Below are positions 1 to 32,000 of a DNA stretch of 32,000 bases, one piece after another (the stretch's first letter is position 1; each line of letters begins with the position of its first letter). Origin of the DNA: Gammaproteobacteria bacterium (lineage in GTDB: Bacteria; Pseudomonadota; Gammaproteobacteria; S012-40); NCBI GenBank assembly GCA_029881255.1, contig JAOUMY010000004.1, positions 53,313 through 85,312 of the forward strand, in the 5' to 3' direction. The translations under genes and the position numbers were made by a program. The notes beneath the pieces are model-generated. The model did no database searches, was not told the origin of the DNA, and saw nothing but the letters and a program-made list of their open reading frames with translations.

Positions 1-2710
1 AAGTTTCCCAGCTATCCAGAAGAATGTCATAGCGGTGAACTGAGCGAACAAAATCTTGAGAGTTCTCGGAATTTATCTGACCGCCGATATAGTAGAGAGA
101 GTCGTCCTGGGCAAGTAAGGCGGCGTAGCGCCGGTTTTGCAAAACTTCCGCGCCTTTTTGCCATGAATCGGTCTCCGGGTCGAGGACCAGGATGTTATGC
201 GTATGGGTGGCATCTGAACTCGTAGGGATATCGGAATCGTCTATCGTCTCGGTTTGCGTATCCACAATTGTTTGTCGGTCGCCGCCAACCACGTAAATCT
301 TTCCATCCAATGCCGTAGCACTGGCACCGTAGAGCGTGTATGGCAACGAGGGCCCTTTACGCCATGAGTTGCTCGTCGTTTCAAATATATCGACATCGGT
401 TAACACGGTATCTTTCCTGGTAACTCCACCAATCACGTAAATGTCAGTGCCGAGTACTGCGCTAGCGCTCGCATATCTAACGAAGGGTAGCGAGACGTGA
501 GTGCGCCACTGGTCGGCTGGAATACTGTACGACTGAACCGCATTGGTAATTTCACGTGTGTCCGCCGTTATGCCCCCAATTAAATAGACGGACTCACCGA
601 CTTGCGCGTTTGTCGAAAGTAAGTGTATCGCAGCGGGGTTCTTTCGCGGATACCAGAGATTTTCTTTAAACGAAAAGTTGGCGCTCTGTTTGACAGGGAT
701 ATCGCCAATCAACCCACCAAGAATAAACAGGTGACCATTCAATAAATAGCTATGGTAATGCTCTCGCTGATCGATCATTTGCGCGACATTCACCCAGGAA
801 CTGTTTTCGCTTACACCGGATAGGCTAAAATTCTCCATCACTTCGAAGTTATTGAGCAATTTTTGTTCAACGTCATAACCATTTATCCGGTACAAATTAT
901 TGTCCGCGTAAATAATTTGCGCATGTTCCATGGGCTTGGACAGTGGTGAAACTTCGCTACCGGATGTCCAACTGTTATTGCTTAAGTCGTAGACAGCGAT
1001 ATTATCGGTTATACCATCCGGGGTACGGCCGCCAGCAATAATTATTTTGTTCCCGGTCTGCGTGAGAGCGAAACGACTTCTTGCAATGCTTAAACTTGGA
1101 CCCTGCCCACCGACTAGTTCGATTTGTCCGGGCGATACAAGAAAGACAGATACGGAATCTAGCGGGTTGCCATCGATATCTTCGCCACCAAAATAGAAAA
1201 TATATTTTCCATCACTACTGGTAACACATCCACCATAGGCGCGAGGCGTGTCGATGACGGCAGACGAATTCGGTGGCTCCAACTGCTCTTGTTTGAGGTT
1301 TAGAATGTCAATGTTTGTTTGTATCTTCGATATATAGCTGGAGATTCCGCCAAGCACATAGGCATAGTCGCCTGAGACGCAAACGCTATGTCCATGTCGA
1401 TAACTGTTGGCAGACCGGGTGCCATCGAAGCGATTGTTGTCGAAATTATAGGTAGCCATTTCTATCGACGTTTTGCCGTCGGGTGTCTGTCCACCGTGAA
1501 CGTAAATCGTATTTTTGTATCTGAAGGTTGCTGCATCCTTCAGGCCGTGTTCAAACGCTAGGTTAAACAGACGCGTGTTTTCCGGGAAATACACGGCGAG
1601 TTCATCACCCAATGGCAAGGGAGAATCATAAATGGCTTGAAGACGGTAGTAATAGGTAGTTCCCGGCGTCAGTTGTTGGTGTTGATAGCTTACAATTTTG
1701 TTTAGGGAAATTCTGGCACTTTGATCGGTGACTCCGGGTTGCTTGCTCCAGAACAAATTGTAGCCGCTCGCATCCATGTCTTCCCAGAATAGTGCAATAC
1801 CATCGCTGTCCACTTGTTTTACATTAATGCCAGCAATGATGCTTACTCCAATCTCGCGCTCGATATTTTTGAATAAGGCGCGGATCGTTACGGTGCCAGG
1901 GCGTTTGGCTGTGACTATTCCCGTCGTGCCTTCGACGGTGGCTGTATTTGCATCAACGCTTGACCACTTGAGGCGGCGATTGACTTCACCATGATTGCCA
2001 TCGCTAAAAACGCCGTCACTGATCAGTTTGATGCGCTTGCCGGTAACAACAACCTTACCCGGTGGCGTGATCTCGAAGTCGACGAGTTCAGGTAGTATGT
2101 TTATCGCGACTTCCCCTGTAAGTTGTCCAAATTTTACGTATATGGTGACGTCACCGTATCCCGTCGCTTCAAGAATTCCCCCCTCATTTATGACGGCGAT
2201 GTTCTCATTGCTGGTAGACCACTCAAGTCCTTCTTCGATGCGTCGAAATCGGCCTTCTCCCAAATTGCCGAGTGCATCTACGCGTATGGTATCTCCTTGA
2301 GTAATTTTTGAAATGCCGACAGAAGGGAAAACAGCGGTGATTTCGGGGAGAGGTTTTATCAATAGCGGGAGTTCTTGTTCCATTTTTTCAAAGTAGACTC
2401 TGATGACAACTTCGCCAGGTTCGTGAGTCGTAAGTTCCCCGTTACGCGTGATGCGCGCGATTTTCTCGTCACTACTAACCCAGTTAACTTTGTCGCTGAT
2501 ATCTTTTTCGATTTTTTCATCATAAATACCATAGGCGTATAGCCGGTCTGAGTTGCCTATCGTATAGGTGAGTTCAGAAGAATAAATTCGTATACCGGTG
2601 AGTTTAGGTTGAGCGCCGAAGGGATTTGCCTGATTACCCCCGCCACAACTCGTTAGCACGAGTAGACATGCACAGAGGATCAATGTTGAAATTTTGCGGG
2701 CAGGGGCCAT
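1..2710 (-). CDS. Large lipoprotein with Big_2-type Ig-like domains, an FN3-like domain and Kelch-type beta-propeller repeats (C-terminus runs off the window start)
   Basis: Absent from the ORF track because it is open-ended. My minus-strand translation from the ATG at 2710..2708 gives MAPARKISTLILCACLLVLTSCGGG (signal peptide plus lipobox LTSC). Three Big_2-like repeats follow: VNWVSSDEKIARITRNGELTTHEPGEVVI, LEWSTSNENIAVINEGGILEATGYGDVTI and LKWSSVDANTATVEGTTGIVTAKRPGTVTI. Next is an FN3-like segment (GIALFWEDMDASGYNLFWSK...LTPGTTYYYRLQAIY). Recurrent Kelch-like strands follow (IYVHGG, AYVLGG, IFYFGG, IIIAGG, LFILGG, VYLIGG, IYVIGG, IYVVGG, LYYIGG). I saw no in-frame stop down to position 1. 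Confidence 0.8.
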   Translation of the reverse strand, partial: MAPARKISTLILCACLLVLTSCGGGNQANPFGAQPKLTGIRIYSSELTYTIGNSDRLYAYGIYDEKIEKDISDKVNWVSSDEKIARITRNGELTTHEPGEVVIRVYFEKMEQELPLLIKPLPEITAVFPSVGISKITQGDTIRVDALGNLGEGRFRRIEEGLEWSTSNENIAVINEGGILEATGYGDVTIYVKFGQLTGEVAINILPELVDFEITPPGKVVVTGKRIKLISDGVFSDGNHGEVNRRLKWSSVDANTATVEGTTGIVTAKRPGTVTIRALFKNIEREIGVSIIAGINVKQVDSDGIALFWEDMDASGYNLFWSKQPGVTDQSARISLNKIVSYQHQQLTPGTTYYYRLQAIYDSPLPLGDELAVYFPENTRLFNLAFEHGLKDAATFRYKNTIYVHGGQTPDGKTSIEMATYNFDNNRFDGTRSANSYRHGHSVCVSGDYAYVLGGISSYISKIQTNIDILNLKQEQLEPPNSSAVIDTPRAYGGCVTSSDGKYIFYFGGEDIDGNPLDSVSVFLVSPGQIELVGGQGPSLSIARSRFALTQTGNKIIIAGGRTPDGITDNIAVYDLSNNSWTSGSEVSPLSKPMEHAQIIYADNNLYRINGYDVEQKLLNNFEVMENFSLSGVSENSSWVNVAQMIDQREHYHSYLLNGHLFILGGLIGDIPVKQSANFSFKENLWYPRKNPAAIHLLSTNAQVGESVYLIGGITADTREITNAVQSYSIPADQWRTHVSLPFVRYASASAVLGTDIYVIGGVTRKDTVLTDVDIFETTSNSWRKGPSLPYTLYGASATALDGKIYVVGGDRQTIVDTQTETIDDSDIPTSSDATHTHNILVLDPETDSWQKGAEVLQNRRYAALLAQDDSLYYIGGQINSENSQDFVRSVHRYDILLDSWET

Positions 2711-3012
2711 GGCCTTATATTTTTCCCTCGGGTATTGGCGTTATTCTAATGGCTTTCTTGAGGTGATGCATCGCCGTTAACGAACTGGTTATGCTAGTCA
2801 TGGGGGCTGAAGCATGAATTAATTCGCTTGTTTGTATATCTTGTTGTATTTAAAGAGTAAATATGATTGGATTCTTCTGAGTGCCTGGCCAGTGCTTACA
2901 TAAGCTCATCTGGCGCGGGAATTCGATTGACGACTAGTGGTCTTAGACATTCTTAAGGCAAGGTAGTGGTGTAACAAAATCCAGGGTTTGATTTCTAAAG
3001 TAGTGGTGGTAT

Positions 3013-3519
3013 GTGAAGAAAGGATCATCCATGAACAGACAATTGGCGACGGTATTCGTTTTGATGTTTGCCCTATTGCCCGCGACAGGGCAGGCATTTC
3101 AATTTTTGAAAGACTTCCAGGGAAATATCAAAAGCCTGACGGATTATACCGGCAAAGGTAAGTGGACGGTGGTAATGATGTGGGCGCATGACTGTCATGT
3201 GTGCAATCAGGAGGCCCATCAGTATGTGAAATTTCACACGGCGCATAAAGACAGGGACGCAATCGTGCTGGGAATCTCTATGGATGGATTGGAAAAAAAG
3301 AAGGAAGCGGAGAGTTTTGTTCAGCGCCACAAACTGAATTTTGACAATCTCTATGGCGAGCCCGAAGCATTGGCTGAGGCGTTCGAAAACTTGACCGGGG
3401 TTTCCTGGTTTGGTACGCCGACGTTTCTATTCTTTAATCCCAAAGGGGAGATTATGGCGCAACAGGTCGGCGCAGTACCCCCTAAATTGATCGAACAGTT
3501 TATGGTCAATAATCCCTAG
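3013..3519 (+). CDS. Periplasmic TlpA/redoxin-family thiol-disulfide oxidoreductase (thioredoxin fold)
   Basis: N-terminal signal peptide (MNRQLATVFVLMFALLPATGQA/FQ). CxxC active site in thioredoxin-like context (VVMMWAHDCHVCNQE). Downstream GTPTFLFFNPKGE is typical of the cis-Pro loop region. The start may be the internal ATG at 3031. Confidence 0.8.
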   Translation: MKKGSSMNRQLATVFVLMFALLPATGQAFQFLKDFQGNIKSLTDYTGKGKWTVVMMWAHDCHVCNQEAHQYVKFHTAHKDRDAIVLGISMDGLEKKKEAESFVQRHKLNFDNLYGEPEALAEAFENLTGVSWFGTPTFLFFNPKGEIMAQQVGAVPPKLIEQFMVNNP

Positions 3520-4484
3520 CGCACGCAATTACGAGGGGTGCCATTTGCGAAGGCGTTAATGTTGCGGGTGATCTCGTTTAACAATTCCTGTCTTGCCCGT
3601 TGACCGGCCCAGGCGACGTGAGGTGTCAGGATGAGATTGGGGATATCGTTTGCCAGCAAAGGATTGCTGGCAATCGGCGGTTCCTTGCTCAAGACATCGA
3701 TTCCAGCACCGGCAATTTGACCTGCACGCAGCGCCGATGCTAAAGCACTCTCGTCTACTATCCCCCCACGGGCGGTATTAATCAGAAAGGCGCTTTTTTT
3801 CATTAATGTCAGTTCGCGAGTCGAAATCAGGTTTTGCGTGAATTCACTAAGCGGGCAATGCAGAGTGACAATGTCTGCAATGCGCAACAAATCATCCAGT
3901 GGGACTCGATCGCCGGATGATGATGGTTGGATATTCGTGGTCTGTAGCGATTGAGCGACCAGAACCTTCATGCCGAAGGCGCCGGCCATTTGCGCAACGC
4001 CTCGTCCCAGCTCCCCATAACCGACTATTCCCAGCGTCAGCGCATTCAACTCGACCATAGGATAATCGAGTACACAAAAATAAGGACTGCGCTGCCACTG
4101 ACCATCGTGCGCGGCCCGGTGATGTTGAAAAAGATTGCGTGTTAACGCCAGCATCAAACCGAATACGTGTTCGACTACCGATGCCGTCGCGTATCCGCGT
4201 GCATTGGCGACGGTTATTCCCAGACGAGTAGCCGCGTTTATGTCGATATTGTTATAGCCGGTTGCAGCGACACAAATGAGTTTCAAATTCTTTGCGGCCT
4301 GCATGTGGATTTCGTTGATGACGACTTTGTTACTGATGATGACATCGGCATCCGCGATACGCGGCACTAGCTCGTCGGGAGTTGTTGTCGCATGTAGTAC
4401 GCATTTCGTGAGTGATTTTTCTAAGTCTGACAAGTCGAGATCCTGCGGATGCATGCTGTCCAGATCTAAAAACACACCTTTCAT
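3516..4484 (-). CDS. D-isomer-specific 2-hydroxyacid dehydrogenase (glycerate dehydrogenase / hydroxypyruvate reductase-like), NAD-binding
   Basis: 322 aa. Rossmann motif GIVGYGELGRGVAQMAGAFGMKV. The catalytic-domain pattern INTARGGIVDE...LDV...EP...LTPHVAW is characteristic of the family. Its start overlaps the stop of the upstream minus-strand gene by 4 nt. Confidence 0.9.
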   Translation of the reverse strand: MKGVFLDLDSMHPQDLDLSDLEKSLTKCVLHATTTPDELVPRIADADVIISNKVVINEIHMQAAKNLKLICVAATGYNNIDINAATRLGITVANARGYATASVVEHVFGLMLALTRNLFQHHRAAHDGQWQRSPYFCVLDYPMVELNALTLGIVGYGELGRGVAQMAGAFGMKVLVAQSLQTTNIQPSSSGDRVPLDDLLRIADIVTLHCPLSEFTQNLISTRELTLMKKSAFLINTARGGIVDESALASALRAGQIAGAGIDVLSKEPPIASNPLLANDIPNLILTPHVAWAGQRARQELLNEITRNINAFANGTPRNCVR

Positions 4485-5482
4485 TTTGTTGTTCCTGCGC
4501 TGGGTCTATTGGCGAGATCATGGAGATACTGCAATATGGCGTCTTTGGACTTAAGCAGACCCTTGTATTTTAAAACTTCGTCACTCATCGACTCGATAGC
4601 ATTAATCAAATTGCCGATTTCCTCCGACGTAAGCATTTTCACGTTTTCAATATAGGTCCGTATCATGAACAGATAGGCTTCAACTTTCGGGATTCCTACG
4701 AGGCACTGACGCTCGATGCGTACATACAATTCCGGTTTCTCCGGATTGAACTGACGACCTTTCCACGATACAGGATCGGTTCCTTCCGGCGGCTGTGGGT
4801 GGTGATTGAGTCGCCCATCTGTCGCGATTCCCCAGGCGAAGCGCACAAAGGGACCTTTCTGCAGGAATTGGCGTGACAATGTGTCGATACCGCGGTTGAT
4901 TTTTTCCATGTGAGGTACGGGAATATGGGCGCCGGCAAAACATTTTCCGACTTTTTCCTCTGCGGACCAGTGATTGGGAAAACATAAGTGCAAAGCGGCA
5001 ACCACGTCATGTTTGCCGTCGAGTTGCACCAGGGATACGTCTTCCTGCAAATGCGTGCAAATATAGTCGAATAGATCTGCATAGGGACGTAATGCGCCTG
5101 GGCTGCCGTCTATCGTTTCGATCAGCGTATAGTCTTCGCTGAAACGCGCGCGTGACTGATCGAGATCGCATTCCAGCGTAAACGTGCCATCTTTTTCACG
5201 ATAGGTTTTATACAGATCTGGGTATTCGGTATTCAGCTGGTTCAGTAATAGCGTGATGACTGCCCTGCGCGTGTCATCGCGAAAATCGCGGTAGAGATAG
5301 TACTTTTCCAGTGACTCCTCTCTTGATCGCTGTTTGGTCTGAAAATATTCAGACCAACGTTCGTCTATCTGAAAGACATGGTGATCCTGGGGATTGCCAA
5401 AATTTTTGTCCAGCGCAGATAAACCGGCCTTGATCTCAAAGCGACCACTGTTATAGGGACAATAGTGAGCAGGTTTAAACAT
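4481..5482 (-). CDS. DUF3445-like protein (family of the heme-dependent oxidative N-demethylase alpha subunit)
   Basis: 333-aa ORF, co-oriented and overlapping with the dehydrogenase gene. The segment LHLCFPNHWSAEEKVGKCFAGAHIPVPHM matches my recollection of the conserved DUF3445 core (hW-p-eK-G ... H-PVP). The family assignment is from memory and needs HMM confirmation. Confidence 0.55.
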   Translation of the reverse strand: MFKPAHYCPYNSGRFEIKAGLSALDKNFGNPQDHHVFQIDERWSEYFQTKQRSREESLEKYYLYRDFRDDTRRAVITLLLNQLNTEYPDLYKTYREKDGTFTLECDLDQSRARFSEDYTLIETIDGSPGALRPYADLFDYICTHLQEDVSLVQLDGKHDVVAALHLCFPNHWSAEEKVGKCFAGAHIPVPHMEKINRGIDTLSRQFLQKGPFVRFAWGIATDGRLNHHPQPPEGTDPVSWKGRQFNPEKPELYVRIERQCLVGIPKVEAYLFMIRTYIENVKMLTSEEIGNLINAIESMSDEVLKYKGLLKSKDAILQYLHDLANRPSAGTTK

Positions 5483-5546
5483 GTGGGGGTTCCAATTCGC
5501 GTAGGTGAGAGCGTTTTGTCTTGAGACTATCGTATGAAGCTATGCG

Positions 5547-6572
5547 ATGGCTATAATAAATGCGCTTAGTCTGGTCGACATAATTCATATCGACCGAAAT
5601 CTCTGCCTGGGCTGTCTCTATTTGTGGGCAGCGGTTCAAACAAAAACGGTGAATACTCTGTATCTGCAACTCGCTATGTTTCTCTTGCTGTTTGTCACCG
5701 GGCTTATTCTACGCCAGACCCGGCTTGCGGACAAAGGAATTGCCGCGTCATTACTCAATATTGTCGTCAATTTCGGCTTGCCATTGCTCATATTGGGATC
5801 GGTCACGCAAGTCAAACTGGCCGGATATTACTCCTGGTTTCCATTCATCGCGGCAACGGTGATGTTATCGCTGGGAGCCGTGGCCTATTTTTTTACCAGA
5901 CACAGCACGGTGCTTGAGCAAAAAAGTCGTGGTGTTGTGATTGTCGGCGTGATGATAATGAATCTATCTACGCTTTATCCATTCTTGTCCTGGGCATGGG
6001 GAGACGAAGCCGTAGCGCGTCTTGCATTGGTGGATTTCGGGAATGGTGTGATCGCCTTTAGCGTGGTGGTAATGATAGCCTCATGGCATGGCCGGGGGCA
6101 GGGCAGTGTTGCATCCTCATTGATACTGATGTTGCGGTTCCTGCCGTTCTGGGCATTGTGGCTGGGTTTACTGATTAACGGGTTTGACTGGTATTTTCCG
6201 GAATCGCTGTCGCGTTTCTGTCTTGAATTAGGTAAGTGGATTGTGGTGCTGGTCTTTCTCGCGCTGGGGCTTCATGTCAATATACGCATGGGATTACATC
6301 CCTGGATCTGGCGGACAATTGCTGTGCGTGTTATTGGTGGTCTTTTGTTATCCTCACTGTTGGCGTTTTTGTTACCCTTGGACCCGCTTTCTCGCGCCGT
6401 GGTAATCGTTGCGGGCGCGGCGCCGATTGGTTTCAATACGCTGGTATTCGCCATACGCGAAGATCTGGATCAGGATCTCGCGGCGACTATGGCGTCCTTG
6501 TCCGTGTTGGCCGGTATGATTTACATACCACTACTGATAGTCTTATTGGAACGTTGGCTTTTAGCCGCATAG
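5547..6572 (+). CDS. AEC (auxin efflux carrier) family permease
   Basis: Polytopic membrane protein with many hydrophobic helices. The N-terminal pattern MFLLLFVTGLILRQTRLADKGIAASLLNIVVNFGLPLLILGS and the C-terminal AAPIGFNTLVFA are typical of Mem_trans/AEC transporters. The start is uncertain: the ATG at 5676 (MFLLLFVTG) is an alternative to 5547. Confidence 0.7.
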   Translation: MAIINALSLVDIIHIDRNLCLGCLYLWAAVQTKTVNTLYLQLAMFLLLFVTGLILRQTRLADKGIAASLLNIVVNFGLPLLILGSVTQVKLAGYYSWFPFIAATVMLSLGAVAYFFTRHSTVLEQKSRGVVIVGVMIMNLSTLYPFLSWAWGDEAVARLALVDFGNGVIAFSVVVMIASWHGRGQGSVASSLILMLRFLPFWALWLGLLINGFDWYFPESLSRFCLELGKWIVVLVFLALGLHVNIRMGLHPWIWRTIAVRVIGGLLLSSLLAFLLPLDPLSRAVVIVAGAAPIGFNTLVFAIREDLDQDLAATMASLSVLAGMIYIPLLIVLLERWLLAA

Positions 6573-6578
6573 GGAATT

Positions 6579-7628
6579 ATGCAATTCGATCTTTTCTACG
6601 AGCTGGCTGTGCCAGGCCATCTTGAGCGCAGTGAAAGCGAAACCTATCGCGAAGCGCTTTCGGAAATCGCCTATGCGGATGAATTGGGTTTTGGCTGTGC
6701 CTGGGTGGTGGAACACCATTTCATGCGAGAATATTCGCACCTGTCCAAACCTGAGATTTTCCTGGGCGCATTGTCGCAGCTCACGCGCAAAATACGACTC
6801 GGTCACGCAATTATTCCTCTTCCCTTGCATCACCCGGTGCATATCGCCGAACGCATTGCGACGCTGGATATATTGTCGCAAGGGCGTATAGAGGTTGGTA
6901 TCGGGCGCGGTTTCTCCCCACTGGAGTTTTCGGTGTTTGGTGCCGATATGTCTCAAAGCCGTCAACAAGTGGAATTTTCGCTACAAACGATACGCAATAG
7001 TTTTGAAGGACAGCCGCTTAGCTTTCTGGATAAACAGGGGACTGCGAAAACGTGTGACATCGTACCGCATACCGTTCAGCCAGAAGGTCCGCCGTTATGG
7101 ACCGCGGCGGTTAGCCCCGAAAGTTTTGAGTGGGCCGCACTACAACGATTGGGCGTGCTCGCCGGACCATTCAAACCCTGGTTTATGGTGAAACAGGATA
7201 TCGCGCGATTTCGCGAGTTGTGGAGTGACGAAACGCCGCCAAAAACTGGGATGACAGTTGGAATAGTTTGTCTTGAAGATGGCGATTTGGCGCGAAAATG
7301 GGCGGAAACTTCGCTCACCTGGTTTTATAAAGAGCTGTATCGCACAACGTTGCCAGTATTGGAGAGTTTGTATCCGGGATACGAACACTTTCATGGTCTG
7401 GGTAGATTTCGCAAATTGATCAAAATGGGCATTAATTTGCGGATGCTTGAAACCTTTGGCATGGCCGTGGTGGGTACACCGGAGCAATGTATAAAACGTT
7501 TACGCAAGTATCAACGCGCAGGCGTAAGTCATTTGTTATGCGCGATTGGGGCTGGTGCCATGCCTACGGAGTTAGTAAAAGAGAGTATGAAGTGTATTAG
7601 CGAAAAGGTTATGCCTGCGTTTAGATAA
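6579..7628 (+). CDS. LLM-class (luciferase-like) flavin-dependent oxidoreductase
   Basis: 349 aa. The N-terminus MQFDLFYELAVP...YADELGFGCAWVVEHHF and RIEVGIGRG are typical of bacterial luciferase-like monooxygenases. It is followed 1 nt later by the next gene. Confidence 0.85.
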   Translation: MQFDLFYELAVPGHLERSESETYREALSEIAYADELGFGCAWVVEHHFMREYSHLSKPEIFLGALSQLTRKIRLGHAIIPLPLHHPVHIAERIATLDILSQGRIEVGIGRGFSPLEFSVFGADMSQSRQQVEFSLQTIRNSFEGQPLSFLDKQGTAKTCDIVPHTVQPEGPPLWTAAVSPESFEWAALQRLGVLAGPFKPWFMVKQDIARFRELWSDETPPKTGMTVGIVCLEDGDLARKWAETSLTWFYKELYRTTLPVLESLYPGYEHFHGLGRFRKLIKMGINLRMLETFGMAVVGTPEQCIKRLRKYQRAGVSHLLCAIGAGAMPTELVKESMKCISEKVMPAFR

Positions 7629-7629
7629 G

Positions 7630-8517
7630 ATGAAAGTTTTTATTACGGGCAGTAGCTCACATCTCGCACAGGCCTTGTTGCCGCGCTTGTGCAATGACAA
7701 AGATATCGAGCGGGTATCCGGTCTGGACATCCGACCTTCACGTTTTCACCATCCAAAATTCTTTCCGGTCATCGAAGATATTCGTAGCCGCCGGCTGCAG
7801 GCGAGACTACTTGGTCACGATGCGCTTATTCATATGGCCTATGTTGTACTGCGAGGAAGAATGTCCGAACAGACCATGCGCTCAGTCAATGTTGATGGCA
7901 CTTTACAGTTGTTTTCAACGGCACGGGAAGTCGGTATATCGCGGTTAATCAACCTTTCCAGTGCGGCAGTCTACGGAAGCGGTACCATGCTGAAAGAAGA
8001 GGCCGTGTTCAACCCGCTTCCCGATTTTCTGTATGCAGCACACAAGGTAGACGTTGAACGGCGATTGAAAAAAATTGCGCCACATATTATTCAACTGCGT
8101 CCGCATATCATTCTCGGCCCCTGTGCCCAACCCTTACTAAAACAGCTGTTACGATTACCTTTTTACATAAAACTGGCTGATCCACAGCCCCGGTTGCAGG
8201 CGGTACATGAATCCGATGTTGCTAATGCCATTATGCTTGCCTTGCGGACGACAGGGCAGGGCGCTTTTAATCTTGCACCGGATGATAGCTTGAGCTTTTA
8301 CGACATGATGTATTTACGCCGTAACTTCAATATTGGCATAACGCCAGAGTTGGCGTCCACACTGGTAAATCTGGCATGGAGGCTTACGGGATGGGGCGGC
8401 GAGACTGCCTGGGTGCAGGGCGCAAACAACAGTCTGACCTGTGATAATGGGCGTGCAAAAACTGTATTGGGTTGGCAGCCTATCTATACGACAGAGCAAG
8501 TCATTAAAAGCTGTTGA
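7630..8517 (+). CDS. NAD-dependent epimerase/dehydratase-family (extended SDR) protein
   Basis: 295 aa. N-terminal Rossmann motif MKVFITGSSSHLAQAL. SSAAVYG is followed by a YxxxK-type catalytic motif (YAAHK), as in extended SDRs. Confidence 0.8.
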   Translation: MKVFITGSSSHLAQALLPRLCNDKDIERVSGLDIRPSRFHHPKFFPVIEDIRSRRLQARLLGHDALIHMAYVVLRGRMSEQTMRSVNVDGTLQLFSTAREVGISRLINLSSAAVYGSGTMLKEEAVFNPLPDFLYAAHKVDVERRLKKIAPHIIQLRPHIILGPCAQPLLKQLLRLPFYIKLADPQPRLQAVHESDVANAIMLALRTTGQGAFNLAPDDSLSFYDMMYLRRNFNIGITPELASTLVNLAWRLTGWGGETAWVQGANNSLTCDNGRAKTVLGWQPIYTTEQVIKSC

Positions 8518-9379
8518 GATCCAGGCGAATATCGTAGCGTTGAAGCTGGCGCATAGTTGGCAATACGCATTTTTCAACGAGGTGTACTCGTTTGGGATTG
8601 CAACGCGCACGCTGTCGCCACAACCGTCCATTTGACAATCCTGCGTATTCATAAATCTTTTCATGCGGCAGATAGAACGCAGTCACAAATTCATTGAAGA
8701 TTCGATTGATCAGGGCTTGGGAGATATAACGTGAAAAACGTGAGGTGCGCGCCATGGCGCGATCTAATTGTTCGCGTGCAAACGCAATATGCCGAGCTTC
8801 ATCCTTGATATGTCGTGTACACATTTGTTGAATCACCGGATTGACTGAGGAAGAAGACTCTTTGCGTATAAACCGGTTCATTTTGTCAGGTACTTCTTCA
8901 CCGATAGTAACGACTAGCCAAAATAATGCGCTGTTAAACGGCAGATGAAGTCCGACGAAATTTGCTAAACCTGGCCACTGATTTTCTATACTGGGTATGG
9001 CAAGTTTTGCCCGATGCATGAGTTCGAGAAACATCAGGCTATGTCCCGCTTCTTCGCGTATCTCATGCAAGATATAGCGGTGTTCTGCAAGCGTTCTATT
9101 TTCTTTGCGCGTGGCCTCAATAAGACGTTTGAGAAAGATTTGCTCCAGCCATACCCCTGCCTGAATGATGCTGATAAATTCGTATTGACTGAGACGTTTT
9201 CTTTGAAATTCAGGCAAAGACTCAAATTCTGCCAATCCTGATAGCGAAATTGCGTCCGCTGGTAGCCAATAGTCATGGATTGAAAGCGCATCCCATTCAA
9301 TGGTCGTGAGAGGATCGGCATATCGGCTGCTGTTATGGGACAGATGCTCGGCTAAGGCACGACGGTTGGCTACGGGCAA
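8504..9379 (-). CDS. AurF-like di-iron oxygenase (p-aminobenzoate N-oxygenase family fold)
   Basis: 291 aa. Two ExxH iron-ligand motifs sit in helical context (HEIREEAGHSLMF and HIKDEARHIAFAREQ), with additional conserved Glu residues. TTG start with a GGAG Shine-Dalgarno 6 nt upstream. The 3' end overlaps the convergent SDR gene by 14 nt. Confidence 0.65.
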   Translation of the reverse strand: MPVANRRALAEHLSHNSSRYADPLTTIEWDALSIHDYWLPADAISLSGLAEFESLPEFQRKRLSQYEFISIIQAGVWLEQIFLKRLIEATRKENRTLAEHRYILHEIREEAGHSLMFLELMHRAKLAIPSIENQWPGLANFVGLHLPFNSALFWLVVTIGEEVPDKMNRFIRKESSSSVNPVIQQMCTRHIKDEARHIAFAREQLDRAMARTSRFSRYISQALINRIFNEFVTAFYLPHEKIYEYAGLSNGRLWRQRARCNPKRVHLVEKCVLPTMRQLQRYDIRLDLNSF

Positions 9380-9697
9380 ACGAATACTCCTGTTTTACAA
9401 GGGAGAAAATGCTTAGATAATCCGCAATATAGCACTATCTTTCGCGATTCTGAAACCGCGGTATTGGCCAGTTCAGCTCACCTATAGTGCGCCGCGGCAC
9501 TTGTCAGCCGCTGAAAATATTTCCACCCCACGATGTCGCGTGTTGCGTAGCAAGTCGATACTAACTTTGTATATCGGTACGGCGTGTCTCTGACTCTTGC
9601 GCTGACTCAATATAAAGCCAAGTCTTTGCGTTTGAAATTTAAGAAAAAATCATGTCCTGTCGAAATAGCGTATATGGCTAAATAGATAAGGGAAAAT

Positions 9698-11245
9698 ATG
9701 TACAGCGGAACCCTCATTCAATTGGTGAGATTGAGTCTGTTATCAGTGTTGATGACAGCGCCTGTATATGCATGGGATAGGTTAGAACAATTACCAATAC
9801 CGTCTGCAAGGGAGTTGCTCGATGATGAGAAACCCCTTTTTAATCAATCGATAAAGCTTATGGTTGAGGGCAAAAACTCCGATGCGATACGTGCACTACA
9901 ACCGATGGCTGAGGGCGGCGTCGTTGATGCCCAGGTCGCCCTTGGAAATATTTTGGCCCATGAGTCAACTCAGCAACAGCAAAAGAGTGGTTATCGTTAT
10001 CTCTACTTCGCAGCCAATAATGGAAATTGGCATGCGCAGCTGGTGGTATCCAATGCTTTTCGTGAAGGAATTTTTACGCCGGTAGACTATGGCAAGGCGC
10101 GTCATTGGCTTAAACGGGCAGCAGTAAACGGCGATGCCGCCATAGTGTCTCAGGAAACTGAGGCCTTGAATCACACCATGATGCTGGAGTCGGTGTCGCA
10201 GCTAGAGCAGGCACAATACGATGAGGCAGAAAAACTCTTACGCGAACTGGCAGAAGAAAACGTCGTCTCCGCACAGGAAAAGTTGGCGGGTATTTATCAG
10301 AACGGCTTTCTGGGCGAGGACAAAAAAGATGTTGCGCAGAATTGGTGGCATAGAGCCGCGCAACTTGGCTCTCAGGAAGCACAATACCAATTGGCCATGT
10401 CGTATTTTTCCAGTCCTGCCATTAGTGACGAACAACGTCAAAACGCTATTCGTATGCTGGAAAAGGCCGCACAACCGGGTAAGGCTGAGGCGCAATATCA
10501 ACTCGGCATTATCTATCTGACCGGTCAAGGTACAGACAAAGATGCGGATAAGGGTATTTTCTATTACCGCATGGCCGCAGAGCAGGGAAATGTGGATGCG
10601 CAGTACTCCCTTGGTGTTCGTTACGTCCTCGGTGAGGGCGTGAGTAAAAATGAATATGAAGCCCATCGTTGGTTTAAGGCCGCCGCTGATCGCGGTATGT
10701 CGAAGGCGATGCACAATCTCGCCTTAACGTATTTATATGGAATGGGCACTGAACCGGATGCCCAGATGGCAGAACGCTGGTTCCGATCCGCGGCAAGAGA
10801 CGGCGTGGAGAAATCGACGGGATTTATTCAACAAGACACTTCAGTCCAACCAACGCTGGTTCGGGTTGCCGATGCAACACCGAGTGCAACAAAACCTAAG
10901 ACCAGCAAAAAAGCGACGGTTACGAATACTCGGAAAGTTGAAACAGTAAACGGCGCAGACTGGTTTCTCAACCTTCCGACCAAAGGATACACTTTGCAGG
11001 TACTGTCTGCCGCGAATCCCCGTAGTGTCGATGCATTTCTTTCAAAGCACAGGTTAAAGCGAAAAAACTATTTGCACTATATCGATCGATCCAATAAACG
11101 ACCTTTGCATGTTGTTCAATACGGCTATTTTGACAGTCGTGAAGAGGCGGAAAAAGCAGCGAAAGATATGTCGAAGACGCGAAAGAATTTTGAGCCATGG
11201 ATACGTGATGTAAAAAGTATCCGTAATAAAATTGTCAATATATGA
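9698..11245 (+). CDS. Periplasmic Sel1-repeat protein with a C-terminal SPOR peptidoglycan-binding domain
   Basis: Signal peptide MYSGTLIQLVRLSLLSVLMTAPVYA/WD. At least 7 Sel1-like repeats, e.g. AQYQLGIIYLTGQGTDKDADKGIFYYRMAAEQGNVDAQYSLGVRYVLGEGVSKNEYEAHRWFKAAADRGMSKAMHNLALTYLYGMG. A Ser/Thr/Lys-rich linker follows. The SPOR-like C-terminus reads GYTLQVLSAANPRSVDAFLSKH...LHVVQYGYFDSREEAEKAAKDM. Its stop overlaps the motA-like ATG (ATGA at 11242). Confidence 0.85.
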   Translation: MYSGTLIQLVRLSLLSVLMTAPVYAWDRLEQLPIPSARELLDDEKPLFNQSIKLMVEGKNSDAIRALQPMAEGGVVDAQVALGNILAHESTQQQQKSGYRYLYFAANNGNWHAQLVVSNAFREGIFTPVDYGKARHWLKRAAVNGDAAIVSQETEALNHTMMLESVSQLEQAQYDEAEKLLRELAEENVVSAQEKLAGIYQNGFLGEDKKDVAQNWWHRAAQLGSQEAQYQLAMSYFSSPAISDEQRQNAIRMLEKAAQPGKAEAQYQLGIIYLTGQGTDKDADKGIFYYRMAAEQGNVDAQYSLGVRYVLGEGVSKNEYEAHRWFKAAADRGMSKAMHNLALTYLYGMGTEPDAQMAERWFRSAARDGVEKSTGFIQQDTSVQPTLVRVADATPSATKPKTSKKATVTNTRKVETVNGADWFLNLPTKGYTLQVLSAANPRSVDAFLSKHRLKRKNYLHYIDRSNKRPLHVVQYGYFDSREEAEKAAKDMSKTRKNFEPWIRDVKSIRNKIVNI

Positions 11246-12081
11246 GAGCACGGCAGGGCGGATTTATTTCATGGGACACCGTATTCGGCATACTTGCCGG
11301 ATTCGGTTTGTTCGTTTTTGCGGTATGGACATCGACAGACAATGCGTTGGTGTTTTGGAGTGTAGCGAGTTTGTCTATGGTTATCGGCGGTACATTTGCA
11401 GCTACGCTGATTTCATATCAATCCGCCTATGTCATGAAGACGATTAAGGCATTGTTTGGCATTCTAATTCCCACGCGTGTTAGTGCTGGATCTTTATTTG
11501 CCGATGTGGGACGGCTGCTTGAATGGAGTCGTGACGTACGGGAAAAAGGTCCGGCAATATTAGACGATCAGTTGGAAAATGCCGCCGCGAATAAGCTGGA
11601 TAAATTTACGGTGCACGGACTCAACATGCTTTCCAGCGGCTATAAGGGCGAGGAACTGCGGGAGTTGTTAATGGAACTGACAGAGACGATGTTTGATCGT
11701 TCTCAAGTGCAGGTGGGTGTTCTGAAAACGATGGCGCAGTTTGCGCCAGCATTCGGCATGATAGGCACCTTGGTCGGTCTGGTCATCATGCTGGATAACT
11801 TGAAGGCAGATGTAAGCCAGTTGGGGCAAGGACTTGCCTTAGCATTGATAACAACACTCTACGGTGTAATTGCCGCGAATCTCGTGTTTAAGCCAGCGGC
11901 ACTGAAAACGGATCAAAAAAACAATGTTATGCGCTTTCGAAACACGTTGTTATCTGAAGGGTTTGTGATGCTGAGTGAAAAAGTGGATCCACTCAAAATG
12001 CAGGACAAGTTGAACAGCTTTCTAGATCCCGCAGTTCACTTTGACTTGCTTGCAACAAACGAAAAGGGCAAGAAAAGGTAA
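11242..12081 (+). CDS. MotA/PomA-family stator ion-channel protein (MotA/TolQ/ExbB superfamily, 4-TM MotA type)
   Basis: 279 aa with two N-terminal TM helices. The long cytoplasmic loop has a MotA-type pattern (REKGPAILDDQLEN...FTVHGLNMLSSGYKGEELRELL). The C-terminal TM3/TM4 carry the two conserved prolines (FAPAFGMIGTLVGLVIML and ALITTLYGVIAANLVFKPAALK). Confidence 0.9.
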   Translation: MRARQGGFISWDTVFGILAGFGLFVFAVWTSTDNALVFWSVASLSMVIGGTFAATLISYQSAYVMKTIKALFGILIPTRVSAGSLFADVGRLLEWSRDVREKGPAILDDQLENAAANKLDKFTVHGLNMLSSGYKGEELRELLMELTETMFDRSQVQVGVLKTMAQFAPAFGMIGTLVGLVIMLDNLKADVSQLGQGLALALITTLYGVIAANLVFKPAALKTDQKNNVMRFRNTLLSEGFVMLSEKVDPLKMQDKLNSFLDPAVHFDLLATNEKGKKR

Positions 12082-12087
12082 AACGCC

Positions 12088-12768
12088 ATGGCTACCAGAT
12101 ACCGAAAACGGTCTGCGGTGTCGGACGAAGATAGCGAAGACTGGTTGCTGACATACTCGGATGCGGTGACATTGTTGATGACGTTTTTAGTTTTGATGTT
12201 GTCCGTATCGACTATCGATCAGGCGAAATATGAGCAGGTTGTAGAGTCGATTAAAGAGAAAGGCCTGGATCAGGACAAGCAGTATGTATCGCCGTTCGAG
12301 ACGCTACAGGAAAAATTGAATGATGTTGCCAAAGAACATGATATGGAAAAAAACATGACCGTGACGCGCCAACCAAAAGGGCTGACGATAGAGTTGGCAT
12401 CGTCCAGTTTGTATACCGTGGGTTCTGCAGACATACAGGATGCGGCACTGGCGGCCTTGAGTGATGTGGCGTCGTCGATAAAAGGTTTTGACTATGACAA
12501 TTACCAGGTGGAGATTGAGGGGCATACGGACAATGTGGCAATCAATACCGAGCGCTATCCCTCGAATTGGGAGTTGTCTGTGCACCGGGCAACGAACGTC
12601 GTGCGCCATTTTCTGCAGAGTGGCATCGATAACGATCGTATCAAGGTCGCAGGTTATGCCGATACGCGTCCAAAAGTACCGAACCAGGACGTAGCTGGAA
12701 ATGCAATCCCTGGTAATCAGGCTATCAACCGACGCGTGGTGATTCACGTGGTGAGAAAAGAGGATTAG
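12088..12768 (+). CDS. MotB/PomB-family stator protein with an OmpA-like peptidoglycan-binding domain
   Basis: 226 aa. The N-terminal TM has the conserved channel Asp (DWLLTYSDAVTLLMTFLVLML). The C-terminal OmpA-like motif is IEGHTDNVAINTERYPSNWELSVHRATNVVRHFLQSGIDNDRIKVAGYADTRP...NRRVVIHV. It starts 6 nt after the motA-like stop. Confidence 0.9.
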   Translation: MATRYRKRSAVSDEDSEDWLLTYSDAVTLLMTFLVLMLSVSTIDQAKYEQVVESIKEKGLDQDKQYVSPFETLQEKLNDVAKEHDMEKNMTVTRQPKGLTIELASSSLYTVGSADIQDAALAALSDVASSIKGFDYDNYQVEIEGHTDNVAINTERYPSNWELSVHRATNVVRHFLQSGIDNDRIKVAGYADTRPKVPNQDVAGNAIPGNQAINRRVVIHVVRKED

Positions 12769-12777
12769 GGGCAGGTA

Positions 12778-13902
12778 ATGGAAATGACTTCACTTGTCAG
12801 AAATGGTAGCAAACGGAAGGCGCTGTTCTTGCTCATGTCTTTTTTCGTGATTTCACCAGACGCAGTGATGGCTGCTGATCCGTCAGCTACACCACAAGTC
12901 GAACGCTTCAAGTTGAGTTATCGCGATGCAGAGATGATTCAGTATATAGATGCTCAGGAAAAATTCGTTAAGTTGCTTGATTCGCCGGGTGTGTTAACAG
13001 AGGAAGTATTAAAGGATATAGATTTTGAAGTAAGAAATATTGCCTTTTATCGCTTCAACGACAGACAGTACAAAAAGTTTCCACGCATATTCTACGACTC
13101 GATTGAACAAAGACTAATGGACCGTTTTATTCGGGCCAAACGTTTCGCAGTACATGAATGTTTTGAATGTAAAACGACACGCGTACTGTTAAAGGAAAAG
13201 CAGTTTTCCGTTTTGCGCCAACTTGATTCGAACGAGGCACTCAACGAAGTGGGGAAGAAAATTGGCGTCGACAGCTTTGTTTTGTGGGAAGCCTATATGT
13301 ATAAGGGTGACCCTATGCTTAATATACGCGTCGTCTCGGCAGCAGATGGTCAGGTCCGATGGTCGAAACAATACCTGAGTGAACCTGCCTATGAATTTGA
13401 GTGGGAGATGTATAGCTCACTGTGGGGAATAAAGGCGATAAGGGCAAGAACTTCGGGTAGTGGTTCGGATATCAGCGTATCGCCCATTCTCGACATAGGT
13501 CTCAGAACCCTGTCGCGCTCAACTATTTCGGACAAAATTTATTATGGCTACGGCGTCGAAGCCTTCTTCAATACGATGTATCGCACCCAGGTGGATCTTT
13601 ACGGCTTGAGTCTGAATGCCCGTGTGGGCGTCGAAATGGATAGTATGCTTGGGCTGGAAATGAAGAACTATGGCAATTGGCTGATGTATCTTTCCGTTGG
13701 TCAGGCGTTCTTGAAAAACAATCCTGTGTTATTGATTCGGGGTGGTCTGGAGATACGTATAAACAGGCGTAATTTTATTGAGATTGGTGGCGTGTTCATT
13801 CCTACGACGACATTTAGCAACGGATCAGCTTTGGCAAATTACAGTGATGTGTCTTCGCTTAGTAACCTTGGTTACGACGTCACTATCGGTTTTCGTTTTT
13901 AG
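12778..13902 (+). CDS. Predicted outer-membrane protein: periplasmic alpha/beta domain (CsgG/LpoB/FlgO-like pattern) plus a C-terminal beta-barrel
   Basis: Sec signal peptide (KRKALFLLMSFFVISPDAVMA/AD). The N-terminal half has the pattern seen in CsgG/LpoB/FlgO-type domains (IAFYRF...IEQRLMDRFIRAKRFAVHE...LNEVGKKIGVDSFVLWEAYMYKGDPMLNIRVVSAADGQVRWS). The C-terminal half has alternating amphipathic strands and ends in a textbook OMP beta-signal (YDVTIGFRF, terminal Phe). I recognised no characterised family. Confidence 0.5.
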   Translation: MEMTSLVRNGSKRKALFLLMSFFVISPDAVMAADPSATPQVERFKLSYRDAEMIQYIDAQEKFVKLLDSPGVLTEEVLKDIDFEVRNIAFYRFNDRQYKKFPRIFYDSIEQRLMDRFIRAKRFAVHECFECKTTRVLLKEKQFSVLRQLDSNEALNEVGKKIGVDSFVLWEAYMYKGDPMLNIRVVSAADGQVRWSKQYLSEPAYEFEWEMYSSLWGIKAIRARTSGSGSDISVSPILDIGLRTLSRSTISDKIYYGYGVEAFFNTMYRTQVDLYGLSLNARVGVEMDSMLGLEMKNYGNWLMYLSVGQAFLKNNPVLLIRGGLEIRINRRNFIEIGGVFIPTTTFSNGSALANYSDVSSLSNLGYDVTIGFRF

Positions 13903-13912
13903 GTGAATTGAC

Positions 13913-14602
13913 ATGGGTAAATATTCTGGTCGATTGAAATTAGTTTACATCTCACTGGTGGTAGTGGCGATCTCCGCTTGTATGCCGCGTATTCCTACCA
14001 ATCAGACTCAGACTCGCGACGTAGCTCTGGAAGACGTGCAGAACGAAATGCAGCAAAAAGGGCAACGAGTCAAGATGATTAATGAGCCCGGGATGATTCA
14101 TATTCAACGCCAGACAGAAGAGTATTCGATCAGCATGGTCCTCGATGCCAGTGACGAAAATATCTATTTCGTGATGGATTTGCCGCAGGAAGAGGAAAAG
14201 ATTCAGGAACCCGTACCGGTTGAAGAGCCACCGCTTCCAGAACCGGAGCAAGTTATCCCTGAGCCACCGCCAGAGGAAGAGAACGCAGTCGAAGAAGAAA
14301 AGCCTGCGCCGGTAGAAGAGGCTGCAACCGTAGAGCCGGAAGTCGACGATACTCGCGCGAGCAAATACATTTTGTATGCGCAAACCTATTTTCTGGAAAA
14401 GAAATATGCACGCGCATTAGAAGAGGTTAACCGTGCCGTAGGCTACTCGCCAGGATCTGCGGTAGCGCATTCATTGCGCGGTTCTATATTTTACAAGCTG
14501 GGCGAAAAAGAACAGGCTCGCAACGCTTGGACACGGGCATTGGAACTCGATGAAAGTCTCGACAATGTTAAGAAAATGTTAGGTCAGTTGGATCAAAAAT
14601 AG
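13913..14602 (+). CDS. Lipoprotein with a Pro/Glu-rich extended linker and C-terminal TPR repeats
   Basis: Lipobox VVVAISAC. The acidic proline-rich tract is QEPVPVEEPPLPEPEQVIPEPPPEEENAVEEEKPAPVEEAATVEPEV. The C-terminal TPR-like helices are YILYAQTYFLEKKYARALEEVNRAVGYSPGSAVAHSLRGSIFYKLGEKEQARNAWTRALELD. An AGGTGA Shine-Dalgarno lies 6 nt upstream of the ATG. Confidence 0.7.
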   Translation: MGKYSGRLKLVYISLVVVAISACMPRIPTNQTQTRDVALEDVQNEMQQKGQRVKMINEPGMIHIQRQTEEYSISMVLDASDENIYFVMDLPQEEEKIQEPVPVEEPPLPEPEQVIPEPPPEEENAVEEEKPAPVEEAATVEPEVDDTRASKYILYAQTYFLEKKYARALEEVNRAVGYSPGSAVAHSLRGSIFYKLGEKEQARNAWTRALELDESLDNVKKMLGQLDQK

Positions 14603-14626
14603 TTGCTTGTACCGGGAATCTGCATA

Positions 14627-16735
14627 ATGTTTGAATCGGGTCATAAACGCAAATTGATAATCAGAGCACTAGCGCTGGTGTTGTGCTATCTCATTGCGTT
14701 CCCGGTCGGCCTTGCAGAGGAGATCGAGCGACGTAGTAAGGTCAGTGATCTGGCACGCAGTACATTCGAGAAGGATCTGGAGCAGCGACTTTCCCGCGAT
14801 ATCAAAGCCTATCTCAATCACGAATTCTTTATCGTACAAATAAATGCGCAACTGGAAAATATCGAGAAGTGGGATATCAGCGAAGTTGTGGTGCCGGTTG
14901 AGCCGCCTCCTCAAGCTCCACCACAGGCTGCACCTCAAGCTCCACCACCGGTACCCGCGATAGATGAAAAGAAGAAAACGATATTATCGCAGATGGAGCT
15001 CGATACCAAAGACGGAATCAATAGTAGTATTCTGGAAAAAAGTATCGGTGTTGATACGGCTTTGCCCGGTGTACCTTTGTCCGATGAATTTATCGAGGAA
15101 GAACGAAAACGTTTGGTTGAGTTGGAGCAACTCAAACAGGAACTGAAGCAAAAACTGGAAGAGCCGCCGAAAGCGGAACCACCAGCGCCACCTCCACCAG
15201 TGCCTCAGGTGCAAACAAAAAAGGAAAAGGTAGAAAAACTACTCAGTAAACAGGAAGCGATCCGTAAACTGAATGCAAAGGTGATGCTGGATGAACACGT
15301 CTCTCCGGAGCAGGAAGTGTTTATTCGCAATCTGGTGATAGAGAAGGCCGATCTCTCTTTTTTGCGTGGAGACGAACTACGTATTTTGCGTTCCAAGTTT
15401 CCTGCGGCATCAGTACTGGATGAGCCAGTAGAAGAAGAGCCCAAGCCAGAAGAAGTACCGGAGGAGGCGGCTGAAACTCCGGCGGAAGAACCTCCCACAT
15501 GGTGGGAGGAAAATTGGCAATACGTGCTCGCGGCCGGTGCCATTCTAGCGCTGCTATTGCTGTGGCTTTTTGTCAGACGTAGAGAAAAGGCGCCTGTGAA
15601 TACCGAACCCATGGTGGTGGAGTCTGAGGCCTCGCGCAAGCTTGAAGAATTAATCCGAAAAATGCACGAGAAAGTCGATACGGTAAACGAAAACCGTCTT
15701 GGGGCGATTAAGGAAGAAATTGTTAGTCTCGCCGTAACAGATCAGGAAATGGTCAGCGAGCAAATCAAGGAATGGCTTGGTAGTGCCTCTGAGGATGACA
15801 AAAACAAGTCTGGCTTACTTTATCAAATGTTGGGTGAAGGCTTATATCGCGGCTTGGCGCATCCCGTGTTGACACCGGAAAAGCAAATTGCCGTCGTCGG
15901 TAAGATACTCGAAATCGAAGAGATGATGTCTCCCGATGAGAAACTGGCACTGGCGGAAAATGTGTTTCAGGCCATGATGCAACGCCGCTATCAGCAACAA
16001 CACGATTTGCGCGACGAGAATAAACCGTTCGCCTTTCTTGAAAAACTCAATGACGATCAGATTCTATATCTGTTGAAAGAAGAGCCGCTCAAAGTCAAGG
16101 CTTTGGTAATGTCGCAGTTGTCCTCTAATCGAGGTGCGTCCTTACTGAAACGTTTCAACATTGCCAGTCGTAGTAAGATCGCGATGGAGATCAGCCAGTT
16201 CGCCAAGCTACCGGTATCCGCGTTTCGGGATATCGCTAACAGGCTCGCAAAAAAGGCGGTTCACGTTCCGAGTTACGAAAATCTGGAAGTCGAGGGCATC
16301 GATTTGCTGACAGATATGTTGGACCATATGAATTCTGCGGAAGAAACGGCCCTGCTCAAATCCCTGCAGCGAGAAAATCCAGATCTCTACTATGCAATAC
16401 GCCAGGTATATGTCAGCTTCGACGATATCGTACAGATACCTACGCTTGGACTTAAAAATGTTATTCGCGAACTTGATCGTGAAGTGCTTGCCTTGGCCTT
16501 GTATGACGCAGACGAAAGCTACCGTGGCGTAATCTTCGGCACTATGCTGGAAAGGCCTCGGGCAATGCTGCAGTCGTCAATTAAGGCTTTGGGCGTACCG
16601 GAGCCAGATGCGGTGAACGATGCGAAACGCAAAGTGTCACGACAGGCTCGGGCGATGTTAAAGGCGGGTGTATTTGAGATGCCGAGTGGAAAGCCCAATA
16701 AAAAGACGACGCCAAACGAGAAGAAAAGCGCCTAA
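14627..16735 (+). CDS. Bitopic/two-TM membrane protein with FliF-like topology and a cytoplasmic FliG-like (middle + C-terminal) domain
   Basis: The ORF track starts at TTG 14603. The ATG at 14627 ([30 protein letters not shown]) is more plausible.
- Layout: N-terminal hydrophobic anchor or signal, then ~270 aa periplasmic with [17 protein letters not shown] and [15 protein letters not shown] tracts and a coiled coil.
- Second TM: [20 protein letters not shown] followed by RRREK (nt 15515-15574).
- The cytoplasmic ~385 aa are colinear by eye with E. coli FliG: [31 protein letters not shown] vs [38 protein letters not shown] vs [46 protein letters not shown] vs LQEVDSESLLIALKGAEQPLREKFLRNMSQRAADIL. 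Confidence 0.75.
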   Translation: [702 protein letters not shown]

Positions 16736-16790
16736 CAGGCAAAGCCATCGGGTGCATTCCAATCTTTTAATCGAAACGCATTAATCCCTT

Positions 16791-17357
16791 TCAGGCAATA
16801 TATCGCCGCGACACTTCAGGCCAGTCATATTCGCGTAACTCTTTTTCCAAAGCCTGCGCCTGGTGGCGTTCGCGCAAACTACGCATTAAACAGGTGCGTG
16901 ATTGAAACATCATCATGGCTTCCAGCGGATTAAATTTCATTCCCTCTATAAATAGCAACATGATAGCATCGTGTATGCCAGGAAATTGTTCGAATCGTTT
17001 CAAGGTCTCTTCATGGACTTCATCCCACTCCTCATTTGAGTCGTGACACCAACCGAGTGTATGAAAGATCGGTGGAAGTAGCAGCAGTAGGTTCGGGAAT
17101 CGAATTTCCGCAGGCATAAAAACCACACGACGGATAGAGAAGGAAATGGCATAACTCAGTGGGAGATACAATTGAGCATTGTCTTCTAACAGAGTAAGAG
17201 TGTTCGCCTGCAACAGGTCTTCAACCAGGTCAGCCAGATCTTCCGCACTTTGGGCATGTGAAAGCGCTACGAAGGTTTGATTGACAAAGGCGAGGGGGTT
17301 TTGTGTGTATTCGTATCGTGGCTTTGTATCAAGAGTGTTTTCATCAACGGTAATCAT
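16791..17357 (-). CDS. Hypothetical protein (no recognisable domain)
   Basis: 188-aa ORF with an ATG start, convergent with the FliG-like gene. Mostly helical-looking acidic protein. I recognised no family. Confidence 0.5.
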   Translation of the reverse strand: MITVDENTLDTKPRYEYTQNPLAFVNQTFVALSHAQSAEDLADLVEDLLQANTLTLLEDNAQLYLPLSYAISFSIRRVVFMPAEIRFPNLLLLLPPIFHTLGWCHDSNEEWDEVHEETLKRFEQFPGIHDAIMLLFIEGMKFNPLEAMMMFQSRTCLMRSLRERHQAQALEKELREYDWPEVSRRYIA

Positions 17358-17464
17358 GACATCCTCGCAAAGTTTGCAGCTACGTTAGTAGTGTAATAGC
17401 AGCACTTATGCCATTTCTGAGGATGGTGATATGTCTAGTGATTACAATGGGATAAAGAATGTAA

Positions 17465-17512
17465 GCAGCACCTCGCCAGCGAGAGAGGAGGAGGGAGAAG
17501 GCAAGGTGCTGC
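17465..17512 (-). terminator. Long imperfect hairpin downstream of the HEAT-repeat gene (possible terminator or RNA element)
   Basis: GCAGCACCTCGCC (17465-17477) pairs with GGCAAGGTGCTGC (17500-17512): 12 of 13 bp with one C/A mismatch. The stem encloses a 22-nt purine-rich loop (AGCGAGAGAGGAGGAGGGAGAA on the plus strand). On the minus strand it lies 17 nt after the stop at 17529 and is followed by TTACATTCTTTAT, which is only moderately T-rich. The loop is large for a canonical intrinsic terminator. Confidence 0.3.
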
Positions 17513-17528
17513 CGCTTGCTAGGTGAAA

Positions 17529-17939
17529 CTAACCCATCTGAGGTGACAGCCTTTCCAAGGCCTCAGAGGCGTAGATACGTACTTTCTGACTCGTGTCACT
17601 CAATGCCTGGATCAAGGCCGGTCGGCAAAGCTGGGCAATAGGTGCGATATTACGCAGCGCGCGCGCGGCGGCGATACGTAACGCAGTTTCACCGTCTCTA
17701 AGGGTATGCACCAAGGCCGGTAGGGCTGGCGATGCCTGTTCACCTAACATACCAATAATGTCAAAGCATATGCTTCGCATGAGCGGATCGTTGTCGTTTA
17801 AGGCTTTGTCGGCTAGTTCGCAAACACTATTGTTATCCAACGGGCTGATCTGAGCCAGATATCTTGCAGTTTCCTGCTCTCGTTGCCTGAAATCGGTGTC
17901 TTCCATTGTTGTCATTTCATGTACCTCGTTTGTGCACAT
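17529..17939 (-). CDS. HEAT-repeat protein
   Basis: 136 aa. Tandem HEAT/PBS-lyase-like repeats: DPLMRSICFDIIGMLGEQASPALPALVHTLRDGETALRIAAARALRNIAPIAQLCRPALIQALSDTSQKVRIYASEALERL. Several candidate Met starts. Confidence 0.7.
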   Translation of the reverse strand: MCTNEVHEMTTMEDTDFRQREQETARYLAQISPLDNNSVCELADKALNDNDPLMRSICFDIIGMLGEQASPALPALVHTLRDGETALRIAAARALRNIAPIAQLCRPALIQALSDTSQKVRIYASEALERLSPQMG

Positions 17940-18087
17940 ATCCCGATAGAGCTCATCTATAGTTCAAGCATAGAGCCAGGTTTGTTGGAAAGCTGTGAGT
18001 TTCTTCACAAGGAACACGAATTTTTTTGCAATAAGTTCCCAAAAGACTCAGTACTGCCTCAGACTCTAGTTTGGGTTGGGTGTCGCA

Positions 18088-18870
18088 ATGTGGTTTAATG
18101 TTGTCACAACAAACGACTGGGAATTACGGATGGCAGGCGGGCGCAGGAAATTTGCTCTATTATTTGCCTTGTTTGGCAGCTTTCGTGATCTCGCCCCCAT
18201 CATTTTAGTTGTCGCCTTTTTTCAGTTGCTGGTGTTGCAGCAACCCATTCCTAATATGACCGATATCATCATCGGCGCGTTACTCGTGGCAGTTGGTCTC
18301 ACGCTATTTATTCAGGGCCTTGAGCAGGGTTTGTTTCCCATCGGAGAAAGTATGGCCTACGCCTTTGCGCGTAAGGGCAGTCTCTTTTGGTTACTGGCAT
18401 TCGCTTTCGCTCTGGGATTTGGCACTACCGTAGCGGAACCTGCGTTAATCGCCGTGGCTAAAGAAGCTGCTGCAGTCGCAGCCGGCGGCGGTGTCATTGA
18501 AAATACAGACGAGGCGAAGAGTGATTATGCCTATGGACTTCGGCTTACAGTGGCCTTGTCAGTCGGCGTGGCGATTGTGCTCGGGGTGTGGCGCATACTT
18601 AAGGGCTGGCCTATCCACTACATGATAGTCGTCGGATACATAGGTGTCGTCATCATGACAGCATTTGCGCCTAAAGAGATCATTGGTATTGCTTATGATT
18701 CTGGCGGTGTTACCACTTCGACTATTACCGTACCTTTAGTGACAGCACTCGGTGTTGGCCTGGCCTCCAGCATTAAGGGGCGTAATCCCATGATCGATGG
18801 ATTTGGGCTTATCGCCTTTGCTTCCTTATTACCCATGATATTTGTCATGGGGTACGGGATGTTGTTCTGA
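18088..18870 (+). CDS. DUF1538-family integral membrane protein (paralog 1)
   Basis: Polytopic membrane protein sharing blocks with the next gene ([68 protein letters not shown]). I recall these blocks as DUF1538. The ORF track starts at TTG 18076. ATG 18088 and ATG 18130 (MAGGRRKF, which aligns best with the paralog N-terminus) are alternatives. Confidence 0.8.
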
Positions 18871-19664
18871 TGGAACTGATATTACAAATACTATCGACTT
18901 TACTCGCCACTATCGGTGATGTGTTACCGATCGCAGCCATCATCTTTGGCTTTCAATTTCTGGTTATACGCAAACCCGTTCCTCAACTAAAACGCGTCCT
19001 GGTGGGATTTGTCTATGTCCTGCTTGGCTTAGCGCTTTTCCTTGTTGGATTGGAAAAGGCCTTGTTCCCACTCGGCAAGTTAATGGCGCAACAATTGACA
19101 GATCCTGAATTTATTTCAAGAGGAATGGACGTAGTTACAACAGCGTTGTCCTGGCAGGACTACAAATGGGTATACATTTTTGCCTTTGCCATCGGATTTT
19201 CCACCACGATTGCCGAGCCATCTTTGATTGCGGTAGCCATTAAGGCACAGGAAGTGTCCGGTGGAACCATAAGTGTGTGGGGTTTGCGCATAGCCGTAGG
19301 TCTGGGAGTGGCCATAGGGATTGCCCTGGGTACCTTCCGTATCGTAACGGGTACACCTTTGCACTTTTATATTATTTCCGGCTATATCGTGGTCGTCATC
19401 CAGACCTTTTACGCACCGCGCATGATAATCGCCTTGGCATACGACTCTGGCGGGGTTACAACGTCGACTGTGACGGTACCATTAGTAGCTGCGCTGGGAT
19501 TGGGTTTGGCCAATACCGTGCCGGGGCGCAGCCCGCTGCTGGACGGATTTGGTCTAATTGCCTTTGCCAGTTTATTCCCCATGATGACAGTCATGGGCTA
19601 CGCGCAGTTTTCAGACTGGCGTTCCAAACAAAACAGGAAACGATATACGGAAGGAGGGAAGTAA
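18870..19664 (+). CDS. DUF1538-family integral membrane protein (paralog 2)
   Basis: 264 aa. It has the same conserved blocks as paralog 1 ([68 protein letters not shown]). Its start overlaps the upstream stop (TGATG). Confidence 0.8.
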   Translation: MELILQILSTLLATIGDVLPIAAIIFGFQFLVIRKPVPQLKRVLVGFVYVLLGLALFLVGLEKALFPLGKLMAQQLTDPEFISRGMDVVTTALSWQDYKWVYIFAFAIGFSTTIAEPSLIAVAIKAQEVSGGTISVWGLRIAVGLGVAIGIALGTFRIVTGTPLHFYIISGYIVVVIQTFYAPRMIIALAYDSGGVTTSTVTVPLVAALGLGLANTVPGRSPLLDGFGLIAFASLFPMMTVMGYAQFSDWRSKQNRKRYTEGGK

Positions 19665-20014
19665 TGCATTTTAAATTAATTATTGCACTGATCGAGGACG
19701 ACAAAACTGAGGCCGTGCTCGAAGCTGCCCGCAAGCAGGGCGCGACTGGGGCCACGATTATCAATCACACGCGTGGCGAGGGCTTGGTTCCAACCAAGAC
19801 ATTCCTGGGCTTGTCATTGGAAACTCAGCGGGACATGTTGATGTTTCTGGTCGAGGAACATTTGTGCCGAAAAATTCTTGAGACGATTGCGGAAGTCGCA
19901 AGATTCGATGTGGATTCGGGGGCGGGAATCGCCTTTCAGATAAATGTTGAAGATGCAGTGGGGGTGTCTCATCAGGTCAGTCAATTGTCAAAATTGGTGG
20001 AGGATAATCTATGA
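19664..20014 (+). CDS. PII-like (GlnB-fold) signal-transduction protein
   Basis: This 116-aa reading frame is the 3' part of track ORF 19277..20014. The true start is the ATG at 19664, preceded by AAGGAGGG and overlapping the upstream stop (TAATG). The sequence MHFKLIIALIEDDKTEAVLEAARKQGATGATIINHTRGEG...MLMFLVEEHLCRKILETI has the beta-alpha-beta PII layout, with a loop at the T-loop position. Confidence 0.65.
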   Translation: MHFKLIIALIEDDKTEAVLEAARKQGATGATIINHTRGEGLVPTKTFLGLSLETQRDMLMFLVEEHLCRKILETIAEVARFDVDSGAGIAFQINVEDAVGVSHQVSQLSKLVEDNL

Positions 20015-20412
20015 GTGAGAAAGCGCCGATCAAAGTCAGAGATGTGATGAAGGCAGAGTTCGATGTAGTCGATGGTATGGCGACGATTGATCAGGCAGTG
20101 GAACGTATGCAGCATGTCGATACTAAATGTTTAATTGTCGACAAACGACACGAAAACGACGAGTACGGCATTCTTCTGTTGTCAGATATTGCGCGTAAGG
20201 TATTGGCCAGAGATCTTGCTATGGATCGAGTCAATGTCTACGAAATCATGGCCAAGCCAGTCTTACATGTGGACCCGGAAATGGATATACGTTACTGCGC
20301 GCGTTTTCTCGATCGCTTTGATTTGTCGCGTGCGCCAGTTGTGGAAAACCGCAAAGTCATTGGCATCGTAAGTTATACCGATTTGGTATTGAAAGGATTG
20401 TGTCGGAAATAG
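20011..20412 (+). CDS. CBS-domain pair protein
   Basis: 133 aa. Two CBS-like modules: VRDVMKAEFDVVDGMATIDQAVERMQHVDTKCLIVDK and VYEIMAKPVLHVDPEMDIRYCARFLDRFDLSRAPVVENRKVIGIVSYTDLV. Its start overlaps the PII-like stop (ATGA). Confidence 0.85.
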   Translation: MSEKAPIKVRDVMKAEFDVVDGMATIDQAVERMQHVDTKCLIVDKRHENDEYGILLLSDIARKVLARDLAMDRVNVYEIMAKPVLHVDPEMDIRYCARFLDRFDLSRAPVVENRKVIGIVSYTDLVLKGLCRK

Positions 20413-20419
20413 GTGTTGA

Positions 20420-20857
20420 TCAGGCGGTGCTGGCGCGAGGAGCCTGCAATCCGGCCCGTTTGTCGTTGTAGTATTGTTGTATGGCGTTTAAATGTTGAGG
20501 GTCCACTTTTACAATTCGCAATACGATGTAGTGTTGATTATTACGTATATGCTTGTGAGTCACCGTAGCCAGGACACAAATCTTCTTGATTGCATTTCCC
20601 AGATGCAAAGAAAATTGCACCTTATAAGGTGTTCCGGTTGTCAACGGAACCTGGTGGAGTATGCCAATTCTTTTCATCGAAATATTTGTCAAATCGCTGC
20701 GAAAATGTGTACCGTCTTTTGAATAAAGATGTGCCGTGCGATTTACAGGTACCGGTAATTGTTGTTGTGTTGCGCCAGACATATTCCAGGTTTTCCACAA
20801 AAAATGTATGTCTCTATTTCGGTATACGCCACCAAAATAAGAGTCCAAATGTATCAA
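20420..20857 (-). CDS. PilZ-like domain protein with degenerate c-di-GMP-binding motifs
   Basis: The layout is colinear with PilZ beta-barrel domains: VNRTAHLYSKDGTHFRSDLTNISMKRIGIL...YKVQFSLHL...ATVTHKH...YIVLRIVKVDPQHLNAIQQYY. The RxxxR motif is absent (NRTAH), and the D/NxSxxG motif is altered (NISMKRIG). The start is uncertain: TTG at 20857 or ATG at 20782 (MSGATQQ). Confidence 0.4.
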   Translation of the reverse strand: MIHLDSYFGGVYRNRDIHFLWKTWNMSGATQQQLPVPVNRTAHLYSKDGTHFRSDLTNISMKRIGILHQVPLTTGTPYKVQFSLHLGNAIKKICVLATVTHKHIRNNQHYIVLRIVKVDPQHLNAIQQYYNDKRAGLQAPRASTA

Positions 20858-20990
20858 ATTGTGAAGTGCTAGGCGTTCGCTGCAAGCCCTTGCCTGAGCG
20901 GAAATTTACTGCCCCAAAAAAACCATTCTAAGTTGTTCGAATATATATAACTAAATGTTTAATAAGAGAAAAATGGCTTGGTAACGAGAG

Positions 20991-21006
20991 TGGCACAGTG
21001 CGTGCT
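20991..21006 (+). promoter_or_regulatory. Candidate sigma-54 (RpoN) -24/-12 promoter
   Basis: TGGCACAGTGCGTGCT compared with the consensus TGGCACG-N4-TTGCW. GG and GC are correctly spaced and there is only one core mismatch (G for T at -15). It lies about 38 nt upstream of the ATG at 21044. Confidence 0.45.
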
Positions 21007-21043
21007 GAAACTGGAACCAGGTCACACTTTTAATGAGCTAAAT

Positions 21044-21514
21044 ATGTCTGAGATGAATATGGCACCGCAACTAGATCGTTTGTTGTCGCAACTGGAAAAT
21101 CTAAGCCCTAAACCTGTACACGGTGCTTTGGCCAGCTCAACGCGGCTGATGTCGGTGATGTTTGGGTTTAAACTGGTGGAATTGTCACTGGTGTCACTGA
21201 CGATTACAGCACGTACAAAAGGACTGCTACCGGCACCCGACGTTATCAATCAGTCGGAAGGGTTAATCGGCCACACAGAGACACTTTACCGATATGGGTT
21301 GTTAACTTTTGAATCGTACGAGCGTTTGCTACGAATTGAGAATTTTCGCATACAGTGTGATGCGGAATTTTCTTTGCTTTCCAGCAAATTGATAAATTGT
21401 GAGGCTATCCTCGAAGATATTAGTCAGGTATTGCAAAGCACGGAAGAAGTCGTTCAGGAATTTTGTCAGCCATATGCTCACGCGAATAGTGAACACGGCG
21501 CCTCTATTAATTGA
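21044..21514 (+). CDS. Hypothetical helical protein
   Basis: The track ORF is 20978..21514 with a non-ATG start. I prefer the ATG at 21044 (MSEMNMAPQLDRLLSQLENL) because the sigma-54-like promoter sits inside the extended 5' end. I recognised no domain. Confidence 0.5.
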   Translation: MSEMNMAPQLDRLLSQLENLSPKPVHGALASSTRLMSVMFGFKLVELSLVSLTITARTKGLLPAPDVINQSEGLIGHTETLYRYGLLTFESYERLLRIENFRIQCDAEFSLLSSKLINCEAILEDISQVLQSTEEVVQEFCQPYAHANSEHGASIN

Positions 21515-21610
21515 GTGTGTTACTACGCTTTAGCAGGAAACACTTGCACCTGTCGTCATACAGTAGCAAACTAAAAATGTGAAACGGCAATTTGTATGAG
21601 AGGAGTATTG

Positions 21611-21844
21611 ATGAGCGCTAATCTTGTTGATGTAACCATTCACATTGATGAAACTCTGACTTTAGATCAGCAGAATGAAATCGAAACCATGATACGTGAG
21701 GCGAATGGAGTTGTCGGCGTCGGTCATCGCAAGGAACGTGCCCATCTTTTCATTATTGAGTATGATCCGGACGTCATAAATTCCAGTGAAATTCTTGAGG
21801 TAGTGAAAAGTAGTGGCGTGCATGCGGAGCTGATCGGACTCTAG
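21611..21844 (+). CDS. Small hypothetical protein with a predicted ferredoxin-like (HMA-like, Cys-less) beta-alpha-beta-beta-alpha-beta pattern
   Basis: The ATG at 21611 has a GAGGAG Shine-Dalgarno 6 nt upstream, which makes it preferable to the track start at 21596. The sequence MSANLVDVTIHIDETLTLDQQNEIETMIREANGVVGVGHRKERAHLFIIEYDPDVINSSEILEVVKSSGVHAELIGL shows alternating strand and helix propensities but no CxxC metal site. Confidence 0.45.
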   Translation: MSANLVDVTIHIDETLTLDQQNEIETMIREANGVVGVGHRKERAHLFIIEYDPDVINSSEILEVVKSSGVHAELIGL

Positions 21845-21895
21845 TCCAGGGATGTATGGATTTAACGCATCCAGGCTGATTCGGTAAAAGAAAGA

Positions 21896-21911
21896 CTGTA
21901 CATATAAACAG
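21896..21911 (+). promoter_or_regulatory. LexA (SOS) box overlapping a sigma-70-type promoter
   Basis: CTGTACATATAAACAG fits the gammaproteobacterial CTGT-N8-ACAG (CTG-N10-CAG) operator exactly, with an AT-rich spacer. A perfect TATAAT lies at 21919-21924, 37 nt upstream of the helicase ATG at 21961. Confidence 0.7.
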
Positions 21912-21960
21912 GTGTATGTATAATCAGTGGTTCGTCGAAACTGCTGATAGGTGTTGAGTC

Positions 21961-24396
21961 ATGCCACAGGCTTCCGATGGTGCGATTACGCATTTACTGG
22001 AGCGCTTACGTAAACAGTCCGCAAATTGTATTACTGCTGAATTAATACAACCCGCCAATCGTGGCGAATATGCGGACTTTCCAGAGTACCTCGATCCGAG
22101 TCTTGTACGGGCGCTAGAGTCGCGTGGTCTTACGCGCCTGTACAGTCATCAACGCCAGGCACTGGAATATATAAACCAGGGTCTACACACCGTGCTCGTA
22201 ACGCCAACGGCCTCTGGTAAGACGCTTTGTTATAATCTGCCCGTACTCAATAGTGTATTGCGTGATCGCGCGAGGGCACTCTATCTTTTTCCCACCAAGG
22301 CATTGTCTCAGGATCAGGTAGCCGAAATTCTGGAGTTGAACGATTCCGGCGGCTTAGGCGTGCGCGCCTATACTTTCGATGGAGACACGCCAGGGGATGC
22401 GCGCAAGGCGGTACGCGTGCATGGCGACATCGTTGTTTCCAATCCCGATATGTTGCACCAGGGCATATTGCCGCATCACACCAAATGGGCGCAGTTTTTC
22501 GAAACACTGCGTTATATCGTTATCGACGAAATGCATATTTATCGCGGCGTTTTCGGCTCGCATATGGCCAATGTATTGCGCCGTCTGCAACGCATCTGTC
22601 GTTTTTATGGAAGCTCTCCACAATTCATTTTATGTTCCGCCACTATCGCCAATCCTGAGGAATTGGCCACGCGCTTGATTGGACACGAAGTAGTGACAAT
22701 TACCAGGAGTGGGGCGCCACGAGGGGAACGCCGGGTATTGTTGTGGAATCCGCCGGTAATCAATCCCGATCTTGGGATTCGCGCTTCGGCACGATCGCAG
22801 TCTACCCGAATAGCCAAAGAGGCTACGGGGATGGGTTTGAAGAATATTATCTTTGCCCAATCCAGACTAATGGTTGAGGTACTCACCAAATATTTAAAAG
22901 ACAAATTCGACAAAGATCCTCGTCATCGTGCGCGCGTACATGCCTATCGCGGTGGTTATTTGCCTAGCGAACGCAGGGATGCAGAGCAACGCATGCGACG
23001 TGGCGAAGTGGACTGTGTTGTGGCGACCTCGGCGCTGGAACTGGGTGTGGATATCGGTGCTCTGGATGTCTGTATTTTGAACGGATACCCCGGCACTATC
23101 GCAGCGACCTGGCAGCGTATCGGCCGGGCAGGTAGACGCAATCGTCCTTCGTTGGGGGTTCTGGTGGCCAGTAGTCAGGCACTGGATCAATATATTGTTC
23201 GCAATCCGGAGTTTTTTCTCGATGCCTCACCGGAGCATGCGCAGATCGATCCCGATCAGTTGCTGATTTTACTCGATCATGTCCGTTGCGCCGCGTTCGA
23301 ATTGCCATTTCGTGAAGGTGAGCGCTTTTGTGATCGAGGGGTGGAGGATTTTCTGGACTATCTGGAGGACGAGGGGATTTTGCATCACGAGGGTGATCAA
23401 TGGCACTGGATGACCGATGCCTACCCTGCCAATAGTGTAAGTTTGCGTTCCGTGGCGGAAGGCAACTTCGTCGTCATAGACACCACTGGAGGCAAGCAGG
23501 AGATCATCGCCGAAGTGGATTATTCCGCTGCACCACTGACGCTGTATGAAGGTGCAATCTATATGATACAAGCACGCCCGTGGCAGGTTGAACATCTGGA
23601 CTGGGAAGGACGCAAAGCCTTCGTAACGCAAACCCGCGCCGACTACTATACCGATGCCATCGACTACACCAAACTCAAGACGCTGGATCAGTTTGAGTCT
23701 GCATCACTGGGTGAATGTAAAGTCGCGATGGGAGAGGTTCATCTGGTGAGGCGTGTCGCGGGATATAAGAAGATACGCTATTACACTCACGATAATATTG
23801 GATTCGGCAAGGTCAATCTTCCCGATCAGGAAATGCATACCACCGCGGTTTGGTGGCAGGCAAAGCCTGAGAGTCTCGACAATGCCTTCCAAAACCGTTG
23901 GCAGGCCCTGGATGGTTTTCTTGGCGCTGCCTATGCCATGCATCACATTGCCAGTCTGTTGTTGATGTCGCAGCCTCAGGATCTGGGGCGCGCAGTGGGT
24001 AATAGCGATGCTGAGTGGTTGGCAACTGTTGGCGCAAACGGGCGTGGACAAATGAAATCCTTTGCTGGAACCGAAATCAGCGACTCATCGAACGTCGCGG
24101 AGTTTACGCCAACGCTGTTTCTCTACGACAACTTTCCCGGTGGTATAGGTCTGAGCGCGCCGTTGTTTGATAAACGTGAGTTGATTCTGCAGCGTGCGTC
24201 TTCGCTGATCGAAGATTGCGATTGTACTTCTGGATGCCCGGCCTGTATCGGTCCTATCCTCGCCAGTGAAGAGGCGCGAGGCTATTCTCCAAAGACATCT
24301 GCGCGCATGGTGTTGGCGCTGTTTCTTGGACAAGCGCAGGAAGGTTTGTCGATGATGGAAGAAAAGCGCAGAGAAAGGTATGCGCTCAATGGCTAA
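21961..24396 (+). CDS. DEAD/DExH-box helicase with a C-terminal DUF1998-type Cys4 domain (YprA/MrfA-like)
   Basis: 811 aa. SF2 motifs: I VLVTPTASGKTLCY, II IVIDEMHIYRG (DExH), III LCSATIANP, V VATSALELGVDIG, VI WQRIGRAGRR. The C-terminal Cys cluster is CDCTSGCPACIGP, as in MrfA-type helicases. Confidence 0.9.
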   Translation: MPQASDGAITHLLERLRKQSANCITAELIQPANRGEYADFPEYLDPSLVRALESRGLTRLYSHQRQALEYINQGLHTVLVTPTASGKTLCYNLPVLNSVLRDRARALYLFPTKALSQDQVAEILELNDSGGLGVRAYTFDGDTPGDARKAVRVHGDIVVSNPDMLHQGILPHHTKWAQFFETLRYIVIDEMHIYRGVFGSHMANVLRRLQRICRFYGSSPQFILCSATIANPEELATRLIGHEVVTITRSGAPRGERRVLLWNPPVINPDLGIRASARSQSTRIAKEATGMGLKNIIFAQSRLMVEVLTKYLKDKFDKDPRHRARVHAYRGGYLPSERRDAEQRMRRGEVDCVVATSALELGVDIGALDVCILNGYPGTIAATWQRIGRAGRRNRPSLGVLVASSQALDQYIVRNPEFFLDASPEHAQIDPDQLLILLDHVRCAAFELPFREGERFCDRGVEDFLDYLEDEGILHHEGDQWHWMTDAYPANSVSLRSVAEGNFVVIDTTGGKQEIIAEVDYSAAPLTLYEGAIYMIQARPWQVEHLDWEGRKAFVTQTRADYYTDAIDYTKLKTLDQFESASLGECKVAMGEVHLVRRVAGYKKIRYYTHDNIGFGKVNLPDQEMHTTAVWWQAKPESLDNAFQNRWQALDGFLGAAYAMHHIASLLLMSQPQDLGRAVGNSDAEWLATVGANGRGQMKSFAGTEISDSSNVAEFTPTLFLYDNFPGGIGLSAPLFDKRELILQRASSLIEDCDCTSGCPACIGPILASEEARGYSPKTSARMVLALFLGQAQEGLSMMEEKRRERYALNG

Positions 24397-25633
24397 TCTT
24401 CCGTCGGTCCAAAGCGGGCTTAAAGATAAGCTGGCGGTTTTGAAAGGTCGAAGTTCGCAGAATACTACTTCGACGGAGACGATCGCAGATGACTTGCGAC
24501 GACGTTTACAGGCTTCTTCGCGCAAGGCAGCTATCAATCAGAATAAACCAGACGACGAGCAACTTGCGGGAATATTGGGCGCAGAGGTGCTTGGCCGAGG
24601 CGTTATATTGCGTCGTACAGTTGTGCCATTGGGTCGTCAACATGGAATGTTTCGTATAGAGCCAGTGAGTCAAAGAGCATTGGGTTTGCCCGAGCTTGAT
24701 GGTTTGAGTATGCAGCGCCTTCTTTTTTTTGATACCGAAACCAGCGGGCTTTCAGGGGGTACCGGGACACAAGCCTTTATCATTGGGTTGGCGTCACTCG
24801 ATCAACAAGCCGGACATGTTGACGTATCGCAGTTTTTGTTGACAGCGTTTTGTGGTGAACAACTCATGTTGCGTTTCGTCGCCGAGATCGTAAATCAGCA
24901 TGACGTGTTGGTCAGTTATAACGGCAAATCGTTTGATTCTCCCTTATTGGCAACACGGTATCGAATGCAGGGTGAAAAAGACCCGTTTTCTCATTTGCAA
25001 CATCTGGATTTATTGCACCCTGTTCGTCGTTTATTCAGACAGCTTTGGAAAGATTGTCGCCTGGCGCGCGTGGAAAGCGAATTATTAGGATTCCAGCGAA
25101 CAGACGACTTACCCGGTTCACAAGCGCCAGAGGTGTGGTTTGAGTGGATGCGATTCGGCAGGTATCAGCGACTGGACGCTGTATTACGACACAATTACTG
25201 GGATTTACTAAGTTTACTCGTAGCACTCAATCGCTTGTCCACACTGATAGCGGCGCCATCGGCTTCGCAGATATCGTTGTCGGCGTTGGCCAAGTGGTAC
25301 AGAGATACCGGTTTGTTTGACGTATCCCACGCGGTATTGGAGAAAAACCGAACTATACTTGATCATGAAGGTTTGCTGGCGTTAGCCGCTTCCTACCGAC
25401 GACAGCGACAGTGGGAACAGGCGGCCGAGATCTGGAAAGTGCTTGCCACGGACGGGTGTCTTACATCTGAAGAACAATTGGCCAAATATTACGAACATCG
25501 GCTGCGTGACTTTGAGTCCGCCCTGAGTAGTACTAAACGTCTTATGTGTAGTGATCGGCATAACAGTGCCTACCAACATCGTTTTATTAGATTGCAGCAG
25601 AAGCTTCACCTAAGACATTTGCAACTCGTCTAA
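24380..25633 (+). CDS. DnaQ/RNase H-fold 3'-5' exonuclease with a C-terminal TPR-like region (YprB/MrfB-like)
   Basis: 417 aa, overlapping the helicase 3' end by 17 nt. DEDDh-type motifs: Exo I LLFFDTETSGL, Exo II LVSYNGKSFDSPLL, Exo III LRHNYWDLLSL. The C-terminus is helical-repeat-like (LALAASYRRQRQWEQAAEIWKVLA...LAKYYEHRLRDFESAL). An alternative start is the ATG at 24389. Confidence 0.75.
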   Translation: MRSMANLPSVQSGLKDKLAVLKGRSSQNTTSTETIADDLRRRLQASSRKAAINQNKPDDEQLAGILGAEVLGRGVILRRTVVPLGRQHGMFRIEPVSQRALGLPELDGLSMQRLLFFDTETSGLSGGTGTQAFIIGLASLDQQAGHVDVSQFLLTAFCGEQLMLRFVAEIVNQHDVLVSYNGKSFDSPLLATRYRMQGEKDPFSHLQHLDLLHPVRRLFRQLWKDCRLARVESELLGFQRTDDLPGSQAPEVWFEWMRFGRYQRLDAVLRHNYWDLLSLLVALNRLSTLIAAPSASQISLSALAKWYRDTGLFDVSHAVLEKNRTILDHEGLLALAASYRRQRQWEQAAEIWKVLATDGCLTSEEQLAKYYEHRLRDFESALSSTKRLMCSDRHNSAYQHRFIRLQQKLHLRHLQLV

Positions 25634-25657
25634 GACACACGTGTCAAGGAAGACTAT

Positions 25658-26977
25658 ATGGATACGAATATCAGTGAGTATGATGTTCCAGTTGGGGTTG
25701 TCATATCCGATCAGCTATTCAATACCAAACGCCGCTTTCTACGGCGTACCCGTTTTCTTCAGTTTGCATCAGATGAGTTTATAGAAGAACTTGCCCAGAC
25801 GGTACAGGCCATTGATGTGCCCGCTGGCATTACGGTTGTTGAAAAAGGTGAACAAGGCGATAGCTTATGTTTTATTGCCGAAGGGGAGGTCAAGGTTCAC
25901 GATGGGAATGTCGAGATTACACGTTTATCCAAAGGCGCAATGTTCGGCGAGATTGCGGCCTTATCGCCACAAAAGCGCACTGCGTCGATCACAACAGTCA
26001 CGGCGAGTCGGCTTTTCGTAGTTAAAGAAAAAGATTTTTATCGTTGCCTCTATGCTCATCCACAGGCAGCTCGCTGGGTAATACAGGGACTTTGCGATCA
26101 TGAGACCCGGCTTGTAAAAGAAGCAACGGAGGCGGCAGTGAAAGTAAAGCTGTTACAACGCGAACTGGAACTAGGTCAACAAATTCAAAAAAAATTTCTG
26201 CCCGATGAGCCATTGAAAATTGATAGTTGGCAAATCGAAAGTGATTTTGTTCCGGCGCATGAAGCAGCCAGTGATTTCTATGATTACTTTCGGCTGGAAA
26301 CCAGAAATAGAATTGCTGCTTTTATTGGCGACGTAGGTGATAGTGGTGTCGGCGCCGCTTTGTTTATGAGCTTGTTTCGTAGCCTGCTACATTTTGGCTG
26401 TGAATTTTATGACGAGTTGAATTATTCCTCGAAAAATACAGCAAGTCTAGATCAGACTTTACCATCAGATAAGGTGTTATTACTGGATATCATCCACCAG
26501 ATTAACCAATATGTAGTCAAGACGCATGCCCATAATGGAAAGTTTACCTCGCTGTTCTTTGCCGTTTTTGACATAGAATCGGGCGCGTTTGTATATGTTA
26601 ATGCCGGACATCCAGCGCCGCTTATCCGTCGTTTTGATGGTGAGGTAACAATCCTCTCGACAACGAGTCCGGTACTGGGTTTGTATCAACAAGCAAACTA
26701 TCAAATCGGAAAAGATTGCCTCGACCCGGGAGACGTGTTGTTTGCCTACACAGATGGCTTAACACAGGCCCGCAACATACGTGGCGAACATTTTGGGCAC
26801 CAGCAATTACCTGAAATTGTCCGTACCGCACAAAACGGGGCGACCAAAGTTTTACATACGGTCAGTACCGCTTTGGATAATTTTGTGCAGGGATGGAAGC
26901 AGCAGGACGACCTTACTTTACTCGCAATAGGCCGTTGGCCTGGCTCAGGCCAAACCCTTGCCACCAGTGACATTTGA
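25658..26977 (+). CDS. Cyclic-nucleotide-binding domain protein fused to a PP2C/SpoIIE-type serine phosphatase
   Basis: 439 aa with an AGGAAG Shine-Dalgarno. The cNMP-binding beta-roll is GEQGDSLCFIAEGEVKVHDG...GAMFGEIAALSPQKRTASITTVTASRLFVV. The SpoIIE/PP2C part is ASDFYDYF...FIGDVGDSGVGAALFMS...NAGHPAPL...LFAYTDGLTQA...QDDLTLLAI. Confidence 0.85.
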   Translation: MDTNISEYDVPVGVVISDQLFNTKRRFLRRTRFLQFASDEFIEELAQTVQAIDVPAGITVVEKGEQGDSLCFIAEGEVKVHDGNVEITRLSKGAMFGEIAALSPQKRTASITTVTASRLFVVKEKDFYRCLYAHPQAARWVIQGLCDHETRLVKEATEAAVKVKLLQRELELGQQIQKKFLPDEPLKIDSWQIESDFVPAHEAASDFYDYFRLETRNRIAAFIGDVGDSGVGAALFMSLFRSLLHFGCEFYDELNYSSKNTASLDQTLPSDKVLLLDIIHQINQYVVKTHAHNGKFTSLFFAVFDIESGAFVYVNAGHPAPLIRRFDGEVTILSTTSPVLGLYQQANYQIGKDCLDPGDVLFAYTDGLTQARNIRGEHFGHQQLPEIVRTAQNGATKVLHTVSTALDNFVQGWKQQDDLTLLAIGRWPGSGQTLATSDI

Positions 26978-27104
26978 AAAAACGGATAAAATAATTAAAT
27001 GCTAATCCATATCGGCGTATAATCCCCGCCCGGTATTTTTCTACTCGCCGGGGTTCTCTCAAAACCTGGCGATTCACACTTAAGGGTATTTGGGAGCGTT
27101 TGCC

Positions 27105-27881
27105 ATGACCAATAAATGCGATTTGTCTTTTCAACAAAAAAATCTATTTCAACAGGGATATCAATCATATACACCTGCTGAGCTCAAGCAGATACAATGG
27201 GGACTGCGTTTTACCCCTGCGGTGTGTACGCTTATAACTATTTATGCCTTGTTTACACAATCACCAATACTACTGTTCCTCGTAGCCTTCCTGGGCATGT
27301 GGGCCTTCTTTTTTCCTGCCGGTCACCCAATGGATTTAATATACAACCACGGGGTACGTAAACTGTTCGATGCTGTCGCACTACCACCTAATCCCTTTCA
27401 GCGTCGTTTGGCATGTTTCGCAGCGGGAATTATGAACACCACCGCAGCAGTATTTTTCCTACTGGAGATGCCGGTCGCCGCTATAGTGACTGGTGGTATG
27501 CTGGTGGCTCTTCAACTTATTGTTATATTTACGCATTTTTGCACTTTGTCGTGGATGTACGAAGGCCTTATGCGCTTGCTAGGACGCTGGTCGGTACCCG
27601 TAGAACCTGAAAAAGCGAAAGCCCTGCTATCCCTGGACGCGATGTTAGTTGACGTTCGTGGTCCTGATGAATTCGCGGCAGAGCATTTGTACAGCGCAAC
27701 CAATCTTCCTCTGGAAAAACTGGATCACTGTATTGACGCATTAAAGGGAAAGCCGATACTGGTCTATTGCGCTAGTGGCACTCGTAGTCAGATTGCCAGC
27801 CAAAAGTTAAAGCAATACGGTGTCGATGTGTATGATCTGGGTAGCCTGACACGTGCCAAAGATGTGTTAGAAGAAGCTTAA
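27105..27881 (+). CDS. Membrane DUF4395-like domain fused to a C-terminal rhodanese domain
   Basis: The ATG at 27105 has GGGAG 8 nt upstream; the track start is TTG 27090. The N-terminal half has 3-4 hydrophobic helices. The C-terminal rhodanese is LVDVRGPDEFAAEHLYSATNLP...KPILVYCASGTRSQIASQKLKQYGVDVYDLGS, with the active-site loop CASGTRS. Confidence 0.75.
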   Translation: MTNKCDLSFQQKNLFQQGYQSYTPAELKQIQWGLRFTPAVCTLITIYALFTQSPILLFLVAFLGMWAFFFPAGHPMDLIYNHGVRKLFDAVALPPNPFQRRLACFAAGIMNTTAAVFFLLEMPVAAIVTGGMLVALQLIVIFTHFCTLSWMYEGLMRLLGRWSVPVEPEKAKALLSLDAMLVDVRGPDEFAAEHLYSATNLPLEKLDHCIDALKGKPILVYCASGTRSQIASQKLKQYGVDVYDLGSLTRAKDVLEEA

Positions 27882-27910
27882 GTCAGTAGCGAGAATCCCA
27901 TGGAGCCAAA

Positions 27911-27943
27911 GGCTGGTGATATTCACCGGCCTTTTTCCTTTTT
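27911..27943 (+). terminator. Rho-independent terminator downstream of the rhodanese gene
   Basis: GGCTGGTG (27911-27918) pairs with CACCGGCC (27924-27931): 8 bp including one G-U pair, with loop ATATT. It is followed by TTTTTCCTTTTT (27932-27943). Confidence 0.6.
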
Positions 27944-28053
27944 AAGGCCAAAGAACGGCTTGAAATTTGAAGACGTCTACCTACAATGGGGGGCAATTCA
28001 GCCACTCGGCCAGGTCATAGCCCTGGAGCCGGTAGTATTAAGGCGGGGAGAAA

Positions 28054-28413
28054 ATGAAAAAAGTATTGGTCTTGTTGGTTGCCGGTTTATTAGCCACCTC
28101 TGTGTTTGCACATGAAGGACACAAAGGTCATGGCAGCGGCAATCCGTATAAGGACTTCGATATACCCATCGAGCAGAAAGACGCAGAGACTTTTGCCAAG
28201 TCAGTCATTGATCGGTTGGTGGAAAAGAAGAAGATATCTGAATCGTGGCGCAATGCCGGATTTCTAGGGGCCACGCAAAAGGTGTTCAAAGACCAGCCTG
28301 AGTGGGTGGTCAGCTACAAGAATGTGTCGATCAAAGAGGAATCAAAACAGGTGCTATATGTGTTTCTATCCACATATGGCGAGTTTTTGGGGATCAACTA
28401 CACAGGTGAGTAA
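28054..28413 (+). CDS. Small secreted/periplasmic protein of unknown function (His/Gly-rich mature N-terminus)
   Basis: Signal peptide MKKVLVLLVAGLLATSVFA/HEGHKGHGSG, with a GGGGAG Shine-Dalgarno upstream. The rest resembles small PepSY-like or DUF proteins (EWVVSYKN...VLYVFLSTYGEFLGINYTG), but I cannot name a family with confidence. Confidence 0.5.
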   Translation: MKKVLVLLVAGLLATSVFAHEGHKGHGSGNPYKDFDIPIEQKDAETFAKSVIDRLVEKKKISESWRNAGFLGATQKVFKDQPEWVVSYKNVSIKEESKQVLYVFLSTYGEFLGINYTGE

Positions 28414-28424
28414 TACACCACGCT

Positions 28425-29279
28425 ATGTTCGAACCACCTGAAACACAAGTTCCAGAAATTACTATAAAAGTGAATCCCGAGGATGTCGGTTTGCTAAGCG
28501 ACTTCCTAGTCAATCACACCGAAATCGCCAAGCGGCGCATCAAGGATGCCATCAGTAAAGGCGCAGTCTGGATCAAGCGCGGTAGAAGTGCACCTCGCCG
28601 CGTACGTCGCGCAAATTTCATGCTACGACCAAATGATCAAGTGTCATTATTCTATGATGAAGCCTTTCTTAGCCGTAGTATTCCCAGAGCCCTGTGCGTG
28701 GCTGACATGAAACACTACAGTGTTTGGTTCAAGCCAATGGGGCTGGGCATGGAAGGCGGTAAATATGGCGATCACCTTTCCCTTCGGCGTCAGGTAGAAG
28801 TTTTTTTCGATCCGTTTCGTGAAGTTCATTTCGTGCAGAGTCTTGATTACAGGCATTCAGGATTGCTTGTGGTTGCTCATTCCAATTCGGCGGCGACTAA
28901 ATTGGGCGTGCTGGCGGCGCGACATCGAATTCAGACCACTTATCGCATTTTAGTGGAAGGCGAGTTCTCAAAGGACGATCAAAACGGCACTATAGACACC
29001 GATATTGAGGGTAAGCCGGCAAAAACGAGCTACTGCGTGCAGCACTATGATCATGATCGAGATGTGTCTACAGTCGAGGTCAAGGTTAACAATTTACGTG
29101 AAAGCCAGTTCGATATACATTTTGCGTCAATCGGCCACCCGGTGGTGGATAATTTAGCACCGGACGGCGTGGTAGCTGACACCGAGGGGTCTATGCTTGG
29201 AGTAGAGTTAAGCTTTGAATGCCCTATATTGAAGAAGGATATGATGTTCGCACTGGATGAAAAACATCAGTATTTGTAG
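28425..29279 (+). CDS. Divergent RluA-family pseudouridine synthase-like protein with an N-terminal S4-like domain
   Basis: S4-like region: LSDFLVNHTEIAKRRIKDAISKGAVWIKRGR...LRPNDQVSLFYDE. The catalytic-loop region is QSLDYRHSGLLVVAHS (canonical HRLDxxTSG, Asp retained). The distal motif is RESQFDIHFASIGHPVVDN, where RluA enzymes have TGRxHQIRxH...GHPIxGD. Confidence 0.6.
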   Translation: MFEPPETQVPEITIKVNPEDVGLLSDFLVNHTEIAKRRIKDAISKGAVWIKRGRSAPRRVRRANFMLRPNDQVSLFYDEAFLSRSIPRALCVADMKHYSVWFKPMGLGMEGGKYGDHLSLRRQVEVFFDPFREVHFVQSLDYRHSGLLVVAHSNSAATKLGVLAARHRIQTTYRILVEGEFSKDDQNGTIDTDIEGKPAKTSYCVQHYDHDRDVSTVEVKVNNLRESQFDIHFASIGHPVVDNLAPDGVVADTEGSMLGVELSFECPILKKDMMFALDEKHQYL

Positions 29280-29416
29280 GTGAAAGTGCGTAAATAGTTC
29301 TTGGGCGTTGGATTTACACAATCTCACTGTGTTAACTGGTCGACGATATAACCGATAACAAATTAACACGGTTTCGTATCGTGCATTTCATAGTAGCTGA
29401 GTAGAAAGATATCGTT

Positions 29417-29770
29417 ATGGATAGTGCAACCCAGGAAAAAATTCTCGCTAGCGTCAAGGTGTTACAAGATAAATTCCGTTCGAATCTTCGCGAACGATTT
29501 GATGCAGTGGAAGAAAATTTGCGTCAGGCCGTACAGGATGCGCAGAACGGCGATATTCAAAAAGAACTGTATCGAAGTGTACATAGCATGGCTGGCTCAT
29601 CTGGTACGTTTGGTTTGCCTGAAGTGGGAGACTCTGCCCGCCAATTGTTAAACGCAATCAAAGACTGGCAACAAATCTGCGCACAAGAACCCGGGGCATC
29701 GCTGGTTGAAGAGATCAATGTCCGGCTTGAGGCTTTGCGACAGGTCGTAGATCAAAACGCGGGCAATTAA
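29417..29770 (+). CDS. Hpt (histidine phosphotransfer) domain protein
   Basis: 117 aa, four-helix-bundle-like, with the canonical phospho-His motif context YRSVHSMAGSSGTFGLPEVGDSARQLLNAI (HxxKG-type: H-S-M-A-G-S-S-G-T-F-G). Confidence 0.8.
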   Translation: MDSATQEKILASVKVLQDKFRSNLRERFDAVEENLRQAVQDAQNGDIQKELYRSVHSMAGSSGTFGLPEVGDSARQLLNAIKDWQQICAQEPGASLVEEINVRLEALRQVVDQNAGN

Positions 29771-29951
29771 GTCATCTACGATAAACTGGACTTGTCCTTT
29801 CTGATAATCATTATTTCATCTAGGTCATCTAAGTTTCCGTCTGAAAAATAAGGTAGAAAATCGGCCTTTATAAGGCATTACTGATACGTTTTCCGATATT
29901 TATCGGTTAGAATCCCTTTCTAGCGTATAAGTATTTTAATGTGGCAAAGAC

Positions 29952-32000
29952 ATGCGAGACTCATCAAACCTGGCTAAACTCAGTCCGCCCAGGGCCAACC
30001 GGATCATGCCAAGAGAGCGACTCTTCAAGCGCTTGACTGAATCCGTTGACGGTTCGGCATGCGTTTGGCTAAGTGGGCCTGCTGGTTCAGGTAAGAGCAG
30101 CCTGGTGAGTAGCTATTTAAAACGTCGTCGCACTAAAGCACTATGGTATAACTTCGATGAAGGCGATACCGACGCAGCAACTTTTTTTTACTACCTCAGT
30201 ACGGCAGCGCGAGGCCTGTTAGGTGAAACTGAAGCAGTTTTGCCGCACCTGGCCCCAGAGTATCTTCCCAAGATCAATATCTTTGCGCGGCGATATTTTG
30301 AAAAACTTTACAGTATTCTGCCGCAACCAACTACTCTGGTTTTTGAAAATTGTCAGGAAATTCCAGCAGATTCTGTCATATTCGAAATTCTGGCCATTGC
30401 CATTTCTGTTCTTCCGGAAAAAATGAATTTGTTGTTTACCAGCCGCAACGAATTACCGCCGCAAATATCACATTTGAAAATGCGCTACTCGATTGAAGCC
30501 ATTCATAGTTCGGAATTACGTTTTAATCGTGAAGAGGCTTTTGAATTTGCTAAGACTCAGCTCGGTGAAGTGGAAAGCTCCCAGCTTGCGACATTGATCG
30601 ATCAAATTGACGGTTGGGCGTCAGGTCTTGTGTTGCTAATTGATCAGCTTAAATCCGGTAAGAGTGCAATCCAATTAGGTGATGCGTTGGCAGAGTTGAC
30701 TGACACAACATTCAGCTATTTTGCCAGCGAGTATTTTGCCAGTGCAGGAGAAGAAGTTCGTGAATTTCTGTTGCGGACCTCCTGGCTACCATTGATGACG
30801 TCATCCATGGCCATGGAATTAAGCGGATACTCTGACGCAGAAAGTATTTTGACCGGCTTGGTAAACAGTAATTTCTTTATCGAAAGACATAGAACCGGCG
30901 AAACCGTTTACCGTTTTCACGCCTTGTTCAGGCAGTTTTTACAGAACGAATCGGTGAAGCACTATAGTTCCGAAACCTTGGATGAGATTCGCAAACTGGC
31001 GTCGCGGCTTTTGGTTAAACAGGGCATGAGCGAGCTAGCGTTTGATTTAATGGCTGACACGCAGGACTGGTCCTACCTTTTGAGAGAAACTCTGCGCCTG
31101 GCGCCTATGTTCGTTTCGCAGGGCCGACATCAAACGCTACATAAATGGCTGAATAAGGCGCCGGAAAGTTTTGTTGAACAATCTCCGTGGGCAGGATATT
31201 GGTTTGCCAAGAGTATTCTTTATCGGGATATCAAGCTTGCTAGAAATCATCTTGAAAAAAGTTTTAATTTGTTCACCAATAGACAGGATTATCACGGGCA
31301 ACTTGTTTCTTGGATTGGAATCGTCGAAACCTTTTTTTACGAGTGGGGCGATGTCCATCAGTTGGATAACTGGTTGGCAACGTTTTTCGATATGTACAAA
31401 CCCGACGTCTCTATAGGTAATAGTGATTTAGAAGCCGGTGTCGCTTTGGGTGTGTTTACCGCGATGTTTCTGCGCTGTCCAGAGCACGAAAAAATGGGAT
31501 ATTGGGAAGATCGCTTGCTTGGTATGCTGCAACAAAGTCTTCCACTTTCGATAAAGCTTAATATTGCAAACACGCTACTATTCCATTTTATCTGGTATAG
31601 CGGAAACCGAGGTAAGGCGACGCTAGTTATCGAAAGCATGCCGGCAAACATCGATACCAGTTCGGAAATAGAACCTCTTCTACAAACTATGTGGATTGCG
31701 CACCAAGCGTCTTACAAGTGTTGGTTTTCAGATAAACGGCAAGATATATATGGCGATATTGATCGCACGCTGGAACTAGCGAGGCATCATGGCATTCACA
31801 TTGCCGATTCGCTGGCCTTAATTGTTGGCGCATGTACGGCATTTATGGACGGTCAGTTGGAGAAAGGGCATGAGTTTATACGCGGCGCGCGAGATGCTCT
31901 AAATAGTAACAGGCGTGTAGACCTATCTCTTTATCATCAATATATGGCGTGGGAGTACTGGCTGGATAAAAAATGGTCCGATGCCTTGGCCCATGTCAGT
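29952..32000 (+). CDS. MalT-like STAND NTPase / LuxR-family ATP-dependent transcriptional regulator (N-terminal ~683 aa; C-terminus beyond the window)
   Basis: Open-ended, so absent from the ORF track. My translation from the ATG at 29952 gives MRDSSNLAKLSPPRANRIMPRERLFKRLTESVDGSACVWLSGPAGSGKSSLVSSYL (MalT-type N-terminus plus Walker A). It continues with LLVFENCQEI (Walker B-like), SELRFNREEAFEF and IDGWASGLVLL (MalT-like signatures), then helical-repeat sequence. I spot-checked the frame at 30420-30660 and 31140-31380 and saw no stops. No stop-bounded ORF is listed in this frame. Confidence 0.75.
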   Translation, partial: MRDSSNLAKLSPPRANRIMPRERLFKRLTESVDGSACVWLSGPAGSGKSSLVSSYLKRRRTKALWYNFDEGDTDAATFFYYLSTAARGLLGETEAVLPHLAPEYLPKINIFARRYFEKLYSILPQPTTLVFENCQEIPADSVIFEILAIAISVLPEKMNLLFTSRNELPPQISHLKMRYSIEAIHSSELRFNREEAFEFAKTQLGEVESSQLATLIDQIDGWASGLVLLIDQLKSGKSAIQLGDALAELTDTTFSYFASEYFASAGEEVREFLLRTSWLPLMTSSMAMELSGYSDAESILTGLVNSNFFIERHRTGETVYRFHALFRQFLQNESVKHYSSETLDEIRKLASRLLVKQGMSELAFDLMADTQDWSYLLRETLRLAPMFVSQGRHQTLHKWLNKAPESFVEQSPWAGYWFAKSILYRDIKLARNHLEKSFNLFTNRQDYHGQLVSWIGIVETFFYEWGDVHQLDNWLATFFDMYKPDVSIGNSDLEAGVALGVFTAMFLRCPEHEKMGYWEDRLLGMLQQSLPLSIKLNIANTLLFHFIWYSGNRGKATLVIESMPANIDTSSEIEPLLQTMWIAHQASYKCWFSDKRQDIYGDIDRTLELARHHGIHIADSLALIVGACTAFMDGQLEKGHEFIRGARDALNSNRRVDLSLYHQYMAWEYWLDKKWSDALAHVS

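Follow-up and report, generated by a model that had tools for sequence, protein, structure and literature searches.

Ion-driven units of the MotAB family work outside the flagellum in Zorya (ZorAB), ExbBD-TonB, GldLM and AglRQS; in these systems the stator-like unit has diverged and drives a partner other than FliG. In flagellar motors, MotA R90 and E98 and FliG R281 and D289 are given as pairing residues (PMC7564593), and engineered FliF-FliG fusions are reported to assemble rings (PMC6079021), which provides a precedent for the engine proposed below. Here we analyse an operon of six closely spaced genes (positions 9698 to 16735, + strand) in a 32-kb stretch of DNA, hereafter the window. The initial annotation knew of no characterised system of such composition, and our literature searches found no description of this module. 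It is conserved and, so far as we know, undescribed, and it looks like a flagellar-type engine in non-flagellar use.

Operon organisation, conservation and stator

All six open reading frames were present on the + strand at the coordinates of the initial annotation, and the minimal spacing that it described was verified: an ATGA overlap (11242-11245) connects the Sel1-SPOR gene to motA, and the subsequent genes are separated by 6, 9 and 10 nt. For the last gene there are two candidate starts: TTG 14603, immediately behind the TAG stop (14600-14602), and ATG 14627, the one taken by the public annotation. A 318-nt leader (9380-9697, + strand) lies 5' of the operon; no Rfam element was found in it, and its one sigma-70-like site (9394-9421, 10/12 matches) is weak evidence, since promoter-like sites are not enriched over shuffles.

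A neighbourhood search using the FliG-like protein as bait, a check proposed at the outset, recovered the same gene set across genera. The five-gene core, which excludes the Sel1-SPOR gene, is found in 15/15 related loci; its genes follow one of two orders, and the flanks differ. Recurrence in 15 independent loci shows that the arrangement is not due to chance. Beyond these, FliF'-FliG proteins of 560-780 aa form at least 150 clusters at 50% identity, usually adjoining motAB (in relative L019 motAB is not adjacent), and distant relatives again combine FliF'-FliG, MotA, MotB with plug and a homologue of the TPR lipoprotein. That the operon is a functionless, decaying remnant of a second flagellar gene set, lateral or ancestral, would agree with its containing only a subset of flagellar parts, several of which have lost canonical motifs. 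However, all module genes are intact in the window and in 15/15 related loci, dN/dS is 0.04-0.08 for all five core genes (L009/L012 pair), new family-specific invariant motifs exist, the family spans the many clusters just described, and two non-flagellar partners, the barrel protein and the TPR lipoprotein, are co-conserved. Decay is thus exceedingly improbable, and the conservation data have effectively refuted it already.

Domains were called mostly with Pfam models and their curated cut-offs. The stator A subunit, of the MotA/PomA type (279 aa, 11242-12081, + strand), matches MotA_ExbB with 80 bits, and among solved structures it comes closest to MotA of Clostridium (6ysf, 125.6 bits) and PomA of Vibrio (8brd, 79 bits). 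Its R100 and D108 align with E. coli R90 and E98, and both transmembrane prolines are kept, as first described; R90, E98, P173 and P222 (E. coli numbering) are conserved in 16/16 family members. The MotB/PomB-type B subunit (226 aa, 12088-12768, + strand) contains a plug helix (MotB_plug, 59.5 bits) and the OmpA-like peptidoglycan-binding domain previously assigned to it (OmpA, 60.2 bits), and residue-level alignment to MotB 6ysf and PomB 8zyv identifies D25 (TYSDAV) as the channel aspartate. TolQ, ExbB and ZorA score about 10-16 bits on the operon MotA. These comparisons place the stator clearly with the flagellar, plug-bearing, PomA/MotP-like type and not with the TolQR/ExbBD type, and threonines at the positions of PomA T158, T185 and T186 suggest that it is coupled to Na+.

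These scores also bear on whether the operon is a Zorya-like anti-phage defence system built on its MotAB-type unit, which we find unsupported and very hard to credit. ZorB models do match the operon MotB (60 bits) because of shared MotB homology, but ZorA reaches only some 15 bits where flagellar MotA reaches 125, and there is neither a ZorA tail nor any ZorC/D-like effector. PADLOC gave nothing meaningful for the remaining four proteins, its one hit being a short PtuA stretch (26 bits) in the Sel1-SPOR protein, and the Oceanospirillales-type loci occupy a fixed, syntenic housekeeping position rather than a defence island.

The FliF-FliG fusion protein

The last gene encodes a fusion of 702 aa (14627-16735 from the ATG, + strand), in which an N-terminal signal or transmembrane segment is followed by a periplasmic RBM3/beta-collar, a transmembrane helix, a FliF C-tail, a helical linker, FliG_M and FliG_C. 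The periplasmic part (aa 31-256, 14717-15394, + strand) was recognised from its AF2 model, Foldseek and hhalign. Its predicted secondary structure runs from beta-alpha-long hairpin through an insert to long hairpin-alpha-beta, and its RGD motif is invariant. Foldseek matched it to the RBM3/collar of the FliF MS-ring (6sd1, 3.3e-5) and further to 8t8p, 7cg7 and Vibrio 8z4d, with target TM values of only about 0.47 (0.47 for 6sd1); the AF2 model of the whole fusion has a low global pTM (0.28). With the family alignment A1, used for hhalign and for calling invariant residues, positions 208-388 align with residues 370-551 of E. coli FliF (probability 95.7%, E = 1e-8), that is, with its last 180 residues, colinearly through RGD, TM2 and C-tail. 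The transmembrane helix (aa 297-318) and the cytoplasmic helix (aa 334-388; together 15515-15790, + strand) correspond in hhalign to FliF TM2 and to the FliG-binding C-terminal FliF tail, respectively. YscJ_FliF_C (PF08345) is matched by 9/46 members of the broad family, and RBM1/2 of FliF are absent. What had been only a hunch of FliF likeness is confirmed by fold and profile comparison, by which the last operon protein is a genuine C-terminal half of FliF fused to FliG, beyond merely 'FliF-like'.

The collar tip contains an insert of about 105 aa (aa 91-196, 14897-15214, + strand) that is mostly disordered and Pro/Gln-rich, with AF2 pLDDT <50 over most of its length. It nevertheless carries the short family-invariant motifs SQMELxTxDGI and LPGxP; L146, P147, G148 and P150 are invariant in A1, and LPG is invariant in the broad alignment of 46 members. 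We regard this insert as a candidate periplasmic contact or output element.

The FliG middle and C-terminal domains claimed by the initial annotation (aa 478-689, 16058-16693, + strand) both exceed their Pfam cut-offs (FliG_M, 40.1 bits, cut-off 25; FliG_C, 74.1 bits, cut-off 23.3). The fusion scores 68 bits against T. maritima FliG (1lkv) in phmmer, its residues 478-689 align with E. coli FliG 117-327 (hhalign, 96.8%), and Foldseek matches this part to FliG 3hjl (3.7e-11) and to the FliG_C domain 1qc7 (target TM 0.92, rmsd 1.2). The FliM-binding EHPQR motif is lost, and FliG_N was not detectable by sequence in the hhalign comparison with E. coli FliG.

Alignment to FliG places the equivalent of the torque helix in a 16-residue segment (16544-16591, + strand), in which R643 corresponds to E. 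coli R281, and S650 and S651 replace D288 and D289. The R281 position is K/R in 16/16 members. The D289 position is E/D in all Oceanospirillales-type members and S/A/T in the window clade, where Ser/Ala/Thr take the place of the acidic pair and neither K264 nor R297 is retained; the interface between stator and rotor has therefore been remodelled in this clade and could work differently. Retention of a FliG-type stator interface, as first claimed, is thus borne out for R281 (Arg/Lys) and for both MotA charges, but not for D288/D289 in the window clade.

Envelope partners and flagellar context

The first operon gene encodes a secreted Sel1-SPOR protein (515 aa, 9698-11245, + strand) with Sel1 repeats (130.6 bits) and a C-terminal, peptidoglycan-binding SPOR domain (44 bits). 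A MotX identity was rejected, as the similarity is generic to Sel1 repeats (53.6 bits against an NCBIfam cut-off of 330). These domains had been named as an operon component and are present, but the gene lies outside the conserved core: it occurs in the window and L002-L005, is missing from the Oceanospirillales loci, and is an accessory of the window-type gene order, confined to one clade. In L020, a distant locus, MotB carries a fused SPOR domain.

The fourth gene encodes a secreted protein of 374 aa (12778-13902, + strand) without a match in Pfam or NCBIfam searches. Its AF2 model (pLDDT 77) supports the outer-membrane beta-barrel predicted earlier, a small C-terminal one ending in GFRF that resembles the OmpA transmembrane domain (Foldseek 1bxw, 6.8e-5), NspA and OmpW, and adds before it an LpoB/TolB-N-like alpha/beta domain (LpoB 4q6l, 5e-4, target TM 0.62) with an invariant ECxECK motif. 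The family is conserved, with no Pfam match on record in the family search, and has remote homologues in L021 and L023. The fifth gene encodes a lipoprotein of 229 aa (13913-14602, + strand) with the lipobox ISAC, the long, disordered Pro/Glu-rich spacer already noted, and C-terminal TPRs (TPR_2, 37.7 bits; TPR_1, 32.2 bits). Its homologues adjoin the FliF'-FliG gene in 15/15 related loci and also occur in the distant loci L020, L021 and L023 (41-80 bits).

These partners could be taken to indicate a non-rotary force transducer of the Tol-Pal/TonB kind, in which the stator acts on single or oligomeric FliF'-FliG without continuous rotation of a closed ring, and energy passes through the transmembrane helix and collar loop to the barrel/LpoB-like protein and the TPR lipoprotein, so as to tether the outer membrane, drive constriction or remodel peptidoglycan at sites marked by SPOR. 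The parallel with tol-pal includes a 5:2 motor, an OmpA-like peptidoglycan binder, a TolB-N/LpoB-like domain and a CpoB-like TPR protein; the SPOR domain in the operon, the SPOR-MotB fusion in L020, and the M14 peptidase and rhomboid in the L021 operon also fit. The disordered spacers of the lipoprotein and collar insert would suit trans-periplasmic reach, and the window clade, having lost D288/D289, may have a changed interface. Nevertheless, the stator belongs to the flagellar type, the operon encodes no elongated partner resembling TolA or TonB, and the resemblance to tol-pal is one of analogy, as no operon protein belongs to its families. Furthermore, the rotor retains the ring-building RBM3/beta-collar fold of FliF, for which ring formation is, to our knowledge, the sole role. 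We therefore consider force transduction without rotation unlikely, though worth serious attention.

A scan of 25 other ORFs, covering nearly all those of at least 130 aa within the 32 kb, turned up no gene for a flagellum, chemotaxis or a T3SS, which upholds the earlier statement that nothing else flagellar lies there; no flagellar genes flank any related locus. Thalassolituus pacificus, a cultured carrier, bears one polar flagellum of the ordinary kind (PMC9807766), and in this organism the module is therefore extra. The known cultured carriers are polar flagellates, and all parts of the module are homologous or analogous to motor parts, including the Sel1 protein with its MotX-like repeats and a TPR protein comparable to the scaffolds of the PflA/FlcA families. 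The module could accordingly be an accessory of the ordinary polar flagellum of the host: it might add a further ring, keep stator units in reserve or regulate them, or act as a mechanosensory brake by conditioning stator units or competing for them. Yet it has its own motAB and lies far from flagellar genes, among housekeeping genes in the Oceanospirillales loci, no sigma-28 or sigma-54 promoter consensus was found 5' of the operon, and the Sel1 similarity to MotX is far under the family cut-off. Moreover, FliF' lacks RBM1/2 and FliG' lacks EHPQR, so that integration into a canonical MS/C-ring is impossible. We consider an accessory role improbable.

Proposed mechanism and comparison with known systems

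Based on the profile searches, the bait search, the flanks, the flagellated carrier and the literature, which support the stand-alone motor first proposed, we lean towards the view that the operon encodes a self-contained, flagellum-independent, ion-driven engine of rotor and stator that descends from the core of the flagellar motor. FliF'-FliG would oligomerise through its RBM3/beta-collar into an inner-membrane ring resembling the flagellar S-ring, and would thus display the torque helices of FliG_C on the cytoplasmic face. Dedicated MotA5B2-type units would dock on this ring, conduct H+ or Na+ and turn it. The module lacks an export gate, rod, hook, filament and FliM/FliN switch and has lost RBM1/2 and EHPQR, and therefore cannot build or steer a flagellum; its FliG domains would have to form a competent ring without FliM/FliN.

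The barrel/LpoB-like protein and the TPR lipoprotein, joined by Sel1-SPOR in the window clade, could form a scaffold that positions and activates the stator, and/or connect to the LPGxP-bearing loop at the collar tip. We infer both rotation and its coupling to outer membrane and peptidoglycan; if the collar loops were tethered through the peptidoglycan to outer-membrane-anchored proteins, continuous rotation would be hindered, and the envelope proteins may serve as scaffolds for the stator instead of being what it drives. The output probably lies in the envelope, most likely in a task performed, for example, at denuded peptidoglycan such as that of septa or new poles, the sites that SPOR domains recognise.

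Homology to the flagellar motor core extends over the RBM3/beta-collar, TM2 and C-tail of FliF, FliG_M and FliG_C, the R90/E98 charges and prolines of MotA, and the plug, aspartate and OmpA domain of MotB. The module differs in joining FliF and FliG in one polypeptide, in lacking RBM1/2, EHPQR and a recognisable FliG_N, in having no FliM/N, export gate, rod, hook, filament or che genes nearby, in the loss of the torque-helix acidic pair (window clade) and in its own envelope partners. The FliF C-terminus is likewise covalently joined to FliG in engineered Salmonella and Vibrio fusions (PDB 8z4d, titled 'Flagellar M-ring protein, Flagellar motor switch protein FliG'; PMC6079021), but those were made in the laboratory from full-length FliF and full-length FliG and work inside a flagellum, whereas the present fusion is natural, truncated and part of a non-flagellar operon.

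The likeness to stator scaffolds (the Vibrio MotX/MotY T-ring and H-ring, Campylobacterota PflA/PflB and spirochaete FlcA) is analogy only: Sel1-repeat, TPR, lipoprotein and outer-membrane components accompany a PomAB-like stator, NCBIfam matches are weak (for FlcA, 14.7 against a cut-off of 300), and there are no P/L rings as a building base. We know of no stator scaffold that includes a SPOR domain or an LpoB-like-plus-barrel protein. The SpoIIIAG sporulation ring is a weak match (Foldseek 5wc3, E = 0.32) that shares an RBM into which a hairpin region forming a beta-barrel is inserted, but it is a static channel ring without FliG or stator. Tol-Pal shares the 5:2 ion-driven motor, OmpA-like peptidoglycan binder, TolB-N-like fold, TPR protein and a link to septal peptidoglycan, here through SPOR; however, the operon MotA scores 16 bits on TolQ (cut-off 221), TolA is missing, and what is driven here is a FliG domain carried by a FliF ring module. 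Like Zorya, ExbBD-TonB, GldLM and AglRQS, the module employs a MotAB-family unit outside the flagellum, but in contrast to them it retains a flagellar-type stator interface together with FliG.

Organization of the operon and its surroundings

The operon comprises six co-oriented genes on the + strand (9698-16735), which encode a Sel1-SPOR protein (9698-11245, 515 aa), MotA (11242-12081, 279 aa), MotB (12088-12768, 226 aa), an LpoB-like/barrel protein (12778-13902, 374 aa), a TPR lipoprotein (13913-14602, 229 aa) and a FliF'-FliG fusion (14603 or 14627 to 16735, 710 or 702 aa). The tight packing described in the initial annotation was confirmed, with an ATGA overlap between the Sel1-SPOR and MotA ORFs and subsequent gaps of 6, 9 and 10 nt. 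For the last gene there are two candidate start codons, a TTG right behind the upstream TAG and an ATG 24 nt further on; the latter is taken in the public annotation (P0001, the record of this protein on a 366-kb contig of a Gammaproteobacteria bacterium MAG, 702 aa and 100% identical to the window protein). Matches above the curated Pfam cut-offs were found to Sel1 (five repeats) and SPOR, MotA_ExbB, MotB_plug and OmpA, TPR, and FliG_M and FliG_C.

We scanned 25 further window ORFs, covering nearly all of at least 130 aa and including two that run off the window ends. These encode metabolic enzymes, DUF1538/P-II/CBS proteins, an MrfA-like helicase, a phosphatase, a Kelch-repeat protein and a STAND NTPase. 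No flagellar, chemotaxis or T3SS genes were found among them, in agreement with the earlier statement that nothing else flagellar lies in the 32 kb, and flagellar genes were also absent from the inspected flanks of related loci. No sigma-28 or sigma-54 consensus lies upstream of the cluster in any of the 15 related locus records. Given this and the lack of flagellar neighbours, membership of a flagellar regulon is not supported for the window motAB. Scans for promoter and terminator consensus sequences gave matches at or below chance expectation, and no Rfam elements were detected in the operon leader or elsewhere in the window. A 188-aa ORF and a HEAT-repeat ORF, convergent to the operon (16791-17939), were considered as module members and rejected, as they are not conserved with the cluster.

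Elsewhere in the window, a Kelch/Big_2-repeat protein of >913 aa with a lipobox-like 'LTSCGGG' is encoded on the - strand and runs off the left end (2-2740). Genes for a 2-hydroxyacid dehydrogenase, a HODM-like haem N-demethylase subunit, a luciferase-like monooxygenase, an NAD epimerase and an AurF-like di-iron N-oxygenase are clustered at 3516-9379, where the oxidative enzymes may form a small tailoring or catabolic pathway. A tandem pair of DUF1538 membrane proteins is followed by a P-II-like protein and then a CBS-domain protein (18076-20412), a putative regulated transporter module, while a DEAD/Helicase_C/WHD_HRQ1/MZB helicase gene overlaps a downstream RNase_H_2-superfamily exonuclease gene in what looks like an MrfAB-like DNA-repair gene pair (21961-25633). 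A SpoIIE/PP2C phosphatase fused to a cyclic-nucleotide-binding domain (25658-26977) and, at the right end, an Hpt-domain protein and a STAND/AAA_16 NTPase (29405-32000) were also found.

The predicted rotor protein and its stators

The AF2 model of the FliF'-FliG protein (pLDDT 73) begins with a hydrophobic helix, followed by a periplasmic beta-alpha-long hairpin unit, a disordered, Pro/Gln-rich collar insert of ~105 residues and a long hairpin-alpha-beta unit; the rest consists of a TM helix (297-318), a long cytoplasmic helix and an all-helical stretch closing with FliG_M and FliG_C. Foldseek searches of the PDB identified RBM3 and the beta-collar insertion of FliF (6sd1, 8t8p, 7cg7 and Vibrio 8z4d; E 2e-5 to 9e-4, probability 1.0; for 6sd1, 3.3e-5 and target TM 0.47), with SpoIIIAG as a weak match. 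By hhalign, family profile residues 208-388 align with E. coli FliF 370-551, its final 180 residues (95.7%, E = 1e-8), colinear at the RBM3b 'RGD' motif (in FliF, EKRGDSLNVVNSPF) and through TM2 and the FliG-binding cytoplasmic tail (family …IKEWL vs FliF …IRQWI), beyond which the same polypeptide runs on into FliG. Pfam YscJ_FliF_C is matched directly by 9 of 46 diverse relatives. RBM1 and RBM2, through which FliF contacts the export gate, are absent from the protein, with ~30 residues ahead of the RBM3-like unit and no PF01514 match. Judged from sequence and predicted structure, we conclude that the last operon protein is a FliF'-FliG fusion.

Profile HMMs support the FliG_M and FliG_C assignment made in the initial annotation (40.1 and 74.1 bits, both over the Pfam cut-offs). 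T. maritima FliG (1lkv, 68 bits) is matched residue by residue over the C-terminal 310 residues, and a profile of 16 family members aligns with E. coli FliG 117-327 at 96.8% probability (hhalign). The first Foldseek matches are full-length FliG 3hjl (3.7e-11) and then C-ring structures, with an rmsd of 1.2 for the FliG_C fold. Unlike canonical FliG, which is soluble and of ~330 aa, the fusion is membrane-anchored and 702 aa long, and its TIGR00207 score is 81.4 against a cut-off of 226.7. FliG_N is not detectable by sequence; hhalign leaves FliG 1-116 uncovered, and a helical segment of ~90 residues (389-477) stands where this domain would be. Pfam FliG_N matches in the window protein and its relatives overlap the FliG_M repeat and were therefore not counted as evidence for FliG_N. 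Given that the Foldseek alignment to full-length FliG 3hjl extends over 313 columns, the fusion may nevertheless contain a degenerate FliG_N-like domain.

The FliM-binding EHPQR motif of FliG (E. coli numbering here and below) is retained at E125 alone: H126 is replaced by E/D/R (P in the window protein), P127 is variable, Q128 is replaced by R/K (P in L002, a related locus with the window's gene order) and R160 is replaced by an invariant E. The loss of this motif fits the absence of fliM and fliN. The MFXF hinge reads Y-[VIYF]-[ST]-F in the family. At the stator interface, 16/16 members have K/R at R281. Position 289 (D289) carries E/D throughout the Oceanospirillales-type members and S/A/T in the window's clade, position 288 (D288) is usually A/S, and K264 and R297 are not kept. 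On the stator side, alignment with E. coli MotA and 15 orthologues from related loci showed that the torque-loop residue R90 is invariant, position 98 (E98) is E or D, and prolines P173 and P222 are kept, each in 16/16 members. According to PMC7564593, FliG R281 pairs with MotA E98 and D289 with MotA R90; we therefore judge that the family has kept the stator-contact arginine along with both charges of the stator. In the window's lineage, these alignments show a remodelled acidic half of the rotor-stator interface.

MotA itself (MotA_ExbB, Pfam, 80 bits) has four TM helices with the two conserved prolines and a short, PomA-like cytoplasmic loop, and its best solved matches are Clostridium MotA (6ysf/8ucs, 125.6 bits) and Vibrio PomA (79 bits). 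Although MotA/PomA/MotP are its closest NCBIfam models, their equivalog cut-offs are not reached by the window protein (top score MotP, 126.8 bits against 394; PRK09109, 121.6 against 237). TolQ, ExbB and ZorA models score in the range of 10-16 bits (TolQ 16.4 against a cut-off of 221, ExbB 13.3). The MotA family carries Thr at the positions of PomA T158 and T185/T186, which we take, from the PomAB structures, to be linked to Na+ coupling, and this suggests a Na+-coupled stator. MotB has a single TM, MotB_plug (59.5 bits) and OmpA (60.2 bits) domains by Pfam, and a D25 that aligns with the channel Asp of MotB/PomB. A plug and a torque-generating interface are described as hallmarks of flagellar ('FIT') stators as opposed to generic ion transporters in PMC12505986.

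Conservation and extent of the family

A genome scan with the family alignment retrieved 13 loci, and two loci obtained by exact look-ups brought these to 15 locus records, representing 14 distinct loci since L001 and L014 lie on the same contig. Comparing neighbourhoods around the FliG-like protein, as had been proposed at the outset, revealed a recurrent five-gene core in two gene orders, with intact genes for the barrel protein, TPR lipoprotein, FliF'-FliG, MotA and MotB in 15/15 records (14 distinct loci). The order Sel1SPOR-MotA-MotB-barrel-TPR-FliF'FliG is found in the window, two Ectothiorhodospiraceae MAGs and two unclassified Gammaproteobacteria MAGs, and the order barrel-TPR-FliF'FliG-MotA-MotB, without Sel1-SPOR, in Oleispira, Thalassolituus, Bacterioplanoides and Saccharospirillaceae. 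Clusters of the second order occupy a fixed housekeeping position, indicating vertical inheritance. Homology and architecture are established for all parts, as are the gene linkage and purifying selection: dN/dS is 0.04-0.08 in all five core genes (L009/L012, the least saturated pair of loci), values that effectively exclude the explanation that the cluster is a decaying relic. 

Two apparent neighbours were discarded: 'c28', taken for a conserved downstream gene, is an antisense shadow ORF within the FliF'-FliG gene, and 'c16' encodes a pterin-dehydratase-like housekeeping protein. Six Oceanospirillales-type loci (L001 7479-7826, L006 7598-7984 and four others) have a divergently oriented gene immediately upstream of that for the barrel protein; its product is a small secreted protein of 108-128 aa with a conserved 'HKCGGK' motif.

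The family is larger than the ~17 members returned by a word-indexed homologue search, an underestimate replaced by the 204 representatives of an exhaustive profile search (50%-identity clusters, E <= 1e-30). Among the top 150 of these, nearly all have a length of 560-780 aa and a match that extends from the second periplasmic hairpin via the TM to FliG_C. Over 46 proteins with ~20% mean identity, LPG in the collar insert, (R)GD, the hinge Gly and F-x-F…Q…E at the FliG_M start are invariant. Source annotations of relatives are limited to 'flagellar motor switch protein FliG', 'FliG C-terminal domain-containing protein' and 'hypothetical protein'. P0018-P0020, database proteins of ~600 aa with N-terminal TPR repeats, FliG N/M/C and MgtE_N, represent a different FliG-domain family, non-canonical and apparently soluble.

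A distant sample of five records covered four different contexts. In three of the four, the FliF'-FliG gene is accompanied by MotA, MotB (with plug) and a small TPR lipoprotein homologue (41-80 bits); an LpoB-like domain homologue is detectable in two contexts, and in one a SPOR domain sits at the C-terminus of MotB itself, linking this module with the stator. In the fourth (L019 8001-11709), which may be a variant with a different partner, a 771-aa FliF'-FliG relative has a KAP-family P-loop NTPase as its neighbour, and motAB is absent within 8 kb. Directly upstream of the FliF'-FliG/MotA/MotB-SPOR cluster of another distant locus (L020 323-7996) are genes for four small secreted proteins whose C-termini are SCPU/Csu-pilin-like (…VNYD, …VDYD, …IDYI), together with a chaperone-like ORF of 275 aa and a gene for a 995-aa protein that shows homology to the TPR lipoprotein at its C-terminus. 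These neighbours hint that the motor of that lineage may be linked to a fibre or usher-like system. In a third (L021 12958-15308), a Peptidase_M14 (carboxypeptidase) and a rhomboid protease are encoded downstream of motB in the same operon, a content compatible with a peptidoglycan or envelope-processing link.

Proposed function and relation to known systems

Thalassolituus pacificus 59MF3M-4, which carries the cluster (L012), is motile with a single polar flagellum (PMC9807766), and its polar-flagellate group includes further carriers, among them T. hydrocarboniclasticus, Oceaniserpentilla and Bermanella. Since a FliF without RBM1/2 and a FliG without the FliM site cannot act as a flagellar MS/C-ring, the module is additional in T. 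pacificus. That it plays an accessory role for the ordinary flagellum of such carriers is a less likely explanation.

Of the envelope proteins, the 374-aa protein has no family match in Pfam or NCBIfam; its AF2 model (pLDDT 77) comprises a signal peptide, an alpha/beta domain with an invariant ECxECK motif and a C-terminal beta-domain of 8-10 strands ending GFRF. Foldseek relates the N-domain to LpoB-C 4q6l (target TM 0.62) and TolB, and the beta-domain to OmpA-TM, NspA, OmpW and Ail (E 4e-5 to 5e-4). The TPR lipoprotein has a lipobox (ISAC), a ~100-residue Pro/Glu-rich spacer and a C-terminal TPR domain. The Sel1-SPOR protein was rejected as a MotX (53.6 bits against a cut-off of 330), the likeness reflecting generic Sel1 repeats, and no MotY-like gene is present alongside it. 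By analogy, the envelope proteins may scaffold the stator as do MotX/Y, PflA/B and FlcA, though they are members of none of these families. A second possibility is that they are connected with the conserved collar loop of FliF'-FliG, in which case the TPR domain and the invariant short linear motif of this disordered loop are an attractive candidate pairing.

A TolB-N/LpoB-like fold, TPR and SPOR domains and, in one relative, peptidase genes adjoining the cluster are also what a Tol-Pal-like, non-rotary force transducer might contain, and we regard this as the main rival explanation. However, Tol-Pal and ExbBD-TonB combine a TolQ/ExbB-type A subunit with a plug-less TolR/ExbD and an elongated TolA/TonB partner, whereas here the A subunit scores 16.4 bits to TolQ and 13.3 to ExbB, the B subunit has a plug, and the window operon contains no TolA or TonB domain.

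From its sequences, the module would be a flagellar rotor-stator core without a flagellum, for which function and rotation are proposals. The MS-ring of FliF has ~33-34 subunits; we propose that the fusion protein would assemble an S-ring-like ring displaying FliG_C, which the dedicated MotAB stators would turn. Engineered FliF-FliG fusions assemble rings (PMC6079021), and the structure of one such fusion (PDB 8z4d) is among the solved matches. With a confidence that falls slightly short of even, we suggest that this is the first autonomous FliG-MotA ion-driven rotary machine without a flagellum, in which the module's own stators spin a minimal FliF'-FliG ring whose collar loops or cytoplasmic face work on the envelope, e.g., on septal or polar peptidoglycan, and that databases mis-annotate this widespread family as 'FliG'.

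If so, the flagellar motor would have been radically repurposed here, or else a relative of a pre-export-apparatus rotor would have survived, and in both cases the modular origin of flagellar rotation would become open to experiment in cultured Thalassolituus or Oceaniserpentilla. An operon conserved by purifying selection that has kept the stator-rotor interface and discarded export, axial and switch parts would show that the torque-generating core can be separated from the flagellum and exist in its own right. This would bear on how rotation and type III export were joined in flagellar evolution, provide structural and biophysical studies with a naturally occurring 'minimal rotor', and point to an envelope function in abundant marine hydrocarbon-degrading bacteria. 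Hundreds of database entries of ~600-780 aa named 'flagellar motor switch protein FliG' are mis-annotated.

We found no description of a membrane-anchored FliF'-FliG protein with dedicated MotAB in the literature searched, and the accessible part of a survey of MotAB and its non-flagellar relatives (PMC12505986) mentions no such protein, with FliG appearing once, in the introduction. In the Vibrio T-ring, MotX partners with MotY, whereas the window Sel1-SPOR protein falls below the MotX equivalog score and no MotY-like gene accompanies it. Zorya systems pair a ZorA with a long C-terminal tail with ZorC/D or other effectors; here, ZorA models score ~13-15 bits and PADLOC made no defence assignment, with no meaningful match for the other four proteins and a sole 26-bit PtuA stretch on the Sel1-SPOR protein, which effectively excludes a Zorya-like defence system. 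To our knowledge, the described non-flagellar 5:2 motors of the MotAB family (Ton, Tol, Gld, Agl and Zorya) have all replaced the driven partner, and FliG with a FliF ring has hitherto been held to be exclusive to flagella.

Follow-up and report, generated by a model that had tools for sequence, protein, structure and literature searches.

The closest described counterparts of the protein reported here are the flagellar ring protein FliF and the motor protein FliG, which together show the same order of ring-building motif 3 (RBM3), second transmembrane helix (TM2), FliG-binding tail, and FliG N, M and C domains. The join in our protein matches exactly the boundary between the neighbouring fliF and fliG genes of E. 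coli. Engineered FliF-FliG fusions form rings (PMC11481574), and those made in Salmonella are compatible with the assembly and rotation of flagella (PMC4768692). Unlike these Salmonella and Vibrio constructs, the present fusion is natural. It also differs from flagellar FliF and FliG: it lacks RBM1, RBM2 and probably TM1, it has proline-rich LPGxP arms in place of the collar loop, it has lost (in this clade) the EHPQR motif and four of the five torque-helix charges, and no other flagellar genes lie in its cluster. Our literature search returned no description of the gene module reported below, only engineered FliF-FliG fusions and the single natural one so far reported, which is a different protein. 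In this fusion (~330 aa), found in the Chlamydiaceae, a shortened FliF is joined to FliG sequence in bacteria without a complete flagellum (Bergeron 2016, PMC4768692). It has an RBM2-like and a second RBM-like region, retains a homologue of the FliG middle domain only, and was considered in relation to the injectisome (PMC4768692). Judging by this description, ours is distinguished by RBM3, a full FliG and dedicated MotAB proteins.

Other envelope machines resemble parts of the locus. Flagellar MotAB and PomAB, with the MotX/MotY T-ring, share with it the equivalents of MotA R90 and E98, the MotB plug, the channel Asp, the OmpA-like domain and a MotX-like Sel1 protein, but here the stator genes accompany the fusion gene instead of flagellar or chemotaxis genes, and a SPOR domain is present in the Sel1 protein. 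Tol-Pal, TonB-ExbBD and GldLM follow the same logic of a MotA/MotB-family ion motor acting with an inner-membrane protein that has proline-rich periplasmic spacers, and likewise have outer-membrane and TPR partners, including the TolB-N/LpoB-like domain found in our module. Yet the stator of the module is of flagellar type and the driven part is a FliF/FliG ring, not a TolA, TonB or GldM stalk, so that the driven parts are analogous and not homologous. SpoIIIAG also has a ring-building motif split by an insertion (weak Foldseek match, 0.58). Finally, SctJ/PrgK is built similarly, from a signal peptide through a periplasmic RBM to a C-terminal transmembrane helix, but our protein has no PF01514 match, its cleavage site lacks the conserved Cys of a lipobox, and its specific relative is the RBM3 of FliF.

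The window (the whole stretch of 32,000 nucleotides that was analysed) encodes the fusion in a real open reading frame of the forward strand, on which all the features given below also lie. The frame spans 14603/14627-16735; read from the ATG at 14627, where the public annotation (P0001) also starts it, it encodes 702 aa. The product, most likely a type-I membrane protein, consists of the C-terminal half of FliF followed directly by a complete FliG, as identified by Pfam, PDB matches, hhalign and Foldseek. The initial annotation had proposed a covalently fused MS-ring/FliG rotor of FliF-like plan, and hhalign supports this by placing FliF RBM3, TM2 and tail ahead of FliG 5-324; the strings quoted there (both proline-rich tracts, the 20-residue segment followed by RRREK, EEPL and YVSFDDI) are all present. 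A Kyte-Doolittle scan found exactly two hydrophobic segments, at residues ~8-33 and ~296-319, as expected from the two-helix topology proposed at the time, but the first is probably not a retained TM1. Most likely it is a cleavable Sec signal peptide, given that N-termini across the family have the typical features of such peptides, with AxA followed by Q or E. The probable signal peptide covers residues 1-30 (14627-14716), with PVGLA before and EE after the cleavage site. The periplasmic part has ~265 aa and the cytoplasmic part ~385 aa.

The homology with FliF is clear only by profile-profile comparison and by large profile searches. The N-terminal profile did not find FliF among PDB sequences, where it returned only noise such as EMC10, and it recovers bona fide FliFs in a search of 1.84 billion proteins. 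When the family profile was compared with a FliF alignment using hhalign, residues 42-266 matched E. coli FliF 233-437 (98.8 %, E 1e-16); compared with E. coli FliF itself, residues 210-387 matched FliF 372-550 (96.3 %, E 2e-9). The AlphaFold2 model also matches cryo-EM structures of the FliF RBM3 and collar (Foldseek, E 2e-5 to 4e-4). The mature protein begins directly at RBM3a (alpha1-beta1-beta2, residues 42-90, 14750-14896), which is aligned to E. coli FliF 233-278 and modelled as helix at 41-63 and strand at 68-90 with pLDDT of 87-93. RBM3b (beta-beta-alpha2-beta3, residues 197-258, 15215-15400), aligned to FliF 360-430, carries an RGD...F motif whose R247, G248, D249 and F258 are nearly invariant among 102 family members. 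Between them, the FliF beta-collar loop is replaced by an insertion (residues 91-196, 14897-15214) with 20 % proline and low pLDDT, in which two proline-rich tracts flank a conserved segment with a near-invariant LPGxP and a coiled-coil-like helix; LPG is kept in 98-100 of the 102 members.

A split ring-building motif with an insertion had been suspected by eye, and its two segments turn out to be the halves of FliF RBM3 (hhalign, 98.8 %, and Foldseek). The accompanying comparison with PrgK/SctJ was abandoned, as there is no PF01514 signal and FliF RBM3 (PF08345) fits instead. None of 13 members matched PF01514, which covers RBM1 and RBM2, even with E values of up to 10 allowed; judged from sequence, these two motifs are absent from the fusion. 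PF08345 (YscJ_FliF_C) is sub-threshold in the fusion (14.9 bits), gives such sub-threshold matches in 9 of the 13 members, and exceeds the threshold in unfused relatives (P0101 and P0102). In Salmonella FliF, an RBM3 fragment alone builds both S-ring and beta-collar, and RBM1/RBM2 house the export gate (PMC11739650). Downstream of RBM3b, the equivalent of FliF TM2 (residues 293-316, 15503-15574, a hydrophobic peak aligned to that helix) is followed by RRREK and by a cytoplasmic tail (residues 317-387, 15575-15787) that corresponds to the FliF C-terminus. The tail includes the FliG-binding helix: the alignment to E. coli FliF reaches residue 550/552, and a ten-residue segment is aligned to FliF ALVIRQWINN.

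FliG homology starts three residues after the end of FliF homology. The family profile matches E. coli FliG 5-324, covering the N, M and C domains (hhalign, 99.1 %, E 6.7e-19), the closest PDB sequence match of the fusion is FliG 1lkv (2.2e-17), and Foldseek matches the model to FliG (6e-11), with 336 columns aligned to the full-length structure 3hjl. The N-domain equivalent (residues 390-460, 15794-16006) is aligned from E. coli FliG residue 5 onwards and supported by Foldseek, with a weak, below-threshold Pfam FliG_N match. The middle domain (residues 466-549, 16022-16273) matches FliG_M (PF14841, 4.4e-10, 40.1 bits for a cut-off of 25), and the C-terminal domain with the torque helix (residues 557-686, 16295-16684) matches FliG_C (PF01706, 1.3e-20, 74.1 bits for a cut-off of 23.3). 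The protein does not reach the cut-off of the FliG equivalog model TIGR00207 (81.4 bits for 226.7). Its FliM-binding EHPQR motif is degenerate: only E125 is kept (E486), H126, P127 and Q128 are replaced by P, L and K, and R160 by E521. The same loss is found family-wide.

The residue mapping of the torque helix made by eye in the initial annotation was exactly reproduced by hhalign, with K264 corresponding to Y626, R281 to R643, D288/D289 to S650/S651 and R297 to E659. Only one of the five classical charges is thus kept in this clade, that of R281, a position that R or K occupies in 95 of the 102 family members. The position of D288 has D or E in 19 of these members and that of D289 has E in 32, and members from Saccharospirillaceae retain an acidic pair there. 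Since four of the five charges are gone in this clade, torque might be weak or generated differently.

The stator genes lie upstream in the same operon. The first encodes a flagellar-type MotA (11242-12081; Pfam MotA_ExbB, 1.7e-22), whose closest PDB match is the MotA of C. sporogenes (2e-35) and whose TolQ score is only 0.006. The second encodes MotB (12088-12768), with the plug (MotB_plug, 2.4e-16), an OmpA-like peptidoglycan anchor (OmpA, 2.5e-16), and a transmembrane motif, LLTYSDAVTLL, that bears the conserved channel Asp. NCBIfam models of MotP, PomA and MotA match the MotA protein with 1e-37 to 1e-30, all under the equivalog cut-offs (126.8 for 394), which suggests that the pair is a divergent paralogue. 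R90 and E98 of E. coli MotA correspond here to R100 and D108 (MAFFT), and these positions are conserved in 15 of 16 MotAs from the clusters. A phmmer alignment to PomA had placed R88 on a Glu, and the MAFFT alignment of the 16 cluster MotAs with E. coli MotA traced this to a one-residue register shift. The earlier suggestion that the stator interface had diverged together with MotA finds no support: the R90/E98 equivalents are kept, and it is only the FliG side that lost K264, D288/D289 and R297 in this clade. With these residues, the MotB plug, channel Asp and OmpA domain, and the FliG R281 equivalent all retained, the stator is predicted to be competent. We also considered an anti-phage role of the Zorya (ZorAB) type and rejected it, the PADLOC matches being marginal for ZorA (0.002) and of generic MotB type for ZorB. 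The other four operon proteins had no Zorya match in PADLOC, and the sole further match was a short one to PtuA in Sel1 repeats.

The remaining proteins of the operon all bear a signal peptide or a lipobox. The first is a secreted, MotX-like Sel1-repeat protein that ends in a peptidoglycan-binding SPOR domain (9698-11245; Pfam Sel1, 1.2e-38, and SPOR, 2.9e-11), which matches the NCBIfam MotX model under its cut-off (2e-14) and whose gene has a stop that overlaps the start of motA. The second is a secreted protein of 374 aa, hereafter p374 (12778-13902), in which AlphaFold2 (pLDDT 77) predicts an N-terminal alpha/beta domain similar to LpoB-C/TolB-N and a small C-terminal outer-membrane beta-barrel. 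Foldseek matched this model to the OmpA, NspA and OmpW barrels (2e-5 to 6e-4) and to the C-domain of LpoB (4e-4), and the sequence ends in GFRF. It belongs to no Pfam family, and relaxed Pfam thresholds gave nothing meaningful. The third is a lipoprotein (13913-14602) with the lipobox ISAC recognised in its sequence, a Pro/Glu-rich linker and C-terminal TPR repeats (Pfam TPR_2, 1.5e-9).

Together with the fusion, MotA, MotB, p374 and the TPR lipoprotein make up a module of five genes, which in this clade is part of a six-gene operon (9698-16735) opened by the Sel1-SPOR gene. The latter is specific to this clade, where it is found in L004-L006, and is absent from the clusters of Oceanospirillales. 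The five genes occur together in every gammaproteobacterial locus examined, including that of the cultured Thalassolituus pacificus. Thirteen species-representative genomes, identified in a scan that used a narrow family alignment (A1) and thus concerns close relatives only, show two gene orders, MotA-MotB-p374-TPR-fusion and p374-TPR-fusion-MotA-MotB. Homologues of p374 and of the TPR lipoprotein were found in all clusters of the locus comparison (p374 in L002 by HMM alone), as well as in remote clusters, where the p374 HMM matched L023, L002 and L018. At ~20 % identity, three of four remote metagenome clusters also keep the five genes, and the linkage with MotAB recurs. One member (P0046, in L020) is an exception, with no MotAB nearby. 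The family, which appears widespread in uncultured bacteria, comprises over 100 clusters at 50 % identity, both fused and unfused, and the search of 1.84 billion proteins gave more than 100 fused proteins at this level of clustering. In the unfused version, FliF' and FliG' adjoin MotAB. Flagellar genes were not found beside the module in the window or in L001, L002 and L018-L023, where the neighbours are metabolic, housekeeping or uncharacterised, and Rfam had no match within the window. Among the hosts, Oleispira and Thalassolituus presumably also have normal flagella.

The association of the fusion with its own MotA and MotB and with two outer-membrane-associated proteins, away from other flagellar genes, looks like an undescribed non-flagellar ion-driven rotary machine. 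We favour the view that the fusion is the rotor of this self-contained five-gene module, a stand-alone ring driven by MotAB and acting on the cell envelope, and regard this as rather probable. The fuller version of the proposal, to which we give about an even chance, is an autonomous machine made of an S-ring and a FliG ring without export gate, rod or switch, which would be turned by its own stators and act through the proline-rich arms on p374 and the TPR lipoprotein. RBM3 would assemble an inner-membrane ring of a few tens of subunits, FliF rings having ~33-35, so that the FliG torque helices form a ring under the membrane. Peptidoglycan-anchored MotAB would turn this ring by ion flow, through contacts between MotA R100/D108 and FliG R643. 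Lacking RBM1/RBM2, export gate, rod and FliM-binding motif, the machine is expected neither to secrete nor to switch. The proline-rich arms may bring the LPGxP segment towards the peptidoglycan and the outer membrane, where contacts with the barrel protein and with the TPR lipoprotein would be made, as their gene linkage suggests for an insertion that is modelled at low confidence. A ring turned by MotAB with arms on envelope partners would convert ion-motive force into mechanical work on the envelope. That the fusion forms rings, rotates and contacts these partners is what we infer as most likely from the sequences and, for ring formation, from the rings built by the Salmonella RBM3 fragment and by engineered FliF-FliG fusions.

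The rotor interpretation has to be weighed against a static one, in which the fusion is a scaffold in the membrane on which MotAB units dock, for instance so that ion flow is gated, envelope load is sensed or stators are sequestered, and FliG is no more than a stator-binding adaptor. The loss of most torque-helix charges in this clade would fit such a platform, and partners in the peptidoglycan and the outer membrane (the OmpA-like MotB, the SPOR protein and the barrel protein) could hold the ring still. Yet both MotA (R100/D108) and FliG (R643) retain the key residues coupling stator and rotor, the MotB plug and channel Asp are features of a working ion-driven stator, and the known 5:2 motors perform mechanical work. 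We thus consider a static platform unlikely. The fusion might also serve a genuine flagellum, whose other genes lie elsewhere, as an alternative rotor subunit, for example in a second system or as a specialised MS/C-ring variant. Every recognisable domain is flagellar, the Sel1 protein is similar to MotX, and relatives carry the IMG label 'flagellar motor switch protein FliG'. This explanation is, however, less plausible still: the protein lacks the RBM1/RBM2 that in FliF house the export gate (PMC11739650), the FliM-binding EHPQR is lost, the beta-collar loop is replaced, and FliG scores lie far under the equivalog cut-off (81 for 227 bits). Moreover, the fusion has its own non-flagellar partners, and none of the loci inspected for neighbouring genes places it beside flagellar ones. 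Finally, the truncated FliF part and the degeneracy of several FliG motifs might evoke a functionless, decaying remnant of a lost flagellar system, but this is very improbable given intact reading frames, near-invariant family motifs (LPG, RGD and FxFL), more than 100 clusters at 50 % identity, and a five-gene linkage that persists from 65 % down to ~20 % identity and across two gene orders.

To our knowledge, FliG rotors driven by MotAB are known from flagella only, and we know of no example, in the debates on the origin of the flagellar motor, of its torque core apart from the type III export apparatus. If the fusion is indeed the rotor of an autonomous module, type III secretion is not required for the FliF/FliG-MotAB torque unit to exist and to come under selection. 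The module would in that case represent an exaptation of the flagellar motor or else a relative, still extant, of its secretion-free precursor. It is pared down to the S-ring domain, FliG and the stator, with new envelope partners, and at least one marine bacterium in culture, Thalassolituus pacificus, has it, which makes it possible to ask whether a minimal FliF/FliG ring rotates and what rotation is used for without a filament. As only the R281-E98-type pair is strictly kept, the module also allows one to ask which contacts torque really requires. Present annotations call relatives of the fusion either "hypothetical" or "flagellar motor switch protein FliG", which could distort the inference of flagellar motility from genomes.

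Our analysis showed that the product of the ORF at 14603/14627-16735 (+) joins the C-terminal half of FliF to a complete, though not orthologous, FliG. It has 702 residues counted from the ATG at 14627 and is identical to a public protein of a Gammaproteobacteria MAG that is annotated as "hypothetical protein" (P0001). On the cytoplasmic side, Pfam recognizes FliG_M (residues 477-549, 4.4e-10) and FliG_C (residues 579-684, 1.3e-20), both over the gathering score, and among solved structures the best sequence matches are those of FliG (top 1lkv, 2.2e-17). The N domain is present too, because the broad profile of the family (A3, built from 102 members) aligns residues 390-686 with E. coli FliG residues 5-324 (probability 99.1 %, E 6.7e-19). 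The top Foldseek matches of the AlphaFold2 model (mean pLDDT 73) are also FliG, including the full-length structure 3hjl (6e-11, 336 aligned columns), so that the FliG-like domain proposed in the initial annotation turns out to comprise N, M, and C. It is nevertheless not an orthologous FliG, because the score of TIGR00207 is low (81 bits, the cut-off being 227), of the FliM-binding EHPQR motif only E486 remains (H/P/Q became P/L/K and R160 became E521), and only one of the five torque-helix charges is kept. The latter is R281 (R643); K264 is replaced by Y626, D288/D289 by S650/S651, and R297 by E659, exactly as had been mapped by eye before the profile alignment. Across the family, 95 of the 102 members have R or K at the equivalent of position 281, position 288 is mostly Ser (54/102, with Asp or Glu in 19/102), and position 289 is Glu in 32/102.

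Two hydrophobic segments, and only two, emerged from the hydropathy scan (around residues 8-33 and 296-319). They are separated by ~265 residues with two Pro-rich tracts, and the second segment is followed by RRREK and ~385 further residues. All sequence strings cited in the initial annotation are present in the translation. The first segment, described there as a transmembrane helix, is followed by ...PVGLA|EE, and the N-termini of the family resemble Sec signals, with a short basic n-region, 10-14 hydrophobic residues, and AxA followed by Q or E. It is therefore probably a signal peptide, in which case the mature protein would probably be bitopic, a plan closer to that of SctJ than to that of FliF.

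Evidence for FliF homology is weak when single sequences are considered. YscJ_FliF_C (PF08345) scored 14.9 bits on the fusion protein and gave sub-threshold matches in 9 of 13 close relatives, and a profile search with the N-terminal part matched no FliF among PDB sequences. Stronger methods gave results consistent with one another. The N-terminal profile of the close family (A2) aligned with E. coli FliF 370-471 in hhalign (86 %, E 5.5e-6), and A3 aligned residues 210-387 with FliF 372-550 (96.3 %, E 2e-9), a span that runs from RBM3b through TM2 and the entire cytoplasmic tail as far as the FliG-binding helix. When A3 was compared with an alignment of 13 genuine FliFs (98.8 %, E 1e-16), residues 42-266 fell on FliF 233-437, which takes in both halves of RBM3 and puts the insertion where FliF has its beta-collar. 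Among 1.84 billion representative proteins, the N-terminal profile had 181 matches at E <= 0.001, including FliFs recognized by Pfam (PF01514 and PF08345) and aligned over the RBM3b-TM2 region. In the Foldseek search, FliG was followed by cryo-EM structures of FliF RBM3/collar rings (E 2e-5 to 4e-4, target TM about 0.46), and SpoIIIAG came next in the list (0.58). The order of secondary structures in the model (alpha41-63, beta hairpin 68-90, insertion, beta hairpin 197-222, alpha227-240, beta250-256) is that of a predicted split RBM. Hence, the two RBM-like periplasmic segments noted initially stand as a split RBM; their comparison with PrgK was not needed, the specific relative being FliF RBM3. 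RBM1/RBM2 (PF01514) were absent from the fusion protein and its close relatives in Pfam searches. As the homology to FliF extends to residue 387 and that to FliG starts at residue 390, the protein is an end-to-end fusion, and the join coincides with the boundary between the neighboring fliF and fliG genes of E. coli.

In place of the FliF collar loop are two Pro-rich tracts (20 % Pro) with a conserved segment between them. This segment carries an LPG(L/I/V)P motif (window 15062-15076, residues 146-150) that is near-invariant, with L, P, and G each conserved in 98-100 of the 102 family members, and that is also found in the unfused FliF' proteins P0101/P0102. The equivalent loop of E. coli FliF carries YPGGVPGALSNQP.

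The fusion gene is the last of six co-oriented genes (9698-16735) that are spaced by 0-24 nt or overlap, with unrelated metabolic genes on either side. The first gene of this operon (9698-11245) encodes a secreted protein with MotX-like Sel1 repeats and a SPOR domain. The others encode a MotA of flagellar type, a MotB with the plug, the YSD Asp, and an OmpA-like domain, a 374-aa protein without Pfam family (12778..13902, +), and a lipoprotein (13913..14602, +) with lipobox ISAC, a Pro/Glu linker, and TPR. AlphaFold2 (pLDDT 77) models the 374-aa protein in two parts: Foldseek matched its N-terminal alpha/beta domain to the LpoB C-domain/TolB N-domain (4e-4), and its C-terminal part, with Phe at the end, to small OmpA/NspA/OmpW-like barrels (2e-5 to 6e-4). 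The Sel1-SPOR gene is confined to the clade of the window (loci L004-L006) and absent from the Oceanospirillales clusters. SPOR domains bind septal peptidoglycan, and one might speculate that the module of this clade acts at septal or polar peptidoglycan.

The initial annotation had suggested that the stator interface diverged together with its MotA. The comparison with the linked MotAs does not support this. In a MAFFT alignment of E. coli MotA with 16 cluster MotAs, R90 and E98 correspond to R100 and D108 of the window protein, and these positions are R and D/E in all 16, save for a Gln at the R position in the distant locus L002. As judged from these residues, the stator side is not diverged. 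Since the MotA and FliG residues are both conserved, a pair of the type MotA E98-FliG R281 persists on the two sides. FliG D288/D289, with which MotA R90 pairs, has become Ser/Ser in the clade of the window; it is still acidic in Saccharospirillaceae members ("ED") and in a minority of the family. A Glu that a phmmer alignment placed opposite PomA R88 was a one-residue register slip, as the MAFFT alignment revealed.

Thirteen loci were identified when one genome per GTDB species was scanned. Ectothiorhodospiraceae-like MAGs have the gene order of the window. In Oleispira, Thalassolituus (among them the cultured T. pacificus 59MF3M-4), Bacterioplanoides, and Saccharospirillaceae, the 374-aa protein comes first, followed by the TPR lipoprotein, the fusion, MotA, and MotB. 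Contigs with very distant members (about 20 % identity) encode, in this order, the fusion, one or two small genes, MotA, and MotB. The small genes in loci L002, L018, and L023 are homologs of the TPR lipoprotein and of the 374-aa barrel protein (for the latter, HMM E 1e-5 to 2e-9). Locus L019 has a single short unmatched gene between fusion and MotA, and is connected to the TPR lipoprotein family only through the similar C-terminus of a 995-aa unknown protein upstream. Its fusion protein (P0077, 741 aa, 6666-8891) has an N-terminal LysM peptidoglycan-binding domain before the RBM3-like part. The rotor is unfused in L021 (8001-9496) and L022 (8001-9331), directly downstream of MotA-MotB and three TPR/YfiO-like genes. 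There, a FliF' of 390 aa carries PF08345, above threshold, as its only domain, followed by a TM helix and, at the end, a tail like that of FliF. The gene beginning at the FliF' stop codon resembles the N-terminus of FliG, followed by ...NPFAFLNDLVDEQVLLLLKEE. The linkage to MotAB has outlasted rearrangement and deep divergence. One exception is P0046 (771 aa; L020 10001-13709, on a 2.1-Mb contig), with no MotAB nearby and a KAP-family NTPase adjoining downstream. Both halves occur in 115 of the 169 retrieved proteins (107 of the 115 with at least 540 aa), and the family is therefore sizeable. Relatives carry the public labels "hypothetical" or "flagellar motor switch protein FliG". Another non-canonical FliG architecture, with an unrelated N-terminal part, occurs in P0018, P0019, and P0020 (~600 aa), which combine TPR repeats with FliG_N/M/C and MgtE_N.

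The closest known things are the FliF/FliG interface, engineered FliF-FliG fusions, and the flagellar MotAB/PomAB with its MotX/MotY scaffold. A natural chlamydial FliF-FliG fusion of about 330 aa was discussed in the context of injectisomes (Bergeron 2016, PMC4768692), but it keeps an RBM2-like region and, of FliG, just the middle domain. Our full-text search found no description of a FliF(RBM3)-FliG protein with dedicated MotAB and outer-membrane partners, and the recent papers on MotAB phylogeny do not mention the module. Hence, the parts are known, and their arrangement and context were not previously described within the journals covered by this search.

The initial observation is confirmed, and the core of its interpretation was correct, namely a minimal rotor that fuses MS ring and FliG and has a stator of its own. 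The window encodes an RBM3-TM2-tail-FliG fusion with a dedicated flagellar-type stator, whose key residues are kept, and with an extracytoplasmic barrel protein and lipoprotein. In Salmonella, an RBM3 fragment alone builds the S-ring and beta-collar, and RBM2 is the pore housing the export gate (PMC11739650). Engineered FliF-FliG fusions form rings (PMC11481574) and still allow assembly and rotation of the Salmonella flagellum (reviewed in PMC4768692). The fusion protein would most likely form an inner-membrane ring presenting FliG_C to MotAB, and peptidoglycan-anchored MotAB would turn it. Such a ring would lack export gate and rod, since without RBM1/2 there is no seat for them, and would have no FliM/FliN switch because EHPQR is missing. 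The Pro-rich tracts may be spacers that extend the LPGxP segment toward peptidoglycan and outer membrane, and there the segment would contact the barrel protein and the TPR lipoprotein. Such a machine might perform mechanical work on the envelope, a likeness to Tol-Pal, TonB, and GldLM that is by analogy only.

There is a substantial chance that the module is a distinct, non-flagellar rotary machine. We are very confident in the identity of the fusion and in the module being non-flagellar, and moderately so in the mechanism as a whole. The ring might instead be a static platform for docking or sensing, which seems unlikely to us. That the fusion is a variant rotor of a genuine flagellum encoded elsewhere is quite improbable: RBM1/2 and EHPQR are missing, the collar is replaced, and the non-flagellar partners are constant. 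A decaying relic is hardly credible given the conservation of the family and its specific invariants.

Other genes of the window deserve mention. Two proteins are encoded convergent with the end of the operon (16791-17939, -), one of 188 aa that has no significant family and one of 136 aa with HEAT repeats (HEAT 2.3e-13). Downstream of two tandem DUF1538 membrane proteins (18076-20412; Pfam 3e-70, 5e-67) come two small ORFs that, judged by eye, encode a P-II-like and a CBS-pair protein, and the four may form a transporter cassette. At the edges of the window, a 913-codon open frame with a lipoprotein-like N-terminus (1-3100, - strand) continues past the left end, and a 687-codon frame (29900-32000, + strand) continues past the right end. 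Finally, a DEAD/Helicase_C/MrfA-Zn-binding helicase (811 aa) whose end overlaps an RNase_H_2-superfamily protein (417 aa) occupies 21961-25633, and the two resemble a MrfA/MrfB-like repair pair.
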